From Candidatus Bathyarchaeota archaeon (GTDB taxonomy: Archaea > Thermoproteota > Bathyarchaeia > Bathyarchaeales > Bathycorpusculaceae): a stretch of DNA of 64,000 bases. The position numbers and the translations under genes were made by a program. The notes below the pieces were generated by a model that saw only the letters and a program-made list of their open reading frames with translations, made no database searches and was not told where the DNA came from. Positions 1-64,000 of this stretch are shown in pieces. The stretch spans positions 32,001 to 96,000 of the forward strand of contig CAVTZU010000011.1 in the NCBI GenBank assembly GCA_963739305.1, written 5' to 3'. Position 1 is the first letter of the stretch. Every line of letters starts with the position of its first letter.

Positions 1-1
1 A

Positions 2-472
2 GTGGAAGTTGACCTAGCTTATGACGAAACCGCAGACGCCGTAGTAGCTGCCGGACTCGCAGCTGCAGAAACGCTTGACTCATTCATTCACGAAGCCAGA
101 AGACTCGGTATCTACTCAATAGTAGACATGCTAAACGTTGAAGACCCACTCAAGAAACTCAAATCAATCAAAGAGTTCCCGGACATCGTCGGATTGCACA
201 GAGGAATAGATCAAGAAACCGGAAGAGAACATGGACTGGAGATCATCCCAGAAATAAGGCAAATCTTCAAAGACAAGAAATTCCTGATAGCCGTAGCCGG
301 CGGAATAGTGCCTGAAACCGCAAAACAAGCTCTTCAAAAAGGCGCAGACATAATTATCGTCGGAAGATACATAACCCAATCAAGAGACGTCGAACACGCG
401 GTCAGAGACTTCCTTGAAGCAACACCAGAAATGAGAGAAGACGTAGACCTCTTCAGGGTACATGTCGAATAA
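2..472 (+). CDS. C-terminal part of 3-hexulose-6-phosphate synthase (probably Fae-Hps fusion); 5' end outside window
   Basis: OMPDC/HUMPS barrel motifs VDMLNV, GLHRGID, AVAGGI and GADIIIVGRYIT. Confidence 0.8.
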   Translation: MEVDLAYDETADAVVAAGLAAAETLDSFIHEARRLGIYSIVDMLNVEDPLKKLKSIKEFPDIVGLHRGIDQETGREHGLEIIPEIRQIFKDKKFLIAVAGGIVPETAKQALQKGADIIIVGRYITQSRDVEHAVRDFLEATPEMREDVDLFRVHVE

Positions 473-497
473 ACCCCTCTCTCCTTTCTTTTTTCAA

Positions 498-1754
498 CTA
501 GAAGAGCTTGAAAGAAACGTAAGCGACAAGAAAGATTACCCCTGCAGTGACAAAGACACAGAAGAAACCGAGCGTACCACCGAACGTTTGAGCGAGGAAA
601 GGACCAATGAAGGAGCCGAAAGCACCGCCGACACCGATCAACACGTTGAATAAACCGGATTTTCCAGCAGGAATAAGCTCCATGGACAATGATAGCGTGT
701 AGACCATAAACATCGCGAAAAGGAAACCCAACAAGATCAGAAGCGCAGTGGCGAATCCCACAGAAGAAATTCCTGAAAGATACAGGGCGAAAACAAAGGC
801 AAATGCAAACAGACCTCTGGACAAAACAATTCTCCTCAGGTTTGTCTTCTCCCGCGACTCTTCCAAGCTGCGACCCGCTAATGCGTAACCTAAAATGGCT
901 CCGCCAGAGTTCAGGACGTACATCGCAAAAACCATTCCTTCGGGAAGAGAAGCGCTCGAAACAATGTTCTTAATGAATATTGGTAGAGGCGTAAAAAGTA
1001 TGCTCGTAGCCAGAGAAAACAGGACCAAACCAACGCAGAAGGCAGTCACATTTTCCTTCTTCAGCTTCTCAGTGACAGACGCCCCGTCCAGAAGCCTCGA
1101 AGCCACGTAGATCCCGCGCGAAGCAAAATCCACGGCCTTCTCCATACCTACCAGTTTCCTTTCAAAAACCAATAAGGGGTCCCTAACAAGTACCACTGAA
1201 AGAACGAAGCCTACAAAATTCAAGCCGCTACATACAAAAAACGTCATCACTGAACCGATCCCAAGGATCGAAGTCACAAACCCTAACAACAGCCCGATAA
1301 GCCAACCAAATTCAGTCAAACCTTCGTAAAATGCGTAACTTCGATGCCAATCCTCATGCGAGTAAAGTTCAGCAATCAACACGTTTTTTGGAGGTTCATG
1401 CGCCATATGAAGTATCGACATCAAACCATAAAGAACTATCAACAGAAAAATGCTCTGCGTGTAAGTAAAAAAGTACAGGATGATTGCCGAGGTCAAGAAC
1501 GACAAAAGGATGTAACGCTTGTAACGTCGCGTCTTGTCGCACAAATATCCCCACAAGAAAGAGGCTGGAATCGCCACGAACAACGCGACGGCTGAAAAAA
1601 CGCCTATGTAAAACATGCCGTTGCTGGGGTCAATGCCAATAATATAGAGGGGGAGAAAAATAGACAGTAGTCCGAAGCCCATTTCGTGGAAGAAGAACCC
1701 CAGTCGCCACATAGCCAGAAAACGTCTCGCTAGTGAATTAAAACCTTTACGCAC
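498..1754 (-). CDS. MFS transporter (true start may be ATG at 1712)
   Basis: About 12 hydrophobic segments; motif A-like WGYLCDKTRRYK. Confidence 0.85.
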   Translation of the reverse strand: MRKGFNSLARRFLAMWRLGFFFHEMGFGLLSIFLPLYIIGIDPSNGMFYIGVFSAVALFVAIPASFLWGYLCDKTRRYKRYILLSFLTSAIILYFFTYTQSIFLLIVLYGLMSILHMAHEPPKNVLIAELYSHEDWHRSYAFYEGLTEFGWLIGLLLGFVTSILGIGSVMTFFVCSGLNFVGFVLSVVLVRDPLLVFERKLVGMEKAVDFASRGIYVASRLLDGASVTEKLKKENVTAFCVGLVLFSLATSILFTPLPIFIKNIVSSASLPEGMVFAMYVLNSGGAILGYALAGRSLEESREKTNLRRIVLSRGLFAFAFVFALYLSGISSVGFATALLILLGFLFAMFMVYTLSLSMELIPAGKSGLFNVLIGVGGAFGSFIGPFLAQTFGGTLGFFCVFVTAGVIFLVAYVSFKLF

Positions 1755-1855
1755 AAAAACCCGGCTTTTCTGTGGATAGCAAACAAACCTTTAACAAATC
1801 CTTAATAACGAGATGTTCAACTTTCATAACACTGCCTCAAAGAAGGCTATCTGCA

Positions 1856-2320
1856 ATGGCAAAGTTCAAAGTCATCGTTTCAGACCCTGAAACCGGCACC
1901 TCAAAAGTCGTCGAGCTTCAAGAAGCACGTGCTGCTCCGCTTGTCAGCAAGAAAATAGGCGAAGTCATCGACGGAGCAATAGTTGACATGCCAGGACATA
2001 AAGTGCAACTGATGGGTGGCTCCGACAAAGACGGGTTCCCTATGAGACCGAGCGTTCACGGCGGTGTCCGAAGGAGAATCGTACTCAGCGGAGGCGTCGG
2101 ATTTAACCCCACGGACCATGGAATGCGAAGACGCAAAACAGTCAGGGGAAACATTGTGACCGAAGAGATCGTTCAGGTGAATCTGAAAGTTGTTGAGAAG
2201 CCAAAAGGCGCCAAAGAAGCAAAGAAAACAAAAGAAAAGAAAGAAGAAAAAAGCTCAACCCCGAAAGAATCTCAAGCATCAGCTCAGCCTCCGGCTCAAC
2301 CGCAAAGCAAAGCTCAATGA
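1856..2320 (+). CDS. rps6e: 30S ribosomal protein S6e with K/E/Q/P-rich C-terminal tail
   Basis: MAKFKVIVSDP...GGSDKDGFPMR...RRRKTVRGN; start reassigned to ATG 1856. Confidence 0.95.
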   Translation: MAKFKVIVSDPETGTSKVVELQEARAAPLVSKKIGEVIDGAIVDMPGHKVQLMGGSDKDGFPMRPSVHGGVRRRIVLSGGVGFNPTDHGMRRRKTVRGNIVTEEIVQVNLKVVEKPKGAKEAKKTKEKKEEKSSTPKESQASAQPPAQPQSKAQ

Positions 2321-2392
2321 GCCCTTAACGTTTATTAGCAGCATCAAATCTAGTTCTTCAAGAATTTGTAAACATTCATGGGAAAATAGAGA

Positions 2393-3637
2393 ATGAGCAG
2401 CGAAAAACGTGCACCTTTGCCCCGTCAACCCGAAGTCAACGTCGGCACGATAGGACATGTCGATCATGGCAAGACAACCCTCGTCCAAGCGATGACCGGC
2501 GTCTGGGCCTCAAGACACAGCGAAGAGCTGAAGAGAGGCATTACTATCAAACTAGGGTATGCCGACATGCCAGTTTACCAATGCTCACAATGCGAATCGC
2601 CCTACAACCTTTCAACTTCACCAGACTGCCCCAAATGCAGTTCAAAAGGTGTTTTCGTCCGGGCAATCAGCTTTGTCGATGCCCCAGGGCACGAAGCATT
2701 GATGGCAACTATGCTCTCGGGAGCCGCCATTATGGATGGTGCTTTGCTAGTTATAGCTGCAGACGAGCCCTGCCCACAACCACAAACAAGAGAGCACCTG
2801 GCAGCTGCCGACGCCATCGGCATAAAAGACATAATAATCGTTCAGAACAAAATCGACATCGTTGACGAAAAAAGAGCACGCCAAAGCTATGCAGAGATAA
2901 AAGCTTTTGTGAAGGGAACCGCGGCGGAGAACGCGCCGATAATCCCAATCTCAGCACAACGCGGAGTAAACATCGACATTCTACTTGCAGCAATACAGCA
3001 AATCATTCCGACACCAAACAGAGACGAAACAAAACCGCCCTTCATGTACATAGTTCGCTCCTTTGACACCAACAAACCTGGCACAACTGTCGACAAACTG
3101 GAAGGCGGAGTGCTAGGTGGAACAATCGTCGAAGGAAAACTCCACGTGGGCGATGAACTAGAGATAAGGCCCGGAACAGTGGTAGAAGGAAAAGACACTT
3201 ATCAACCGTTGTTCAGCGAAATCGTAAGCCTGCAGGCAGGCCAAAGGAACGTGACAGAAGCCCGCTGCGGCGGACTAGTAGGCGTTGGGACACTCCTTGA
3301 CCCTTCATACTCAAAAGCCGACAGCCTCATCGGCAACATCGCCGGAAAACGCGACATGCTTCCCCCAACGACCTCGGAACTACTCCTAGAGACCAAAATT
3401 CTCGAGAGAGCCGTAGGCACGAAGGAGCTATCTAAAATCGAAGCAGTCGCAATGAACGAATCGCTCCTTCTCCACGTGGGCGCCGCCATCACCGTCGGCA
3501 AAGTATCGTCAGTGAGAAAGAACAGCGTCCAAATAAAACTCACCCGACCAGTGTGCGTCCAGAAAGGGTCAAGAGTCGCCTTAAGTAGAAAAATCGCGGG
3601 AAGATGGCGGCTAATCGGTTTCGGAATGATACTTTAG
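2393..3637 (+). CDS. eif2g: Translation initiation factor 2 gamma subunit
   Basis: QPEVNVGTIGHVDHGKTT, RGITIKLGY, DAPGHE, NKID, Zn knuckle, C-terminal WRLIGFG. Confidence 0.97.
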   Translation: MSSEKRAPLPRQPEVNVGTIGHVDHGKTTLVQAMTGVWASRHSEELKRGITIKLGYADMPVYQCSQCESPYNLSTSPDCPKCSSKGVFVRAISFVDAPGHEALMATMLSGAAIMDGALLVIAADEPCPQPQTREHLAAADAIGIKDIIIVQNKIDIVDEKRARQSYAEIKAFVKGTAAENAPIIPISAQRGVNIDILLAAIQQIIPTPNRDETKPPFMYIVRSFDTNKPGTTVDKLEGGVLGGTIVEGKLHVGDELEIRPGTVVEGKDTYQPLFSEIVSLQAGQRNVTEARCGGLVGVGTLLDPSYSKADSLIGNIAGKRDMLPPTTSELLLETKILERAVGTKELSKIEAVAMNESLLLHVGAAITVGKVSSVRKNSVQIKLTRPVCVQKGSRVALSRKIAGRWRLIGFGMIL

Positions 3638-3638
3638 G

Positions 3639-4064
3639 ATGATCGCAAAGCCTAAACCCACGAGAAAGATTCCTGCGATCATCTTGGATGCAAACGCTTT
3701 CTTTGTTCCCGTAACATTCAATATAGACATCTTCGAAGAATTGAAAAAGATTCTGAACAGAAACTTTGAACCCGTCCTGCTTTCTCCCACGCTGGAAGAA
3801 CTCCAAAGAATCTCAACCCGTGGTTCGCCGAAAATGCGAAAGCAAGCAGAAAACGCTTTGAGGCTAGCTCAAAAATGCAGGGTTTTGAAGATCGCTCATA
3901 GGAACGAGATCCCCGTTGACGACCTAATTGTCCAAGTGGCCAGCAATCAGAAATATGCGGTTTTCACCAATGACAGACAGTTAAGGAACAGGCTAAGAGA
4001 TATAAATGTGCCAGTGATCTATGTGAGACAAAAGTCACGTCTAGAAATCGACGGGAGGCTATGA
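3639..4064 (+). CDS. PIN-domain RNase (Fcf1/Utp24-like)
   Basis: ILDANA...VDD...TNDRQL acidic PIN motifs; conserved position between eIF2g and rpoE'. Confidence 0.85.
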   Translation: MIAKPKPTRKIPAIILDANAFFVPVTFNIDIFEELKKILNRNFEPVLLSPTLEELQRISTRGSPKMRKQAENALRLAQKCRVLKIAHRNEIPVDDLIVQVASNQKYAVFTNDRQLRNRLRDINVPVIYVRQKSRLEIDGRL

Positions 4065-4067
4065 CCC

Positions 4068-4667
4068 CTGTTCAAACTTATAACAAGAGAAGATACCATT
4101 CGCATTCCGCCTGAAACCTTCGGCAACCCACTGGAAGCTGTGGGACACCAACAGGTCAAGGCGAAGTATGAAGGCGTTGTTGACGAGGAACTGGGCTATG
4201 TCATCGCCGTCACACAAGTGAAAGTGAGCCAAATCGGCAAAATCATCCCTGGAGACGGTGCCACATACCATAAAGTAAGCTTTTCGTTGCTAACCTTCTA
4301 CCCTAAGATCCAAGAAGTTGTTGAAGGCGAAGTTGTTGAAATCGCCGACTTTGGTGCGTTCGTTCGCATAGGACCGATCGACGCGCTGCTTCACGTTTCG
4401 CAACTGATGGACGACTTCATTTCGTACGATGAGAAACAAGGGGTTCTTCTGGGGAAGGAGAGCAAGAGAAGGCTCATGAGCGGCGACCAAGTTCGCGTGC
4501 GCATAACGGCAGTTTCACTTGGGAGAGCTGGAAGTTCAGGCAAGATTGGCGTGACTGCAAGACAACCATTCCTGGGCAAGCTCGAATGGATAGACGCGGA
4601 TTTGCAGAAGATCAGAGAAGCTGCGGAAAAGAAACCAACAGAGAAGAAGGGGAAGGCAAGTGAGTGA
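4068..4667 (+). CDS. rpoE1: DNA-directed RNA polymerase subunit E' (Rpo7); probable CTG start
   Basis: Frame reads (L)FKLITREDTIRIPP from 4068, matching the RpoE' N-terminus; S1 domain FGAFVRIGPIDALLHVSQ. Confidence 0.92.
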   Translation: MFKLITREDTIRIPPETFGNPLEAVGHQQVKAKYEGVVDEELGYVIAVTQVKVSQIGKIIPGDGATYHKVSFSLLTFYPKIQEVVEGEVVEIADFGAFVRIGPIDALLHVSQLMDDFISYDEKQGVLLGKESKRRLMSGDQVRVRITAVSLGRAGSSGKIGVTARQPFLGKLEWIDADLQKIREAAEKKPTEKKGKASE

Positions 4668-4845
4668 GAAAGCCTGCACCAACTGCCACTTTCTCACACG
4701 AGAGAACGTCTGCCCCAAGTGCAAAGGGACAAGCCTTAGCGACGATTTCAGTGGGCTGATTATTGTTTTTGACCCTGAAAACTCTGAGGTTGCAAAGGCC
4801 ATGAACATAAAAGAAAAGGGCCGCTTTGCGCTAAGGGTCAGATGA
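4660..4845 (+). CDS. spt4: Transcription elongation factor Spt4 (RpoE'')
   Basis: KACTNC...CPKC...SDDFSGLIIVFDPENSEVAK. Confidence 0.93.
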   Translation: MSEKACTNCHFLTRENVCPKCKGTSLSDDFSGLIIVFDPENSEVAKAMNIKEKGRFALRVR

Positions 4846-4846
4846 A

Positions 4847-5380
4847 ATGCCGATCGAATACTATCTAACGCCAGAACTGCGTACAAGACTCAAACAGCCG
4901 TTGGGCATTCTGATCCGAGGTTCATTTGTTGAAACAATGAAGATGCTCAGAAAAGTGATTCAGGACGAGAAGCCTTCAGCCGTAATTTCTGTAGGAGACA
5001 CTGTCTCTAGAAACCTCGCAAAGAACGGTTTTACCCCTCAACTCTCAATTGTTGACAATAAGTGCATGCGAAAAAGCATAGAGCCAGCCAGGTTGGCGGC
5101 TGACCAAACCGTCTACGTGAAAAACCCGCAGGGAACGATTACGGATGAAGCTGAGGAAGCGATTGGAAATGCCCTCAGAGGAAACCAAAGCGTCAAAATG
5201 GTCGTAGAGGGAGAAGAAGACCTTCTAACGCTCCCCGCAATACTCCACGCATCTAACAATGCTCTTGTCGTTTACGGCCAACCCTACGAGGGAATCGTAG
5301 TCGTCATCGTGACCGATGAAAAAAGAGCAGAGGTCAAAGCAATCCTGAAGTCAATGGGAAAAACTCAAAAAGCTAAATAA
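4847..5380 (+). CDS. GTP-dependent dephospho-CoA kinase (DUF359)
   Basis: LKQPLG, VGD, NPQGTIT, GEEDLL, YGQP; conserved synteny. Confidence 0.88.
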   Translation: MPIEYYLTPELRTRLKQPLGILIRGSFVETMKMLRKVIQDEKPSAVISVGDTVSRNLAKNGFTPQLSIVDNKCMRKSIEPARLAADQTVYVKNPQGTITDEAEEAIGNALRGNQSVKMVVEGEEDLLTLPAILHASNNALVVYGQPYEGIVVVIVTDEKRAEVKAILKSMGKTQKAK

Positions 5381-5422
5381 GAGCGTGTAGCATCAAAGTC
5401 AACACCTCAACGAGGAAACATC

Positions 5423-5728
5423 ATGGAAGTCAAGATCATATCTGAGAAAGACAATCAGCTTCTGAAGCGCAAGGAAGTGCGTTTTCAAATCAAACATGCC
5501 GCAGCCTCCACACCGCCCAGGCTGGAAATCAGAAGGGCAGTTGCGGACGCGTTGAAGGCGAACGTTGACTTGGTCTTTGTGAAACGGTTCGTAACGAAGT
5601 CAGGAATGCACATCGCGATTGGTGTAGCAAACCTTTATGATACTGTTGACAATGCGAAGCTCGTGGAGCCTGAGTACATTGTCAAGAGGAACATTCCTCC
5701 TCCTAAAACTGAGGAAAAGAAGGAGTAA
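5423..5728 (+). CDS. rps24e: 30S ribosomal protein S24e
   Basis: NQLLKRKEV...TPPR...EPEYIVKRN. Confidence 0.93.
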   Translation: MEVKIISEKDNQLLKRKEVRFQIKHAAASTPPRLEIRRAVADALKANVDLVFVKRFVTKSGMHIAIGVANLYDTVDNAKLVEPEYIVKRNIPPPKTEEKKE

Positions 5729-5736
5729 GATAATAG

Positions 5737-6060
5737 ATGTCGAAGAAAGGCGATAAGAAGGAAGCATCAAAGAAAGCAGAGGAGCCTAAGAAAGAAGCAA
5801 AAAAGCCAGAAGCGCCGCCAGTGGAAGTGCCGAAGGAAGAAGCAAAACCAGCGCCGAAAGCAGAGAAAGCCCCAAAGCCGGAGAAGAAAAAGAAAGAAGA
5901 GAAGGGCATCTTCAAACTCTACAAGGTTGAACAAGACAAGGTCGTCAGACTTCGACCAACGTGCGAGCGGTGTGGACCAGGTTACTTTATGGCTGACCAC
6001 GGCAACAGGTACACGTGCGGACACTGTGGATTCACGCGGTATAAGCCAGTCAAGGAATAA
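5737..6060 (+). CDS. rps27ae: 30S ribosomal protein S27ae with K/E/P/A-rich N-terminal extension
   Basis: C-terminal CERCGPGYFMADHGNRYTCGHCG zinc ribbon. Confidence 0.93.
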   Translation: MSKKGDKKEASKKAEEPKKEAKKPEAPPVEVPKEEAKPAPKAEKAPKPEKKKKEEKGIFKLYKVEQDKVVRLRPTCERCGPGYFMADHGNRYTCGHCGFTRYKPVKE

Positions 6061-6091
6061 ACATCTTTAAATCGACCGATGATCAAGCTTC

Positions 6092-6532
6092 TTGATGGTC
6101 CCTAAAATGCTAAGGGTTAACGTTATTGTATCCAATATTTCTGCTGAACGCTTCCTAGATTTTCGAAAACCCTTCCCTCAAATTCACATCAGCACGAACC
6201 TCAACCTGACGAGTATGGAGAAGAAACCGGACGATTCTTTGGAAGTCCCGTTCATCCTAACAATCAGCTATAACCCCTCTGTAGCTCAGATTAACTTAAA
6301 GGGAACAGCATACGTTGTCGGAGAAAAGCACGAAATAGAACAGGCGTACAATGATTATGAGGCAAAGAAGCCCCCGCCGCCAGTGGTCATTCAATCCGTC
6401 TCAAACGTCGCTTTCATCGAGTCGGTTCTTATATCAAGAACTCTGAACGTTCCTCCACCAATTCCGTTGCCTCAGATTCCCGAAAACAAACCAATCGAAA
6501 AGAGGCCCTCCGACGGAGACTATACGCGTTAG
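6092..6532 (+). CDS. Conserved archaeal hypothetical protein (possible SecB-like fold)
   Basis: Beta-rich N-terminal half, a helix, then LNVPPPIPLP tail; follows rps27ae. Confidence 0.6.
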   Translation: MMVPKMLRVNVIVSNISAERFLDFRKPFPQIHISTNLNLTSMEKKPDDSLEVPFILTISYNPSVAQINLKGTAYVVGEKHEIEQAYNDYEAKKPPPPVVIQSVSNVAFIESVLISRTLNVPPPIPLPQIPENKPIEKRPSDGDYTR

Positions 6533-6546
6533 AAAAGACTAGACGA

Positions 6547-6951
6547 TCATTTTAGAGGAACGTACATCGAAGAGCGAGAGGCACCTATGCCCGGAGTTCC
6601 GTGCCTAACGGGCTTGTTTGTGACCGCGAATTCACCCAAGTAATGCCCAATCATTTCAGGCTTTATTTCCACCTGAACAAAGTCTTTCCCATTATGAACA
6701 CCGATCACGAGCCCCACCATCTCTGGAAGTATTATCATGTTCCGAACGTGAGTTTTCACTGAAGAGCTTCCTCCCTTCCGCATTTCTTCCCGCGTCTGCC
6801 TAATCTTTTCAAGCAGTATTCTTTGTTCGGGTTGCAATCCACGGTGAAGACTTCGCCTCTGTCTAGACGGTAGAAGGTCGATGAACTCGTCCATCGACAT
6901 GCTTTGCAGTTGGCTGAGACTTAGTCCACGGTACATGTATTCCTTCGGCAT
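6547..6951 (-). CDS. rps19: 30S ribosomal protein S19
   Basis: [15 protein letters not shown]...MIGHYLGEF...[12 protein letters not shown]. Confidence 0.97.
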
Positions 6952-6992
6952 TTCTACCTCACCCTAATCATTGCACCTGCAACTGTGAGCGT

Positions 6993-7736
6993 TTACTCCT
7001 TTGCTATTTTCTTCTTTTTCCTTCCAGTGCCGCGAGCCGCAATTAGACCGACCTTCTGTCCAGGAGGAGCTCCATGCGAGGTCGTCGTGCCTTTCCTTGC
7101 GCTTCTCTTGCTACTGCCATACGGGTGCACTGCGGCAACCATCTTTCGACCACTGGTCCTAGGATACTTTCGTCCTCTTGCTCTCATCAGATGGAATTTG
7201 GTACCCGCTTTTAAGAATGGTTTGTCTGTACGACCTGACCCTGAAACAATACCTATCGTTGCCCGACAGTAGTCTGCAACGTACTTCGACTTGCCCGACG
7301 GAAGCTTGACAATCGTACCATTGGGCGTGTGAGTTACAACGGTCGCATACGACCCCGAAGATTTCGAAAGTTTGCCACCGTCTCCTGGGCGAAGTTCTAT
7401 GTTGCAAATCATCGTGCCCTCAGGGATCTTGCCGACGGGAAGTATGTTTCCAACGTCAACAACTGCTTTTCCGCCGAACTGAATCGGTTTGCCCTCATAA
7501 ACGCCTTCGGGAACGACCGTGTAGAACGTCTCTCCGCTTTCGAACCTTATCAACCCCAACGGTGTCCCTCTTCCAGGGTCATGAACCAATTGTTTAACCA
7601 CGCCGCTCAGTGTAGTTTCAAAGCTTTCTTTCACTTTGGTTGAAGGATACCTTGCGGGCGCAACTCTCTTGTGTGTTGAAGCTTGGAACGTTGATCCCCC
7701 ACGCCCACGCCTCTGAACACGAATCCTCTTTCCCAT
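6993..7736 (-). CDS. rpl2: 50S ribosomal protein L2
   Basis: MGKRIRVQRRGRG, HDPGR, HPYG, PPGQKVGLIAAR. Confidence 0.97.
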   Translation of the reverse strand: MGKRIRVQRRGRGGSTFQASTHKRVAPARYPSTKVKESFETTLSGVVKQLVHDPGRGTPLGLIRFESGETFYTVVPEGVYEGKPIQFGGKAVVDVGNILPVGKIPEGTMICNIELRPGDGGKLSKSSGSYATVVTHTPNGTIVKLPSGKSKYVADYCRATIGIVSGSGRTDKPFLKAGTKFHLMRARGRKYPRTSGRKMVAAVHPYGSSKRSARKGTTTSHGAPPGQKVGLIAARGTGRKKKKIAKE

Positions 7737-7755
7737 CAGTCAATCCACACCAAGC

Positions 7756-8016
7756 TTATAGTATTCCAAGTCTAATAGCGATGTCAGCTGCCTTGTAGTC
7801 AGGATGCAGTTTCACGAAAGCTTTCTTCTCGCCACGAGGGGTTATCTGCATGTTGACGTGCTGGACCTTCACTTCATAGAGCTGCTCCACCGCCTTCTTA
7901 ACGTCGCTTTTTCCAGCTTTCAAATCAACCATAAACACAATTTTGTTCTCTTTCTCCACCAATAAACTAGCAGACTCAGTCATCAGCGGATAAAGAATGA
8001 TGCTGTACGGGTCCAT
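7756..8016 (-). CDS. rpl23: 50S ribosomal protein L23
   Basis: PLMTE...KKAVEQLY...GEKKAFVKL. Confidence 0.96.
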   Translation of the reverse strand: MDPYSIILYPLMTESASLLVEKENKIVFMVDLKAGKSDVKKAVEQLYEVKVQHVNMQITPRGEKKAFVKLHPDYKAADIAIRLGIL

Positions 8017-8807
8017 TAGTCGCGTCCTCCTTGACCATACAAGTTACCGAGCTTCTCGATTGCACCACTCGTCCAGATGATTAGCCTTCCCGGGTGTGTG
8101 CCGGGAGCAAGCATTTCTGCGTTGAGATCTGTCACTGAGACGGCGTCGACGCCGGGAATGTTGTTCGCAGCTTCAATGATCCCCTTGTTCTCGGCTACCA
8201 CGATCAGCGGTCCGACGCTTTGCTTCATCTTGCGTCCTCTGCTCTTGCCTTTTCCTGCCCGTACCTTTCTGCTTTCCCTAACGCGGAAAATCTCAGACAA
8301 CGCTCCAAGTCGAATTAGAGCTTCCTCAACTTCCTTTGTCTTTTGTAAGCTTTCAATCTCAGGCGTGACAACAAGCGGGATCTGCGGAACGTCCTCGATA
8401 TTGTGACCCCTTTTGGCTACTGTTTCTTTGGAAGCCGTCGCCGCTATCGCGGAAAGTAGGGCCAATCGCTTCTCTTTCTTCGGAATCTTCTTGACGATCT
8501 TCTTCTCGGAAAGAGGCGGATGTGCCGCCCTACCGCCAACTGTTCCAGGAGCGAAGGCAGCCCTCGCGGTTCCTCCCTTGCGTCTAGGTATTCTTGCCTG
8601 ACCTGAACCTGTTCCTTGGGATTCAGCGGTCGTTCTCTTGCCAGCCATAGGATCTCTCCCTTGTGGCTGAATCCTTTTCGATTGTATCGCTAAGACAGCT
8701 CGCTTAATGACGTCTGGTCGAAGCGGAGTTGCAAAAAGCGGCGGAAGCTCAATTTTCCCCACTGCTCTTCCTTCGAGATTGAAAACCTTAACCGCCTTCT
8801 TGACCAT
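8016..8807 (-). CDS. rpl4: 50S ribosomal protein L4
   Basis: RPDVIKRA, AGKRTTAES, GGRAAHPP, LAPGTHPGRL. Confidence 0.96.
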   Translation of the reverse strand: MVKKAVKVFNLEGRAVGKIELPPLFATPLRPDVIKRAVLAIQSKRIQPQGRDPMAGKRTTAESQGTGSGQARIPRRKGGTARAAFAPGTVGGRAAHPPLSEKKIVKKIPKKEKRLALLSAIAATASKETVAKRGHNIEDVPQIPLVVTPEIESLQKTKEVEEALIRLGALSEIFRVRESRKVRAGKGKSRGRKMKQSVGPLIVVAENKGIIEAANNIPGVDAVSVTDLNAEMLAPGTHPGRLIIWTSGAIEKLGNLYGQGGRD

Positions 8808-8821
8808 CAGGGCTCACCCAG

Positions 8822-9835
8822 TCATCTTCCCTGCGGCGATTCAAGCGACACGTAAGTTATCTGCGGTGGTTCTTCCGCAACACTCCTCGGCGGTCGAGCA
8901 GGATAACGAAGCCGTATCGGCCGTTTCTCGGTGCCCGCCACGCTTCCCGCAAGAAGCAGGTATGGACCCTTGATGATGCCGTACCTCAGAAAACCACCCT
9001 TCGGGGTGATTTCCTTTCCATCCTTGCCGATCCTCAGAATGCGCTTGTTGTACTCCGTTCTCTGGTGGTAGCCCATCTGTCCAGCTCTGGCGATGCTGTA
9101 CATTACGTGGTGCGGGTTCCATGGTCCCAGGGTGGCAACGCCTCTTTTCGTCTTTCTTCCTTTAGCCTGAAGAATCGTTACTCCCCAACGTTTGACAGGC
9201 CCCTGCCAGCCTTTGCCCGTTGAAACGGAAGCGATGTCGACAAACTGACCTTCTTTGAAGATCTCTGCGACGGTTATAGTTTTTCCCAGAAGAGTTTTTG
9301 CATACTCGAACTGCTCCTGGACTGTACCCCCGCCGATTTCTATCTCGGTCACGTCTGGCTTCTTCTTTGAAAGACTTGCTTCTTTCGGTTGAGTTAGCGT
9401 GATGACACGGACTTTAGCGACTTTGGGCAGGTTTTCTTCGACTCTTTTCAAAGCTTCTTCTGTACCAAAGTCTTTTGGAAGGGTCAAGACCCGTCCCAAA
9501 CTGGCCGGAGGCTCCTTCAACCAAGCTTCAGCCAAACTGTGCAGACCGTCCATGTCCTTCGCATAAACCTTTATGGCACCGACCAGTATAGGTGGTGTTT
9601 CCAAGACCGTTGCTGGAACAATGACTTCTTTCCCGAAGTCCGGCGATCGTTTACGGTCCTCGATCGTGAAAACGTGAGTCATGCCCGCCTTGAAACCGGT
9701 GAAACCCAGAAGGCGAGGCGCTTCTGATGTTATCCTAGGCCAAAAGCGTACCTTGGCAAGTAAGCGTTCAGAACGTTTCCTAGGCAAGTATGCGAGAGAA
9801 CCATGTCTAGGAGCGTGTGTTTTACGGTGTCCCAT
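8822..9835 (-). CDS. rpl3: 50S ribosomal protein L3
   Basis: PRHGSLAYLPRKR, GFKAGMTH, GKGWQGPVKRWG, GQMGYHQRTEYNK. Confidence 0.97.
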   Translation of the reverse strand: MGHRKTHAPRHGSLAYLPRKRSERLLAKVRFWPRITSEAPRLLGFTGFKAGMTHVFTIEDRKRSPDFGKEVIVPATVLETPPILVGAIKVYAKDMDGLHSLAEAWLKEPPASLGRVLTLPKDFGTEEALKRVEENLPKVAKVRVITLTQPKEASLSKKKPDVTEIEIGGGTVQEQFEYAKTLLGKTITVAEIFKEGQFVDIASVSTGKGWQGPVKRWGVTILQAKGRKTKRGVATLGPWNPHHVMYSIARAGQMGYHQRTEYNKRILRIGKDGKEITPKGGFLRYGIIKGPYLLLAGSVAGTEKRPIRLRYPARPPRSVAEEPPQITYVSLESPQGR

Positions 9836-9995
9836 CGTTTTTCCGACTCGCGTCTTCTAGGAATAATAACGATGAGTTATAAACATTGCTCTACGATAGC
9901 GGCTGCTTTGGAATGTTCACTGTTTTTGTTTTCTGAGCTGGAAAACACTGACAAGCGTTAAATCTGCAAGAATTTAGTCTTCTTGAGGATGGCAC

Positions 9996-10610
9996 GTGAC
10001 CGACAGAACATCACGAGTTGCAGAGGCGCTATATCGTTCGGGCTGCCTGAAATTCGGTAGTTACTCCATTAAGTCTGAAGCCCAAAGCCCCTACTACATC
10101 GATCTCGCATGTCTGCTCTCAAGTCCAAAAGACCTTTGTGTCATAGCAGACGTCGCCGCTGAAGAAGTTCAGAAAATAGCAGTTGACGACAGAATAGACC
10201 TGTTGGCGTCGATCGAGCTTAAAGGAGCACTAATCCTTCCCAGCATTGCCTGCCGCACAAATCTTCCCTGCGTGGTGGTCAGGAAGGAGGAGAAAACTTA
10301 TGGTGCAATCGGACGAACAGCGGGAGCAATTGTCAAGAGAGGTAATGCGGCACTGTTCTTCGACGACGTGATCAGTGAAGATACGTCCAAGCTGGAAGCG
10401 ATAAGACCTCTTGAACAGTTAGGGGCTCGAATCGAGAATATTCTCGTTGTAGTCGACAGACAGCAGCGAGGAAAAGAGAACCTCGCCAGGCTAGGCTACA
10501 AAGTTCATGCTCTGGCAGAGGTCACTCAATTAGCTGACAGACTACTTCAAGAATCGAAAATCTCGAAAGAGCAGGCGGATGCCGTCATCAATTATGTGAA
10601 AAGCAAATGA
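9996..10610 (+). CDS. pyrE: Orotate phosphoribosyltransferase-like protein (divergent motifs)
   Basis: SPYYID, RKEEKTYG loop, PRPP loop DDVISEDTS, VVDRQQ. Confidence 0.75.
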   Translation: MTDRTSRVAEALYRSGCLKFGSYSIKSEAQSPYYIDLACLLSSPKDLCVIADVAAEEVQKIAVDDRIDLLASIELKGALILPSIACRTNLPCVVVRKEEKTYGAIGRTAGAIVKRGNAALFFDDVISEDTSKLEAIRPLEQLGARIENILVVVDRQQRGKENLARLGYKVHALAEVTQLADRLLQESKISKEQADAVINYVKSK

Positions 10611-10637
10611 ATACACTCGACTTTCCATATGTGTGGA

Positions 10638-11195
10638 TCAGGGCAACAGCTTTTTAACGATCTGTCGGGCACCTTCCATTGGCGAAGACGTTATTGTGTT
10701 TATAGTCACTTCTGGTCTCAACGGTGGTTCATAGGGCTGCCCCACGCCCGGAACATTGGGAGCTTTTCCTTCAAACGCCTTGGAATAGATCCGCCTGGGG
10801 GCGTTGTGAGTGTTAGCGCGTTTGACCTCACGCTCCATACAAACCTCTAGTGGGCATTCAAGATAGACCTCGATGAACTTTGGAATCTGACGCCTTGCCT
10901 CGTCCCGGTAGCTTCGGAGGTTCCCCGTGGCGTCGATGATGACGTTGGTGCCGTTGGCCGTAAGAAGATGAGCGATATAGACGAGAGTCCGATACACTAT
11001 GTCACGCTCTTCCAGTGAGTAATCTGGCTTAGGAGTCAAGACTTTGCGCAATTCATCAGAAGACAAGAGCTGGACGCGGACGTCCTTTTTGCTCATAAGC
11101 TTCATAAGAGCCTGAGACACAACAGATTTCCCGCTGCCGGGCATACCTGTAATCCAGACACACCAGCCGAGCTTATGCGACACTTCTCTGCTCAA
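10638..11195 (-). CDS. Adenylyl-sulfate kinase-like P-loop kinase
   Basis: WITGMPGSGKS Walker A; EVYLECPLEVC; PYEPP. Confidence 0.8.
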   Translation of the reverse strand: MSREVSHKLGWCVWITGMPGSGKSVVSQALMKLMSKKDVRVQLLSSDELRKVLTPKPDYSLEERDIVYRTLVYIAHLLTANGTNVIIDATGNLRSYRDEARRQIPKFIEVYLECPLEVCMEREVKRANTHNAPRRIYSKAFEGKAPNVPGVGQPYEPPLRPEVTINTITSSPMEGARQIVKKLLP

Positions 11196-11593
11196 GAGGA
11201 CCCCAGAACTGTTTCACTCATCTTTTCTTTTAAGAATTCATATTCTTGAATCTTGAAAAGGTGGCTTCTGCAATTGCAGTCTGAACTTCCGAAGCCGATT
11301 ATTGGGCTGCCGTTCTTGCTCAGTTCAGTCGAGAGTCTGCACTCCTCAGACCTTGTTGCTTTCTTGTGGAAGATCTTCACGATTTTTGCATGTCTGTTGG
11401 CGAGCAGGTAGTCAATATGCCAGAACTTTTTCTTTTCCAGCCTTTGGTGGCGTTCCAAGCGCTTGTTCAGGTTATTCTGAGCAGAACCAACGTAGGCATA
11501 GAGCCCGTGCTTGAACTCGATGATGCCCAGGGCTCCTACCTTTACGTGCGTGTTACTGGCAACAGTGATAATCAGAACGTAGATACCTTTCAT
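11192..11593 (-). CDS. GIY-YIG (DUF123/Uri) endonuclease family protein
   Basis: KGIYVL...YVGSA...WHIDYLL...GFGSSDCNCRSHL. Confidence 0.9.
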   Translation of the reverse strand: MKGIYVLIITVASNTHVKVGALGIIEFKHGLYAYVGSAQNNLNKRLERHQRLEKKKFWHIDYLLANRHAKIVKIFHKKATRSEECRLSTELSKNGSPIIGFGSSDCNCRSHLFKIQEYEFLKEKMSETVLGSS

Positions 11594-11709
11594 GCTTTTC
11601 TGCTGGAGGTGCTGTCTTTATACCATTTCAGGATTTCATTCGAGGCGTTCGGTGAGTAGCCCATTCCCTTGAGGAGTTTTGCAAGGTCATCAATAGACTT
11701 AACCGTCAA
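11590..11709 (-). CDS. Small hypothetical protein (39 aa), absent from the ORF track
   Basis: TTG start after AGGTG; MTVKSIDDLAKLLKGMGYSPNASNEILKWYKDSTSSRKA; stop overlaps the next ATG (ATGA). Confidence 0.55.
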   Translation of the reverse strand: MTVKSIDDLAKLLKGMGYSPNASNEILKWYKDSTSSRKA

Positions 11710-11816
11710 ACCACACCTGCCCCATGGAGGTTTACCTTGAAACCATATTTATACTTTAGTCTAAAAATCGATACGTGCACTTCACTTGATGGCAACCGAT
11801 TATTCGCTACTGAGTT

Positions 11817-12974
11817 CTAACTCAGATACGACTCCACTCTTTCATACTCGAAGTCTTTCGTCTCAAGCATCGTGCGCGCAAAGCGAAATAGTTTTTTGCG
11901 CACATTTGGAGACAGTTTTGGGTACCACAAAGGCGAAGCTAGGACAATGCTGCGCCAAGCATAGAAAGGTTGAATCACTTTCAGAATCTCATCGTCTCCA
12001 GATTCGTCAAGATAGTTTTTCCAGAAGAGTATGAACAATCTGCCAAACGGACCATTCATTTCTCCAAACGTCTGCAGGGAATAGAAAATGTAGTTTATCG
12101 TGATCGCAGCAACATCATCGGCAGGCTCGCCCCACTCTTCCCGGCTTCGATCCAGAACCGCGAAGTCCACGCCTTCCTTGAAAATAATGTTCCACGGGTG
12201 AAAGTCACCATGAACTTGAGACAACCTGTGCCCTAGGTGCTTGAGTCGCCACCGCCAATCGATGCAGTTTTTCTCAAACTGGACAAAGAACTTCTCATCT
12301 ACATAATCCAATTTGGGAGGATAGCTGTCGGTCAACCCGAAGATGCACTCGCCGTGGCCGATTAAGTCGCGGATAGCTCTCGCATATAGTGATGGATCGT
12401 CTTTCTTCAAAGAGTGTATCCCGACAAGATAGTTGGACATAGCGACGCAGCGTTCTTCGTCCCTGTCGGTTACATGACCTGTTTGTTTGATGCGGTCAAG
12501 GTCCATGTGATAGAGTTCTCCGTCCACGAACTCTGTCAGCAGGAAGAACTCGGCGCAGTCGCCTAAGGCCCTAAGGCTTTGACCGTCGCTTAGAAACGAG
12601 CCCACGTCAACAGATCGCACGTGCCTGTCAAGCTTGTTGAAAACAGAATGCTGCCAAAGCAGAATCCCAGCTCTGTCAGAAAAATAATCGTGCCCAAAAC
12701 CTTCAGGCTTCATGGTTTCCAACACTAGCCGCTTGGCCTGCCCTTCCACCTCGCACTGAATCAGACAGGGAACACCGTAACCGAAACCCTTCAAGTCCGC
12801 AGGTTCCCCACCGCGAAGCGGAGATATCTCCAAAACCTTCACCGGCGATTTATAGACGCCTAAAAGATACTCCTCCACCTTCTCAGCATGCAGTTCGAGC
12901 AAAGATAACCCACTCAAAACCAACATTAACTGTTCATAAGTTAAAAGTCTAGCGATGCGACTGCTGCTCAACAT
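11817..12974 (-). CDS. Aminoglycoside phosphotransferase/choline kinase-like protein (start probably further downstream)
   Basis: HGDFHPWNI catalytic loop; LDRS...WGEPADDV. Confidence 0.85.
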   Translation of the reverse strand: MLSSSRIARLLTYEQLMLVLSGLSLLELHAEKVEEYLLGVYKSPVKVLEISPLRGGEPADLKGFGYGVPCLIQCEVEGQAKRLVLETMKPEGFGHDYFSDRAGILLWQHSVFNKLDRHVRSVDVGSFLSDGQSLRALGDCAEFFLLTEFVDGELYHMDLDRIKQTGHVTDRDEERCVAMSNYLVGIHSLKKDDPSLYARAIRDLIGHGECIFGLTDSYPPKLDYVDEKFFVQFEKNCIDWRWRLKHLGHRLSQVHGDFHPWNIIFKEGVDFAVLDRSREEWGEPADDVAAITINYIFYSLQTFGEMNGPFGRLFILFWKNYLDESGDDEILKVIQPFYAWRSIVLASPLWYPKLSPNVRKKLFRFARTMLETKDFEYERVESYLS

Positions 12975-13094
12975 TATTTGGAGTGAAAAACAGTCAATTC
13001 ACGATCAAACAGTTCAAGACAGATGTGAACAGACGCTACGTCGTGCTCAATCTTAAATACGAAACCGTAAGACAACTATGGCAAGGAGACATGC

Positions 13095-14351
13095 ATGCAG
13101 AAATCTAAAATTAGAGACCCGAGCCTCGCATCGAGTGGTAATTTGCAGATGGAATGGGCATCGAAACACATGCCAGTTCTCAACCAGATCAGAGAAAGAC
13201 TCGACAGAGAAAAACCACTCAAAAATATCACACTCGGAGCCTGCCTGCACGTAACGAAAGAAACCGGAATCCTAGTCGAAACTTTCCTCGCAGCAGGTGC
13301 AGATATCGCCCTATGCGGATCTAACCCACTCTCAACTCAAGACGACATCGCAGCGGCACTCGTCAAAAGGGGCGCCAACGTCTTTGCCTGGCGCGGACAA
13401 TCAACAGAAGAATACTACTGGTGTGTCGACCGCGTGCTGGACTTTGACCCTCTCATAACCCTCGACGACGGCGCCGACCTTGTCGGCACGCTACACCGGA
13501 AGAGAAAACGAGCCCTGCCGAAAATCAAAGGAGGAACCGAAGAAACCACAACTGGTGTCCTACGCCTAAGAGCCATGGAAAAGAAAGGAGCCCTCAAGTA
13601 CCCGATCATAGCAGTCAATGACGCATACACCAAATACTTGTTCGATAACCGCTACGGCACAGGTCAAAGCACACTAGACGGAATACTTAGAGCAACCAAC
13701 ATACTGCTCGCAGGCAAGAACTTCATAGTGTGCGGCTATGGCTGGTGCGGAAAAGGCATAGCCATGAGAGCTCAAGGCATGGGCGCCAATGTCATAGTAA
13801 CTGAAGTAAACCCCACACGAGCCCTAGAAGCTGCAATGAACGGATTCAGAATCATGCCAATCGCCGAAGCCGCAAGCGTCGGCGACATCTTCGTCACAGC
13901 CACAGGTGATACCAGCGTCATAAGAAAAGAACACATGCAAAAAATGAAGGACGGCGCAATCCTCGCCAACAGTGGACACTTCAACGTCGAGGTAAACCCC
14001 AAGACTCTCGAAGAACTATCAACCAAGCAGCGAAGCATACGCCCCAACCTGCAAGAATACACTCTCAAAGACGGAAGAAAGCTTTACCTCCTAGCCGAAG
14101 GGAGACTCGTAAACCTCTCAGCCGCCGAAGGTCACCCCTCAGAGGTGATGGACATGTCCTTCGCAAACCAAGCCCTCTGCGTCGAGCATATAGCCAAGAA
14201 TGACAAACTCAAGCCAAAAGTGTACCCGGTGCCGAAAGAAATCGATGAACACATTGCAAAACTGAAGCTCGAAGCCATGAAAATCAAGATTGACAAACTG
14301 ACGAAGGAACAGAAAAAATACCTATCAGCGTGGGAACTGGGCACAACGTAA
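13095..14351 (+). CDS. ahcY: Adenosylhomocysteinase
   Basis: [48 protein letters not shown]. Confidence 0.97.
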
Positions 14352-14425
14352 CAGCCCAATTCTACACATGGTAAACTTTAAAAGGCATTAAGAAGATAAA
14401 CTTGGCTATCTAAGGGTGATATCAA

Positions 14426-14791
14426 ATGGCAAGTAAAGATCAAGCGATAGGCGCAGTCATATTCATTGTGTGTGCAATAGTTGGCATCTTCTACGTCATC
14501 ACACTCTTCTGGCCAGACTGGATAAACACAGCCTTCTCAACAAACTTCAGCACTAGCGGCATCCAATTCTGGATAATTGCAGTGCCAGTTCTAGTAGCAT
14601 TCATCGCCATAATGGGCATCGGCGCATGGATAGGTTGGACGATGGCTACGACACCACCACCGAAACCCATTGAAGAGATAACAAGCGAAATGGAAACAGA
14701 AGAGAAGAAGGCAACCGAGGAGAAACCAGTAGCAGAAGAAGCGCCCAAGGAAGAAGCAAAGAAAACTGAAAAGAAGAGAACTGAAAAGTAA
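14426..14791 (+). CDS. Conserved archaeal two-TM membrane protein with charged tail
   Basis: Two TM helices, WIGWTMATTPPPKPIEE, K/E-rich C-terminus. Confidence 0.75.
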   Translation: MASKDQAIGAVIFIVCAIVGIFYVITLFWPDWINTAFSTNFSTSGIQFWIIAVPVLVAFIAIMGIGAWIGWTMATTPPPKPIEEITSEMETEEKKATEEKPVAEEAPKEEAKKTEKKRTEK

Positions 14792-14879
14792 CTCAACTAT
14801 CTAATTCTTTTTGGACACCTTCTTTCCATTAGTGAGAACCTTGAAGCCATAATCAGAGCATTCTTTAGCGTTAACCAGC

Positions 14880-15281
14880 CTAACCATTTACACGTTTGAG
14901 CATACACTTCACTATACTTTCACACATCACGCATTCGTCAGGTATTGTCTTTTCACTCTTAGGCCGCTCACTCAGATACCCAAAACGGTGAGTACACTTT
15001 GCACTTGTTGGAGGCTCCGTTCTCTTGTCTTCAACATCACGCACAGCCTTCTCTTCACGGACATCCACCGTTGAACTTGCCCGTGCCTCGATCACTGGTG
15101 CACTGCCCGTTTCATCAATGGCTGTGAAGCACCTAGGGCACGCATCATACACTTCGGAATCCTCGCACAAGTTCTTCACTCTGATCGGCTTAGAGAAAAC
15201 AAGTCCACATGAGGAATTTGAACACGTAAACTTGGATTTTACAGTCTCTCGCGTGCGCTCTTTCCTTTTAGCCATAGTCAT
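14880..15281 (-). CDS. Hypothetical protein with two Cys-rich putative Zn-binding modules
   Basis: CSNSSC...CPRC and CTHRFGYL...PDECVMCESIVKC. Confidence 0.7.
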   Translation of the reverse strand: MTMAKRKERTRETVKSKFTCSNSSCGLVFSKPIRVKNLCEDSEVYDACPRCFTAIDETGSAPVIEARASSTVDVREEKAVRDVEDKRTEPPTSAKCTHRFGYLSERPKSEKTIPDECVMCESIVKCMLKRVNG

Positions 15282-15465
15282 CCTCGACTAGAAAAAGGAG
15301 CCTGTCCCTTATAGTGTTGATGAAGCCATAATCAATATCAATCGTAACGAAAACCAGACACCTCTGCCCCGCTCACAGACTCCGAGAATAGGTACTGATC
15401 AAGCATCATTACTTCAGATTCATAATTGTTTTAATCACATCGGCCGACTCTCAACGTGCCGAACG

Positions 15466-15663
15466 GTGAAAGCTATGTATTGCATAATCGTTAAGATCGA
15501 CCAAGACTTACCTTGGATAGAATTAAGAGGAGAATACGCAACGAGAAGAGAAGCCCAACAAGCGGCGAGAATAGCTGTAGGAAAAATCGGAGTCAAGATT
15601 GCCAACGTGCCCCAAGATAGAGAACCTGTGAAGGCACTGGTTACAGCAACAAGGCAACATTAG
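15466..15663 (+). CDS. Small hypothetical protein
   Basis: 65-aa ORF with plausible composition in an intergenic gap. Confidence 0.5.
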   Translation: MKAMYCIIVKIDQDLPWIELRGEYATRREAQQAARIAVGKIGVKIANVPQDREPVKALVTATRQH

Positions 15664-15766
15664 CGAAGCCAACAAAACCTTCTATAATAGCCAATCTCCA
15701 GAAATCGAAACAGTTCCCACAACATCCGATTTCTCTTCAACTTAAACAGAACCTTAACTGACAAAA

Positions 15767-15891
15767 TGGCGCCGGGGAAGGGATTCGAACCCCCGCGAGC
15801 CAAAGGCCCACTGGCTAGCTTGTCAACTCTGTTCTGAGCCCTTTGTGTTGTGATCTCGAGGCCAGCGCGATAACCACTCCGCCACCCCGGC
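15767..15891 (-). tRNA. tRNA-Ser(CGA) with 38-nt intron at 37/38 (15817-15854) and encoded CCA
   Basis: Minus strand GCCGGGG acceptor, CTGGC-CT-CGA-G^intron^A-GCCAG anticodon arm, long variable arm, GTTCGAATC T-loop, CCCCGGC-G-CCA. Confidence 0.95.
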
Positions 15892-16030
15892 ACTAGCTAG
15901 AAGTTCTTGGCCGTGGCTTTTAGCTTTATCCGCACCAGCTATTTGCAGTTGTCTAGGGATAGACAGGTTTCACCGCAACCAAAATTAACTGTTCAATGTT
16001 CAATAGTATTCAGATCGGAGAAGCCGCAAC

Positions 16031-16321
16031 TTGTCTGATGAGCAGAGAAGAACAAAATACGACATATACGCCGACATCATAGAGATCATCGCCAGAAAAG
16101 GACTGTGTTCTCTAACAAGAGTTTCCTATGGAGCCAACATGCCAGTGGACCGAACAAAGAAAGAGCTGACCTTCTTGGTTGCGCATGGCTTCATAACCGA
16201 AGTGACTCTGGAAGACTCAAAGAAGTATCGAGCGACCAAATGGGGACTCGAATACCTCGAAACCTTCAAACATATGAGGAAATTCTTCGCTGCCCTAGAG
16301 GATCGACCTCACAACTTGTGA
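16031..16321 (+). CDS. Winged helix-turn-helix transcriptional regulator
   Basis: RRTKYDIYADII...TRVSYGANM...KYRATKWG, typical archaeal wHTH. Confidence 0.85.
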   Translation: MSDEQRRTKYDIYADIIEIIARKGLCSLTRVSYGANMPVDRTKKELTFLVAHGFITEVTLEDSKKYRATKWGLEYLETFKHMRKFFAALEDRPHNL

Positions 16322-16398
16322 CTACAAACCGTGTTCCGCTTACGTGCGTCGCCTTTTAAGAGTTCTAAAGGGTACTCCTATTCATCGGAAAATTTGAG

Positions 16399-16632
16399 GT
16401 GGTTCAAATGGCAGGTAGTATAAGTAGGCGGTTAGGTTGGAAGAGAACCAGGGGCAAAACTGCGCCCAAACTCGGCATCACAAAAGATCAAGCTTCAACG
16501 AAGATATATGGAGCAGCCTCTATGTTGACTGCGTATGATCTGTCGTTAACTACAAATGAGCATGTTAGCAAGAACTATACTGAGGCAGCCATTGATGTCT
16601 TACTACTCAAAAGAACGCAACTACTGCAGTGA
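16399..16632 (+). CDS. Small hypothetical protein
   Basis: GAGGTG SD before ATG at 16408; co-oriented with neighbours. Confidence 0.45.
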   Translation: MVQMAGSISRRLGWKRTRGKTAPKLGITKDQASTKIYGAASMLTAYDLSLTTNEHVSKNYTEAAIDVLLLKRTQLLQ

Positions 16633-16689
16633 CGCCCAGTAACGAGATGTGAGTACCCCTTTTAAAGGTGAAAATGGAAACAAATCAAG

Positions 16690-17919
16690 GTGAAAACGAT
16701 GAGCAGCGCAGCTTCAATCCCATCAAGAACCACAGTGACCTTGGACGTCGTAAACGGAGACCTCGAGATAGGCAAGCACACGATCGTAAGAGGAACTGGT
16801 AACCCTCCAGCGGTCAAGGTTAACGGGGCAGTCTACTGCGAAGGCCACAACGTCTTCGAATGCAGCCTATCAGCACGAGAGCTCAACGCCGAAAACTCAG
16901 TAACAGTTCATGGCGACCTAGAGGTCAAAGATGACGTTGAAATCGAAGATGGTCGCCTTGAGGTCTATGGAAAAATGACAGCTGACGACGTGGACGTAGA
17001 TGACGCGGTGTTCGTTAGCAAAGACCTTCACGCAACCGACGTTGAGGTAGGTGGAAGCTTGAGAGTTGAGGGAAAAACCATGGTTGAAGACATAGACGTA
17101 GGCGGAACCTTCGAAGCAAAAGGCGAAGTCGAGGCGGACAGTGTAGACGTTGGCGGAAGACTTTCCATCGACTCAAAAGTTGACATCAAGAGCATAGACG
17201 TCGGTGGAACCGCAAGCGTAGCAGGAGGAATCATCCGCCAGATTGATGTTGGAGGAACCTTCGAGTCAAAAGGTCCGTTACAATTCGAAAAGATAGACGT
17301 AGGAGGAACGGTTGACCTCGCAGGAACAAGCAAAGGAGGAGAAATCGAGGTCGGTGGCTTTCTTAGAGCCAATGGCGATCTAACGTTTGCGGAACTGGAA
17401 GCCGGCGGCAAGGTACAGATCAAAGGCCAAACTCTAGGCGAAAGCATGGATGTCGGAGGAACCGTTGACATCGACGGATCTTTGGGACTTTCTGGTACAA
17501 TGGAAGTCGGAGGCAGAGCGGACATCAGCGGAGAGATCACAACACGAAACATAGAAATCGGCGGAACTTTGCGCGCGAGAAAAGTCACGGCGCAAGAACA
17601 CGTAGAAGTTGGAGGATCAATCAACACCGGGGAAGGTGTTCTAGCACGTTCCGTTGAAATAGGAAACAGGGGAACAGTGCATGGCTCCATACGCGCAGAG
17701 GAAATAGACGTCGGAAAAGGCGCCGAAGTTGAAGACCTATACGGCAAGCATATCGTGTTGAGAAATGAAGCAAGCGCCGGCAACGTTTATGGCGAAAACT
17801 TGACGATAGAATCTCACTGCAGGATAAATGGCGAAGTACAATACACCAACGAACTGAAGCAAGGCGAACATATTTCGTATGCACAACCACCGAAGCGGGT
17901 TACAATACTCCCCCATTGA
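16690..17919 (+). CDS. Bactofilin-like beta-helix (polymer-forming cytoskeletal family) protein
   Basis: Many ~17-aa repeats of the (I/V)(D/E)VGG type. Confidence 0.75.
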   Translation: MKTMSSAASIPSRTTVTLDVVNGDLEIGKHTIVRGTGNPPAVKVNGAVYCEGHNVFECSLSARELNAENSVTVHGDLEVKDDVEIEDGRLEVYGKMTADDVDVDDAVFVSKDLHATDVEVGGSLRVEGKTMVEDIDVGGTFEAKGEVEADSVDVGGRLSIDSKVDIKSIDVGGTASVAGGIIRQIDVGGTFESKGPLQFEKIDVGGTVDLAGTSKGGEIEVGGFLRANGDLTFAELEAGGKVQIKGQTLGESMDVGGTVDIDGSLGLSGTMEVGGRADISGEITTRNIEIGGTLRARKVTAQEHVEVGGSINTGEGVLARSVEIGNRGTVHGSIRAEEIDVGKGAEVEDLYGKHIVLRNEASAGNVYGENLTIESHCRINGEVQYTNELKQGEHISYAQPPKRVTILPH

Positions 17920-17931
17920 ACTGTAAAGGAA

Positions 17932-18915
17932 TCAATCCTTCTTTGGAACCGCCAAGTCTGATATGTCCACGCTGTGTTCATATATCTGCCTGAGGAAAGA
18001 AGCCACAGCGAGAATTTGGGGAACGAAGTCAAGCGACTGAGACCGCGCTAATTCCTCAATGTCTGCAAATTCCTTTTCAACCTTCGACCGCATACTGCGA
18101 ACGCCCTCCGCCATCCCGATATCGCCTGAAAGAAAGGCGCCTAGCGCTTTGTCATGGGCCTCAAACCCGACCGTTTGGAGGTTCAAGAACAATTTACCTA
18201 GCTTTTTGTTGAGCTTCGCGCCACGTAACTCCATGATTTTCCGTGCAGTCCGAACACAGTCATCTCCAATGGCTTCCACAAGGCTCGCTGCCAAACGATA
18301 GTCCAGGCAATCGATCGGGCTGACTCCTAGTTTTTCACTTAGACTCGGGTTTTGAATTATCGTGCGCAGGATTCGCACTAGCAGAAAGTACAACCTGTTG
18401 CTTTCATCGTCACGTGCTATGACACTCTTCGCAAGCTGCAAGTCGCCTTCAACAAAGGCGTTGATAACATCTCGATACATCCCAGCAGTTATCGAGTAAC
18501 CTCTCCGAAGAATCTTTTCCGGGCGAAATCCCGAAGGTTCCAGCAAGCATTGAAGGACAATCCCCGAATGATCTTCTTCAACAATCTCTAGCCCAACCAG
18601 ATTACGAACTGTCGTCTTCACGGCATCACGAACATCAAACCCGATTTTATCCTTTCCCTCGACGCGTATGATGTCAAAACCAAGAAGATATTTTGCGATA
18701 ATCTGACGCCCAAGATACGGCCCAGGCTCCAATACAGCGGATCTAAGAGTTGGTTCAGCCCCAAACCTTGTGTCGACTGTGAGCGTGCCATCAACAGTCT
18801 CGCTCACATCGACCACTCCACCCTTCTGTAAGCCATGGCGCTCGGCCCAAGACTTCGGCAAGCAAACAAAGAAAGTGCCCCCAGCGGTACGCTGAACCTT
18901 ACGCAATTCATGCAT
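17932..18915 (-). CDS. AbrB-PhoU phosphate uptake regulator
   Basis: RKVQRTAGGTFFVCLPKSW AbrB domain plus PhoU repeats (RDDESNRLYFL, EAIGD). Confidence 0.9.
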   Translation of the reverse strand: MHELRKVQRTAGGTFFVCLPKSWAERHGLQKGGVVDVSETVDGTLTVDTRFGAEPTLRSAVLEPGPYLGRQIIAKYLLGFDIIRVEGKDKIGFDVRDAVKTTVRNLVGLEIVEEDHSGIVLQCLLEPSGFRPEKILRRGYSITAGMYRDVINAFVEGDLQLAKSVIARDDESNRLYFLLVRILRTIIQNPSLSEKLGVSPIDCLDYRLAASLVEAIGDDCVRTARKIMELRGAKLNKKLGKLFLNLQTVGFEAHDKALGAFLSGDIGMAEGVRSMRSKVEKEFADIEELARSQSLDFVPQILAVASFLRQIYEHSVDISDLAVPKKD

Positions 18916-19144
18916 TTTTGTAATCCCCAACGATAGGGTATTTGACACTGAAGTATTAAAACATCTGAAGACGGCGGAAACATTAAGGCCTCAGGATCAT
19001 ATTTGAACGAAGCAAACTGTATAGCGTGCGTACAAAAAGAGGACCGAACACGTTAAGAGCCGCAGAAGAGATACGAAAGAAAGGGAGAAAGTCAAACCAC
19101 CGGCTTAGTTGTGCCAAAGAAGATAGAGGGGAGTACCCGCCAGC

Positions 19145-20710
19145 ATGAGCGAGCATGAGAAACTTCAGAAAGCTGTCGAGCTTACTATAGCAGCAGGTTA
19201 CCAACTCAACAAAGACGCTTTTGAGTTCTTGAGCATGCTGCCAACGACGGAAGACCCCGCTTTGTTTATTACCAAAGCAATTCATCAGATCGAAAAACTT
19301 CAAGACAAGCCATTCTTTATCGATAAACAGTTTCTACAAGAACTTGTTTCACCATCAGGTCTCTCGAAGGAAGTGACAAACCAAGAATTAGAAGCTCACG
19401 GAACAGAAGAACGAGAGAGAACTTTAGGTCAGGCAATCACGGGGAAAACGACCTTCCATCCCTACGCAAAGGATATCGAGGCGAACATGAAGGTTCTTGA
19501 AGACCCAGGTTCACAGATAAGTTCAGGCGGTACGATCGAAGATTACGTAAGCTACTTCCAAGACCGATTTAGACAACTTGAGAGACTGTTGAGGCAAAGA
19601 ATGGATGTTAAGAGCGCAGCATCAGTCATGGACGCCATAAAGGCTCAAGCCAGCTCAAGACTCAAGGTCATAGGAATGCTCACTGAAAAAAGAGAATCGA
19701 AGCAGAAGACCTTTCTGACCATCGAAGATCTGAAGGCAAGCACCGTAGTATTGGTGCCGCAAAATGCGTCTCTGGACTTGCAGACAAAGACAAGAAACCT
19801 CTTGCTGGATCAAGTCATATGCATCAGCGTGCTCAAGTCGAGAAGTGGCCTGCTGGTTGCTGAAGATATAACACTGCCAGACATCGCGCAGAAATATCAG
19901 CACAAAGCGTCCGAGCCCATCTACGCAGTTCTCACCTCCGATATGCACGTCGGAAGCAAACTCTTCCTGAGAGATGCATTCCACCGGTTCGTTCTATGGC
20001 TTAATGGCAGATACGGCGACGACAGAACGCGTGACATAGCAAGCCACGTCAAATATGTCCTAATCGCAGGAGATATCGTCGACGGAATTGGCGTCTACCC
20101 AAACCAAGCCAAGGAGCTCGCAATAAAGGACGTCAACAAACAATACAGGCTCGCTGCCAGATACCTAGAGCACATCCCAGACTACATCGAAGTCATAATC
20201 ACACCTGGAAACCACGACGCACCCAGAAAGGCGCTACCCCAACCACCGATAGAAGACGCATACTTGGAGTCACTTGCAGAGACGAGGAAAGTCCACTCGC
20301 TAGGAGACCCCTGTCTGGTAAGCCTGCACGGAGTCGAGATCTTGATGTACCATGGGCGCAGCCTAGACGACGTGATCTCAACCGTGCCGGGAATGAGCCA
20401 CAGCCACCCCGAAAAAGCGATGCGACTGTTGCTTCAGGCACGGCATCTGGCCCCGCTCTACGGCGGAAAAACTCCGTTGTCACCAGAGAAGAGGGACTCT
20501 CTTGTCGTCGACCGGGTGCCGGACATCTTCCATGTAGGACATGTCCACGCCTTGGAATATGCAGCTTACAGGGGGGTTCTCAACGTCAACTCGGGATGTT
20601 GGCAGGAGCGGACAGGATATATGGTCAGGAACGGTTTCACACCCATGCCCGCAAAGGTCCCAGTAGTAAATCTTCAAACTCTAGAAACCACCGTGGTCCC
20701 GTTTGCTTGA
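19145..20710 (+). CDS. polB: DNA polymerase D small (proofreading) subunit DP1
   Basis: OB fold plus phosphoesterase motifs SDMHVGS, AGDIVDG, PGNHD, YHG, GHVH. Confidence 0.95.
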   Translation: MSEHEKLQKAVELTIAAGYQLNKDAFEFLSMLPTTEDPALFITKAIHQIEKLQDKPFFIDKQFLQELVSPSGLSKEVTNQELEAHGTEERERTLGQAITGKTTFHPYAKDIEANMKVLEDPGSQISSGGTIEDYVSYFQDRFRQLERLLRQRMDVKSAASVMDAIKAQASSRLKVIGMLTEKRESKQKTFLTIEDLKASTVVLVPQNASLDLQTKTRNLLLDQVICISVLKSRSGLLVAEDITLPDIAQKYQHKASEPIYAVLTSDMHVGSKLFLRDAFHRFVLWLNGRYGDDRTRDIASHVKYVLIAGDIVDGIGVYPNQAKELAIKDVNKQYRLAARYLEHIPDYIEVIITPGNHDAPRKALPQPPIEDAYLESLAETRKVHSLGDPCLVSLHGVEILMYHGRSLDDVISTVPGMSHSHPEKAMRLLLQARHLAPLYGGKTPLSPEKRDSLVVDRVPDIFHVGHVHALEYAAYRGVLNVNSGCWQERTGYMVRNGFTPMPAKVPVVNLQTLETTVVPFA

Positions 20711-20756
20711 GGGCAACCTTTTTGAGACATTCCAAAAGTCAGAGCCATCGGATGCT

Positions 20757-22007
20757 TCAATGTCTTCTGTCAGGTCTTTTTGAAAGACAACGGGGCTCGT
20801 AAGCCACAAGCCGTCCAAGCCTATTGTCCGCAGTGAAGACATCCCGAATGAGGCTACGTGCTATTTCTAGGCGTATCTTCTTGGTTCGCCCGTACCTCCC
20901 CATACTCACAACCTTCGCGTTCAAAAGGCCCATTGCGTCCAACTCGTTTATCAACGTACTCAAACGCCGTTGAGTCAATGGTGTAATACCTAACTCTCCG
21001 CTCAGTTCGTCATATACATCAAAAATCTCACCTGTAATCGCCCCTCGGGAACTATTTCTGTCAAGATGATAAATGCTCAGCGTCACAAGCTTAGAGTGCA
21101 AAGTGAGGTTGTTCAAGGCTTCCACAACACGATTGTGCTCAATGTGTTTCTCGGCTTCGCGAACATGCTCCTCTGTAACAACGTTCCCTCCCTTCCGCTC
21201 AGCCACTTCGCCAGCGACGCGCAGAAGATCTAAGGCTCGTCGTGCATCTCCGTGTTCTGCTGCCGCAAGAGCCGCACAAAGACCGAGTGCAGCATCAGAT
21301 AATGCATTCTCGAGGAAAGCAGCGCCCGCGCGTTCAGCAAGAATGTTCCGCAACTCGTCCGCGTCATAAGGCCTAAAAACCATCTCTTCCTCACTTAACG
21401 AACTGAGAACCCTTGGATCCAAGAACTCCTTTAGCCGTAAATCATTAGATATGCCTATGAGAGTCACCTTGCTTTTCTTAAGAACTTCGTTCATTCTAGT
21501 CAGCTCATATAGCAGACCGTCTCCACACGTCCTGATCAAAGCGTCAGCTTCATCTAAAACCACCATGAAAACTACACCAGAGACTTCTAGGCCAACCTTG
21601 AACCTGTCAAACACTTCTCCAACGGAGAGCCCAGTGAAAGGGACGTTTACGCCTAAAGCTTGGCACATGCTAGCAAAGGTGCGATATTCAGAGCCAGCTA
21701 AGCGGCAGTTCACGTAGCATAATTTGATGGGTGCACCGAACTCCTTGGCCTTGAATTCCAGGCGACCCAGCACGTACTTGACCACTGCTGTCTTTCCAGT
21801 ACCTGTTTTTCCGTAGATGAGAACATTGGAGCTTCTTGCCCCCTTGAGCAGTGGAGCTACTTTCTCACCAAGCTGCCTAATCTGATCTTCCCTATGAGGT
21901 AACCTACTTGGAAGATAGTCGTGACGCAACACCTCGCGATCCTTGAAAATCCTCACGTTGCTAACGAACTTGTCAAATACATCATCAAGTAAAGCAGGAT
22001 CGGTCAT
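20757..22007 (-). CDS. cdc6: Cdc6/Orc1 replication initiator
   Basis: YGKTGTGKT Walker A, LDEAD Walker B, HGDARRALDLLR, C-terminal wHTH GRYGRTK. Confidence 0.96.
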   Translation of the reverse strand: MTDPALLDDVFDKFVSNVRIFKDREVLRHDYLPSRLPHREDQIRQLGEKVAPLLKGARSSNVLIYGKTGTGKTAVVKYVLGRLEFKAKEFGAPIKLCYVNCRLAGSEYRTFASMCQALGVNVPFTGLSVGEVFDRFKVGLEVSGVVFMVVLDEADALIRTCGDGLLYELTRMNEVLKKSKVTLIGISNDLRLKEFLDPRVLSSLSEEEMVFRPYDADELRNILAERAGAAFLENALSDAALGLCAALAAAEHGDARRALDLLRVAGEVAERKGGNVVTEEHVREAEKHIEHNRVVEALNNLTLHSKLVTLSIYHLDRNSSRGAITGEIFDVYDELSGELGITPLTQRRLSTLINELDAMGLLNAKVVSMGRYGRTKKIRLEIARSLIRDVFTADNRLGRLVAYEPRCLSKRPDRRH

Positions 22008-22336
22008 AGCTACACATCTCAGAGTTCAGGAGTAACAGCACTTCTTCCTGTGGAGGACATAACACCTGTCGTACAGAAATCTAAATTTCGAACACGATAT
22101 TCCTAAAGGTAAGTGACTTCTCAATTGGAACCTGCAAAACAGAATGGACACACACCACCGCTTCGAGTGGAAATCTGTATCTATCTGAAGAATAATGTTG
22201 ATTCCTTCTGTTTAGAAGAAATATACTCCGTTTGGTAATAGTATCGAACGTATTATAATCATTATCCTTAAACATTTTAGAGGTATTCAAGAAAACTTCA
22301 ACACTTAAGCAAGAATTAACACAGTTCAACACACCT

Positions 22337-22358
22337 GTTCCACCGGAAACATAGGGGT
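22337..22358 (+). promoter_or_regulatory. Origin recognition box (ORB)
   Basis: GTTCCACCGGAAACATAGGGGT fits the ORB consensus GTTCCAGTGGAAAC-AAAGGGG. Confidence 0.88.
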
Positions 22359-22593
22359 GCCGCGCTCCGAACAATAACATACGAATATCCTTCTCTGGCC
22401 AGCTCTACAATATGCCTGAGTCTTCATTCTAGGCGTGAGTTCCTCCCATCAATGACACACCTCCGGTGACGTTTGCGCAGCTTTTCTTTTCACTAATCGC
22501 GAACGTCGTGTGAAATTGACTTCTTAATGTCTCTAGACGGGCTCCTTTTCTGATTCTATGCCGCCCTTTATGCCTCTCCACTGTGAATAGCTC

Positions 22594-22615
22594 ACCCCTA
22601 CGCTTCTACTGGAGA
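22594..22615 (-). promoter_or_regulatory. Origin recognition box (ORB), inverted copy
   Basis: Minus strand TCTCCAGTAGAAGCGTAGGGGT; G-string faces the first ORB. Confidence 0.8.
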
Positions 22616-22814
22616 TTCCAATTAGAATGCAGCCTGCTCTTGTTTTTCCCTTTCAGAGGAGCTGTTACATATGTAATGGGGAAAGAACTGGAAAGAGGGT
22701 TCGCTGGGTCATTTGAAGCTCAGTTTGATGCTTCCCTGGAGGCACTATTCACCAAAACAGCTATAACCTTTGAACTGTGAAATTGTAAACAACAGATCTA
22801 GGTGCTGCCAACCG

Positions 22815-23246
22815 ATGCCTACAAGGAAAATGCGCGTCGAACTGTTTGACGGCGAAGGCAACCGCTATTCGATAAGCTTTCAGGGACAGATTACCAGAGA
22901 TAAGGCCCTACGTCTGCTTGACCTGGTTGAACTCTTGGGCGGAGTCCCAACCGGGGGGAGCAACCCAAGCACCGCGTCTCCTTCTCCAGCCTTCGAATTA
23001 ACAAAGTTCGAACGAATGAGGACTATGGTTGTTAGGCACTTCCCTTTGGTATGGTTTTCGTCGAGAGAGGTCCAATCGGTTTTTGAGCAGGAATATAAAG
23101 AACCGATTGCCCTAAGCACCGTTGCCACTTATCTGGCAAGAATGGCGGCCAAGGGGCTCGTCTTGAAGACAGGTCCCAGTAACAGCCTGAAGTACAAGGT
23201 TGCAACGAATGTTACCCGTGCGGCCCTAGAACAACATGTACCATAA
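22815..23246 (+). CDS. Uncharacterised protein: small N-terminal domain plus C-terminal wHTH
   Basis: WFSSREVQSVFEQEYKEPIALSTVATYLARMAAKGLV...YKV wHTH pattern; start reassigned to ATG 22815. Confidence 0.8.
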   Translation: MPTRKMRVELFDGEGNRYSISFQGQITRDKALRLLDLVELLGGVPTGGSNPSTASPSPAFELTKFERMRTMVVRHFPLVWFSSREVQSVFEQEYKEPIALSTVATYLARMAAKGLVLKTGPSNSLKYKVATNVTRAALEQHVP

Positions 23247-23271
23247 ACTTTGCAATCAAAGCTTTAGAATG

Positions 23272-23994
23272 TCAGGTTGTTTGACTTTCCGTTTTCCTTA
23301 GGAACTTTTCCATTTCTTTCTTGACGCTGTACTTGAATGGGATCTTGCTGGTGTCTCTTTCCAAGTAGCCCTCTTCGTATAATTTCTTCATCAGACGCGC
23401 TGTGTGTTCTCTGCTTAGCTTCACGTGTTCTTTGATCTCAGGTGCCGTTTTTGGCCCCTCAGAGGCAAGCAACTCTAAGGCAGACAGCTCGGTTTCTGTA
23501 AGTTGCGCTATTGCCTTGTCCTTTCTCATGGGGATGACAGCTTCGAAACTTGCTTCGGGGACAGCGGGCAACTGGGTCGCTTTCTGCTCGAGTTCGGACA
23601 GTTTGACCTTGAGGGCGTCCTGTGACGTGGCGAGGTCACGCAAATTCTTCTCCGTAATATCCAAGCGAGAAACAGCGGATGTTCTGCCGTCATTTTCTGC
23701 CTGAACTTTAGCCTCTAGGTCGCCCATGCGTTTCTCGACACCTTTTGCAATGTCAAGAGTGCTTCCTGCCTTTGAGGCGATAGTCTCCACCTTGTACGCT
23801 ACGATTTCAAGCTTGTCGCCTTCGCGTTTGAATTGCCTGTTGAAGCTCAAGACGATGTCCTCGACGGCCATTTTGGCCTTCTCAAACTCCTTCTGAGCAC
23901 GGCGGAGATATCTGTAATACTCGATGGCTGCGAAAACCGTTACTGCTGCTAAGCAAGTCACGAGGGCCAGGATCAATTCATCCAAGTGTATCAC
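23272..23994 (-). CDS. Membrane-anchored coiled-coil protein with C-terminal wHTH
   Basis: N-terminal TM helix, heptad-rich middle, LTETELSALELL...SREHTARLMKKLYEEGYLER...PFKY. Confidence 0.85.
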   Translation of the reverse strand: MIHLDELILALVTCLAAVTVFAAIEYYRYLRRAQKEFEKAKMAVEDIVLSFNRQFKREGDKLEIVAYKVETIASKAGSTLDIAKGVEKRMGDLEAKVQAENDGRTSAVSRLDITEKNLRDLATSQDALKVKLSELEQKATQLPAVPEASFEAVIPMRKDKAIAQLTETELSALELLASEGPKTAPEIKEHVKLSREHTARLMKKLYEEGYLERDTSKIPFKYSVKKEMEKFLRKTESQTT

Positions 23995-24120
23995 CTGTGA
24001 TACATACGTGATTAGTTGTGACCTTTGTCACGTTGCATCACAGATCACATCTTGACGGTTGGGAATATAAAATTTACGGTAGAGTCCATGAAATCTGAGA
24101 ACCATGACGTCACGCGTCAC
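23987..24120. repeat. GTGA/TCAC motif array, 10-bp phased, including a perfect 8-2-8 inverted repeat
   Basis: TGTATCAC-CT-GTGATACA at 23987-24004; cores at 23997, 24008, 24018, 24028, 24038; ATGACGTCAC at 24104. Confidence 0.75.
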
Positions 24121-24279
24121 AGTCTGACGGCAAATTCGATTGTCTGACCTCGCTTATGGGTATTCAGAGATAAGGCTATTTGCTGCCATTGTTTTCAATT
24201 ATAGGCATATTTGCTGGCTTCTTGCGCGTGGTTTGTGAGGTACCTGAGAAAATATGATTTTGTGGTGTGATTTGTGATG

Positions 24280-24768
24280 TCACAATTGGCTTTCAGATGG
24301 ACTGGATAGCTGTTTTAGACTTGTTTCAAGCTCCTCTCTGAGCAATTCAATGACCTTGACGCGCTCGCTTTGTTCTGTGGGTGCGTTGGGTATGTTCCTA
24401 TAGGCCTCTAAGTATGTCTTCAGTTTGTTGGCGATTTCCAGGTAGGGGTCGAGAGTTGTGCTCTCGAAGACTCCTAAGTACCCCAGAAGTATGACGGTAT
24501 AAATGGATTTTATGACATTGTCCTTTGCCTGTTTTAATGTCCTGTTAAAGGATCCGCGGCTTATTTTGGCCTTTGTTAGCCTTAAGCTGGCTTTCTCGTC
24601 GTATTTCAACGATTTGCCAGCCAATTGCTCGGATAATATGTCAATGAGGAGCGTCTCGAGCTGTGTTTTCGTTAAATGGCTGCTTGAGGCGATGATTTTG
24701 GCAACGGGGTCGTTAATGGAGCTTGTCAGCCAAGATTGAACACTTTCTTTAAGCCTCAAGTCGCTCAC
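24280..24768 (-). CDS. Uncharacterised protein with probable HTH
   Basis: LTKTQLETL...KISRGSFNRTLKQAKDNV resembles a sigma-r4/Tfx-type HTH. Confidence 0.75.
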   Translation of the reverse strand: MSDLRLKESVQSWLTSSINDPVAKIIASSSHLTKTQLETLLIDILSEQLAGKSLKYDEKASLRLTKAKISRGSFNRTLKQAKDNVIKSIYTVILLGYLGVFESTTLDPYLEIANKLKTYLEAYRNIPNAPTEQSERVKVIELLREELETSLKQLSSPSESQL

Positions 24769-25264
24769 CTGTGGGGACTATGCAAATGGATACGGTTCTG
24801 TATACGGGCTCGGCTTTTAAGGCCTTCGGATTCTTAATGCCAGGGATTGGTGCCGGCTGGAGAGGGGGGTATTGGGCTCTTTGTGCGGTGAATGGCTGTC
24901 AGGACCGACGATCGGGCGTAAGAGGCGCGGAGAGTGGTGGAAATTGGCGAATAGGGAAGGAATGGGTCGTGATGACGCTTGACCTAGAATTCAGAGTCAC
25001 ATCACTTCAGTTGTTAATGAAAGAGAGTGAGTCAATTTTTGGGTAAAGATGAAGTGTGGAGAAGACTGGGCAGGACGTGGTGCAAACCATGTTATGAAAC
25101 GAGGTGATTAGCGTGTCTTTGGCGTGCGCATCGGAAAGGATCATGTGTTGACGACGTTACAGGTCGCATCATGAATCAATGTTGATGCGTGAAGTGGGAG
25201 AATCTGTGTGGTGAACGGATTTCGTGATACGACTGAAGCGTCGTTTGATTCTTTGCGTTGCATC

Positions 25265-25370
25265 GTGACGTCACTTGTCACAAGTAAGATCACGTGTGAC
25301 GCTTTCGCGTTGACGAATTCTTCATGTTGGTGTGATGTGATTGTGATTCGACGCCCGATCACAAACGTCA
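25265..25370. repeat. Second GTGA/TCAC motif array
   Basis: Perfect palindrome GTGACGTCAC at 25265; nine GTGA/TCAC cores in about 100 bp. Confidence 0.75.
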
Positions 25371-25432
25371 ACTTTGATTGAAGTTGTTACTATCGCTGCA
25401 GAAAGACTGTTCAAAGGCTGAGATTCCGGGTT

Positions 25433-26266
25433 CTACAGTTCTTCGGCCAACCTTCTAAGTTTGTCAAACAACTCCGGTCTCAAGTCCTTAAGTGTTGGGA
25501 CGAAGGCTTCGACGGATCTTATGTCCGTGTAATCAACCTCGTGAACTACGAAGTCCTCTTCATCATACCTAGCCTGGACGAGTGGTCTTCCGTTGGGACC
25601 CAGTAGTCTGCTTCCGCCCCAAAACTGCAAGCCATCCTGAACGCCGACGAGGTTGACAAAAGCCAAAAACGCGGTGTTCTCCATGGCTCTTGCAGCTGTA
25701 AGTACTTCAAAGAAACCCCGACGGATTGTAGGCGAAGCTGAGATACAGATAATGAACTGAGCGCCTTCCAGCCTCTCGCATCTTGTCACCTCGGGAAAAT
25801 AGATGTCGTAGCATATCATGAGGCCTATCCTTCCAAGGTCGGTGGAGAATACTGCAGGCTGGTACCCAGGGCGGAAGTATCTCTTCTCTTCGAAAACGCT
25901 GTGTGTTGGTAGATACATCTTACGGTACTTTCCAACAAGGCCCTTTGGGCTTACCAGGACTGATGTATTGTGGAGCGTTGCTTGAGTGTTCTTACTAAGT
26001 TCAGGCATGCCAAAAACCACGTGAAGTCCTGTTTTCCTCGCGATTTTCTCCACGCGTTCCGTTGATTTTCCAGGGATTTCTTCCGCGAGTTCGAAGATTT
26101 GATCTCTGACCACGTAGCCAGTCAGAGAGAGTTCGGGAAGAATCAGCAGTTTAGCTCCTTGTTTCTGGGCCCTGGCCGCGGCCTTCTCGAACTTTCTCAA
26201 ATTTGCCTCTTTGTCACAAGGTTTGCTTTCAATCTGGGCTAGAGCGACGCCGAACTTGTCTTTCAA
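25433..26266 (-). CDS. Carbon-nitrogen hydrolase (nitrilase family), likely glutaminase partner of NadE
   Basis: E-K-C triad (LPEL, YRKMYLP, ICYD); 9 bp downstream of nadE. Confidence 0.88.
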   Translation of the reverse strand: MKDKFGVALAQIESKPCDKEANLRKFEKAAARAQKQGAKLLILPELSLTGYVVRDQIFELAEEIPGKSTERVEKIARKTGLHVVFGMPELSKNTQATLHNTSVLVSPKGLVGKYRKMYLPTHSVFEEKRYFRPGYQPAVFSTDLGRIGLMICYDIYFPEVTRCERLEGAQFIICISASPTIRRGFFEVLTAARAMENTAFLAFVNLVGVQDGLQFWGGSRLLGPNGRPLVQARYDEEDFVVHEVDYTDIRSVEAFVPTLKDLRPELFDKLRRLAEEL

Positions 26267-26275
26267 ACATATCCC

Positions 26276-27127
26276 TCAGGTTGTATGGTTTGGGTCTCTT
26301 CGAAGTCTGAAGTCAGTACCGATTGTTCGATATTCAAGCTTTGCTGTCAATAACACTCTTCTCTTGTGCTCCGCAGAGAGCCAGGTTTGCTTTACCTTTT
26401 TGACGATTCGTGGCTCAATTCTGAGTTGGGCTCCTATCTCCTCTTCCTTCATGAAATGTTCGAGTCCATAGAGAATTAGATCAAGCTGCTCATAAGGCAT
26501 GCCGAGCTCGTCCTCTGCGAGCTGGTTCGGCCACAGAGCCGGGGACGACGGTTTCTTGATGATCGCCCTGGGAATTTGCATGTGGCCTGCGAGGTTTCTG
26601 ACTTGGGTCTTGTACAGATCCATTATTGGCGAGATGTCCGCGGCAACGTCTCCCCATTTTGTGAAGTATCCCATCATCGATTCTGACTTGTCTGAGCTTC
26701 CACACACGATTCGTCTAAGCCTGTTTGCATAGTAGTAGTTGTAAATCATTCTAGCTCTTGCTTTTATGTTGCCTTTGCTCAGTTTGTCCGCAGGATCGAA
26801 TATGCGAATAGTCTTGTAGAGTCCTTCTAGGGAAGCTGTGATGTCTATGCTTTCTGTCTTCAGTTTGAATTTTCTGGCCGCGAGCGTTGCGTGGTGAACG
26901 TCTATTGTGCTGCGGGTTTCGTTTTCGAACAACATGAGCCCAAGGACTCGTCCTCCTCCTATTGCTTTGGCTGACAGAGCAGCGACAGTGCAACTGTCGA
27001 TTCCGCCTGATAGCCCCAGGACAATTCCAGCAGCTCCTGTCTTCTGAACGTAGTCCTTTATGAACCGAAGTATCCTTGTTTCCACTTCGGGCATGTTCAT
27101 GCGTAGAACATCAGGCGTTAGCTTCAT
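26276..27127 (-). CDS. nadE: NAD+ synthetase (NH3-dependent, single domain)
   Basis: GLSGGIDS, NIKARARM, GYFTKWGD, SAEHKR. Confidence 0.95.
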   Translation of the reverse strand: MKLTPDVLRMNMPEVETRILRFIKDYVQKTGAAGIVLGLSGGIDSCTVAALSAKAIGGGRVLGLMLFENETRSTIDVHHATLAARKFKLKTESIDITASLEGLYKTIRIFDPADKLSKGNIKARARMIYNYYYANRLRRIVCGSSDKSESMMGYFTKWGDVAADISPIMDLYKTQVRNLAGHMQIPRAIIKKPSSPALWPNQLAEDELGMPYEQLDLILYGLEHFMKEEEIGAQLRIEPRIVKKVKQTWLSAEHKRRVLLTAKLEYRTIGTDFRLRRDPNHTT

Positions 27128-27224
27128 GGGTTCCGACTTCCAGATGTTTTATGGTCGTCGGCAACTATTTAAGGTCAAATGCAAATATGAATTCGAGAAT
27201 TTCAACCCTTGGAAGGACCTAGAC

Positions 27225-27500
27225 ATGGGGAGACGAAGGAAAAAGGTTGTACGCATCCCTAAGAAGCATTTGCCAAAGTTCTATCCATGCCCTAGGTGCG
27301 GGAAGGAAACGGTGAGAGTGGAGATCGTTCGAGACGAAGGTAACGCCATGGTGGGATGCGGGAGCTGTGGGTTGAAGGAGCAGTTTCCTGTGAAGCCGGC
27401 GCAGGGTGAAGTCGATGTTTATTGTATGTTCACTGACAAGATATACGGGCGGCCCAGGGCACCATCTGCGCCCGCGGTTAAAGGCGGACGGCTAGGTTGA
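27225..27500 (+). CDS. elf1: Transcription elongation factor Elf1 homolog
   Basis: MGRRRKK...LPKFYPCPRCG...CGSCG...VDVYCMFTD; start reassigned to ATG 27225. Confidence 0.85.
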   Translation: MGRRRKKVVRIPKKHLPKFYPCPRCGKETVRVEIVRDEGNAMVGCGSCGLKEQFPVKPAQGEVDVYCMFTDKIYGRPRAPSAPAVKGGRLG

Positions 27501-28258
27501 TGTTGATGGAAGGCAACGTTGAGAAATACCTTCTCGGCAAGATTGAGTCCGAAGGCTCTATTCATATAACGCTTATAGATCCCGAGGAGGTCACTCCTCC
27601 ACAGGCATCAAAGATTGCTCGTAGAGCAAGAGCAAGTGAAACCTCCGCCATTATGATCGGAGGTTCGACGTTTGTGTCTTCGGCTCATTTAGACGACGTT
27701 GTTAAGACTGTTAAGCGGACCGTGAAGATTCCGATTATCCTTTTCCCTAACAATGTTACGGGAATCAGTCGGTACGCGGACGCCATCTGGTTTATGTCGC
27801 TCTTGAACTCGGTCGATCCATACTTTATTATGGGGGCTCAGATTCTAGGTGCGCCGCTTGTAAGGAAGTACGGTTTGGAGCCTCTTCCAATGGGGTACAT
27901 CATCGTGGGCGAAGGCGGCACAGCTGGTGTGGTTGGCAAGGCTATTCCGATTCCACACAATAAACCCGAGTTGGCGGCCGCACATGCCTTGGCAGGACAG
28001 TACTTGGGCATGCGGTTCATCTATTTGGAAGCTGGATCCGGTGCGAAGAATCCTGTTTCTCCAGACATGATCAGAACTGTAAAACGTTGTATTGATGTTC
28101 CTTTGATCGTTGGCGGCGGCATAAGGTCCAGGGAGCAAGCCTTGGCTGCAGCATCGGCAGGCGCGGACGTAATCGTTACTGGAAACGTGGTTGAAGAAAC
28201 AGGGATCAGACGAAAGGTCTCAGAGATCATTGAAGGCATAAGGCGCGGAAGAACGTAG
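27497..28258 (+). CDS. Geranylgeranylglyceryl phosphate synthase
   Basis: HITLIDP, MIGGST, ILFP, YLEAGSGA, VGGGIR, VTGN. Confidence 0.93.
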   Translation: MMLMEGNVEKYLLGKIESEGSIHITLIDPEEVTPPQASKIARRARASETSAIMIGGSTFVSSAHLDDVVKTVKRTVKIPIILFPNNVTGISRYADAIWFMSLLNSVDPYFIMGAQILGAPLVRKYGLEPLPMGYIIVGEGGTAGVVGKAIPIPHNKPELAAAHALAGQYLGMRFIYLEAGSGAKNPVSPDMIRTVKRCIDVPLIVGGGIRSREQALAAASAGADVIVTGNVVEETGIRRKVSEIIEGIRRGRT

Positions 28259-28371
28259 AAGACTGCCGCCCTGTTTTGTGTACAAATCAAATGTGCCAGA
28301 AGATCTCCTAGACTTTTCTTTTGATTTGTTTCTGTTAGAATACAGAAATAAGCTGGATCAACGAAAAGGAG

Positions 28372-31300
28372 GTGTCGCGAGTGGGAGAATTGAACCATCG
28401 GATGAGCGAAGGCTATAGGCAGTACGTTGAAAGCCTCGAAGCCCGTTTTGCTGAACTGTACAGTCTCAGCGAGAAGGCACGGAGGAAAGGGTTAGATCCT
28501 TCGCTCACGCCGGAGAGCAAAATCGCAAAGGACCTTGCAGACCTGGTGGAGGGGCTCGTGGGTCCCAAAGGCGTCGCAGAGAGCATCAGAGAATTGAGTA
28601 CGAAGCTTCCGCGAGAAGAATTGGCTTTCAAAGTAACAGAAGAGATTGTGTACGGCAAGTTCGGGCACATGGAGGAGGAGGTGGCCGCGGAGCAGGCAAT
28701 TCGAACTGCATTGGCGATTTTCACTGAGGGGTTGACGGCCGCCCCTATACAGGGCGTCGCTAAAGTTAAGATAAAAGTGAATAGTGACCGGTCGCGTTAC
28801 CTTGCTATCTACTTCGCGGGACCGATTAGGTCGGCGGGGGGCACCGATCAAGCCTTGACGTTGGTAGTAGGCGATTTTGTACGCCGGCTTCTGGGGCTCG
28901 ACCGTTATAAACCAACGGAGCAGGAGATTTTACGGTTTGTTGAAGAGTTACGAATCTACGAACGCTCTTCTGGGATGCATTTTCAGTATCACATATCAGA
29001 TGAAGAACTGAAGAAGACTCTTCAATGCTTGCCAGTGGAAGTGACAGGCACGGAGTCGGATCCCATCGAGGTTTCTACGTTCAGAAACCTGCCACGAATA
29101 GAAACCAACCGCGTAAGGGGTGGGGCGCTCAGAGTTGTTAACGACGGGATCATTGGGAGAGCTCCCAAAGTCCGGACAATAATCGAGAAGCTTGGGTTTC
29201 AAGAGTGGGAGTGGCTTAAGGACGTTCGGGGCAAGTCCGGGAAGAAATCGGACGGGTTCATGGATGACGTTATAGCTGGTCGCCCAGTTTTCTCGTTCTC
29301 ATCCAGGCGAGGAGGGTTCCGGTTGAGGTATGGAAGGGCAAGGAACACGGGGTTGTCTGCCGTAGGCATTCACCCAGCAACGATGCTCGTGTTGAAGGGA
29401 TTTCTAGCTGGCGGAACCCAGATGCGCATGGAGCTTCCAGGAAAGGGCGGAATCTCGGTTCCTGTTGACGCCATAGACGGTCCAGTAGTCCGATTGAAGG
29501 ACGGTTCGGTTGTCCGAGTTTCGACCGAGAATTATAACGAGATCAAAGACAAGGTCGAGAAGATTCTGTTCTTAGGAGACATGCTGATAAGCTTTGGAGA
29601 TTTTCTCTACAACAGCAAGATCTTGCCGCCGTCGGGGTACGTTGAAGAGTGGTGGGTTCAAGAGGTGCGAAAAGCGATCGCAGAAAGGTGCGACGGAAAA
29701 CTTGAAACTGCCGCGGCAAGCATTGGTCTTTCTGCTGAAAGATTAAGAAGCTTCTTCAACAACCCCTATGACAACAGGCCCAACTTCAAAGAAGCCGTTG
29801 GGCTATCATTAGGACTGCACGTCCCAATGCATCCAGCTTACACGTTCTGCTGGTCAAATCTGCTCTCACTTGAGCAGTTAGAGAAAACGAGAACGTGGTT
29901 GTTGACGTCTGAGGTTCAAGCGGAAGACCGATTTGCCACGAAAGTAGTTGGGGAACTAAATGGAGACGTCAAACGAAGTCTAGAGTTGATAGGGCTTCCT
30001 CACAAGGTGATCGAGGGCAAGGTCATAATTCAAGGCGACGATGCAGCTGCCTTTGCACTGTGTTTAGGCTACGGAACCGCCCCAGAGTTAAGTCCGTCAA
30101 CAGCAAAGACAGTTCTGGAAGCAGTAAACTCTCTTTCGGGCCTGCAGATCAGGGACAAGGCTCCGACGTCGGTTGGCGCCCGCATGGGCAGACCTGAAAA
30201 GGCCAAGAGACGCGAGATGAAACCGTTGGTCCATGCACTTTTCCCGGTCGGTTTGGCTGGGGGCTCTCAGAGGGACATTGTTGAAGCCGCAAAACACGGA
30301 CCTACTTTCGTTGAGATCACGAAGCGGAAGTGCCCAGACTGCAAAACTTACACCTCACGCGTCAAGTGCCCCTCCTGCGGTTCTGAAACCATTCCTGAGA
30401 AGACGTGCCGAAAATGCGGAAAGAGCCTGAAAGACGATGAGTGCCCAACCTGTGGGATTCCAGCCATCAAGTTCCAGAAGCAAGTGATCAACTTCAAAGA
30501 ATCCCTTGAAAACGCCTGCAATGGCCTCGCCGTCTCAATGCCAAAAATCTTGAAAGGGGTCAAGGGGCTTACAAACGAGACCAAAACACCCGAAATCTTC
30601 GAAAAAGGGGTCCTTCGGGCTAAGCATGATTTGTCAGTTTACAAGGATGGAACAATAAGGTTCGACGCAACCAACGCGCCGCTAACGCATTTCAAACCAG
30701 CTGAGATTGGAGTTCCGGTCAGTAAGCTGAGAGAACTGGGGTACACGAGTGACGTTCATGGCGTGACCCTTACGGATGCAAATCAGATCTGTGAACTCAA
30801 GCTTCAAGACGTGGTGATCCCGGCGAAGGCAGCAGAATACTTCATCAAAGTGGCGGATTTTGTGGACGAACTGATGTCAAAGGTGTATGAGCTTCCTCCG
30901 TACTACCACATCAAGCTACCTGGAGACTTGGTGGGGCATCTAGTGTTCGGGTTGGCTCCGCACACTTGCGTTGGAATCCTTGGGCGTGTAATCGGCTTCA
31001 CCAACCTTAACCTCTGTTATGCCCATCCAGTGTGGCAGTCCGCTAAGAGAAGAGACTGCGACGGTGATGAAGACGCGCTGATTCTCGGGTTGGATGCGCT
31101 CTTGAACTTCTCCCGTGTATACCTGCCTGCACAAATCGGCGGGATAATGGATGCTCCACTTCTGCTCACTCCCGTCGTAAATACGAAAGAAGTTCAAAGA
31201 CAAGCTCACGACTTCGACGTTGCAGAATCTTATCCTCTTGAGTTTTATGAGAAGACTTGGCAAAAAACAGATGCACGGCAGGCGAGCCTATTGATTGATC

Positions 31301-31809
31301 TTATTGAATGTCGTCTAGGAACGGAAGCCCAGTTCGAAGGCTTCAACTTCACAACTGCTGTTTCCGATATCAACAAGTGCAACGCTGAAAGCGCGTATAA
31401 AAAGTTCAAAACTATGACCGACAAGTTGGACGGTCAGATGGATCTGGCTGAAAAGATCGATGCGGTAGATGCTAGCAAGGTGGCTCTCAAGGTTTTGAAG
31501 ACGCATTTTATGCCGGATATCGCGGGAAACCTGCGGGCTTTCTCGACCCAAGGCTTCAGGTGCAAAACGTGCAACCGCAAGTTCCGACGTTTGCCGCTCC
31601 GCGGGAAGTGTCCTTCATGTGGTGGTGAACTGTCCCTGACTGTTTACCGTGGTGGCATAGAGAAATATCTGGAGGCAGCAGGAAAGCTCGTTGAAAAATA
31701 CGGCTTGCCTAATTACTATTCCCAACGGATTGCTCTCGTTAGGGAGGAGATAGACGCCTTATTCGACGGAAAGAAGCCGAAACAAATTAGCTTGACCGAC
31801 TTTGCTTAA
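28372..31809 (+). CDS. polC: DNA polymerase D large subunit DP2
   Basis: AGPIRSAGGT, RLRYGR, RMGRPEK, KRRDCDGDED, Zn fingers; no intein. Confidence 0.97.
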   Translation: MSRVGELNHRMSEGYRQYVESLEARFAELYSLSEKARRKGLDPSLTPESKIAKDLADLVEGLVGPKGVAESIRELSTKLPREELAFKVTEEIVYGKFGHMEEEVAAEQAIRTALAIFTEGLTAAPIQGVAKVKIKVNSDRSRYLAIYFAGPIRSAGGTDQALTLVVGDFVRRLLGLDRYKPTEQEILRFVEELRIYERSSGMHFQYHISDEELKKTLQCLPVEVTGTESDPIEVSTFRNLPRIETNRVRGGALRVVNDGIIGRAPKVRTIIEKLGFQEWEWLKDVRGKSGKKSDGFMDDVIAGRPVFSFSSRRGGFRLRYGRARNTGLSAVGIHPATMLVLKGFLAGGTQMRMELPGKGGISVPVDAIDGPVVRLKDGSVVRVSTENYNEIKDKVEKILFLGDMLISFGDFLYNSKILPPSGYVEEWWVQEVRKAIAERCDGKLETAAASIGLSAERLRSFFNNPYDNRPNFKEAVGLSLGLHVPMHPAYTFCWSNLLSLEQLEKTRTWLLTSEVQAEDRFATKVVGELNGDVKRSLELIGLPHKVIEGKVIIQGDDAAAFALCLGYGTAPELSPSTAKTVLEAVNSLSGLQIRDKAPTSVGARMGRPEKAKRREMKPLVHALFPVGLAGGSQRDIVEAAKHGPTFVEITKRKCPDCKTYTSRVKCPSCGSETIPEKTCRKCGKSLKDDECPTCGIPAIKFQKQVINFKESLENACNGLAVSMPKILKGVKGLTNETKTPEIFEKGVLRAKHDLSVYKDGTIRFDATNAPLTHFKPAEIGVPVSKLRELGYTSDVHGVTLTDANQICELKLQDVVIPAKAAEYFIKVADFVDELMSKVYELPPYYHIKLPGDLVGHLVFGLAPHTCVGILGRVIGFTNLNLCYAHPVWQSAKRRDCDGDEDALILGLDALLNFSRVYLPAQIGGIMDAPLLLTPVVNTKEVQRQAHDFDVAESYPLEFYEKTWQKTDARQASLLIDLIECRLGTEAQFEGFNFTTAVSDINKCNAESAYKKFKTMTDKLDGQMDLAEKIDAVDASKVALKVLKTHFMPDIAGNLRAFSTQGFRCKTCNRKFRRLPLRGKCPSCGGELSLTVYRGGIEKYLEAAGKLVEKYGLPNYYSQRIALVREEIDALFDGKKPKQISLTDFA

Positions 31810-31852
31810 CAAGACTTTTCTATATAAACAGCTAAACACGATATGAACTGGC

Positions 31853-32125
31853 ATGGTCAAGGAGATCTATCATCCAAACGCCTACCTGTCACGCGTCAAG
31901 AACGTTAGCCGCGGCCTGAAGGCAAGAACCGAGATACTGAATTCTCTGGAGAAGACAATCGGCGACGCCAAAGCAGTGGCGACGCAATCAGGGTTGACGT
32001 ATGGAGTAGCCATGCATCACTTGAAACTCCTGGCAGCTGATGGAATTGTTGATCACAGGGATCACAGACCACGCATCTGGTCGCTAACGGGCAAGGGACA
32101 GAAACGTCTCGTCGCTCCACGCTAA
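31853..32125 (+). CDS. Small wHTH (ArsR-like) regulator
   Basis: RTEILNSL...YGVAMHHLKLLAADGIV...WSLTGKG. Confidence 0.75.
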   Translation: MVKEIYHPNAYLSRVKNVSRGLKARTEILNSLEKTIGDAKAVATQSGLTYGVAMHHLKLLAADGIVDHRDHRPRIWSLTGKGQKRLVAPR

Positions 32126-32409
32126 AAGGTGCATTGACAGGGCGAGTGACCGCACTTAAGACATCGGTTAGGGTACTTCGCGAGAGCCGCCTCTTCAAGA
32201 TCTATTCCTGTGAGGTTTGCGAGGGAAGCTAGCCATGCAATCACGTCCGCAAATTCCTCCTCCAGCTCTGCACGATTGGTCGAGTTCAACGCTTCACCCA
32301 ACTCTCTCAATTCATCAGTTAGCCACTCGTAGGTTCCTATTTTGCCCCGCTCAGAATCTCTGTGGAAGTATAAGCGGCGCATCATCTCTTGGAATTCATG
32401 GATGTGCAT
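32122..32409 (-). CDS. MazG-like nucleotide pyrophosphohydrolase
   Basis: ELRELGEAL...EEEFADVIAWL; C-terminal Cys cluster. Confidence 0.88.
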   Translation of the reverse strand: MHIHEFQEMMRRLYFHRDSERGKIGTYEWLTDELRELGEALNSTNRAELEEEFADVIAWLASLANLTGIDLEEAALAKYPNRCLKCGHSPCQCTF

Positions 32410-32461
32410 AGTGCGTTCACTCCATCTTCCTCGGCAAGTGTTGTGTGTCTTCGTTGAAAAA

Positions 32462-33778
32462 TCAGCGGATTTTGATGTACTTGTACGCTTCGGTCGCGTT
32501 CTCGAAGCAGTAATGCACCTTCTGGTAGTCTTTTCTGAACTCTGTGACGTCTGTCCTCACTTTGTCCAAGGAATCCTTCTGCAGTATCACGCGTTTGATA
32601 AAGTCGGCTATCTGTTGCATTTCTGGTTCCTTCATGCCCAGTCGTGTGACTTCGGAGACGCCTAGCCTTATCCCTCCGGGGTGCATGAAGTGTCTTCCTT
32701 CCTTGATGTCCCAAGGGAGTAAGTTCCTGTTTATGATTACGTTTGCCTTCTCCAAGGTTTCCTCGATCGTGCCGCCGTCACCATGCTTGGTTATGTCAAT
32801 GAGGATGACGTGCGATTGCGTGAATCCCTTGTGTTGAGCCAGCACATCAAAGCCCCTCTCGTAGAGTGCCTGGCCGAGAGCCTTTGCGTTCCTGACTATT
32901 TGGGTTGCGTATTCTTTGCCGAACTCTAACATTTCCGAGCATGCAATGGCAAGTCCTGCCACGGAGTGTAGGTGGTGGTTACTTACCATTCCTGGAAAAG
33001 TTGCCTTCTTTATTTTGTCAGCATACTTGTCCCAGGAAAGGATGCCGCCGTGCTGGGGACCAAAAAACGTCTTGTGCGTGCTTAGGCTCACGACGTCGGC
33101 GCCTTCCTTTATTGGGTCTTGAAACTGTCCACCTGCAATCAACCCAGCTACGTGGGCCGCGTCGTAGCCGACCGTTGCTCCTGTCGAACGAATGGTCTCT
33201 GCCAACTCCTTGACTGGGTGTGGAAAGGGGAAGACGCTTGCGCCGAACATGACGAACTTTGGAGGTTTCCCTTTTGCTGCAAGCTCTTTGATCTTAATCT
33301 TTGCTTTGTCGACGTCTATGTTGAGCTCCTTGTAGTCCAACGGTAGATATTCAACGTTTAGTCCTTTGACGGCGCCTGCCGTTCCGCCGAGTTCCTTCTT
33401 GCCCGAGGTGATGTGTCCTCCGCTCGGGATCGAAAGCGCCAAAAGAGTGTCTCCTGGTTCCGTGAAAGCCGTGTAGACTGCTAGGTTGGCAACGACGCCT
33501 GAGATCGGTCGAACATCAACAAACTCTGCTCGGTAGAGCTGCTTCATGAGGTCGATACACTTGAATTCCACCTGATCAATGTACTTGCAACCGGCGTAGA
33601 CGCGTTCTCCTGGCCAACCTTCCGCGTAACGATTTCCAAAGTCGGTTATGATTGCCTCGCGAACAGCTGGGCTTGGAACGTTTTCGCTGGCGATAAGTGG
33701 AATGCTTTCTTGGAACCATTTGTGATGTTGCTGAAGAAGATCAAACACGTGATCATACTCATCTTTCGGACTAGCCAT
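32462..33778 (-). CDS. glyA: Serine hydroxymethyltransferase
   Basis: LIASEN, RYAEG, DAAHVAGLIAG, STHKTFFGP, GIRLG. Confidence 0.96.
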   Translation of the reverse strand: MASPKDEYDHVFDLLQQHHKWFQESIPLIASENVPSPAVREAIITDFGNRYAEGWPGERVYAGCKYIDQVEFKCIDLMKQLYRAEFVDVRPISGVVANLAVYTAFTEPGDTLLALSIPSGGHITSGKKELGGTAGAVKGLNVEYLPLDYKELNIDVDKAKIKIKELAAKGKPPKFVMFGASVFPFPHPVKELAETIRSTGATVGYDAAHVAGLIAGGQFQDPIKEGADVVSLSTHKTFFGPQHGGILSWDKYADKIKKATFPGMVSNHHLHSVAGLAIACSEMLEFGKEYATQIVRNAKALGQALYERGFDVLAQHKGFTQSHVILIDITKHGDGGTIEETLEKANVIINRNLLPWDIKEGRHFMHPGGIRLGVSEVTRLGMKEPEMQQIADFIKRVILQKDSLDKVRTDVTEFRKDYQKVHYCFENATEAYKYIKIR

Positions 33779-33901
33779 TTGAGAGCATCCTTCGTATGAC
33801 ACTCTAAACTTTGTTCGGAAATAAAAACTCTTAGCTAAGCGTAACGTTAATAATGCGCGTGCTTAATGAAGTTATTAGTTATCAAGGATTAGGCGTCAAA
33901 T

Positions 33902-34075
33902 ATGAGTACCCGAAGGAAAAAGGGAGAAAAGAAGTCTCCGATGCCCGCTGCAAGCGCAGGGTTACTCAGGTTTTTTGAAGAAGAAACCGAAGGCGTAAAG
34001 ATTCGGCCAGAACTCCTGATGGGCGCGGCGGTGGCTTTGATAGTTGTCTGCGTCTTGGCAGACATATTCTTCTAA
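33902..34075 (+). CDS. secG: Preprotein translocase subunit Sec61-beta (missed by ORF track)
   Basis: MSTRRKKGEKKSPMPAASAGLLRFFEEETEGVKIRPELLMGAAVALIVVCVLADIFF. Confidence 0.92.
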   Translation: MSTRRKKGEKKSPMPAASAGLLRFFEEETEGVKIRPELLMGAAVALIVVCVLADIFF

Positions 34076-34084
34076 GATCAGGTT

Positions 34085-34372
34085 CTAACGACGCGAAGGC
34101 ACATGCAACACTTCTATTCGTTGCACTGAGTCTAAGTGGAGAAATATCTCGCTTGCCTCCTCTCTGCTTGCAACTTGTGGAATTGGTTGGGCGATGGTTG
34201 CCCGCAAGATAATTGCTTCTGCGTCAGAAAGCCAAATGCCCGCGGGTTCACGGGTGATGGCGACCAAGGTTCCTTCAAATCCGTAGGCAGGGTCCAAGAT
34301 CACGCGTACCTTGTTTCCAACGTTCTTCTCAAGCATATGGAATATTGTTGGCGGGAGACTCTGCTCCGGCAT
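34085..34372 (-). CDS. Divergent Sm/Lsm-like protein
   Basis: Helix plus VGNKVRVIL..GFEGTL..IWLSDAE (Sm1) and IFLHLDSVQRIE (Sm2). Confidence 0.65.
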   Translation of the reverse strand: MPEQSLPPTIFHMLEKNVGNKVRVILDPAYGFEGTLVAITREPAGIWLSDAEAIILRATIAQPIPQVASREEASEIFLHLDSVQRIEVLHVPSRR

Positions 34373-34634
34373 AGTGCTCGCAAAACTCCGTGTTTCGGTT
34401 AATTGATACTAGACTACTGGTGGAACACAGTTATATACTGTACTAATGGTCTCGCGTCCACACACCTGTCTCAGCATGCGTTCCTCTAGACTAGTTTATG
34501 TTAAGGACAGCAAGCTCCAGGAGCAGGAAATTGCGAGGGTTCATTCAATCAGAATCTTCGTTCGCTGCTTGACGACGCGACACTTTAATATGGACGCGCT
34601 CCTCTTCTAGGAGACTCAAAATTGGCGATCATCG

Positions 34635-36461
34635 GTGTCCGTTGAAGACTCGCTGAGACAGTCTATGGAAAAAGCAAAAAAGCGTTATTCATCACTGTTC
34701 AGACTACCATCAGATCGGAAAATCCTCCTAGGATTGGCCTTTGTCTGCATCGTTTGTGGCCTGCTACCCACGTTATTAGTCATTCCCTCATATGCGGGGG
34801 TAGTCGGAGGGCTACTTCTAGGTCTGATCGTCTTCTTTGCAGGTTTGGTTGCGGATTTCGTCATCCACATGCTCATTATGACCAAGGACGCCATCTATAA
34901 TCTAAGGCGGACGATGGCGATTTCGCTCTTCTCTTGGGGGCTTTGGTTCTTCTTCATCCTGTTGGGAATCGTCTTAACAGCACTTACGGGTTTTCAGAAC
35001 TGGTGGTTTCGGCTTTGCCTCATGGGTTTCGCCGCAGTGATAATCCTGCGGTTGGTGGTCCTGTCGTCTACAACGACTATGAGCAGAATCAGGGTTCTTG
35101 CTGGGTCGCTTCTCGAACCTTTCCTATGTGTGTTTCCATTTCTTGCTGTTTGGACTGCTGCTGGGAACTCCTTGACTTTGTATGTTCCTCTTTTCTTCGT
35201 CTTTGCAGTTGCCGTGGGGATTGTTTCAAGCTATGCTTTTCTTTATCCTTTGGATCGTATCGGCAGACGCCTGTTAGGCATGCGTTCGTTGTTGCTTTTC
35301 AGGGCGTTCATGTTCAATTGGGTTCTGGGCCTCAATGCCCCGTTTGAAGAGTTGCTTGAAGAGTTGGGCGAGAAAAAGAACGTTGAGGCTTCTCTTTTGA
35401 ATTTCGTGTCAGCGAAGTCCAGAACGGTCATTGTCGTACCTTCAATTCATCCAGGCCCATTCAAGAACATCGGCAGTAGCCTTCTGCCCTCTCTTCTCAA
35501 GGGAGCTCTCGAAAGAGAATTCAGCTGCACTGCCTGCGTACCTCATGGTTTGCTTGGTCACGAATATGACCTCGCTTCTCAACGGCAGAACCAGAAAGTT
35601 ATTGACAGTGTCATTTCGACCATTCGCGACCTGAAAGCTTCAGGTGCCACAGCTTCTCCTTTCGTGAAAGAAACAAATGGCCTTGCGACAGCATGCTGCC
35701 AAGTTTTCGGTAAGTCCGCAATAATCTCCTTTACGCTCGCACCCAAGACCATCGAAGATTTGCCCGAGGAACTAGGCCTGCTGGTTCATGAGGAGGCCGA
35801 ACGGAACGGTTTGAATCTCTGCGCAATAGTGAACGCGCACAACAGCATGGATGGGGACGCGGAGGTGGCAGATGCAATAGCTTCTCTGAAGGACGTCGCG
35901 AATAAATGCTTGAAGAAAGCCGTGGCGTTGAATCAATTACCTTTCGAAATCGGCGCAGCAACCATCCTGCCCAAGGAATTCAGTCTAGAGGATGGAATGG
36001 GAACTGGGGGCATCACGGTGATTGTCATCCAGACGGGAAAACAGAGGTCTGCGTATGTCGTCATCGATGGGAACAACATGGTTTCAGGCTTGCGTGAGGA
36101 GATTCTAGCATCGTTGAAGCAGATGGGTGTCGATGATGGTGAAGTCTTCACGACAGACACGCATTCGGTCAGTGCCTTGATACTTGGCGACCAAGGTTAT
36201 CATCCGGTTGGAGAGGCGATGGACAGGGAAAGACTGGTTGCATACATCGACCAAGCGACTTCCGCTGCGACTGCAAAATTGGAGCCTGTTCAGGGATCGT
36301 GCAGAAGCATCACGGTAAACGATGTTACGGTTCTGGGTGAGAAGCAACTTGAAACGTTATGTGTTCTCATAGACAAGAGTCTTCGGACAGCCAAGCGCAT
36401 TGCTCTCCCTGTGTTCTTGGTCGCCGGACTGGTGTTGATGTCGTTTTTGCTGTTTCTATGA
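34635..36461 (+). CDS. DUF2070 family membrane protein
   Basis: Multi-TM N-terminus; HPGPF, AHN, DGNN, TTDTH motifs. Confidence 0.88.
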   Translation: MSVEDSLRQSMEKAKKRYSSLFRLPSDRKILLGLAFVCIVCGLLPTLLVIPSYAGVVGGLLLGLIVFFAGLVADFVIHMLIMTKDAIYNLRRTMAISLFSWGLWFFFILLGIVLTALTGFQNWWFRLCLMGFAAVIILRLVVLSSTTTMSRIRVLAGSLLEPFLCVFPFLAVWTAAGNSLTLYVPLFFVFAVAVGIVSSYAFLYPLDRIGRRLLGMRSLLLFRAFMFNWVLGLNAPFEELLEELGEKKNVEASLLNFVSAKSRTVIVVPSIHPGPFKNIGSSLLPSLLKGALEREFSCTACVPHGLLGHEYDLASQRQNQKVIDSVISTIRDLKASGATASPFVKETNGLATACCQVFGKSAIISFTLAPKTIEDLPEELGLLVHEEAERNGLNLCAIVNAHNSMDGDAEVADAIASLKDVANKCLKKAVALNQLPFEIGAATILPKEFSLEDGMGTGGITVIVIQTGKQRSAYVVIDGNNMVSGLREEILASLKQMGVDDGEVFTTDTHSVSALILGDQGYHPVGEAMDRERLVAYIDQATSAATAKLEPVQGSCRSITVNDVTVLGEKQLETLCVLIDKSLRTAKRIALPVFLVAGLVLMSFLLFL

Positions 36462-36520
36462 GCTAACACTAATAAGGTTGAAATTTCCCAACGTTAACTT
36501 CCCGGTAGAAGGGAGAATTC

Positions 36521-37090
36521 TTGTTGAGAGAAGTCCGAATTCATGGTCGTGGAGGCCAAGGAAGCGTAATGGCTGCAGAGGTTCTGGCTCACGCTGCTTT
36601 TCTCGAGGGCAAAGCGGTCCAAGCTTTCCCGTATTTTGGAGCCGAACGAAGAGGCGCTCCCGTCAAAGCCTTCGCGAGAATAAGTGATGAACCAATACTT
36701 ATTCACAGCCAAGTTTACAGCCCCGACTACGTGATAGTGCTTGATCCCTATATCTACAAAGTCGTCGACGTCGCTGAAGGCTTGAACAAAAACGGAATTA
36801 TCGTGATGAACACGACGAAGAAACCTGAGGAGCTTGGTTTGGGTGATTGCAGGGTCGCCACAGTTGATGCAACACGGATAGCTCTTGAGCTCAACTTGCT
36901 CGTTGCAGGCTTGCCTGTTGTCAACACTTCGATTCTAGGAGCGTTCGCTAAGGGAACTGGTGAAGTGAAACTGGAAAGTGTCTTGAAAGCCGTGCGAGAC
37001 ACGTGGTCAGGCGCTGCAGGAGAGAAGAATGCTCGCGCGACAGAGCTTGCGTATGAGCGTTCGAAAAAATGGTGGAATGGTGATGCATAA
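36521..37090 (+). CDS. porG: 2-oxoacid:ferredoxin oxidoreductase gamma subunit
   Basis: HGRGGQG, FGAERRGAPV. Confidence 0.93.
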   Translation: MLREVRIHGRGGQGSVMAAEVLAHAAFLEGKAVQAFPYFGAERRGAPVKAFARISDEPILIHSQVYSPDYVIVLDPYIYKVVDVAEGLNKNGIIVMNTTKKPEELGLGDCRVATVDATRIALELNLLVAGLPVVNTSILGAFAKGTGEVKLESVLKAVRDTWSGAAGEKNARATELAYERSKKWWNGDA

Positions 37091-37371
37091 TGAGCACAGC
37101 AAAACGCCGCAAAGAAATGCCCGTTACTCCACTTTCCTCGCCGACCGAGGGGAGCATGGGGAAAACGGGATCATGGAGAACCTTCCGACCCGAAGTTGAC
37201 TACGGCAAATGTACACATTGTACTTTTTGCTGGATCTACTGTCCAGATTCAGCTATTACTCGACAGGAGGACGATTCTCCGAAAATAGATTATGATTACT
37301 GCAAAGGTTGCGGTATATGCGCGAACGAGTGCCCAACCAAGGCGATAACGATGAAGCGTGAGGAAGAATAG
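37090..37371 (+). CDS. porD: 2-oxoacid:ferredoxin oxidoreductase delta subunit (2x[4Fe-4S])
   Basis: TGSWRTFRP, CTHCTFCWIYCP, CKGCGICANECP. Confidence 0.93.
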   Translation: MSTAKRRKEMPVTPLSSPTEGSMGKTGSWRTFRPEVDYGKCTHCTFCWIYCPDSAITRQEDDSPKIDYDYCKGCGICANECPTKAITMKREEE

Positions 37372-37372
37372 A

Positions 37373-38551
37373 ATGACACAGATGATAGTTGACACAGCCA
37401 ATCACCTAGCAGGTTACGCTGCAAAAGCTGCCAGAGTCAAGGTTGTCGCAGCCTACCCAATAACACCACAGACGACGATAGTCGAGAAGATAGCGGATTT
37501 CGTGGAGAGCGGAGAAATGGACGCAGAGTACATCCGCGTAGAATCTGAGCACAGCGCAATGGTCGCGTGCATTGCTGCGGCTTCAGCTGGCGTCAGAACG
37601 TTCACTGCAACTTCGTCGCATGGTTTGGCCCTCATGCATGAAGCCTTGCACTGGGCATCGGGCTCGCGCCTGCCAATCGTGATGGCAGTCGTCAACCGTG
37701 CCATGGGAGCTCCATGGAGCATTTGGCCCGACTTCAGTGATTCACTCTCTCAACGGGACACGGGGTGGATACAATTCTACTGTGCTGACAATCAAGAGGT
37801 TTTTGACACCATAATCCAGGCCTACAAGCTGTGCGAGAATGAAAAAGTGTTCTTGCCCGCGATGATCTGTCTTGAGGGTTTCATCTTATCCCACACCTAC
37901 GCAGCGTCAAACGTTCCTGATCAGAACAAGATCGACGAGTTCTTACCCGAGTATAAGTGTGGTTGGACAATGGACGTTGACCATCCTTATTCGCATGCAA
38001 ACCTTGTAGCGCCCGAGTATTACATGGAATTCCGATACATGATCCAAGAAGCAATGGAAAACGCCAAAAAGCTCATTCCGCAGGTTGACCAGGAGTATGG
38101 GAAGCATTTTGGCAGAGAATGCGGTGGACTAGTGGAGAAATACAAGTGCGAAGACGCCGACCTCGTGATGCTTACGATGGGGACAATGGCGGGCGACGCA
38201 AAGTTAGCCGCCGATAAGATGCGCAAGGAAGGGTTGAAGGTAGGTTCGGCCAGGGTTCGCGTTTATCGTCCCTACCCCGTTGAAGAGATCGTGAAACTAG
38301 CCAAGGGCGTTCAAATGATTTCGACGATAGATCGCCACATATCCTTTGGAATGGAAGGGTTTCTTGCCTCAGAAACGAAAGCCTCGTTGTTTGATCAGAA
38401 AGACAAGCCGCTTGTAGCCGGCTTCATCGCGGGGCTCGGAGGACGAGACGTGACAGCTGGTACGATTGAACGCATGGCAAAGAAGTCTCTTAAGTGGATG
38501 CATGCTGGTAAGATCGAAAAAGGAACGGAATGGGTTGATTTGAAGGAGTGA
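37373..38551 (+). CDS. porA: 2-oxoacid:ferredoxin oxidoreductase alpha subunit
   Basis: YPITPQT, ESEHSA, TATSSHGL, GLGGRD. Confidence 0.94.
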   Translation: MTQMIVDTANHLAGYAAKAARVKVVAAYPITPQTTIVEKIADFVESGEMDAEYIRVESEHSAMVACIAAASAGVRTFTATSSHGLALMHEALHWASGSRLPIVMAVVNRAMGAPWSIWPDFSDSLSQRDTGWIQFYCADNQEVFDTIIQAYKLCENEKVFLPAMICLEGFILSHTYAASNVPDQNKIDEFLPEYKCGWTMDVDHPYSHANLVAPEYYMEFRYMIQEAMENAKKLIPQVDQEYGKHFGRECGGLVEKYKCEDADLVMLTMGTMAGDAKLAADKMRKEGLKVGSARVRVYRPYPVEEIVKLAKGVQMISTIDRHISFGMEGFLASETKASLFDQKDKPLVAGFIAGLGGRDVTAGTIERMAKKSLKWMHAGKIEKGTEWVDLKE

Positions 38552-39477
38552 CAGGAATGGTTACAATAAAGGAGCTTCCGAAAGAAGAGTATCTGCTCAA
38601 AGGTCATGCAGCCTGCGCCGGTTGCGGTCCCGCTATCTCACTACGTCTACTTTTAAAAGCGTTAGGCAACAAAGTCATGCTAGTCGTTCCTGCGTGCTGC
38701 ACAACGGTGATTCAAGGGCCATATCCATTCACTTCATCTGCCGTTCCTCTTCAAAACATCTTGTTTGAATCGACGGGGGCTGCGGCTTCCGGAATTGTTG
38801 CAGCTTTGAAGGCTCGGAAGCTTCAGGGCATCACCGTAGTTGGATGGGCTGGAGACGGCGGCACAGCAGACATAGGAATTCAAGCTTTGTCGGGAGCGGC
38901 TGAAAGAGGAACCAATTTCATCTATGTATGCTACGACAACGAAGCATACGGCAACACGGGTATGCAGAGAAGTGGGTTGACACCTTACGGCGCGTGGACG
39001 ACTACCACTCCCAGTGGAAAGAAAGAGAGCAAGAAAGACATGCCCATGATCATGGCTGCTCACAGAATTCCATACGTCGCAACTGCCAGCACAGGGTACC
39101 CGTTGGATTTCGTAAACAAGCTCAGAAAAGCAAAGGATATCGAAGGGACAAAGTACATTCATCTCCTTGCACCATGCCCCACCGGCTGGCGATGTGACAC
39201 AAGCAAAACCATTGAGCTGGGCAGACTCGCGGTTCTCACTGGTATATGGGCTCTGTACGAGATTGAAAATGGGAAGTTTAAGCTCAATTCTCCGAGCGAC
39301 CGACTCGTCGACAAAACAAAACGGAAGTCTATCACAGAATACTTCTCATTGCAAGGTCGATTTCGCGGTCTGAAAGAACCGGATCTTCAACGAATCCAGA
39401 TAGGGATTGACGAGGACTGGGAACGATATCGCAAGCTGGCTTCGACAGAAGCTTCTGAGCCTGCGGTTACGGCATAG
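38548..39477 (+). CDS. porB: 2-oxoacid:ferredoxin oxidoreductase beta subunit
   Basis: CAGCG, TPP motif GDGG...DNEAYGNTG, PCPTGW; substrate (POR vs VOR) not determinable. Confidence 0.94.
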   Translation: MTGMVTIKELPKEEYLLKGHAACAGCGPAISLRLLLKALGNKVMLVVPACCTTVIQGPYPFTSSAVPLQNILFESTGAAASGIVAALKARKLQGITVVGWAGDGGTADIGIQALSGAAERGTNFIYVCYDNEAYGNTGMQRSGLTPYGAWTTTTPSGKKESKKDMPMIMAAHRIPYVATASTGYPLDFVNKLRKAKDIEGTKYIHLLAPCPTGWRCDTSKTIELGRLAVLTGIWALYEIENGKFKLNSPSDRLVDKTKRKSITEYFSLQGRFRGLKEPDLQRIQIGIDEDWERYRKLASTEASEPAVTA

Positions 39478-39607
39478 AGTTGAATCCACGCAGACAAAAA
39501 CATCGTTAACTTCTAGCTGGCAACTCGCTTCTTGCGGTGCTTTTCGCGGAAGGGTCAGAGATAATTATATAAAAGTGGCTTCCCAAACCTCTAGTTCCGA
39601 TGGGTGA

Positions 39608-40951
39608 TTGAGAATGAGCACTTACCCTAAGATTGTCGTTACGCCTCCAGGTCCGAAAGCGAGAGAGTGGGTCAAGAAAGACGAGACTTTGATCTCACCA
39701 TCCTACGGCCGATTCTACCCGCTCGTCGTCGAATCAGCAAAAGGCTGCATCGTCAAAGACGTAGACGGAAACGAGTTCATCGACTTCAACTCTGCATTGG
39801 TATGCATGAATGTGGGTCACAACCATCCGAAGGTTGTCGCAGCCATAAAGAGTCAAACTGACCGCTTTCTGCACTATTCGAACACGGACTTTTTCTACAG
39901 AGAGGTCATCGAGCTTGCTGACAAGCTCGCGCACATCACGCCAGGAAGCCCCGAAAAGAAATCATATTTTGGAAACAGCGGCGCCGAGGCAATAGAGGCC
40001 GCGATCAAACTTGCCAAATGGCACACTCGGAAACAGCTCTTTCTGGCCTTCATAAGCGCGTTTCACGGACGCACGATAGGAGCCTTATCTCTTACGGCTA
40101 GCAAACCAACACAGAGACGTCACTTCTCTCCGTTAATGCCTGGAGTGACTCACGTACCCTATGGGTATTGTTACCGTTGTCCTTTCAAAATGTCTTTTCC
40201 TGAATGCGGTTATTGGTGCGTTGATTTTATCGACGAATACGTTCTGCAGAAGTATGTGCCGGCTGAGGACGTGGCCGCAATAGTAGTCGAGCCAATACAA
40301 GGTGAGGGTGGATACGTCGTGCCGCCGCCGGAGTACTTCCAGCGAATCAAGAAACTAGCTGACAAATACGGTTTCCTCTTCATAGATGATGAAGTTCAAT
40401 CCGGGATGGGCAGGACTGGGAAGTGGTTTGCCATTGAACACTGGGGCGTCGAACCAGACATAGTAACCTCCTCCAAGGCTTTAGCGTCGGGGCTTCCCTT
40501 GGGGGCAGCCGTTGCAAAAGCCAAGATCATGGATTGGGTTCCAGGGTCACACGCGAGCACTTTCGGTGGCAATCCTCTTTCATGTGTGGCTGCATCAGCC
40601 GTGATAGACGCGATAAAAGAGGAGAAGCTTCTTGAGAACGCAACCAAACAGGGCGCATACATCATGAAAAGGCTGACAGAACTGATGGAAAAAAGCGAAA
40701 TCGTAGGCGACGTTCGAGGCAAGGGGTTGATGATTGGAATGGAGATCGTTGAAGACAAGGAAAGCAAGAAGCCCGCGCCCCAGAAGGTAAGTGAAATAAT
40801 GACGCGCTCTTGGAAACGCGGTGTGAACGTAATAACATGCGGGGCGTCAACAATCAGAATTGCGCCACCGCTGATCATCACTAGAGAACTCATAGATGCG
40901 TCATTAGACATCATTGAAGACGTCATGAAAGAAGTTGAAAAAGGGAAGTAA
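39608..40951 (+). CDS. Class III PLP aminotransferase (ornithine/4-aminobutyrate type)
   Basis: SGAEA, FHGRT, EPIQGEGG, DEVQSGMGRTG, SSKA, STFGGNP. Confidence 0.92.
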   Translation: MRMSTYPKIVVTPPGPKAREWVKKDETLISPSYGRFYPLVVESAKGCIVKDVDGNEFIDFNSALVCMNVGHNHPKVVAAIKSQTDRFLHYSNTDFFYREVIELADKLAHITPGSPEKKSYFGNSGAEAIEAAIKLAKWHTRKQLFLAFISAFHGRTIGALSLTASKPTQRRHFSPLMPGVTHVPYGYCYRCPFKMSFPECGYWCVDFIDEYVLQKYVPAEDVAAIVVEPIQGEGGYVVPPPEYFQRIKKLADKYGFLFIDDEVQSGMGRTGKWFAIEHWGVEPDIVTSSKALASGLPLGAAVAKAKIMDWVPGSHASTFGGNPLSCVAASAVIDAIKEEKLLENATKQGAYIMKRLTELMEKSEIVGDVRGKGLMIGMEIVEDKESKKPAPQKVSEIMTRSWKRGVNVITCGASTIRIAPPLIITRELIDASLDIIEDVMKEVEKGK

Positions 40952-41067
40952 ACGTCCACTCACGCGCCGAGAAAGGCTGACGGCAGCTGACCATAACGGA
41001 GAATTGCCCAGCAGGCACTCGGGTCTTTCTTCGCTGCATATAATGCACTTCATGCAAGGTTGAGACT

Positions 41068-41652
41068 CTAAAAGTCCCGCGGTTTTGCGATTACTTCCCT
41101 GATTTTCAATTCGAAGAATTTGGCGGAATTGGCAGGACGTATCAGCAAAGCTGTGTCTGCGCCTCGGCCAGTTCCAGCAATAGCTATGACGTCTCTGTCA
41201 ACCGGAATCATGCCCGCATCAGCGGCCATCAGAGTTATCTCGACGCAGACTTTCGTGCCTTCCCCCATGCGTCTGAGTACGTTTGCGATTAACTCTAATG
41301 ATTGTATCGTGCCGAAGTTCTCGCGAACTGCCCTTTCTGCGCTGCTGAGGGCGTGAGTTCCAACAAAGATCTTGGCGGCGCTCGCAGTCATGACATTCTC
41401 GTACCGCTCTTCCATCTCGTTCTTTCCAGGTTCTTTGAAGCCAAAGGCATGAGCAACGACCACAACGTTGAAACCTTTGAACATTTGAGTTGTTTCAGCC
41501 CCAGTCTGACCGGTGGTCGATGCGACCACGATGTCCCTAATGCCTTCTCTTTCAGCATACTCTTTTACGGTTTTCAGCAGACCCGCAGTGTTTGAGTTGC
41601 CTGCCTCTTCGAAATATGTGACCTTCCTCTCAACGGAATTCATGGTACTCAC
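41068..41652 (-). CDS. Pyruvate kinase C-terminal domain-like protein
   Basis: VVASTTGQT, GTKVCVEITLMAADAG, AGTGRGADTA. Confidence 0.85.
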   Translation of the reverse strand: MSTMNSVERKVTYFEEAGNSNTAGLLKTVKEYAEREGIRDIVVASTTGQTGAETTQMFKGFNVVVVAHAFGFKEPGKNEMEERYENVMTASAAKIFVGTHALSSAERAVRENFGTIQSLELIANVLRRMGEGTKVCVEITLMAADAGMIPVDRDVIAIAGTGRGADTALLIRPANSAKFFELKIREVIAKPRDF

Positions 41653-41695
41653 ATCGGTTAGCTGCTACAACCCTGCGTTTTTTATAGTTTTTGAA

Positions 41696-42250
41696 CTACC
41701 GAGGCTGTCCTTCAGATTCTCTTCTCAGCGGTTTACGCTTCAGATCCGTTCCGCAAACCTCGCACTGGGAAGATTTGTAGTCTGTGGGATACGTCTTGCG
41801 GCATGCAGGGCAGTAGCGCAGCCATTCCAAACGACGACGAATGCCAAACGTGGTCAGCGGAGCAAACTCGATCTCCAGTTGCTTCGCGACGTTCTGTATA
41901 GAATAATCATCCGTTGCGATCAGCGGACAGTAGCCTCGGTTTTTGAGTTCAATCGCAAGCGCTAGGAGTTGAAGGTCGGTTTCAGAAAGAAAGTAAGTGT
42001 CACCCACCGTCGAAGCAGATTTCCTGGCTTCTTCCAGGCTCTGGGCGTTTGGGGTTTCAACTCTTATTTTACCGTTCTCTTCTGCCGTCTTGAACCTGAA
42101 GTTCAGAACAGAATCTTCCGGAATCTCGCTTCTGACCGAAGGAACGGTGTATTGTTCTTCACTTATAGAGAAAGGGTCGAGCCCGGCTACAAAAGCCGAT
42201 GTATCCAGAACTACAACTCTCTTGCCGGCTGGGTGGCCTAAAGTCTTCAC
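41696..42250 (-). CDS. nob1: Nob1 endonuclease (PIN plus Zn ribbon)
   Basis: VLDTSAF, LSETD, TDDYSIQN, CPAC...CEVCG; start reassigned to GTG 42250. Confidence 0.9.
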   Translation of the reverse strand: MKTLGHPAGKRVVVLDTSAFVAGLDPFSISEEQYTVPSVRSEIPEDSVLNFRFKTAEENGKIRVETPNAQSLEEARKSASTVGDTYFLSETDLQLLALAIELKNRGYCPLIATDDYSIQNVAKQLEIEFAPLTTFGIRRRLEWLRYCPACRKTYPTDYKSSQCEVCGTDLKRKPLRRESEGQPR

Positions 42251-43116
42251 CTCATTCCCTTGAAGACGAGTCTGGTTCTCAAACGTGGATAAAAGTTCTC
42301 CGTGAACCTTATGAATGAAGTGGCGTTCTTCGACCTTGTGATCGTAAGGGACGGAAGCCTGGAAGTTACTCGCTTCTTGTAATGTCCGTCGATCAGCACC
42401 TGCGTGCTCCTCGGCTTGTTGACTTCGATCCTGAGTGTCGTGTCTGCAGGGAAAACTATCGGGCGGAAAATGCTTAAGGGGCACACTGGGGTGAGAACGA
42501 ACGCGTCGATGCACGGATCCAATACAGGTCCTCCCGCAGAGAGCGAGTAACCCGTGGATCCTGTCTGCGTTGCTACCATCAAGCCATCAGATTGGCACAC
42601 GACGATTGGTTCATCGTTCCTGAAAATCTTCGTGTAGAGTAGTTTGCCTGGTTCATCAGGAGAAACCACAACTTCATTCAAAGCGTCAGGAAACTGCGAG
42701 CTGTCAGCATTGATGGCAAGCTTCATACATTCTTCAATCCTAAACTTGCCTGCAAGTATTCTGTCGACCTTTGCCAAGGCATCTTCCGGTTCGACTTCAG
42801 TCAGAAAACCCCTGACTCCCATGTTCACACCGAGCAACGGTGGCTCGGGTTTGGGCAAAGAAATGCATGTCCTGAGTATTGTTCCGTCTCCGCCTATCGT
42901 TATGACAAAATCAGCCTTCATGCGGTCAAGTGGAACGAATGTTACATCGCCACTGACTTTCTTGGACAAAGTGTCTTCGACATAGACTTCCAGTCCCCGT
43001 GCTCTGAGGTGTTTGGCAAGATCTTCGGCGAGCGTGATCGCACGTTTCCTGTCGTAGCGAGCGACCAAGCCGACATTCTTGAACACGGTTTTCACCCTTG
43101 AGCCTAGTTCCGACAC
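42247..43116 (-). CDS. nadK: NAD kinase
   Basis: GGDGT, NE, TGSTGYSLSAGGP. Confidence 0.94.
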   Translation of the reverse strand: MSELGSRVKTVFKNVGLVARYDRKRAITLAEDLAKHLRARGLEVYVEDTLSKKVSGDVTFVPLDRMKADFVITIGGDGTILRTCISLPKPEPPLLGVNMGVRGFLTEVEPEDALAKVDRILAGKFRIEECMKLAINADSSQFPDALNEVVVSPDEPGKLLYTKIFRNDEPIVVCQSDGLMVATQTGSTGYSLSAGGPVLDPCIDAFVLTPVCPLSIFRPIVFPADTTLRIEVNKPRSTQVLIDGHYKKRVTSRLPSLTITRSKNATSFIRFTENFYPRLRTRLVFKGMR

Positions 43117-43119
43117 TCT

Positions 43120-43147
43120 AATCTATATATGGGTGCTGTTTAAAATT
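43120..43147 (+). repeat. Direct repeat, left copy
   Basis: AATCTATATATGGGTGCTGTTTAAAATT. Confidence 0.9.
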
Positions 43148-43148
43148 T

Positions 43149-43298
43149 GCGCGCGGTAAGAAACTGGGAGCCTTGCTTGAAAGGAAGAAAGGAGAGAAGG
43201 AAGACGTATTCTACTTAGATGAATTGCTCGATTTGATTCGTGAAGCATCTTTAGAAGACGAAACTGAAGCAAAGATGAGAAGGGTCACAGAGTCGTAG
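43149..43298 (+). pseudogene. Gene fragment or small ORF between two (GC)n runs
   Basis: Open frame ARGKKLGALLERKKGEKEDVFYLDELLDLIREASLEDETEAKMRRVTES*; TAG abuts GCGCGCGC. Confidence 0.4.
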
Positions 43299-43428
43299 CG
43301 CGCGCCACTTCATACACCAACCGACTTATTAACGCAGCAAGTGGTTCTTTACGCAGGGGTTAATCGTCTCACCTGTTTCCACCACGCCTAGTTAAGAAAA
43401 ACTGATATACCCACAGAACCAAGTCAGG

Positions 43429-44235
43429 ATGAGCGATAACATGAGAAACTTGAATGGGAACAATCTGAGAATTGGTTTGCTGGCAATTCTTGTGTTAGCA
43501 GTATTTGCTCCCACAATGGTTCATGCCAAAGATTACACAGTTGGAGTCAAAGCTGGAGACTGGGTCAAGTATGGCCAAATCACGGTCAGCTGGACTGGAA
43601 ACGGAACCGAGCCTTCATACGTCGCAGAGACAAGGAAGATTGACTGGACGAGAATAGACGTCCTAAGCGTTGCGGGTACAACAGCCAGCTTGAACCAAAC
43701 TGTTCACTTCAACAACGGTACGCAAACGTCCCAAAGCTTGGACACAGACGTCCAAAGCAGTAACTCACCCGGAGCGTCATACCTCATCGCGTCCAACTTG
43801 ACAGCTGGAGACCCGATCAGGCCACAAACACCCGGAACCACCATAAATCAAACTGTGACCGGGCTGTACGCAGGAGGAAACAGAAACGTCAACATAATAG
43901 ACTTCAAAGGTAACCTGCCAGGAATGGGGGCGAACAACACGTTCGAATACAAGACATACTGGGACCAAAGCACCGGCGTCATGGTTGAACTATACATAAA
44001 CGCGACAGACATTACCAATTCTGGCGGGTACGAAGAAATCTCGTTCAAGGCAATTGAGACAAACCTGTGGTCAGCAAATACTCTTGACATTATACAGAAC
44101 AATTTAATCTATATCATTGCTGGAATAGCCGTCATAATAGTCATCGCGGCGGCAACTATCGTCCTCCGAAGAAGAAAACCCTCAACTTCCCAACAAGCTC
44201 CACCTCCTCCGACGCTTCCACCCCCGCCGCCATAA
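43429..44235 (+). CDS. Secreted, C-terminally membrane-anchored protein with Pro-rich tail
   Basis: Signal peptide, VGVKAGDWVKY, N-x-T sequons, C-terminal TM plus RRRK and poly-Pro. Confidence 0.85.
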   Translation: MSDNMRNLNGNNLRIGLLAILVLAVFAPTMVHAKDYTVGVKAGDWVKYGQITVSWTGNGTEPSYVAETRKIDWTRIDVLSVAGTTASLNQTVHFNNGTQTSQSLDTDVQSSNSPGASYLIASNLTAGDPIRPQTPGTTINQTVTGLYAGGNRNVNIIDFKGNLPGMGANNTFEYKTYWDQSTGVMVELYINATDITNSGGYEEISFKAIETNLWSANTLDIIQNNLIYIIAGIAVIIVIAAATIVLRRRKPSTSQQAPPPPTLPPPPP

Positions 44236-44548
44236 GACAGCAAAGCGCGCGTCTGATGACTTTGGGCGATGCTTCCGTATACAACTAACTCCAAGTATCA
44301 CAAGAAATACCACCGCCGAGCTGAATTGCCGCTCTCTTTCGTCAACTGATTCTAGTTTTCAGAGATAACTCGCTTTTCAGTGCGCGATTCAACCGCGCGC
44401 GTATGCTCAACGCGGTAATCCCCAGATGCACTTGTTACGTTATCAAGATCAAAAGAGCTTCAGAGCCCACTGTTCGTTTTTTGGTACAATGATGTTCTAA
44501 GGCTTAGCATTAAGCACTTCAGTGTTCTCATTGTTTTAGGGTGAAAAA

Positions 44549-45262
44549 ATGAAGAGACGAATGAAACTGGAACTAGTTTTGGCCATATTGATGACTCTTG
44601 CAATTGCGTCCCTGGCGATCTATGCGAGCCTGCCGAAAAATCCAGATAGAACCGTGCTGTACATTCAGTCAATTCGCAGCTATGGTTCGTCATCTTTTCA
44701 AGGCACGTCCACTCAACAAGTCATCACCGAGAACATTCAAGGTGAATTGAGAAAAGGGGAATTTGAGACCACAGTTGAAGGATTAAAGAATCTTACCTTG
44801 GTTTATGGTGGAAGAATCCCTAGTCTGCATATGGCCTATGACAATGAGTTATGGAGCGGAACACTGGAATGCAAATTGCCTACAGACAATGTTACATGGT
44901 TCACTTTTGAAGTCAGAAGACTCATCAACGCCCACGGAAAAGTCACGCACATCCTAATAGACGTGAATGAAGTTGAAGTGAACCAGACCCAGACGCCAGA
45001 AATACCACTCTCGGATATCAGCATCTACCTTCAAGAATACGTGGAAGGCTCATCACCTTTCATGAACCAACTTGGCGCAGTCGTTCCTCTGTTGACCACA
45101 GGTCTGCTTTGGATTGCCGAAGGACTCATCATCGCAGTGCCGCTATGCTTCGCGTGCCTCGGAGTCGTCCTAATTGTGAGCCGTGGAATACTTCCGGTCT
45201 GGAAGAGACAGTTCAGAAACAAAATCCCGGCAAAAGAAGTAGCACAAAAGGTCAGCAAGTAG
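44549..45262 (+). CDS. Membrane protein (DUF4349-like architecture)
   Basis: N-terminal TM, extracellular alpha/beta domain, C-terminal TM hairpin. Confidence 0.7.
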   Translation: MKRRMKLELVLAILMTLAIASLAIYASLPKNPDRTVLYIQSIRSYGSSSFQGTSTQQVITENIQGELRKGEFETTVEGLKNLTLVYGGRIPSLHMAYDNELWSGTLECKLPTDNVTWFTFEVRRLINAHGKVTHILIDVNEVEVNQTQTPEIPLSDISIYLQEYVEGSSPFMNQLGAVVPLLTTGLLWIAEGLIIAVPLCFACLGVVLIVSRGILPVWKRQFRNKIPAKEVAQKVSK

Positions 45263-45319
45263 CGCGCGCGCTCTATTCTATATTGGAACTTCCAGCTTTA
45301 TTTAAGGTCTGGATACACT

Positions 45320-45619
45320 ATGGTTGAGAAGAGGTTCAAATTATCTGCACGCATAAGTAGTGATAATTCATCAGCGATCAAGCCGGTGCTTGAACGAATC
45401 ATAGACAATGAAGGAACCATCAAGCCCACGGGCGAAGGATTTGAAGTCAACGCAGAGCTCAATGGAGAAAGCGCCAGGGACCTAAACCGCATGCTACTCT
45501 CAGAGATGCGTAAGGCCGAGAAGAAGACCAGAATCCGCGCAGAATGGACCTCGGGCAACACGATCGAAAGGTTCTTCGATTACGTGCCAAAGGCTAGCGC
45601 GCGCTGCGCAAAAACTTAA
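45320..45619 (+). CDS. Small hypothetical protein
   Basis: 99-aa ORF with TTTAAG TATA upstream; (GC)4 run near its 3' end. Confidence 0.65.
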   Translation: MVEKRFKLSARISSDNSSAIKPVLERIIDNEGTIKPTGEGFEVNAELNGESARDLNRMLLSEMRKAEKKTRIRAEWTSGNTIERFFDYVPKASARCAKT

Positions 45620-45654
45620 TTCCCTATTCTGACTATCTGAGTGTGGTGATTGCG

Positions 45655-45747
45655 TTGAGCACTGGAAGCACTAAGAAGAAACCAATGACTAAAAAGGAAA
45701 GAGAAGAGAAAAGAAGAAAGCACAAAGAGAAACGCTTGAAGAAGTAG
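45655..45747 (+). CDS. Very basic 30-aa peptide (missed by ORF track)
   Basis: GGTGAT SD, TTG start; MSTGSTKKKPMTKKEREEKRRKHKEKRLKK. Confidence 0.5.
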   Translation: MSTGSTKKKPMTKKEREEKRRKHKEKRLKK

Positions 45748-45949
45748 GCTCAATCGTTGGGCATTGTTCATTCTTAGCAACCTTTTTGATCTCACGAATC
45801 CGCCTTTTTGCAAACTTTATAGTTCTTTGGGGCCTTTCTGCCGAAGAAATCACGAGTTGCTCTTCTAATAGACGAAAGGAATTAATCGCTTGGTTTTCTT
45901 CACGCAGTCGCGCTATTCTCGTGCGTGCGAAGACAATAGGGCGAGGTTT

Positions 45950-46507
45950 CTATTCGTAGAATATGAGGTTTTGTTCCTCCAATCTTTCGTGAAGCTTATG
46001 CACTGCGTCATAAACGTCCTGTTCTCTCTTCGCTCCAGTGCAAACAAGGTTCCCGCTTGCGAATATCAATATGACCACCTTAGGCTCGTCCATCCTGTAG
46101 ATCAATCCTGGAAACTGCTCCGGCTCATACATGGTTTTTCCAAGCGTGCTCGCCTCTTCCAACTCTATCCTTCCGCCCAAACTTGCTGAGGAAACTATGT
46201 TCTGAATCTTTGACTCGGGCTTGCTGATGATGATTATTCCGCCTTTTTTCAACTCTTTGACAACTGTCATAATAGCCCTGCGCGCCAATTTTTCCGATTT
46301 CGCTCCTGTGCAAACCATTTTTCCAGAGTTGAAAATCAGTGTAGCCGTCTTCGGTTTCTTAAGCCTAAACACAAGTCCCGGGAACTGTTCGGGACGATAT
46401 TCTGCGCTTGGATAACTCTTCACAATAGCGTTTAAGTCAATTTTCTGGTTTAGAGTGGCAGTGGCAACAACGTTCTGAATGATTACTATAGCTTTGGTCT
46501 TCGGCAT
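45950..46507 (-). CDS. tbp: TATA-box binding protein (probable accessory paralog)
   Basis: Two repeats: IQNVVAT/IQNIVSS, PEQFPGL, IFNSGKMVCTGAK/IFASGNLVCTGAK. Confidence 0.96.
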   Translation of the reverse strand: MPKTKAIVIIQNVVATATLNQKIDLNAIVKSYPSAEYRPEQFPGLVFRLKKPKTATLIFNSGKMVCTGAKSEKLARRAIMTVVKELKKGGIIIISKPESKIQNIVSSASLGGRIELEEASTLGKTMYEPEQFPGLIYRMDEPKVVILIFASGNLVCTGAKREQDVYDAVHKLHERLEEQNLIFYE

Positions 46508-46520
46508 TAGAAACCACTTC

Positions 46521-47198
46521 TTATGGTGCGCGCGTGCATTCGATGACGCTTAAGCTTCCGCTTCTCCCCAGTCGCAACTGCCTTTCACCTCTGAACCAGG
46601 TTACTTTGCCGTTCTTGACGTCAATTGCGTCGCCCTTGTGTACCATGCTGATCTGGTGGTTCCATAAACTCATTTTCATTGAACCTGTTTCGTCTTTGAT
46701 AAGTGCGTTTGATATACACGCAGTCGTTCCATATCTCGTGTAGACCATTTTAGATTCTGGAATCTCGAGCACCTCTGCTTTGAGGCTGACCTTTTTCATT
46801 CCAACTTTCAAGTTCCCAATCTTGGATGTTACACCCTCGAAATTCTTGACTGAGGAAGTTCTGGCCAAAATTGTTTCCGTGTAGCCTTCGAGCTGATTCT
46901 TTCCTCGCAAGATGGCAATCGATATAGGAAATTGAGCTACAACCTTTCGCGCGCGCTTTCGACCCTTGGTAAAGAGAAAAATCGCTGAATTTTTCGTCCT
47001 CTTACGACACTTTATAGCCAACGGCTTACATTCTGACCTGCCGTGATTCCAGGCTTCCACAATGCGATTGAAGAATTCACTAGCATCAACCTTATGCAAA
47101 ATCGCTATTTTAGCAAGGTTCTCCAGAATCCTTCTATCTTTGTATGAAAACATGCTGTCAAGAGGCCTGCCTCTACCTCTCCAAATTTGCTTAGCCAT
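46521..47198 (-). CDS. OB-fold (RPA/SSB-like) protein with N-terminal extension
   Basis: KIGNLKVGM...IKDETGSMKMSLWN...GDAIDVKNG...FRGERQLRLGRSG. Confidence 0.85.
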   Translation of the reverse strand: MAKQIWRGRGRPLDSMFSYKDRRILENLAKIAILHKVDASEFFNRIVEAWNHGRSECKPLAIKCRKRTKNSAIFLFTKGRKRARKVVAQFPISIAILRGKNQLEGYTETILARTSSVKNFEGVTSKIGNLKVGMKKVSLKAEVLEIPESKMVYTRYGTTACISNALIKDETGSMKMSLWNHQISMVHKGDAIDVKNGKVTWFRGERQLRLGRSGSLSVIECTRAP

Positions 47199-47478
47199 CT
47201 AACTTGTTTCCACTCTGTTGTTTTTGACTCGACAAATCCATCGCCAAAATAATAGATCTGACGCGCACATCTCAATATTCAACATCACATATATAGCTTG
47301 GGTGCTAGGCGCGAGGCATAAGTCAAGTCTTGTACTCGGACGCGCTACACACGCAGGTCTAGCGTTCTACTACAACTTAATTTTTCGCAATTTGCCAAGA
47401 CGGGCCTTAAGCCAGACCCGATCACTATCTCGGCCAATAACACTACGACCATGGCACGAATTGACAGAATAATCAAGT

Positions 47479-47612
47479 GAAGGTCGGTTTGGGGGAGTAG
47501 CATCGCTCCCGACTCCCCCTTCGCTCCGTGTAGTCGCTCCCCTATTGTCTCTAGGGAAAAGGTATGATGTTTTGTTTCGATCATGAAGTCGTTTGGCTCT
47601 CGCCAAACTCCC
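47479..47612 (-). ncRNA. Putative structured RNA or miniature element (four hairpins)
   Basis: GTTTGGC-GAGA-GCCAAAC, ATGAT/ATCAT, CCCTA/TAGGG and GGGGGAGT/ACTCCCCC stems; GGAGCGA three times. Confidence 0.4.
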
Positions 47613-47706
47613 ATCGATGCGAGTGACGCCGTTTGCTGACGGAAAACCTCGTGCGCTCAGAAGCCTTGGACGTCGACAATGTAAAGGTGCCGAAAAGTAA
47701 GTGCTA

Positions 47707-47734
47707 AATCTATATATGGGTGTTGTTTAAAATT
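47707..47734 (+). repeat. Direct repeat, right copy (contains probable eIF5A TATA box)
   Basis: AATCTATATATGGGTGTTGTTTAAAATT, 27/28 identical to the left copy. Confidence 0.9.
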
Positions 47735-47769
47735 GCTGTGGGTAGAGGTTATTTTAGGTTGGTGCAGGA

Positions 47770-48162
47770 ATGAGCAAACCTGTTGATGTGGGGAGCCTCA
47801 GAGTGGGAGGCTACATGATTATTGACGGTGAACCGTGTCACATAGTCGACATAACGAAGTCAAAACCTGGCAAACATGGTTCTGCCAAGTTTAGAATAGT
47901 GGCCATCGGCGTGTTTGACGGTCAAAAACGACAGTTTGTCAAGCCTGTGGATTTGGGCGCGGAGGTCCCGATTATTGACAAACGGATGGGTCAAGTGTAT
48001 GCTGTCACTCCAAGCGGTGTTCAGATAATGGATTTAGAGACGTATGAGTATTTTGACGCTCCATATCCACAAGAGGAAGAGCTTAAAGGTAAGCTTACCC
48101 AGGGCGCAGAAATCGAGTACTGGAAGATTCTGGGCAGAACGAAGATAATGCGCATAAAGTAG
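47770..48162 (+). CDS. eif5a: Translation factor aIF5A
   Basis: Hypusine motif KSKPGKHGSAK. Confidence 0.96.
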   Translation: MSKPVDVGSLRVGGYMIIDGEPCHIVDITKSKPGKHGSAKFRIVAIGVFDGQKRQFVKPVDLGAEVPIIDKRMGQVYAVTPSGVQIMDLETYEYFDAPYPQEEELKGKLTQGAEIEYWKILGRTKIMRIK

Positions 48163-48181
48163 GCTGTTCACCGTTTAGGGT

Positions 48182-48412
48182 TTAGCTTTTTCCAGTGTAT
48201 TCCGTTCTCTTCTCAGTCCACCAATCCCAATGAAGCTTCAGAAAACTCACGTAAAGAACCAAGAGTATCGTCCCCCAGCTCAACGCAATTCCTGCTATTA
48301 CCAGTATTAGAGTTCCGCTAAGGTACGCGTAGCTCACCCAAGCACTGACGCTACACAAGCCAATGAGGATGAGTATGAATATCCCGAAATGGATGGCCCG
48401 TTCGCCTGGCAA
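48182..48412 (-). CDS. Small two-TM membrane protein
   Basis: Two hydrophobic helices in 76 aa. Confidence 0.55.
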   Translation of the reverse strand: MPGERAIHFGIFILILIGLCSVSAWVSYAYLSGTLILVIAGIALSWGTILLVLYVSFLKLHWDWWTEKRTEYTGKS

Positions 48413-48586
48413 CTATCTTCGCCTATTTCTAGAGATTAGCTCAGCTCTGTCGATAAAACATTTTCCGTCAAAGCTTATTTGACCCATTCACAACTTGTCT
48501 GCTAGCCGATGATGAAAAGAAGAGCCGTCTGATTCGTGACGACAATCAAGTGCTGAGGCTTTGTTAATTCTGTCGTAGACTTTATC

Positions 48587-49015
48587 CTAGTGCTTTCGTG
48601 GTAAGTGAATCTCTAATAACCTCTTCTTGTAGTGGACGCCTATCTTATCCATATTGACTGGAACCGGGATGTGCATATAGCTGTGATATTTCTGGAATTC
48701 CCCCGTGCAATGTGTTACTCCGAGCTCATGCAGCTTTATGACGCGGTTCATTTTTGCGGATATTTCAAGCGTGTTTTTACCTGCAGGTTTGACCTTCACT
48801 GTGCCTTTGCTCGTAAACGGCAAGTCGACGGTAATGAGAACTTCAGTTGGGGTGATCACAGTTTCGCGCAAGGGTTCTAATGAACAGTCCCGAAGGTCCC
48901 AGCTTGGTCTTTCAGCAAGAGGTCCTCCGAATTCCTCAACCCACTGATCAATGTTCTGGAAATACTCATCTATCATCTCAGAGAATGAACGTCTCTTTCT
49001 AATACTCATGTGCAT
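48587..49015 (-). CDS. Small heat-shock protein (Hsp20/alpha-crystallin)
   Basis: EPL...VLITVDLP...IPVPV...YKKRLLEIHLPR. Confidence 0.8.
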   Translation of the reverse strand: MHMSIRKRRSFSEMIDEYFQNIDQWVEEFGGPLAERPSWDLRDCSLEPLRETVITPTEVLITVDLPFTSKGTVKVKPAGKNTLEISAKMNRVIKLHELGVTHCTGEFQKYHSYMHIPVPVNMDKIGVHYKKRLLEIHLPRKH

Positions 49016-49023
49016 CCTTCTCC

Positions 49024-49770
49024 TTACGAAACGTACATCGGAATGTCTAGTTCTTGGCCCTTCTTCATTTTGCCCATTTCTTCCTGCGTTCTCTTCATCA
49101 CGTCTCTGGCTCTCAATCGGATTTCCTCGCCTTTCTCTAACAACTTTGTAACGTCCACTTTCACGTCGACTATTTTTCCCAAGCTCTTGAGAACTTCCGC
49201 GGCTGCTTCAGGGTCTGGATAATTATAGAAGCATTGAGACAACAGCGCCAAAGCAGGTGTTTCCGTGTTTGCGGCGCGTTGTAGCATGATGGCTTGAGGG
49301 CCGACTATGTATCCTTCTGTCAAAGGTTCGACGTTTTTGTCTTCAACTAGTTTCAGTGCTTCTGGGCTTGAGGCTGCCGCAAAGGATTTCAGCTCTGTTG
49401 CGTCCTGTCTGTCTTGGAGAGGAATTCCGCCGAGAGAGATCATCATTTTGACGTTCTTGCTCTTGCCCCACTCTATCAGGGCATCCATCACTGGGTACAC
49501 GATGTCAACCGGTATAGGTACTTCGGAAATTGTCAGGAGGATTTTTTCATCTCCAAAGATTCTGATTGAGGAATGGGGTAACCCGTTATGGAGGACAACG
49601 AGAGGCGGAAGAATTTTAGACTCTAAGTAGGCGACTTCCGACAAGTTCAGTTCTTCAACCAGATATGAGGCGGCGATCACTCCAACCAATCCAACGTCGG
49701 GAAACCCGAAAATCAACGTAGCTCCGGATGGAACTTTGCCCTTCTCGATTATTTCTACTCTTTCGCTCAA
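49024..49770 (-). CDS. Proteasome assembly chaperone (PAC2) family protein
   Basis: GFPDVGLVGVIAA, LGG, YPDPEAAA. Confidence 0.9.
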   Translation of the reverse strand: MSERVEIIEKGKVPSGATLIFGFPDVGLVGVIAASYLVEELNLSEVAYLESKILPPLVVLHNGLPHSSIRIFGDEKILLTISEVPIPVDIVYPVMDALIEWGKSKNVKMMISLGGIPLQDRQDATELKSFAAASSPEALKLVEDKNVEPLTEGYIVGPQAIMLQRAANTETPALALLSQCFYNYPDPEAAAEVLKSLGKIVDVKVDVTKLLEKGEEIRLRARDVMKRTQEEMGKMKKGQELDIPMYVS

Positions 49771-49887
49771 GTTTTTCCCTCAGGTCATTCTATGAGTTTT
49801 GTGAAATGTAAAAGGTTTATGGAATCTCCTCCTTTGGGAACGATATAGCTATTAAAGACTTGAAAGTCTCTAGAACTGGAATAGGCC

Positions 49888-51225
49888 ATGTCTCTTGAAA
49901 AACTAGGCTCCTCACTTTACGATGCTTTAAGGAAAGTTTTCAAGGCATCTGTGGTTGACGAGGCAACCGTCAAAGAGCTTGTCCGTGACATTCAAAGAGC
50001 CTTGCTACAGGCCGACGTGAACGTTCAGCTTGTCCTTGATATCTCCAAACGAATAGAAGATCGCGCACTGAAGGAAAAAGTTCCCCCAGGGGTTTCGAGA
50101 CGCGAACACGTAATAAAAGTCGTCTATGAGGAAATGACCCGTTTTCTAGGTGAAAAAGCCATTCCGATGAAAGTAGAACCTGGCAAAAGAAAGACAGTGA
50201 TGCTTGTAGGCATCCAAGGTTCAGGTAAGACGACCGTAGCTGCAAAGCTGGCACGATACTTCCAGAAGAGAGGGCTAAAGCCCGCGCTAGTTTGCGGAGA
50301 CACTTTCCGTCCGGGCGCCTACGCTCAGCTTCAACAATTGGCCGCCAGGATTAACGTCCCCTTGTACGGCGACGTAAAGGCAAAGGACGCCGTCAAAGTA
50401 GTGTCCGAAGGCTTGAAACAATTTGGAGACAAAGACGTCGTGATAGTTGACACTTCTGGACGCCACAAAGAGGAACAAGAACTGATAAAGGAAATGAAGA
50501 TGCTCGAAAAAAGCATCAAACCCGATGAAGTGATGCTAGTAATTGACGGAACAATCGGACAGCAAGCCTTGGCACAAGCCAAAGCATTCAACCAAGCAAC
50601 CCCCATTGGCTCGATTCTTGTCACCAAACTGGATGGGTCTGCTAGGGGAGGCGGAGCTTTGTCAGCTGTCGCAGGGACAGGTGCGCCGATAAAATTCATA
50701 GGAACCGGCGAGAAAATCGAGGACATTGAAGCTTTCGTTCCTTCACGTTTCGTAGGCCGACTGTTGGGAATGGGCGACCTAGAAACCCTGCTCGACAAAG
50801 TGAAGGAAGCCGAAATTGCTGTCCCAGAGAAAAAGGCCAAGGCCATACTCAGCGGAAAGTTCACCTTGACAGACATGTATGAACAGTTCGAAGCCATGAA
50901 AGGCATGGGCACGTTCAAGAAGCTTATGAAGATGATTCCAGGGATGTCCTACAACATTCCTGATGAAATGCTCAGTTCGGCCGAAGGTCGTTTGGAAAAG
51001 TGGCGAATAATGATTCAATCGATGACCCCTGAAGAGAGAGACAACCCGAAAATTTTCAACGCATCGAGAATGAAACGTGTCGCTAGAGGCTCCGGCACCA
51101 ACGACAAAGAAGTGAAAGAACTCCTAAAACAGTACGTTATGATGCGGCGAATGCTGAAGACGATGCGCCGGAGAAAAGGCAAGTTTCCATTCTTTGGAAA
51201 GGGTCTGCCGCTTGACATGAAGTAA
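49888..51225 (+). CDS. srp54: Signal recognition particle protein SRP54
   Basis: GIQGSGKTT, DTSGRH, TKLD, Met-rich M domain with RVARGSG. Confidence 0.97.
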   Translation: MSLEKLGSSLYDALRKVFKASVVDEATVKELVRDIQRALLQADVNVQLVLDISKRIEDRALKEKVPPGVSRREHVIKVVYEEMTRFLGEKAIPMKVEPGKRKTVMLVGIQGSGKTTVAAKLARYFQKRGLKPALVCGDTFRPGAYAQLQQLAARINVPLYGDVKAKDAVKVVSEGLKQFGDKDVVIVDTSGRHKEEQELIKEMKMLEKSIKPDEVMLVIDGTIGQQALAQAKAFNQATPIGSILVTKLDGSARGGGALSAVAGTGAPIKFIGTGEKIEDIEAFVPSRFVGRLLGMGDLETLLDKVKEAEIAVPEKKAKAILSGKFTLTDMYEQFEAMKGMGTFKKLMKMIPGMSYNIPDEMLSSAEGRLEKWRIMIQSMTPEERDNPKIFNASRMKRVARGSGTNDKEVKELLKQYVMMRRMLKTMRRRKGKFPFFGKGLPLDMK

Positions 51226-51234
51226 GATTTTCCG

Positions 51235-52602
51235 ATGAGGGTAGCTGGGATGGACATTTCGAACGATGCCTTTGACATGTTAGCAAAGCATGCACTTTGC
51301 GATCATTGTCTGGGAAGGCAGTTTGCCCTGCTCGGTCATGGAATGGAAAATGAAGAGAGGGGAAAAGCCCTCAAGCTTGTTCTAACTCTCAAGGCTCATG
51401 TCATGGCCCTCTCAGAGGACAAAAAAGGCATCAAGTGTCTGAAGGTATTGGCCACAAATGGCTTCTTCGCGGCAGCAAACGAACTGCTCCAGGAAATGGG
51501 AAAGCCTGTTCCTCAGAAGAGTTTTCTTTCAGAATGCTATTTGTGCGCAAACACGTTCAAACTTGAAACCGACTTGGCGGGGAAGGCCATTGAACTTCTA
51601 AAAGAGTTCGAGTACAACAATTTTCTAGTGGGTACTGAACTGCCTTCGAAGATTGCAGAACGCGAAGATGAATTCAGGGCCGAGTTTAACGTACAACATG
51701 GCGAAAACATGCGCAATGAGTTCGGACGGCTAGTTGGTAAAAAAATCGCTGAGCAGACAAAGAAAGATGTTGAGTTCAAACGCCCCGAAATGGTAGTGCT
51801 CATCAAACCTTTCGAGCAGAGTGTCCAGCTTCAACCAAACCCGCTTTTCGTTTCCGGGAGATATCGCAAACTGGTCCGAGACATACCTCAGTCGAAATGG
51901 TTCTGTTCAACATGCCACGGGCATGGCTGCGAGAAATGTGGCTGGACTGGGAAAATGTATCAAGAGTCTGTCCAGGAAATAATAGAAAAACCATTTCTGG
52001 AAGCAACAGGCGGTCTGAAAGCCTCTTTCCACGCTTCAGGCAGGGAAGACATCGATGCACGCATGCTTGGCAGAGGCAGACCTTTCGTCATCGAGATCAC
52101 GAAACCGAAGAAACGTTTCTTGGATCTTGAACGAGTTAAGAAAGAAGTGAACGCCTCAGGGAAAGGCAAGGTTCAAGTTTCAAGAATGATAATGGCAGAC
52201 AAATTGGTCGTCCAAAGATTGAAGAAAGGCGAATCAACGCAAAAGGAGTATCGTGTACTAATCGAGTTTGAGAGGCGAATAACTGACAAGGACCTGCTTA
52301 ATGTCGAGAAAACGCTGACGAACGTGACTATCAAGCAACAAACGCCATTAAGGGTCGTTCACCGCCGTGCAGATTTGACTCGGGAAAAGTACATATACGA
52401 GGTGAACGTTAAGAAGTTGTCACCAAAAAAAGCTGAAATGAAAGTACGATGCCAAGGAGGACTGTACGTTAAAGAATTGGTGACCGGAGATGAAGGAAGA
52501 ACGGTTCCTAACGTGTCAGCAATTCTCAACAATAGGGCGAAGCCACAGAAACTCGACGTTCTGAACGTGGCGATGGAAGATCAAGAGTTGATGGGAAAAT
52601 GA
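51235..52602 (+). CDS. pus10: tRNA pseudouridine(54/55) synthase Pus10
   Basis: CDHCLGR, GRYRKLVRDIPQ, HASGREDIDARMLG, GGLYVKEL. Confidence 0.95.
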   Translation: MRVAGMDISNDAFDMLAKHALCDHCLGRQFALLGHGMENEERGKALKLVLTLKAHVMALSEDKKGIKCLKVLATNGFFAAANELLQEMGKPVPQKSFLSECYLCANTFKLETDLAGKAIELLKEFEYNNFLVGTELPSKIAEREDEFRAEFNVQHGENMRNEFGRLVGKKIAEQTKKDVEFKRPEMVVLIKPFEQSVQLQPNPLFVSGRYRKLVRDIPQSKWFCSTCHGHGCEKCGWTGKMYQESVQEIIEKPFLEATGGLKASFHASGREDIDARMLGRGRPFVIEITKPKKRFLDLERVKKEVNASGKGKVQVSRMIMADKLVVQRLKKGESTQKEYRVLIEFERRITDKDLLNVEKTLTNVTIKQQTPLRVVHRRADLTREKYIYEVNVKKLSPKKAEMKVRCQGGLYVKELVTGDEGRTVPNVSAILNNRAKPQKLDVLNVAMEDQELMGK

Positions 52603-52895
52603 GGAAATCGAAAGGTTTTCGTTCTGGAGCAAGGCGTCTTCTGACGAAAGAGCCTAGGGAGCGAGGCAAAATGAGGCTGAGCAAGTTGCTCTACGAGTAT
52701 CACCCGGGAAATCAGGTTGTTGTCAAAATAGATTCGGCTGTCCACAAAGGAATGCCCCATAAACGTTACCACGGAAGAGTTGGGACAATCCTGAACAAGC
52801 GAGGAAGAAGCTACGTCGTGTCCGTTTCGCAAGGGGACGCGTTGAGGGAAATAATCGTTAGACCTGAGCATCTAGAACCCTACAAGAGCGATTAG
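52599..52895 (+). CDS. rpl21e: 50S ribosomal protein L21e
   Basis: SKGFR...HKGMPHKRYHGRVG...RPEHL. Confidence 0.96.
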   Translation: MRKSKGFRSGARRLLTKEPRERGKMRLSKLLYEYHPGNQVVVKIDSAVHKGMPHKRYHGRVGTILNKRGRSYVVSVSQGDALREIIVRPEHLEPYKSD

Positions 52896-52896
52896 A

Positions 52897-53232
52897 ATGT
52901 CAAAAGAAAGTTTGACTGAAAAAAAACTTACTCTACCACAGGTCAAAAAGATAATGGAGGATATAGGCGAGGAAAACCTTGACCAACTTCAACGCCGAAC
53001 CTTCGACTATATTTCGAAGTTTGCAAAGAGCGATCTAGAATCAAGCGAGAAACTTGTGCAAAAACTCCAAGCAGATTTCGGCGTGGACGAGATAGAAGCG
53101 GTAGAAATAGTTAACTGTATGCCAAAAAGCGTTGAAGAACTGCGAGTCTTTCTGGCTGGTGGCCGCAAAATAATTGAAACCTCCAAATTACAAGCCATGG
53201 TCAACCTTCTAGACGAACATCGAAAACTCTAA
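52897..53232 (+). CDS. rpoF: RNA polymerase subunit F (Rpo4)
   Basis: QRRTFDYISKF...IVNCMPKSVEELR; conserved synteny. Confidence 0.9.
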   Translation: MSKESLTEKKLTLPQVKKIMEDIGEENLDQLQRRTFDYISKFAKSDLESSEKLVQKLQADFGVDEIEAVEIVNCMPKSVEELRVFLAGGRKIIETSKLQAMVNLLDEHRKL

Positions 53233-53291
53233 CGGGAAAACTCAAACACCCCAACTGTTTTTAAACAAAGACAGACTAAGTATAGGCGAAT

Positions 53292-53867
53292 ATGACCATG
53301 ATGGAGAAGCGGTACGAAGAGTACGCTTACATACTTGACTTTCTGCCTCACGGCAGACCCGGTGTACACGTCTCAGGCCGAGCCGGATACAGAGCGGGAG
53401 CGCTGGTCCAATTGGTAGGAGAAGAATTCTTCACCCTATTGGAGGCCCTCGTAAAAGAAGGCGTAACGCTCAAACCACACGACAGGGTCTTCGTCGGCAA
53501 AGAAGCCCGCGATGAAATCACCTACATTATCGGTCGAATAGGATATGAAGAATTGACTACGGCTGCAAGAAATGAGCTTTCTGCCGTAATCAGCAGAATA
53601 GTATTGAACAGAGAAAAATGGTTCGTGCAATTCTTCAACACCGCGAGAGCCGTCACGCCTCGAATGCACGCATTAGAATTGATTCCAGGTATTGGCAAGA
53701 AATACATGTGGCAAGTCATAAACGAACGCGAAAGAAAACCTTTTGAAAGCTTCGATGATTTACAGAAGCGCACTGAACTCCCCAACCCAGTCAAGTTGAT
53801 CACGAAACGAGTCATGGAAGAGTTAAGCGGTGACAGCAAGTATCGATTGTTCACGCGAGCCCAATAG
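53292..53867 (+). CDS. DUF655 putative RNA-binding protein
   Basis: EEYAYILDFL, FTLLE, RMHALELIPGIGKK (HhH). Confidence 0.9.
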   Translation: MTMMEKRYEEYAYILDFLPHGRPGVHVSGRAGYRAGALVQLVGEEFFTLLEALVKEGVTLKPHDRVFVGKEARDEITYIIGRIGYEELTTAARNELSAVISRIVLNREKWFVQFFNTARAVTPRMHALELIPGIGKKYMWQVINERERKPFESFDDLQKRTELPNPVKLITKRVMEELSGDSKYRLFTRAQ

Positions 53868-53894
53868 CAAAGATCGATCGTTAGACGGTCTGAC

Positions 53895-54716
53895 ATGAGC
53901 CTAACGCAAAAAACAAAGTCACTACTTCGAATGTATAGAATTCTGCCGAAGAAGAGTCTTGGACAAAACTTCACCATCAAACCTTGGATTTTAGAACGCA
54001 TGATTTACTATGGATCGTTGAACTCGAACGATACGGCGTTGGATATTGGAGCTGGCTTGGGTTTTCTGACGCGTCTCATGGCTAAGCAGTGTAAAACGGT
54101 AATAGCGGTCGAGGCACAGGCTGAGCTCGTTGAGGTGCTTCGCGCAAATCTTGCAGATGTGCCAAACGTAAACGTAATATGTGGAAATATCCTAAGGCTC
54201 AACGTTCCAGGATTCAACAAGGTAGTTTCAATTCCTCCATACGGATTGTCTTCACACTTGTTACCGTGGCTTTTCGAACGGACCTTCGATTCCGCCGTAT
54301 TGGTTTTTCAGAAAGAATTTGCGGACCGTCTCACAGCTCAGGTCGGAAGCAAGGACTATGGATGGTTGTCCGTCTTGACTTACTATCGCGCACAGATCGA
54401 GCCTATGGACGTGGTGCCCAGCTCAAGCTTCTATCCGCAACCCAAAATTGACTCAAAAATAATTCGCCTCACTCCAAAGAAGCCTCCTCCTTTCAAGCTG
54501 AAAAACGAGAGGCTGTTCAACCAGTTGACCCGCTCTCTCTTCACGCAGCGCAACAAGAAAGTGCGGAGTGCCGCCTTGTCATTTTTCAGAAATTCGAGGA
54601 ACATGCAAAAAGACGATGCTGCTAAAGCCGCTGATGAGCTCCCCCTGTCTGACAAGAGAGTCAGAGAATTGGCTCCTGAAGATTTCGGAGTTCTGGCAAA
54701 TGTCATCGATGAATAA
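53895..54716 (+). CDS. rsmA: 16S rRNA dimethyladenosine transferase
   Basis: KKSLGQNF, DIGAGLGFLT, IPPY, FQKEFADRL, FYPQPKIDS. Confidence 0.93.
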   Translation: MSLTQKTKSLLRMYRILPKKSLGQNFTIKPWILERMIYYGSLNSNDTALDIGAGLGFLTRLMAKQCKTVIAVEAQAELVEVLRANLADVPNVNVICGNILRLNVPGFNKVVSIPPYGLSSHLLPWLFERTFDSAVLVFQKEFADRLTAQVGSKDYGWLSVLTYYRAQIEPMDVVPSSSFYPQPKIDSKIIRLTPKKPPPFKLKNERLFNQLTRSLFTQRNKKVRSAALSFFRNSRNMQKDDAAKAADELPLSDKRVRELAPEDFGVLANVIDE

Positions 54717-55326
54717 GAAAGTGTGCTTTGAAGACTACACCTTTCTTGTAGACGAAAACGTTTACGAACCCGCTGAAGACTCTTTTCTTTTCGCCGAAAA
54801 CCTGCCGACTGAGGAAACTCACAAAGTAATAGACATGGGAGCCGGATGCGGCATTTTGGGTGTAATTGGAGCAAAAAGAGCTAACGAAGTCCTTGCAGTC
54901 GACGTGAACCCTTACGCAGTGCGTTGTGCAAAGCAAAACGCAAGACTGAATGGCGTGTTCGACAAATTCGTCTTCATTCAAGGAGATCTGTTTTGCTCTG
55001 TCGCCCAAGGAGCCAAGTTTGATTTGATACTCTTCAACGCACCTTATCTGCCTCTGGAAAATGAGGATGCTTCTTGGGTTGGACGCTCTTGGGCAGGCGG
55101 CAAGACTGGAAGAGAGGTAATTGACCGTTTCATCGATCAAGCGCCGGGACATCTAAGTTCGAACGGTCAGATTCTTTTGATGCAGTCTTCCTTGTCCAAT
55201 ATCGATCAGACATTGCGGAGATACGCGAGCAGAGGCTTGAATGCGAATGTAGTCGCGAGTCGGGTCCAGCCCTTCTTTGAAACAATATTGCTTACAAGCG
55301 CTAAGCAGTCAGTAACATCGAAATAG
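54700..55326 (+). CDS. HemK2/Mtq2-family N5-glutamine methyltransferase
   Basis: VYEPAEDSFL, DMGAGCG, FNAPY, GGKTGREV. Confidence 0.9.
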   Translation: MSSMNKKVCFEDYTFLVDENVYEPAEDSFLFAENLPTEETHKVIDMGAGCGILGVIGAKRANEVLAVDVNPYAVRCAKQNARLNGVFDKFVFIQGDLFCSVAQGAKFDLILFNAPYLPLENEDASWVGRSWAGGKTGREVIDRFIDQAPGHLSSNGQILLMQSSLSNIDQTLRRYASRGLNANVVASRVQPFFETILLTSAKQSVTSK

Positions 55327-55499
55327 TTTACTCTCTTGGGAAGAATGGAAGCACTCGACTTACATAATTAACTGTCTAGAATTGCCTTCGGAACAAACTT
55401 AAAGCTTCGTGAAACGCAATCAATCGCCAACTGTCAAAAAGCTATAAAATGTAGATTAATATTTTTAGTTCCCTGAAACATGATAGTTAGGGATGAGAT

Positions 55500-56534
55500 T
55501 TGAGATCCTCAAGGATTGTATACCTGGTAACGAGGGCTCACGGACTTAGGCGTCATCTACTAAGGGCTGAAGACTACATTCGACTGTTGAAAGTAGAAAG
55601 TGTACTGGGAATAGTCGATTTCCTGTCACACGGAGACTATTCATCCGATCTGAACAGGCTTCCTCCAAAAGAAGTGGATGCTTATCTTCTGGAGAAGATC
55701 GTCTATCGAAGACTTTCAGGTCGTTTTTCTTCGTTACTCGAGATAGCGAGTGGAAAGATAGGGGACGCATTGAAACAGTACTACATGAAGCTTGAAGTCG
55801 AGAATCTAAAGAGAATAGTAAGGGCCGAACATGAAAATTTTCAATTGAACGAAAACCAGCTAATCCCTATAGCCCGAAAGTATCAGACGGTCAATTTTCC
55901 TGCACTACTGGAAGCTCGTAACATAAACGAAATGGTCTATTTCCTGAGTGAGACCCCTTACGATGTGCTAAAAGAAAAACTCGATCTCTATACGAAATAC
56001 AATAACCCCTTGATCCTCGAAGCCACCATAGAGAGTGTTTACTATCAAAACCTCTGGAAGAAAATCGGAAATCTCCCCGAAAAAAACGAAATCGAACAAC
56101 TTGTGGGAACTGAGATGGATCTCAGAAATCTTCTACTAGTTTTCTCATCTAAACAGAAGAATATGGAGCGCGGTCTTCTCGATGAGATGATTTTGAGTTC
56201 TCATTATAGACTGCAAAAAGGAGTGATTGATGCAATGAGTGATGCACCGTATGGAGCGATACCCGAACTACTGGCTAGGCAGGCTTATGTTGATTTGGCA
56301 AGAGAAGCTGTTGATCTGTTTCAAGAAGGAAAGTTTACGGAGATAGAGAACTCGTTCTCGCGGTACGTTTATTCGAATGCCGAGAGAGCTATGACTAGAA
56401 AACCCAACAGCTCGGTGTTTGTTTTCGCCTATCTTGATCTTTGCTTCAGAGAAGCCAAAAACTTAACGACTTTAGCTATTGGCAAACAGATGAAGTTAAG
56501 CGAAGAAGAGATTCGAAAATTGATCTTTATCTAG
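55500..56534 (+). CDS. A/V-type ATPase subunit C (d)
   Basis: YLVTRAHGL...ENLKRIVR...TPY...EMDLRNL...EAKNL, AC39/C family pattern. Confidence 0.8.
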   Translation: MRSSRIVYLVTRAHGLRRHLLRAEDYIRLLKVESVLGIVDFLSHGDYSSDLNRLPPKEVDAYLLEKIVYRRLSGRFSSLLEIASGKIGDALKQYYMKLEVENLKRIVRAEHENFQLNENQLIPIARKYQTVNFPALLEARNINEMVYFLSETPYDVLKEKLDLYTKYNNPLILEATIESVYYQNLWKKIGNLPEKNEIEQLVGTEMDLRNLLLVFSSKQKNMERGLLDEMILSSHYRLQKGVIDAMSDAPYGAIPELLARQAYVDLAREAVDLFQEGKFTEIENSFSRYVYSNAERAMTRKPNSSVFVFAYLDLCFREAKNLTTLAIGKQMKLSEEEIRKLIFI

Positions 56535-56938
56535 CCAACGGAAGGCAATTTGCCCATAATCAATATTGCGATAAGAAGGCCATAGATTGCGACACCTTCT
56601 CCCAGACCGGCCAGTATCAAGACCCAAATCGATGTTTCTGGTCTCTCCACGATAGCTGCCATTCCAGCGCTAGCAGCTCCAGATATAGCTATTCCGGCGC
56701 CTAGGCATGATCCGGCCACGGCTATAGCTGCCCCAAGCAGTGCCAGTCCGTATTGGCTGTAGAATTCAGTTGGAATCGTGCTTTGACTCTGTTGAACAAA
56801 ACCAAAAGCTAGATTGCGTGCAAGAACAGCAAACAAAATGGTTGGCACGGCGACACCAAACAGTAACGCGAAGATGAAAGTTCGCTTTCGCATTATGGAT
56901 TTTGCGGGATTCCGGCTCTTACGTTCTTCTATGCCCAT
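56531..56938 (-). CDS. A/V-type ATPase proteolipid subunit K (c)
   Basis: GAGIAI...ERPE...GLGEGVAIYGLLIA with conserved Glu; GGAGG SD before ATG 56938. Confidence 0.9.
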   Translation of the reverse strand: MGIEERKSRNPAKSIMRKRTFIFALLFGVAVPTILFAVLARNLAFGFVQQSQSTIPTEFYSQYGLALLGAAIAVAGSCLGAGIAISGAASAGMAAIVERPETSIWVLILAGLGEGVAIYGLLIAILIMGKLPSVG

Positions 56939-56975
56939 CTTGCTTTTCCCTCCATAAGAAAATGGGCTTTCAAAT

Positions 56976-58917
56976 TTAAGTCTTTGCTTCAAACTTTGTC
57001 TTGAACGGTCTGTACGAAATTCCTTTTCCTATAAAGAATTTGGTGGAAAACTCGTAATACATCAGTCTCGTCGACTGTATGAAAGCTGCAAATCCCTCTA
57101 TCAGGAAGACGATGACGTTCATGATGAGAAGGCTGGGTATGTTTCCGATCGTTCCCCCGAAGACCGTTGCGGCGTAAGCCAATGCCCCGTGTGCAATAGC
57201 AAAAGCTGCCAAACGGATGTAAGAAACAGAGTTTGTCAAATAGGACAAGAAAATCTCAAACCCCTCGCCGAATCCCATCACTATTTGGTCAAAAAGCATG
57301 CCTTTCTTTCGTTCGATTCTCGATTCAATCAGAGGAAAGAAGAAGATCAGAACCAGAGCAGCCAACGCGATTACGGAGAAAACGATCGTGTCTTGTTGTA
57401 GGAAAACACTGAAATCCATTCTTCTTAGGTAAGTGACCGCGAGGACTATTCCTGTCAAGTAGAAAACTAATCCAGTGATCCCACGTCCGCTCAAGATTGC
57501 CAATGATAGTTCACGTCTTCTTAGTCTGTTGATAATATTCAGAATCAAACCTAAGGTTATCTGAACGGCGCCGAAGATGAGTGCAATAGTTATTATTTGA
57601 GAGAAATTCTGCAATGGGTTGAGGATTGACGTAGGCAATATTTCCATTAGGAAGAACTCGTTGTAAAGAAAACCGAAGAAGATGGCTGAAATGCCGCAGC
57701 AAATTATTATCTGTCCCAGCCTTCGCGTTGTATTCTGAGAGAAACTGAATAAGCCCGTCTTCTTGCGGGTCAACAGGTAACCCAAGAGCACGAAAATCGC
57801 CCCTTCACCCATGTCTCCAAACATTAATCCGAACATTGTGATGAAGAGGGCCGCGTAAATGGGGGTTGGATTCAGCTCAAAGTACCCTGGAGTACCTTGG
57901 ATGTTCACGAAGAGGGAAAAGGGTCCGAGAATGCCTCTGTTCTCAAAACGTGAAGGCACTTTGTCTTCGGATTTTGGGTCTTCAAGTTTCAAATAGACAT
58001 TTTCTCTGGGAACTATTCCTTCAATACCCTGTTTTAGGGCATTTACCTTGTTTAGTAGGGATCCATCCTTCAATCAGACTGTTTTTCTTGGTTCGAAGTA
58101 TGGAGTTCTTCGTTGTTTCTATTTGAAGAGTTCCAAAGGCACATGGCTCGTATGACTCGAATTTCTCCTTTGTTCTGAGCAGCTGGCTTGTAATGCTTTG
58201 AATTTCTTCTCTTTTTCGTTGTAAGGCTTTCTCTGTTTCGTCCAACGCTTTTTTAGGTTCCGGGCTTATGTTTTGCGGAAAGTTCAATTCTTGAAAGTTG
58301 AGCAACTTCAGGGTCGTTTCCATGAAAGGTTCATCTTCAACGGAACCAGTTATAGCAACAAAACTCTCTCTGTCCTTTCCTGGCTTTGTTGCATAGACAA
58401 TGCTGGTTCCTGCAGTGTATCCGTTCAGTCTGCTCAATCTGAGGTTATTTAGGAAGCCTGCCTTCACAAAAATGTGTTTGAAGTTTCCTATTGAGTCAAC
58501 CCTGAGCCCAGACGAATCAAGGAATTTCAGGTGCTCTTTCAGTTTTTGCAGATTGCCATTTTCAGTTTCTGCCGCATTCAATTTTTTAGTTATTTCGTCG
58601 AGTTCTTTCTCAATCTCCGTCATAAAGAGACTAATCTGCTCCAAGTTGGTTTGCGGTTCTTCCTCAGCACTTTGAAGAAGTTCTTCGGTTCTAACTTCCG
58701 GCAGAAGACTGTGGATTCTGTCACGAAGTCTAGTGAACCTTGTTTGGATTTCTGCTGAATCTCGCCTAGGGCCATGTTCTTCTACTGCCTCCCTTACGAA
58801 TTGAACCGTTCCGAGTTCACCGATTTTTCGAAGAGCCCCCTCTTCATATTCTGAGGGTACTGCCATCCAAAAGCGTTTCATCGGAGTTGCTCTTAACATA
58901 CTTTTTTTGACTCTCAA
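56976..58917 (-). pseudogene. A/V-type ATPase subunit I (a), split by a frameshift near 58051-58053
   Basis: N-terminal ORF ends after EGWIP; C-terminal ORF has FGLMFGDMGEG, SYIRLAA (essential Arg) and RLMYYEF; removing one A restores the frame. Confidence 0.85.
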
Positions 58918-59023
58918 TTTCAGTTTATGTGGTTATCAGCAGGTATTTCCTAATTTGTCATTCGGTCTGCGATTGTGGCGGGCGGAACGATTGAACACAA
59001 AGGGGCAAAGACGTTTGAAGGAG

Positions 59024-61438
59024 CTACACACTTGTCTTCTCTATTTCTTCTAACGTCGGAACCTTTCGCTTGCCACGGAATACCACGTATGCTATGACGA
59101 CCAAGGACACAGCACTGATCGCATAAGCGATCGTCTGCATGAGGCCACCTTCTCTTGCCACGAGTATAAGTAGCGGAGCAATGAGCAATGAGACCAAATT
59201 AACGACCTTGATCATTGGGTTCAGAGCGGGGCCGGCTGTGTCTTTAAGCGGGTCTCCCACGGTGTCTCCGATGACACTTGCTTTGTGGCGTTCTGAACCT
59301 TTGCCGAGGTTCTCCAGTGGGGCGCTTCTCTCGCTTTCTATCTCCTTCTTAGCGTTATCCCAGGCTCCTCCTGAGTTTGCCATGAACACGGCAAGCAACT
59401 GTCCGGTCACTATTACACCTGCTAGGAATCCGCCGAGGACGAGTTCGCCCATAAGGAAACCGATTACTATGGGCATCAGAACAGCTAGCAATGCTACGTT
59501 GATCAGTTCACTTTGTGCGGCATTCGTGCATATACGCACAACCTTCGCATAGTCTGGTTTAGTTGTGCCTTCCATGACGCCTGGGATTCGGAATTGTTTT
59601 CGTACTTCTTCTACGATGAGTGAGGCTGCTCTTTGAACGGCACGCAGCAACACTGAACTGAACAGAAATGGTAGAGCTCCGCCGATCAGTATGCCGATGA
59701 ACACGCGGGGGTCAGCAATGTCAAGCTTGATAGGAGTGGCCACGCCGAGAGTCTCCACGAAGGCGCTGAACAAGCTTACTGCAGCGATGACAGCTGAGGC
59801 GATAGCGATGCCCTTGGTAATAGCTTTAGTCGTGTTGCCTGTGGCGTCTAAATCAGCAAGTGTGGCCTGGCCTTCTGGACTTTGGAAATCTTCTTTGCAT
59901 ATCTCCGCAATACCGCTTGCATTGTCGGAAATCGGACCGAATGCGTCCATGGCCAAGTTGTTTCCGGTGTGTGAAAGCATTCCTATGCCGGTGAGCGCCA
60001 CGGAATAGAATATGAAAAGTGATTGATTGCTGTCAGGGACTTTGAAGCTACTGACGATTACTCCAAGCACCACTACGGCCATTGCTCCGAAGACCCCAAT
60101 TTCTATCTTTTTGCTTCGCCTAGCCAACAGATATCCTATTATTATGGCTGCTACTACTGCCCCTACTATTATCATAGGGCCCATCTGAACCGGTACGGTG
60201 AAAGAGTATATCGAAATTGCCAGGACGATTGACATGACGATTATCAGGAGAGCCCAAACCGTGCTTTCGTAACCTATGGCGATTCCGGATATTATTACGA
60301 TGGCTGCACCGGTTTTGGCGGACTTTACTATTTCCTTGACTGATCCTGTGTTTCGTTGAGTGAACGCTCCGGTGTATTTGTTGAAAGCTATGGCCAGCAA
60401 TATTCCGGTCGCTGTTGCCGCGAAAAGCCGCAAATCCTGAACATAGAAGTAGGCGATAAAGAAAAAGGCCGTCGTAGATATGATTGACGATAGGTCATAG
60501 GATAAATCCATCGCTCGAAATGCGTCACCTTTGGTTGGCCACCACCCGACTGCGTAAGTACCGATGATCGAGCTAAACACGCCGATAGCTCGAACTAGCA
60601 AGGGGAATATGATCCATTTCAGACTGTGAGTCGGATCAATTACCGATACGGCCAGACCCAAGATCAAGGCAGAAACCATCGTAACCTCATATGACTCGAA
60701 TACATCCTCAGCCATCCCGCTGAAGTCACCTACGTTATCACCGACTAGGTCAGCGATGACTGCTGCGTTACGTGGATCGTCCTCAGGAATGCCTTTCTCG
60801 ACTTTGCCAACCAGGTCCGCTCCGACGTCTGCGGCTTTGGTATAAATGCCACCTCCAACTCGCATAAACATGGCTAGTAGGGTACCACCGAAACCGAAAC
60901 CCAGTAACACTTCGGGGGCATGTGTGCCATACAAAATGAATATTGTCGTACCTCCAAGCAGTCCCAGCCCGTCGGCCAACATTCCAGCAATGGTCCCTGA
61001 TCGATAAGCAACGCGCAAGGCTCCTTGGAAGGAGCCAATCCGAGCTTGTTGGGCTACTCTGACGTTGGCTCGTGTTCCAATTATTCTGAGTCCAATCTGT
61101 CCTATCGCCAACGAGCAGGCAGCTCCAAACAGTAGCGCAATCCCACGTCCTATGTAGATTTCTACGGGTGATCTTGCAAAATAGGCCGTCAAAGCTAGGG
61201 CCAAAGCAAGAATGAACGCAATTGGGACAACTACTTCCATCTGGCGGTTAAGGTAAGCCACGGCTCCTTTGCGGATCGAGTTCGAAATATCCTGCATCTT
61301 GGGGGTGCCAGGGTCATATTTTAGCACCCTTCGAGACAACCAAAAAGCGTAGATAAGTGCGGCTATACCGGTGCCGAGGACAAGGAACAAAGCTGTTTGC
61401 TCAAACTGGGATATGCCGCTAGTCAGAATTGAGTCCAT
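59024..61438 (-). CDS. hppA: Membrane-bound H+-translocating pyrophosphatase, K+-independent type
   Basis: [23 protein letters not shown] (Lys marks K+-independence), [14 protein letters not shown]. Confidence 0.95.
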
Positions 61439-61663
61439 CTTATATGGCTCCTTTCACACCACTTGAATTGGTTCAAAATAAAAACTTTTTCCCAACTGGA
61501 ACTAGATTCAAATGTCCCTGAGGGGAATGGAAATCTTCCGCATATCCATTCTTTCTATCATATCAAAAGGCAGTTCGCTGACTGTTGGATAAACAAGAAA
61601 GCAGAATTTGCTTCATTGGTTCATTTCAAGAGAAATGTTGTGGTGTGCTTTCGTTGGACCAGT

Positions 61664-63151
61664 TTAGGCCAGAACTGAGGTTAAGAGACGGGTTATCAGG
61701 TCTGGGAAAATTCCGATGAGGAGTGATATGAAGGCTAGTGCGAAGAGCGGGGCAACCATGGAAATCGGTGCCTCTTTGACCTTATCCATTGACTGTGGGA
61801 GTTCTCCGAAGAACATTCTGACTGCCGGCCAGAAGGTGTAGGCGACGGTTAGAAAAGTCGCCAAAATCCCTATGACTGCCAGGGCTAAACCAAACGTGCC
61901 ACCGAGTATCCCTTGCTTGAAGACGCCTGTAAATAACATCCACTCCGCCTGAAAGCCACTGAGCGGAGGGATCGCAGAGAGAATCATGGAACCGAGAAGA
62001 CATACCGTTGCTGTCAGAGGCATTTTTCGTGCCAGCCCTCCCATCTTACTTATGCTTCTCGTTCCCGTTTGAGAAAGCATGATGCCTGCAACCGAGAAGA
62101 GAATACACTTGCCGAGCATGTGGCTTATGAAATAGTAAACACCGCCGACAACACCGATGGTTGTCATACTCGCGATTCCCAGGATTGAATAGGCGGTTTG
62201 GCTTATTGTCGAGCAGGCGTACAGTCGTTTGACATCATCTTGTGCCATCGTAAGAAATGCTCCGTAAATGATTGTGACAACCGCGAGAATCGACAGCGGA
62301 ATCTGGAACAATTGAAAAGTGGTGAGCATATTTCCGAAAAGCAGACGTGCAAACACGTAGTTTCCAAGACCGACAATTGTTGCAATGATCGCGGCGATTG
62401 ATGTTGGGTGTTCACCGTGAGCGTAGGGTAGCCAGACGTGGAAGCCGAAGGTTGCCATTTTGAATAGCCAACCGACGACCATGAACAAGCATACCCAGAG
62501 TCCAAGCGATGTATTGTCAATCAATGAGAGGGCAGTGATTTCAAAACTGCCCGTTCCGGCGTAGGCTAAGACGATTCCTATTAGAAAGAGTGCGGCTCCA
62601 ACGTGATTCCAGATGAAGTACATCATGGCGATGCGATGCCTGTCCACGTATCCAAAAAGATCAATCATTATGTAGGAAGGTATCAGCGCTAACTCCACGA
62701 AAAGGTACATTGCGATGAGGTTTGTGGAGAGCGCTACGCCGGTAAGGCCAACTGAGAACAAAAGGTAGATTGAGTAGTAGACTCTGTACATTCCTGTCGA
62801 TTCTTTTCCATACAACTCCTCTATTCTGTGCTGCATATAGCGGATCGAATAGACGGCGCATGCAGTGCAAACGAGGTTCATTACCAGGGCTACCGGCAGG
62901 CTTAAACCGTCTGCTCGGAATCCAAATTTCAGATTTGGAATAGTGGCGCTCCAATTGTACTGCTCAAAAACCTGCCCCCCGTTGTAGAATATGTCTAGAC
63001 CCGCGTACAATAGCAGAAGAGACGTGTACAGGAGGACGCCGAAAACGATCCAGCCTAGACGTTTACCTATGCGTTTTCCTAGAAGTGCTACGACTAATGA
63101 AGAGACAATTGGGACGATGATGACTTGGAGTAGCAGGTAAGGAATCTGCAT
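61664..63151 (-). CDS. NuoM/MrpD-like proton-translocating antiporter subunit
   Basis: About 14 TM; ADGLS, FVELALIPSY, FHVWLPYAH, GFQAEW. Confidence 0.88.
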   Translation of the reverse strand: MQIPYLLLQVIIVPIVSSLVVALLGKRIGKRLGWIVFGVLLYTSLLLLYAGLDIFYNGGQVFEQYNWSATIPNLKFGFRADGLSLPVALVMNLVCTACAVYSIRYMQHRIEELYGKESTGMYRVYYSIYLLFSVGLTGVALSTNLIAMYLFVELALIPSYIMIDLFGYVDRHRIAMMYFIWNHVGAALFLIGIVLAYAGTGSFEITALSLIDNTSLGLWVCLFMVVGWLFKMATFGFHVWLPYAHGEHPTSIAAIIATIVGLGNYVFARLLFGNMLTTFQLFQIPLSILAVVTIIYGAFLTMAQDDVKRLYACSTISQTAYSILGIASMTTIGVVGGVYYFISHMLGKCILFSVAGIMLSQTGTRSISKMGGLARKMPLTATVCLLGSMILSAIPPLSGFQAEWMLFTGVFKQGILGGTFGLALAVIGILATFLTVAYTFWPAVRMFFGELPQSMDKVKEAPISMVAPLFALAFISLLIGIFPDLITRLLTSVLA

Positions 63152-64000
63152 CTAGAAGACCCCCAGCCCGCGTAGGCCGATTAGTATGGCGGCGATGAGC
63201 AGGATGAAGTAAAGCAAGTTCACTGATAGTATCCCCGTCTGGATTTTCTTTGCGCTTCTGTGAACTCCGGCGAAGAATGCTGGGACTTCGACGTTGAGGA
63301 GGCGGTCAAGTGGGTTTTCGATGAAACGTACGGCTCCTTCTTTCATTGCGAGAGCGGTCTTCACGAATGCTGCGTTGTAGAAGGCTTCCATGTACCACCG
63401 GTTCCAGAGGAACCGATGTATCCGTCTAAGGCCCGTGTGCTTGGACAGGAGGCTTTCGGCGTCAGCTTTGTGGGATATGAAGAATCGGTAGGCAGGCACC
63501 ATGCCTATTGCTATCATTGCGATTGAGCTTAGCGCGATTGAAATCTCGAGAAACACAGTGTTTGACCCGATGTTCGTTGCGGTTGTATTGGCGATGTTGA
63601 CCAGCCCGAGAGAATCTGTTACATATCTCTTGAAGACGTCGGTTAGGAACTCGTTGACCCAGGGTCCTGCCAGTCCGATCGCGACAGTGAGCGCCGACAA
63701 TATGCCGAGTGGTGCAAGCATCAGGTTGCTGGTTTCTTTCTTGTGTTCCGCATTTGTTTCTTCTGGTTGTTTCTTGTTGAAGATCATACCCATGATTCGC
63801 ACGGCGTAGAGTGATGTCAATATGACTGTTATCAGGCTCACGGCAAACAGGCCGTACTGGCCGCTTTGCCAGCAGGTCAGGAGGACTGCGTCTTTGCTCC
63901 AGAAGCCGGAGAGAGGGGGGAAGCCTATTAGTGAGAGAGCTGCGATCCACATGAAAAGCCAGGTCAGGTTCATTTTTCGGCGTGATAGTTTCATGTCGGG
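63152..64000 (-). CDS. NuoL/MrpA-like subunit, C-terminal part (5' end beyond window)
   Basis: LIGFPPLSGFWSKD, LWNRWYMEAFY, IQTG. Confidence 0.85.
   Translation of the reverse strand, partial: PDMKLSRRKMNLTWLFMWIAALSLIGFPPLSGFWSKDAVLLTCWQSGQYGLFAVSLITVILTSLYAVRIMGMIFNKKQPEETNAEHKKETSNLMLAPLGILSALTVAIGLAGPWVNEFLTDVFKRYVTDSLGLVNIANTTATNIGSNTVFLEISIALSSIAMIAIGMVPAYRFFISHKADAESLLSKHTGLRRIHRFLWNRWYMEAFYNAAFVKTALAMKEGAVRFIENPLDRLLNVEVPAFFAGVHRSAKKIQTGILSVNLLYFILLIAAILIGLRGLGVF

Follow-up and report, generated by a model that had tools for sequence, protein, structure and literature searches.

Three small genes and a dense set of short repeats lie beside the probable replication origin of a Bathyarchaeota archaeon. 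Does this arrangement of genes and sites, which is ancient, keep the DNA around the origin attached to the cell membrane? Or is it a self-regulating gene circuit? It may be either. The window, the whole stretch of 64,000 nucleotides analysed here, contains an orc1/cdc6 initiator gene on the minus strand (20757..22007; Cdc6_C E 6e-25, Cdc6_lid E 3e-24), which is present in 60 of 61 relatives. The spacer between this gene and the first of the three genes, gene a, is the probable oriC (22008..22814). It has several ORB-like repeats beside orc1/cdc6 with an A/T-rich stretch between them, called by comparison with the ORB consensus: an ORB-like element at 22338-22359 on the plus strand, an inverted one at 22593-22615, and an ORB core at 22163-22173. 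The core, TCCAGTGGAA, is kept in 12–13 of 21 orthologous spacers, in several copies per locus. The minimum of the cumulative GC skew is at 23–24 kb, which is the only, indirect support for initiation in this spacer. A preliminary description of this DNA had placed the three genes next to an ORB-containing origin, and this is what the comparison of loci supports. The same spacer contains TGTGAA repeats at 22509, 22582 and 22776 that run up to gene a; in the orthologous spacers compared, TGTGAA pairs sit immediately ahead of this gene.

Is the linkage to the origin a feature of this genome, or of the genes? The order cdc6-a-b-c is colinear across the host's order and in five of five complete ammonia-oxidiser genomes. 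Within the order, 46 of 51 genomes have cdc6 and b on one contig, never more than 6 kb apart, and b and c are at most 1.5 kb apart in 50 of 50. Outside the order, c and cdc6 are on the same contig in 34 of 58 cases, the other 24 being on separate contigs and uninformative. Across 12 families, 16 of these 34 pairs are within 5 kb and 32 are within 35 kb; two are 61 and 152 kb apart. The b-c pair is 7–33 kb from cdc6 in f26, f31 and f41, and in f26 and f31 the two genes form a c-to-b operon with a gap of 2–6 bp. The synteny with the origin that had been proposed is therefore deep, and the conclusion that a, b and c are a conserved small module next to the origin, fixed across classes, stands.

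Gene b (23272..23994, minus strand) encodes a predicted N-terminal transmembrane helix (about residues 6–24), a coiled coil and a C-terminal MarR/TrmB winged helix (residues 165–224), the architecture that had been read from its sequence. The winged helix matches MarR with E 1.4e-7 and 31.7 bits (Pfam cut-off 24.6), aligning only positions 1–52 of the 59 in the model, and TrmB with E 3.8e-7 and 30.3 bits (Pfam cut-off 25.6). A match to Lrs14 is weak, at 25 bits far under the NCBIfam cut-off of 90. In PDB profile searches the middle region finds coiled-coil chains only, including MCP (2e-9) and tropomyosin (1e-5). A transmembrane window, taken as 19 residues with a Kyte-Doolittle value of at least 1.7 inside the first 45 residues, is found in 20 of 21 orthologues, the sole miss being due to a mis-chosen start codon, as well as in three of three ammonia-oxidiser copies and the four representatives checked (f26, f30, f31 and f36). 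The predicted hydrophobic helix, strong and conserved, is followed by a net positive charge in all but one of the 21 orthologues of the order, the exception being L035 with a score of 0. The N-tail predicted to be outside the membrane is 0–10 residues. The protein ranges from 130 to 248 aa with a coiled coil of highly variable length, and a linker with a conserved I-P joins the coiled coil to the winged helix. The core of the recognition helix, R-E-H-x-x-R-x-x-K-x-L, does not vary from Bathyarchaeia to ammonia oxidisers. Gene b is present in 53 of 61 relatives and in 166 of 301 genomes of the phylum. Members of the family are found under source names of cultured Nitrosopumilus species, with no annotation beyond 'winged helix DNA-binding protein', 'MarR family' or 'hypothetical'. 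The protein was considered as a classical MarR regulator and rejected, as the domain is shared but the remainder is a transmembrane helix and a coiled coil.

Gene a (22815..23246, plus strand) encodes a small beta-hairpin/helix domain, a disordered linker and a winged helix, in agreement with its earlier reading as a small domain plus wHTH. In the AF2 model (pLDDT 74) the beta-hairpin and helix occupy residues 3–41, the linker 46–60 and the winged helix 64–129, the last in the order H-H-H-strand-strand. Foldseek likewise returns winged-helix matches to RosR, HlyU, MecI/BlaI and AspA, with a probability of 1.00 and E of only 2e-3 to 1e-2, and the model and the search together place this domain in the winged-helix fold, of a PadR/BlaI/ArsR-like kind. 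By sequence, a fits no single named family: Penicillinase_R scores 18.6 bits (E 0.0025) against a Pfam cut-off of 22.6, the best PDB profile match has an E of only 0.025, and NCBIfam gives none. The gene is present in single copy in 54 of 61 relatives and absent at the single f13 locus examined. Its profile finds the ammonia-oxidiser proteins at E about 1e-28, and its recognition helix is also near-invariant.

The third gene, c (24280..24768, minus strand), encodes an all-helical protein whose fold is without a known match. It had been called a probable HTH protein, and its HTH stays putative. No Pfam, NCBIfam, PDB-sequence or fold match was found for c, and no consistent Pfam match among 20 members of its family; the best Foldseek match has an E of 1.7, and VIA aligns just the C-terminal hairpin (Z at most 7.2). 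A segment, L-T-x-x-Q...S-R-G-x-F-x-R, appears by eye to resemble Sigma-70 region 4 or HTH_10-like HTHs. The Atlas gives a further, weak lead: Sigma70_r4 is assigned to 14% of a single cluster, with a score of 0.79. Since c is without a family or fold match, its HTH is unconfirmed. Of 61 relatives, 55 have the gene, as do 147 of the 301 genomes compared in the phylum, and the family has 307 representatives at E of at most 1e-3 among 1.84 billion. The predicted promoter region of c (24788..24822, minus strand) has a GGATAC-N6-GTATAC repeat at 24788-24805 and a TATA-like box at 24815-24822. The repeat is kept in Bathyarchaeia loci, and in ammonia oxidisers takes the form TATAC-N5-TGTATAC. As a protein family of no known fold, c stands as a finding even if the idea of a membrane tether fails.

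What of the repeats? The preliminary description reported spacers dense in GTGA/TCAC upstream of b and c. The density is real: there are 11 copies in the 285 bp of the b-c spacer (38.6/kb) and 12 at 25130-25432 (39.6/kb), against 7.5/kb genome-wide. Among some 46,000 windows, each 300 bp long, these two array regions rank first (13) and joint second (11). No other window contains six or more copies of TGTGA/TCACA; by this motif the two are the densest in the 2.3-Mb genome. One array lies before b as described, but the second is not at the c promoter, which carries a different repeat; it is about 500 bp upstream of c, inside a decayed aminotransferase remnant. A dense patch at 14880-15281, considered as a third array, is unrelated coding sequence.

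The left array (23997..24051) has GTGA at 23997, 24008 and 24018 and TCAC at 24028, 24038 and 24045, spaced about 10 bp apart. Four sites can be recognized at the locus with a matrix made from the other 20 loci. Site 1, TCAC-N3-TCACA, is at 24038-24049 (23.6 bits), in a conserved position 41–57 bp from the b start. An A/T box at 24064..24075 on the minus strand, the putative TATA-like box for b, is at a fixed distance of 27–28 bp from site 1 in orthologous spacers (TTTAAR). Site 2, GAC-G-TCAC-N3-TCACA, is at 24102..24123 on the plus strand (24.9 bits). Site 3, GTGA-YR-TCAC-N3-TCACA, is at 24264..24285 on the minus strand and is the best match in the genome (30.5 bits); it overlaps the c stop codon (24280-24282). 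The remote site, GTGA-CG-TCAC-N3-TCACA, is beyond c at 25263..25284 on the plus strand (24.1 bits). It is accompanied by further half-sites (25290-25299, 25332-25346) and by a TCAC at 25359. These four sites top the genome at 23.6–30.5 bits, the next best match having 14.7, and the extended motif has three occurrences in 2.3 Mb, all at the b-c locus.

The arrays had been expected to be conserved, and they are, in 21 of 21 loci. TCAC-N3-TCAC occurs at 9.17/kb in the b-c spacer of the 21 loci. The rate is 0–0.15/kb in each of the other parts (cdc6/origin stretch, a, a-b stretch, b, c) and 0.52/kb on the far side of c, which contains the remote site. The spacing is fixed as well. The distance between sites 1 and 2 is 68–73 bp at 13 of the 16 loci compared, that between sites 2 and 3 is 152–159 bp at 12 of 16, and the offset of site 3 to the c stop is identical at 13 of 16. 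TCACA repeats also fill the b-c spacer of ammonia oxidisers.

The remote site has a history of its own. The aminotransferase remnant (24769..25432, plus strand) is a faint trace (E 1.8), and 12 loci have an intact 390-aa aminotransferase at its position. Same-genus loci L021 and L024 have recognizable pseudogenes. The remote cluster derives from aminotransferase codons (V-T-S-L...S-R-V), and at nine loci the homologous site lies within the aminotransferase gene and is dual-coded. At four others it is non-coding, persisting in the window, L027, L030 and L032, which represent different genera. Within the aminotransferase gene, identical-codon use has a mean of 0.83 in the seven motif columns and 0.50 in the 69 others, and is at least 0.9 in three of seven motif columns versus one of 69. 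The motif is absent from four aminotransferase paralogues in the same genome. A putative binding site that sits in the synonymous positions of a gene and is kept after the death of that gene is a finding that stands without a tether.

Genomes without b provide a further comparison. The gene was not found in f14 and f17 genomes (96–100% complete) that keep cdc6, a and c, and it is therefore dispensable there. At three such loci (two from f14, one from f17), neither TCAC-N3-TCAC nor GTGA-N2-TCAC occurs in 8–9 kb, a covariation of b and sites seen in three genomes of two families. One of these loci, L126, retains the c-promoter repeat and the a-proximal GTGAA repeats.

These observations point to b as the candidate binder of the sites: its predicted transmembrane anchor is conserved phylum-wide, its recognition helix is near-invariant across two classes, and the sites are missing where b is missing. 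The explanation that we favour, with a confidence somewhat short of even and from sequence, is that b binds the sites, regulates its own expression and, in doing so, fixes the DNA near the origin to the membrane. A circuit with regulation as its sole role has almost the same probability. Gene b would encode a single-pass membrane protein with a very short tail outside, a transmembrane helix, a cytoplasmic coiled coil and a terminal MarR-type winged helix. Its coiled-coil oligomers would bind the TGTGA/TCACA sites, which form four clusters in 1.3 kb that the rest of the genome lacks: one over the predicted b start, one 72 bp upstream, one at the c stop codon and one about 1 kb off beyond c. Site 1 overlaps the predicted transcription start of b and so fits an autorepressor operator, and binding may repress or tune the b-c pair, possibly through looping. 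With b membrane-integral, as predicted, binding would also hold DNA at the membrane, in this case DNA about 2 kb from oriC. The products of a and c would be separate small DNA-binding or accessory proteins with promoter-proximal repeats of their own (TGTGAA pairs and GGATAC-N6-GTATAC, respectively).

Could the locus instead be a purely transcriptional circuit? In that case a, b and c would be autoregulated factors with their own operators, the TGTGA sites being operators of b and c, perhaps with a loop round c. Proximity to the origin would come from co-regulation with cdc6/PolD or from replication-coupled dosage, and membrane attachment would be unselected or absent. This is a serious possibility. 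Site 1 overlaps the predicted start of b and keeps a constant distance to a TATA-like box, each of the three genes has a promoter-proximal repeat, all matrix matches are local, b is dispensable in f14 and f17, and its domain family (MarR/TrmB/Lrs14-like) consists of transcription factors. What such a circuit leaves unexplained is that, in 32 of the 34 cases with both on one contig, drawn from 12 families, the pair is no more than 35 kb away from cdc6, even where it is not adjacent. It also leaves unexplained why the binder kept a predicted transmembrane anchor in every lineage checked, and why a remote site 1 kb off shows synonymous constraint and survived the decay of its gene.

A different use of the anchor would be regulated release, in which b is inactive at the membrane and proteolysis frees a winged-helix fragment for local operators, with no link between DNA and membrane. 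Membrane-tethered sigma and SREBP-type factors combine a transmembrane segment with a cytoplasmic DNA-binding domain, and the architecture of b is alike. The conserved I-P linker between the coiled coil and the winged helix would also suit release. We consider this improbable: no protease gene is conserved in the cluster, and with 0–10 residues in its extracellular tail b has no sensor domain. Slightly less probable again is that the arrays are bound by a, c or a factor encoded elsewhere, b having a different target. The recognition helix of a is near-invariant, TGTGAA repeats precede a, and related GTGAA repeats persist in L126 where b is missing. Against this, TCAC-N3-TCAC and GTGA-N2-TCAC are gone from the three b-less loci despite the presence of a and c, and the sites overlap the predicted promoter of b, not that of a or c.

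It is very improbable that the arrays are part of the origin, as extra initiator sites or a second origin bound by Orc1/Cdc6. They are 1.2–2.5 kb from the ORB elements and near the GC-skew minimum, but in motif they bear no relation to the ORB core kept in the cdc6-a spacer. In addition, the sites follow b-c and not cdc6 across inserts of 2.6–3 kb or 6.7 kb or distances of 7–33 kb, and loci that have lost b lack them even though cdc6 and an ORB-bearing spacer are retained. A compositional accident or a functionless aminotransferase leftover is strongly disfavoured and scarcely credible: the remote cluster does derive from aminotransferase codons and another dense patch is plain coding sequence, but the arrays hold the first two places among about 46,000 windows, are found with fixed spacing in 21 of 21 loci, show synonymous constraint, are lacking in paralogues and persist in four non-coding contexts of different genera.

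Returning to the putative binding of b to the sites, how far does the evidence reach towards a tether as such? The preliminary description supposed that b tethers origin-proximal DNA through the arrays. Two of the conditions it had set for its own refutation, orthologues unlinked from origins and unconserved arrays, did not arise. The sites are not dispersed round the origin, the four top matrix sites being in 1.3 kb, one of them over the predicted b start, and the next being 9 bits weaker, which speaks against a classical centromere; a tethering role, with membrane pinning as the function under selection, is an inference. In its full form the proposal is an ancient origin-to-membrane tether, b on a compact centromere-like TGTGA cluster beside oriC, which would predate the split of Bathyarchaeia and ammonia-oxidising Nitrososphaeria, with c, the constant partner of b, and a, which invariably faces cdc6 across oriC, as accessories. 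We regard this as somewhat unlikely. If true, the tether would secure the region of the origin to the membrane once it has been replicated, as a non-homologous archaeal counterpart of RacA/RicO with no dedicated motor. It would be a concrete conserved candidate for an origin-envelope link in two very abundant, poorly understood groups, the Bathyarchaeia and the ammonia-oxidising Nitrososphaeria. Members of the b family bear source names of cultured Nitrosopumilus species, which opens the idea to ChIP-seq and imaging, beyond metagenomics.

The supposed system had also been described as lacking a ParA/SegA ATPase and as ATPase-independent. No ParA/SegA-type ATPase ORF is found between 17.9 and 31.8 kb, so the first part is right for the locus. 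Three ParA-like ATPases are encoded elsewhere in the genome. AAA_31/CbiA matches are on contigs C7, C20, C18 and C14, and one sub-threshold match is at window position 50218. As ParA/MinD-like ATPases are present elsewhere, ATPase independence does not follow.

Does the cluster belong to a known system? No paper describing it was found in the open-access literature searched. Membership of SegAB or ParABS was considered and rejected, as there is no adjacent ParA/SegA ATPase, a and b are winged-helix proteins, c is unmatched, and none is of the SegB (RHH-like) or ParB type. SegAB of Sulfolobus is similar to the proposed b system in having an archaeal chromosome-linked DNA-binding protein and a small number of palindromic sites directly before the operon that encodes it, sites that may also act in regulation (PMC5120986, PMC7617429). 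SegB differs in having its partner ParA-like ATPase, SegA, next door and no membrane anchor; b has a MarR-type winged helix and no ATPase gene in the cluster. Homologues of SegAB and ParAB are the only candidates that the review names (PMC7617429).

RicO, like b as predicted here, combines a sequence-specific DNA-binding domain, a coiled coil and a membrane-binding element in one polypeptide, with origin-proximal sites and no dedicated ATPase. The domains run in mirrored order: the DNA-binding domain of RicO is N-terminal and its amphipathic helix C-terminal, and in b the transmembrane helix comes first and the winged helix last. Sites of known tethers are spread over hundreds of kb, those of RicO being nine in about 700 kb; the b locus has four in 1.3 kb, one on the predicted promoter of b itself. 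RicO is bacterial and experimentally shown, while b is archaeal and inferred, and no sequence relation between them was seen. RacA of Bacillus subtilis sporulation is soluble, sporulation-specific and anchored via DivIVA, and its ram sites are many and dispersed. It is unrelated to b in sequence, and the b sites are not dispersed like ram, ricS or parS. In plasmid centromere-operators of the ParR/parC type, phased repeats of roughly 10 bp flank the promoter of the binder, so that operator and centromere are one, and the b locus has similar repeat arrays, phased at roughly 10 bp, at the predicted promoter of its putative binder; those systems are carried on plasmids, their binder is soluble and a motor (ParM or ParA) is adjacent. 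MarR/TrmB-type regulators resemble the C-terminal 60 residues of b above Pfam cut-offs. Classical MarR, TrmB and Lrs14 regulators of archaea are soluble dimers with dimerisation helices flanking the winged helix, in contrast to the transmembrane helix and long coiled coil of b. Lastly, ToxR and CadC are transmembrane-anchored transcription factors that act on chromosomal operators while in the membrane, with a periplasmic sensor and an N-terminal DNA-binding domain. Compared with these, b has essentially no external part (0–10 residues) and an ancient fixed position beside the origin.

Within the 2.3 Mb genome, assembled in 36 contigs, the window corresponds to C11:32001-96000. On one side of the initiator gene orc1/cdc6 (20757-22007, minus strand) lie genes for a PhoU-like protein with MazE/AbrB-like and PhoU domains (17932-18948, minus) and for the PolD small subunit (19145-20710, plus). 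On the other side a spacer of 807 bp (22008-22814) leads to gene a (22815-23246, plus) and gene b (23272-23994, minus), followed by a 285-bp spacer, IG1 (23995-24279), gene c (24280-24768, minus) and a 664-bp spacer, IG2 (24769-25432). Then come genes for a nitrilase (25433-26266, minus), NAD synthase (26276-27127, minus), Elf1 (27222-27500, plus) and PcrB/GGGP synthase (27497-28258, plus), and a 1145-aa ORF (28372-31809, plus) taken from its translation as the putative PolD large subunit.

The cdc6-a spacer is probably oriC, in keeping with the ORB-containing origin that the preliminary description put right next to the three genes. ORB-like elements, named by what we take to be the ORB consensus, are present at 22338-22359 and, inverted, at 22593-22615, with a core at 22163-22173, and cumulative GC skew across the window is lowest at 23-24 kb. 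The ORB core word TCCAGTGGAA or its complement occurs in 12-13 of the 21 orthologous spacers, often in multiple copies. Pairs of TGTGAA stand just before gene a. Rfam gave zero matches at E≤1 across 21900-25500, and ARAGORN found no tRNA in the window. Small regulators also flank the origin region, namely an HTH_45 winged-helix protein (16031-16321, plus; E 3.7e-14) and the MazE/AbrB-like and PhoU protein. A 409-aa bactofilin-domain protein is encoded nearby (16690-17916, plus; PF04519, E 4.9e-13, three stretches). Its gene was detected in 28 of 61 genomes of the order. In 16 genomes, those of the window's family, it sits on the PolD side of cdc6 at a distance of 4-5 kb; in the order's remaining families it either went undetected or maps to other contigs.

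The genes a, b and c had been described as three HTH genes, of which two are confirmed, since c has no convincing fold or family match. In the model of a (pLDDT 74) a disordered linker joins a beta-hairpin and helix to a winged helix, and Foldseek matched it to RosR, HlyU, MecI/BlaI and AspA at modest E-values. In the locus search with the a profile, the best 80 of 358 matches were close relatives, nearly all labelled Bathyarchaeia. The model of c (pLDDT 76) has seven helices. Foldseek of c against the PDB returned nothing at E≤1e-3 (the best match, to TFIIB chains at 1.7, was not counted), VIA-wide gave only a generic C-terminal helical hairpin, the PDB sequence profile and NCBIfam gave no match, and Pfam gave no consistent match across 20 members. 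An Atlas lead to Sigma70_r4 is weak.

The architecture proposed for b, an N-terminal TM helix, a coiled coil and a C-terminal winged helix, is borne out at the sequence level. Residues 165-224 match both MarR and TrmB above the cut-offs, and for the part linking the TM helix to the winged helix a PDB profile search returned coiled-coil chains and nothing else. In 20 of 21 orthologues of the order a hydrophobic stretch of 19 residues (Kyte-Doolittle 1.7-3.1) starts at residues 1-6, the single exception being a truncated start call. Such a stretch is also present in three of three ammonia-oxidiser copies of b and in representatives of the families f26, f30, f31 and f36, and in these seven further copies it scores 2.2-2.5 and starts at residues 1-11. 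Net positive charge follows it in 20 of the order's 21 orthologues (the exception, L035, scores 0) and in each of the seven further copies, and the sequence thus fits an N-out, C-in topology. The coiled coil differs greatly in length among lineages; in f26 and f31 b is reduced to 130-147 aa, with TM helix, short linker and winged helix.

The GTGA/TCAC arrays are not chance. The density of these words is 38.6 per kb in IG1 and 39.6 per kb in 25130-25432, against 7.5 per kb genome-wide, and the two stretches hold first and joint second rank among about 46,000 genome windows of 300 bp, which confirms the density reported upstream of b and c. For TGTGA/TCACA the background is 1.76 per kb, and in the whole genome only these two windows have at least six. 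All three copies of the longer motif GA[CT][GA]TCAC-N3-TCAC in the 2.3 Mb are at the a-b-c locus. A matrix trained on 68 sites from the 20 other loci, with the window excluded, gives the four window sites 30.5, 24.9, 24.1 and 23.6 bits and the next-best genome match 14.7. Other genome windows with 9-11 GTGA/TCAC (on C16 and C22) have no TGTGA repeat structure. A further dense TCAC patch, at 14880-15281 (minus), ranks in the genome's top four for GTGA/TCAC density but was rejected as an array and has no relation to those beside b and c: it is the TCAC-rich coding strand of a 133-aa, Cys-rich ORF without a Pfam match.

When the cdc6-to-c region of 20 genomes across the order was compared with that of the window, IG1 was dense in GTGA/TCAC in all 21 loci (25-64 per kb, versus 7-13 per kb over whole loci), and the arrays are in this sense conserved. 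IG1 totals 6.2 kb over these loci and holds 57 copies of TCAC-N3-TCAC (9.17 per kb); the rate is 0-0.15 per kb across a, b, c, the a-b stretch and the cdc6/origin stretch, and 0.52 per kb beyond c. The order of elements from the b start is constant: phased GTGA/TCAC half-sites with site 1 (24038-24049 in the window), an A/T box 27-28 bp on, site 2 (24102-24123), a non-alignable stretch, and site 3 on the opposite strand (24264-24285) over the c stop codon. Spacing was compared in the 16 loci with at least two plus-strand sites and one minus-strand site. Sites 1 and 2 are 68-73 bp apart in 13 of these, sites 2 and 3 are 152-159 bp apart in 12, and the offset of site 3 to the c stop is identical in 13. 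The sequence between sites 2 and 3 (24122-24263 in the window, with an equivalent in 11 other loci) is not conserved. Since the length is held within a few bp across DNA that can no longer be aligned, a constraint on geometry is suggested, for instance by looping or wrapping.

A remote site, at 25263-25284 in the window, has a different history. Upstream of c, 12 loci have an aminotransferase gene of about 390 aa, and in nine of them it contains a full GTGA-YR-TCAC-N3-TCACA site, encoding V-T/M-S-L-I/V-T...S-R-V. Among conserved codons of residues with three or more codons, mean identical-codon use is 0.83 in the 7 motif columns versus 0.50 in 69 flanking columns, and reaches at least 0.9 in 3 of 7 versus 1 of 69. 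The motif is absent from the homologous segment of four paralogous aminotransferases in the window genome. The gene is decayed in the window and in two loci of the same genus (L021 and L024), the latter two being recognisable pseudogenes. A tblastn search of the aminotransferase against 24769-25432 gave a non-significant trace (E 1.8), so it is by position and by the same-genus loci that this stretch is read as a putative decayed remnant. In the window, L027, L030 and L032 the full remote site is retained in non-coding DNA. Given the codon constraint, the paralogues lacking the motif and this retention, the IG2 array is probably a functional site that has outlasted its host gene. It does not belong to the c promoter, which instead has GGATAC-N6-GTATAC adjoining a TATA-like box, kept even in ammonia oxidisers.

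Which protein binds these sites? In three genomes that are 96-100% complete (two of f14, one of f17) b was not found, and cdc6, a and c are present. Neither TCAC-N3-TCAC nor GTGA-N2-TCAC occurs in 8-9 kb of these three loci. One of them (L126) still shows the repeat of the c promoter, and also the GTGAA repeats that precede a. The TCACA repeat core is nearly the same in both classes, Bathyarchaeia and ammonia oxidisers, as is the recognition helix of b. The missing sites in these three genomes, with the nearly unchanged helix and core, point to b as the candidate binder, though a has a conserved recognition helix as well.

The genes had been described as lying beside the origin, and their synteny with cdc6 holds in the order and in the family f18, while beyond these c stays within 35 kb of cdc6 in 32 of 34 same-contig pairs. 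Among 61 genomes of the order, cdc6 was found in 60, a in 54, b in 53 and c in 55. Both cdc6 and a are present in 52 and on the same contig in 48, all within 2.5 kb; for cdc6 and b the numbers are 51 and 46, all within 6 kb, and for b and c 52 and 50, all within 1.5 kb. The remaining pairs are contig breaks. Loss of a, b and c in G045 was rejected, as its contig terminates 255 bp past cdc6. In the phylum (301 genomes) the c profile matches 147 and the b profile 166. Five complete f18 genomes have PolD small subunit, cdc6, a, b, c and PcrB in the window's order; AmoA is present in all three f18 genomes tested (two from these five), and b-family proteins of f18 carry Nitrosopumilus source names. 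Outside the order there are 58 c-cdc6 pairs, 34 on one contig in 12 families and 24 on different contigs and uninformative. Of the 34, 32 are no more than 35 kb apart, 16 of these no more than 5 kb, and the last two are separated by 61 and 152 kb; as relatives are not independent, no P-value is attached to these counts. Wherever both are listed b adjoins c, except in single genomes with split contigs (G090, G153), and the two make up a c-to-b operon in f26 and f31, where 2-6 bp separate them.

Local departures from this layout were also seen. The starts of a and b are 1.4-3.6 kb apart in 22 of 51 same-contig genomes of the order (20 at 3.0-3.6 kb) and otherwise under 1 kb apart, implying an inserted stretch in those 22. 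One such insert (L025:3054-5637) has two plus-strand ORFs, of 351 aa without a Pfam match and of 519 aa with a HerA central domain (DUF87, E 3.4e-11). In the window genome the sole HerA-like gene is a distant one beyond the window, at C11:7091-8311. As the pair is absent from the window's locus, it was set aside as a candidate missing motor. In one f15 genome (L135:7600-11017) b and c are 6.7 kb apart, with a HypF-like gene (from ORF translation) and a 3.3-kb stretch without an ORF over 81 aa, built of degenerate tandem duplications of about 1 kb. Across 13 kb the locus has five GTGA-N2-TCAC sites. Three are in or at the edge of the stretch, including one that covers the stop of the HypF-like ORF; a fourth sits on the c stop, and the fifth is upstream of c. 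In f36 and f30 (L128:4888-5742, L129:4336-5135) c is inverted relative to b, with 800-856 bp between them and a reverse-strand frame that by eye resembles an XRE-type HTH protein.

Does the cluster tether the origin, or does it regulate genes? The most economical reading is that b would bind the genome-unique site cluster as its own operator and, being a predicted integral membrane protein, would necessarily draw to the membrane a piece of DNA some 2 kb away from oriC, a contact that may be the selected function. Plain regulation, with no position-dependent role, is nearly as likely and is favoured by the operator-like layout and the lineage losses. Against it, origin proximity persists across a dozen families, the predicted TM anchor is universal and the remote site is protected, and these favour a position-dependent role added to operator binding by b. 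Several points speak against a centromere-type tether: site 1 occupies the expected position of the b start, as an autorepressor site would, b is dispensable in f14 and f17, a is absent from the single f13 locus looked at, the b-c pair is 7-33 kb from cdc6 in f26, f31 and f41, and the coiled coil of b varies greatly in length. Nor can ATPase independence, part of the original proposal, be claimed, because ParA/MinD-like ATPases are encoded elsewhere in the genome.

In a full-text search of open-access papers no description of the a-b-c cluster was found, and in that literature it is apparently undescribed. The closest analogue found is RicO, which has nine sites over about 700 kb; the sites at the a-b-c locus are few and local by comparison, which also argues against a centromere-type tether.

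Follow-up and report, generated by a model that had tools for sequence, protein, structure and literature searches.

Alternating GC runs at gene and fragment seams in a peat archaeon and some of its Bathyarchaeia relatives point to an undescribed mode of gene assembly and swapping

A mosaic island between the NADK and aIF5A genes

The stretch of DNA analysed here (64 kb, hereafter the window) contains a 4.56-kb insert between the genes for NAD kinase (NADK) and aIF5A, which are adjacent in relatives and show no island between them in four genomes (G001, G002, G004 and G008). The insert is flanked by two copies of a 28-bp direct repeat, identical at 27 of 28 positions, which is single-copy in the uninterrupted NADK/aIF5A spacer of the same four genomes. 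Judged from sequence comparison, the island is a mosaic, accessory insert (Table 1).

Table 1. Features of the island and other GC runs in the window (G000, the genome under study; other G numbers, related genomes)
Feature	Position	Strand	Content or location	Comparison with other copies and genomes
6-nt runs (five)	1115, 11874, 21327, 37034, 46280
Run outside the island (7 nt)	17571
Direct repeat, left copy, 28 bp	43120..43147		Divergent promoter region shared by the NAD kinase and aIF5A genes
Run 1, GCGCGCG (7 nt)	43149..43155		Left edge of the 4.56-kb insert	Right repeat copy and empty sites of four relatives read AAAATTGCTG, run-free
Orphan segment, runs 1-2	43156..43297	+	41-codon ORF 43173-43298	No match among 40 relatives
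Run 2, GCGCGCGC (8 nt)	43298..43305		Left border of module A	G002 homology begins exactly here, with the same run in another context; 7-of-8 version in G008
Module A	43306..44244	+	Predicted membrane protein gene 43429-44235; no Pfam family (Pfam scan)	77-81% identical to copies elsewhere in G002, G005, G008 and G000 (C11:119716-120575)
Run 3, GCGCGCG (7 nt)	44245..44251		Right border of module A	Past this position four other copies of module A continue with common run-free sequence
Orphan segment, runs 3-4	44252..44393			No match in relatives
Run 4, CGCGCGCG (8 nt)	44394..44401		Left border of module B	G005 homology begins at 44402; G005 itself has gtgcgtgc 2 nt off
Module B	44402..45261	+	Predicted membrane protein gene 44549-45262; no Pfam family (Pfam scan)	87% identical to G005 C7:312605-313467
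Run 5, (GC)5 (10 nt)	45262..45271		Between modules B and C	Module B homology stops at 45262, module C homology begins at 45276
Module C	45272..45596	+	ORF 45320-45619, original 3' end replaced at the run	86-92% identical to G001 and G010, whose ORFs go on differently after ...ccaaaggc
Run 6, GCGCGCGC (8 nt)	45597..45604		Between modules C and D
Module D	45601..45778	+	Multi-copy mini-module of ~175 bp; short lysine-rich ORF that ends at 45747	84-94% identical to copies in G000 (C13), G001, G004, G005 and G008
Module E	45943..47311	-	TATA-binding protein gene 45950-46507 (Pfam TBP, 2e-60) and OB-fold Ssb-like gene 46521-47198 (Ssb-like_OB, 1.4e-9)	85-89% identical to five copies: G001 (two), G002, G005 and G008
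Run 7, GCGCGCG (7 nt)	46528..46534		Last codons of the OB-fold gene; no breakpoint	Five relatives' copies: GCGCGCGC in three, GCGTGTGC in L023 (second G001 copy), GTGGGTGC in G005
Run 8, CGCGCGCGC (9 nt)	46948..46956		Inside the OB-fold ORF; no breakpoint	Substitution variants and one 12-nt gap
Orphan right-hand end of insert	47312..47706			No match in relatives
Direct repeat, right copy, 28 bp	47707..47734		Followed by aIF5A, 47770-48162

A scan of the entire window yields nine maximal alternating G/C runs of at least 7 nt, and a recount agrees with the original prediction that eight of these, 7-10 nt long, are packed within 43149-46956, with one in the remaining ~60 kb. On both strands together, GCGCGCG has 17 matches in the window, 16 of them inside the 3.8 kb, compared with a mean of 6.01 (sd 2.77) in 100 dinucleotide-preserving shuffles of the window, 0 of which reach 17. 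The placement described for individual runs is borne out as well: the run at 43149 begins 1 nt past the left repeat copy, those at 43298 and 45262 start on the G of TAG stop codons, the run at 44245 begins 9 nt past a stop end (44235), and those at 45597 and 46528 fall within the last codons of ORFs 45320-45619 (+) and 46521-47198 (-), the run at 46948 being located inside the latter ORF.

The proposal that the runs punctuate junctions holds for six of them (43149, 43298, 44245, 44394, 45262 and 45597), all no more than 5 nt from the start or stop of homology to genomes of the same genus, but not for those at 46528 and 46948, across which homology is unbroken in the TBP and OB-fold module and where relatives differ by substitutions. 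Four of the six other copies of module D begin at a run (L020, L021, L022 and L023), the copy L024 has a run 3 nt ahead of its start, and the orientation of this module relative to module E is reversed in G001, G005 and G008. No run is present at the junction of the right end of the insert with the repeat.

Sequence data other than the assembly itself back the first four of the eight runs: public peat-metagenome contigs, built independently but from sequencing runs that are possibly the source samples, span 43048-43415, 43998-44918 and 44088-44567 with 0-1 differences. Furthermore, assemblies of other species carry runs at homologous places, which argues against an assembly artefact.

Abundance and form of the runs in the genome

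Contrary to the original framing, the runs extend well beyond the island, with 501 runs of at least 7 nt in the genome. GCGCGCGC is found 359 times in the 2.3-Mb genome as against 26.3 expected from a first-order Markov model, and 250 times in spacers between genes as against 3.3. The usual form is a 10-bp palindrome, AGCGCGCGCT (A-GCGCGCGC-T), with 82 occurrences compared with 1.9 expected and with 4 for the backward-read control TCGCGCGCGA. A is found at position -1 in 152 of 296 cases and T at +1 in 159 of 296, and the flank profile of 347 runs displays no conservation outside positions -2 to +2. Run lengths peak at 8 (398, 150, 202, 96 and 48 runs of 6, 7, 8, 9 and 10 nt, respectively, and 5 of at least 11), unlike other dinucleotide runs, which fall off steadily with length.

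Spacers hold about 70% of the runs: 146 of the 202 8-mers and 104 of 149 longer runs lie between gene calls, which are a crude longest-ORF approximation, as compared with 15% of random positions. The density per kb is 0.93 in convergent, 0.74 in tandem and 0.63 in divergent spacers, and there is no preferred spacing between runs. Runs lie on both sides of 83 genes, and there are arrays of single genes separated by runs (C15:110219-116009). Runs lie within 100 nt of nine of the 72 contig ends (1.6 expected), in a genome which, like all those compared, is a metagenome bin and which has 7.8% contamination and contains overlapping near-identical contigs. Within spacers, transition variants of the motif are about three times as frequent as transversion variants; once formed, the runs decay by transitions.

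An octameric palindrome so far above expectation (359 vs 26.3) resembles HIP1 (GCGATCGC) of cyanobacteria, likewise an 8-bp palindrome in lineage-specific excess. HIP1 copies are known to border a deletion, and the motif is frequent within genes, spread by substitution and tied to a methyltransferase. A comparable scenario, in which the runs would spread by biased repair or methylation-linked substitution and their placement at junctions would be incidental, accommodates the excess of transition variants and the presence or absence of the runs at 46528 and 46948 among species by substitution. Substitution turnover was, however, seen at these two coding sites only, T:G-type variants are not depleted, and the runs, unlike HIP1, lie mostly in spacers and at homology breakpoints, an association that such a scenario does not predict. 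In addition, a C-5 DNA methyltransferase (PF00145) has 0 matches in G000 and is present in 4 of 41 genomes (relatives plus G000), in a search covering C-5 enzymes, with N4/N6 enzymes as further candidates. The sole fusion found of an N6_N4 methyltransferase with an Mrr-type nuclease, which might also supply the enzyme pair that restriction-site mediated insertion at GCGCGCGC would require, does not clearly track the motif, with homologues in 5 of 20 motif-rich genomes (those with 10 or more AGCGCGCGCT and no more than 5 controls; 20 of 201 sampled Bathyarchaeia) and in 24 of the 181 others, and with its best non-self match in a motif-poor genome. We regard a HIP1-like origin of the runs as highly improbable.

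Runs at the ends of homology

Among the ends of intragenomic repeats, 37 of 605 lie within 3 nt of a run; random spacer positions do so in 1.8% and gene boundaries in 0.8% of cases. Inside repeats that are less than 93% identical, only four runs are found, and 0 of 59 interior runs are clean insertions or deletions. The allele on contig C3 is gtaGCGCGCGCtgg, with a single run, and that on C2 consists of the flanks of C3 plus a 4.2-kb insert with a run at each joint; the single-run allele fits target duplication as well as deletion between two runs. Contigs C13 and C17 have different segments, of 2.0 kb and 2.9 kb, between shared flanks, with runs at the joints, and near-identical contigs also differ structurally at some places where no run is involved.

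Comparison between species yields a similar picture. In a four-module array (C15:111393-112662), one or more genomes have an adjoining run at 18 of the 20 ends of the 10 cross-species alignments, and the modules share 94-99% identity, compared with 67-75% for the core genes of the species concerned. One and the same mini-gene module breaks off at different points in G000, G001, G002, G008 and G009, with a run at each truncation, and longer copies of the module are run-free at these points. On the 3' side of the PRC-barrel gene, G000 has TA+GCGCGCGC and five relatives have TAG followed by unrelated sequence; the runs flanking the M29 peptidase gene are missing in four orthologues; and for several backbone joints neither side carries a run in any relative. 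Of the 28 repeat ends that coincide with a run and are informative, 17 have a run-free partner copy and 11 a partner with a run at or near the same end. Modules thus take runs along with them as well, and some modules keep the same end plus run in differing contexts. Given that kin genomes are not independent, counts across the genus overstate the support.

The excess in spacers, the position at homology ends and truncations, and the run-free orthologous sites together indicate that the runs mark DNA joints. We estimate the probability that GC runs are recombination joints, whichever the mechanism, at roughly 60%, and conclude that in this Bathyarchaeia lineage the seams of unrelated DNA pieces, namely whole genes with their promoter, mini-genes of 150-500 bp, or gene fragments, very often carry (GC)4, typically AGCGCGCGCT.

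The runs might instead be passive hot spots, i.e., A(GC)4T could be a frequent spacer motif retained on other grounds, for instance because a dimeric protein binds it, because it signals a boundary or termination, or because it forms Z-DNA, and its G+C-rich 8-10 bp would merely provide microhomology on which illegitimate recombination occasionally acts. A palindrome with preferred flanks is what protein recognition leads one to expect, run density is similar in the three types of spacers, the C2/C3 insertion and the C13/C17 replacement need only crossover from run to run, and the modules with a constant end and run fit as well. Nevertheless, orthologous spacers do not conserve the runs (NADK/aIF5A, the PRC-barrel gene and M29), the ~60 kb of core genes that the window contains are nearly devoid of runs, and microhomology between pre-existing runs cannot produce truncated module ends that abut runs where the longer copies are run-free. 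We consider a purely passive role unlikely.

Integron-like capture, the first idea of the original prediction, would mean that cassettes end in fixed recombination sites, with the runs as their crossover cores and a dedicated recombinase to use them. The likeness includes single-gene arrays punctuated by a recurring short sequence, the 83 genes flanked by runs, the single-run allele opposite an insert allele with two runs, heterogeneous accessory cargo genes without a recombinase of their own, and near-identical cassettes common to several species. G000 has 15 matches to the tyrosine-recombinase family (Phage_integrase), and two of the nine listed with coordinates, which are matches to the family only, lie within 5 kb of run clusters. 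However, attC sites are imperfect inverted repeats of ~60-140 bp with fixed crossover points, next to the IntI integrase, whereas the site here has 8-12 bp, and the flank profile of the 347 runs reveals no paired inverted cores. The ends are ragged rather than fixed, as is evident from the mini-gene module truncated variously across genomes with a run at each truncation; the arrays are scattered; and the modules inspected closely, namely the C15 array and module C of the window, contain, as judged by eye, TATA sequences resembling promoters. Nor is there evidence of a linked integrase: a Pfam scan found no recombinase in or beside the window island, and recombinase counts do not track the motif, with 10-11 matches each in G012, G020 and G040, where GCGCGCGC occurs 14, 3 and 1 times. 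We consider integron-like capture very unlikely and conclude that the runs are not fixed integron-type sites, and that they are added or duplicated at the joint and later re-used as crossover points.

A possible joining mechanism and candidate enzymes

Under the reading of the runs as joints, ragged ends would be joined through a self-complementary sequence by a process of the DNA end-joining type. Our preferred version, itself tentative, has the joining process write the palindrome into the joint as a filler or linker of fixed sequence; we favor it in view of the backbone joints that are run-free on either side in all relatives. In a second version, which we find somewhat unlikely, fragments would be captured where an existing palindrome has undergone a staggered break, with fill-in duplicating the palindrome. 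In either version, existing runs may then act as crossover or breakage points of 8-10 bp, which could result in insertion, loss, replacement or inversion of single genes and in the passage of modules between species. The window island would be one mosaic of this kind, built inside a duplicated promoter.

By extension, we tentatively hypothesize that several Bathyarchaeia families carry a DNA-joining system that writes or duplicates the fixed self-complementary linker A(GC)4T at every joint that it makes. If so, any two ends tagged with A(GC)4T could pair, arrays of promoter-bearing genes, mini-genes and fragments could be assembled without att sites or homology, and the joints would be re-usable, which would account for the near-identity of modules in species with about 30% divergence of their core genes. 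A literature search found no description of such joints, and the occurrence of the motif at gene and fragment seams in this peat archaeon and some relatives points to an undescribed mode of gene assembly and swapping.

Among the three ideas put forward in the original prediction, filler added during end joining comes closest to the appearance of the joints, and the search it proposed for a co-occurring end-joining gene turns up an operon in G000 that encodes a LigD-type PrimPol domain, Ku, and a ligase plus phosphoesterase (C32:50048-53119). Ku/LigD end joining accepts arbitrary ends, uses 0-3 nt of microhomology and can add nucleotides. The known junctional additions are short and of no fixed sequence, in contrast to the joints described here, and we know of no end-joining system that writes a fixed 10-bp filler. 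Moreover, Ku does not track the motif, being present in 5 of the 20 motif-rich Bathyarchaeia genomes and in 40 of the 181 others, so that the runs are not a signature seen wherever these genes occur; the run-rich G024 has neither Ku nor the LigD polymerase.

CRISPR spacer acquisition and casposon integration share with the joints the repeat-insert-repeat arrangement, the duplication of a short palindromic target and the arbitrary insert, but the repeats in the present case measure 8-10 bp and the inserts, which include genes, range from 0.1 to several kb; G000 contains only fragments of cas1, and Cas1 does not track the motif. The dif modules of Acinetobacter plasmids and the dRS3/NIME repeat arrays of Neisseria likewise consist of separate modules or short spacer units that have a short recurring site as boundary and that occur in varying contexts and orders. 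The dif and dRS3/NIME sites have 20-28 bp, are bound by known recombinases and define fixed module ends, none of which holds here.

The runs could finally derive from a small transposable element (MITE- or IS-like), as its footprints or its ends, an explanation that we find hardly credible. Many runs have TA-like flanks, two inter-run segments of the window are exactly 157 bp long, and the multi-copy module D usually begins at a run. Yet, duplicate contigs aside, the 92 inter-run segments of 60-450 bp do not fall into any sequence family, as opposed to the repeated interior of a MITE or insertion sequence, the runs show no preferred spacing, and there are no terminal repeats beyond the run. 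The earlier suggestion of mobile-element scars is not supported, with neither conserved ends nor a repeated family between the runs. No multi-copy transposase-like family stood out; the sole family enriched near runs is a GT4 glycosyltransferase.

Alternating G/C runs in the window and the genome

Listing the maximal alternating G/C runs of at least 7 nt across the window yields nine, eight of them (runs 1–8) packed in 3.8 kb as originally noticed, and their placement with respect to stop codons and the ends of ORFs likewise agrees with the original description. The word GCGCGCG, counted on both strands, has 17 matches in the window, 16 of which fall inside the 3.8 kb, and none of 100 dinucleotide-preserving shuffles reaches 17 (mean 6.0, sd 2.8). 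Independently assembled public contigs from peat metagenomes, whose underlying sequencing runs may be the source samples of the genome, cover runs 1–4 with 0–1 differences, and several runs are found again at homologous positions in the assemblies of other species.

The source genome (G000; 2.32 Mb in 36 contigs, the window being C11:32001-96000) contains 501 runs of at least 7 nt. Runs of 6, 7, 8, 9 and 10 nt number 398, 150, 202, 96 and 48, respectively, and there are 5 of at least 11 nt, a shape that is not a decay curve; the five other dinucleotide types drop steadily with length, with 13–65 runs of length 8. The excess is phase-specific, with 178 exact GCGCGCGC vs 24 CGCGCGCG. Under a first-order Markov model, GCGCGCGC is expected 26.3 times in the whole genome and is observed 359 times, 250 times in the spacers between gene calls (3.3 expected) and 97 times inside gene calls (22.7 expected). 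AGCGCGCGCT is found 82 times (1.9 expected), the control TCGCGCGCGA, which is AGCGCGCGCT with its letters read backwards, 4 times (2.4 expected), and TAGCGCGCGCTA 29 times (about 0 expected); a maximal-order Markov expectation is uninformative because the 7-mers are enriched as well. The flanks of the G000 runs show no conservation past 2 bases on each side.

With gene calls defined by a greedy longest-ORF approximation (2514 genes, 85% of the genome), 146 of the 202 8-mers and 104 of the 149 longer runs lie between gene calls, compared with 15% of random positions, at a density that is alike in convergent, tandem and divergent spacers. The runs are clustered (neighbour distance below 1 kb for 42% vs 19% expected), and 2001 genes have no flanking run, 430 have one on a single side and 83 have one on each side. 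A spacing of 149 nt, found twice in the window, does not point to a repeat unit, the genomic excess at 142–152 nt being weak and the inter-run segments having no common sequence. A run lies within 100 nt of 9 of the 72 contig ends (1.6 expected).

A mosaic insert between the NADK and aIF5A genes

The genes for NAD kinase (NADK) and aIF5A are adjacent in four relatives (G001, G002, G004 and G008), with one divergent promoter region between them. In the window, 28 bp of this region are doubled (27/28 identical) and flank 4559 bp, such that, with the divergent promoter duplicated around the insert, NADK and aIF5A each retain a promoter copy. This duplication is a signature separate from the runs, which mark the left junction only. 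The insert itself is a mosaic, each part of which matches another place in genomes of the same genus (see the table of features); the NADK gene beside it is 71–75% identical to those of the same genomes, and three stretches of the insert have no match in relatives.

Features discussed in the text, with coordinates (C, contigs of G000; L, individual loci)
Feature	Location	Description
Runs 1–8	window 43149, 43298, 44245, 44394, 45262, 45597, 46528, 46948	alternating G/C tracts
Ninth run	window 17571	
Promoter repeat, left copy	window 43120-43147	
Promoter repeat, right copy	window 47707-47734	
Module A	window 43306-44244	membrane protein gene; 77-81% identity to relatives' copies
Module B	window 44402-45261	membrane protein gene; 87% identity to relatives' copies
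Module C	window 45272-45596	small ORF; 86-92% identity to relatives' copies
Module D	window 45601-45778	multi-copy 175-bp unit; 84-94% identity to relatives' copies
Module E	window 45943-47311	TBP + OB-fold (Ssb-like) genes; 85-89% identity to relatives' copies
Mini-module ORFs	window 45644-45747; L037 2485-2573, 2746-2873	lysine-/arginine-rich
TBP paralogues	C14:49536-50117; C8:38156-38740; C17:16110-16689	match spans TBP gene only
Module array	C15:111393-112662	four modules
Possible degraded tract	L035 about 6257-6277 (C26:15256-15276)	tgtgtgtctgtctgtgcgtgt
Dispersed repeat	L035 3797-3843 (C26:12796-12842)	~45 bp
Insertion relative to C30	C8:6376-9042	2.7 kb
End-joining operon	L067 8049-11120 (C32:50048-53119)	complete; LigD PrimPol, Ku, ligase + 3'-phosphoesterase
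Methyltransferase fusion	L068 1417-2988 (C28:38049-39617)	523 residues; N6_N4 DNA methyltransferase + Mrr-type restriction nuclease domain
cas1 C-terminal fragments	C18:9381-9596; C18:15069-15263	

The borders of the island were examined base by base. Run 1 begins 1 nt past the left repeat copy, at a place that is run-free in the uninterrupted sites, and run 2 is the exact start of homology to G002, which has an identical run in another context. Run 3 is the end of module A, four other copies of which run on together without a run; module B starts after run 4 and stops at run 5; and run 6 ends module C inside its ORF, whose copies in G001 and G010 extend further. Runs 7 and 8 lie inside module E, where the homology is unbroken and relatives vary by substitutions (e.g., GCGTGTGC). 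The proposal that homology breaks at the runs is therefore borne out for runs 1–6 but not for runs 7 and 8, across which it continues, and there is no run at the right end of the insert. Two joints in metagenome contigs, 45596->47705 (X2) and 44282->47588 (X3), each present in one contig with sides of 26–32 nt and 90% likeness, are too weak to be used, although the X2 joint has its start precisely at run 6 and its end at most 2 nt from the start of the right repeat. Rfam has no matches on the island or on the C15 array described below.

The TBP gene is multi-copy in the genus and behaves here as accessory, mobile cargo; the pair with the OB-fold gene is found twice in G001, and G000 encodes three further TBP paralogues. 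Short predicted ORFs of about 20–45 codons, rich in lysine and arginine, are present in many mini-modules, with near-identical copies across species.

Ragged ends, orthologous sites and the reading of the runs

The comparison of core and accessory regions with relatives covers the window and five other regions. On C15, four modules of 230–514 bp form an array, each with small ORFs and with runs at the bounds. The modules are 93.5–99.2% identical to copies in G001, G002, G008 and G009, which occur in different contexts and orders, and the M29 peptidase gene beside the array is 72–73% identical to those genomes. Among 10 alignments of the array, 18 of the 20 ends adjoin a run in one or both genomes. 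These ends are ragged: on the right, module 1 stops at ctctagaaGCGCGCGC in G000 and G001 but 27 nt before that, at aaaggaGCGCGCGC, in G008 and G002, and on the left its end is shifted inwards by 31 nt in G002 and outwards by 17 nt in G001, with no run at the truncation points in the longer copies. Similarly, a module with an M48 peptidase is common to G000 and G008 up to ctgataGCGCGCG, after which the two diverge, and extends without a run in G001 and G002. By reading of the alignments, 6 of the 9 truncated ends with a known longer copy have 1–3 nt in common with the run. Ragged module ends contradict an integron-like capture at a fixed site, one of the processes originally suggested; scars of a transposon, another suggestion, are contradicted as well, there being no element ends and no families.

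Downstream of a PRC-barrel gene, five relatives (G001, G002, G004, G008 and G009) read gtgtag followed by common sequence. In G000, gtgtaGCGCGCGC leads into unrelated DNA, the sole homologue of which, in G004, has no run ahead of it. Both flanks of the M29 gene have a run in G000, and both are run-free in four orthologues. These run-free orthologous sites suggest that runs arise with new joints and are not conserved spacer signals, which contradicts a role as a conserved cis-signal.

In a self-comparison of G000 (repeats of at least 100 bp and at least 78% identity), 37 of 605 distinct repeat ends are at most 3 nt away from a run, against 0.26% of random positions, 1.8% of random spacer positions and 0.8% of gene boundaries. 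For 29 intragenomic repeat ends at a run, 28 of them usable (one partner copy reached a contig end), the partner copy lacks the run in 17 and has a match of 7-of-8 or better at or within 25 nt in 11; 5% of random spacer stretches contain such a match. The 59 interior runs in repeats include 51 unchanged, 6 substituted (mostly by transitions), 2 with a 1-nt gap and no clean insertion or deletion of a run; older repeats (below 93% identity) have few interior runs (4 cases). Once formed, the runs decay by transitions. In one locus, tgtgtgtctgtctgtgcgtgt, located between two runs, looks like an alternating GC tract with many C -> T changes; the same locus carries a short dispersed repeat unrelated to the runs, with many matches (80–97% identity) in each of five genomes of the genus.

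Several G000 contigs (C2/C3/C6, C13/C17, C12/C21, C7/C31/C8, C23/C29/C35 and others) overlap at 95–99% identity, which indicates that the bin, with 7.8% contamination, is a mixture of closely related strains, a natural polymorphism but also a caveat on copy numbers. C3 reads gtaGCGCGCGCtgg, and C2, with the same flanks, has a 4.2-kb insert of cohesin/dockerin and solute-binding genes with a run at both joints. C13 and C17 have common flanks around unrelated segments of 2.0 kb vs 2.9 kb, with runs at the joints. Structural differences without a run also exist, namely a second C2/C3 replacement and a 2.7-kb element in C8. The latter, with a direct repeat of 22–27 bp and a 392-codon ORF, looks like a conventional integrating element.

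We propose, with a probability of about 0.6, that the runs are seams at which unrelated pieces of DNA were joined. The association with breakpoints and the missing methyltransferase contradict a HIP1-like substitution process. For the way in which such joints would form, we consider two versions. The palindrome might be written at the joint, a tentative but preferred scenario that is supported by backbone joints at which both sides are run-free in all relatives. Alternatively, and somewhat less probably, a palindrome already in place would capture fragments at a staggered break and would thereby be duplicated; the strict 10-bp form and the single-run allele speak for this version. Under either version, existing runs would be re-used later, which would explain how segments are inserted or replaced and why module D lies in inverted orientation. 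The GC-run motif as a junction mark is not described in the literature consulted, which includes one paper on short tandem repeats.

If this reading is correct, gene flux in an uncultured and very abundant class of archaea would follow a new route, a cassette system set by a 10-bp tag and not by a recombinase-bound site. The tag would provide a simple sequence handle to delimit accessory modules in metagenome-assembled genomes and would explain where such assemblies break, as at the contig ends of G000. It would also imply a new enzyme activity, which would either cut at a specific sequence or tail and ligate ends in a sequence-specific way, and which would be of interest both as a tool and for the biology of DNA repair.

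Candidate agents and distribution of the motif

The cargo flanked by runs is varied and ordinary (TBP, serpin, peptidases, SDR, cupin, STAND ATPase, glycan-related and many family-less proteins), with no recombinase among the scanned run-flanked genes; the paralogue family enriched near runs is a GT4 glycosyltransferase and was discarded as a candidate. The co-occurring PrimPol/end-joining gene that had been suggested is indeed encoded in G000, as a complete operon, but Ku does not track the motif across the class. LigD PrimPol and Ku seemed genus-linked inside the order; among 201 sampled Bathyarchaeia genomes, Ku is found in 45, mostly of two families, and in 5 of 20 motif-rich vs 40 of 181 other genomes, so that it cannot be the determinant. 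The presence of LigD PrimPol, C-5 methyltransferases (none in G000), tyrosine recombinases, Cas1 (fragments only in G000) and the methyltransferase–Mrr fusion across genomes does not track the motif either, and N6_Mtase is present in G000 only as a broken gene. The cas1 remnants, one of which has stop codons, look like gene fragments inside mosaic regions; the second adjoins a module ending at a run.

GCGCGCGC is abundant in each of the ten other genomes of the genus (29–464 copies). In the family's other genera there are mostly 0–7, the exceptions being G024 (227), where the run flanks are TA...TA as in G000, G030 (53), G019 (30) and G039 (19). Across the class, 20 of the 201 genomes, from several families, are motif-rich, defined as at least 10 AGCGCGCGCT and at most 5 backward-read controls, with up to 131 AGCGCGCGCT; given this patchy spread, the responsible gene should be findable by comparative genomics. 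Within the genus, G005 has the lowest number of GCGCGCGC for its size (128), the fewest among the large genomes. This genome (loci L017 and L024) has the TG-variants GTGGGTGC, GCGTGTGC and gtgcgtgc, which may come from sequencing error, at three positions that are occupied by a run in other species, and its match to LigD PrimPol consists of two separate pieces.
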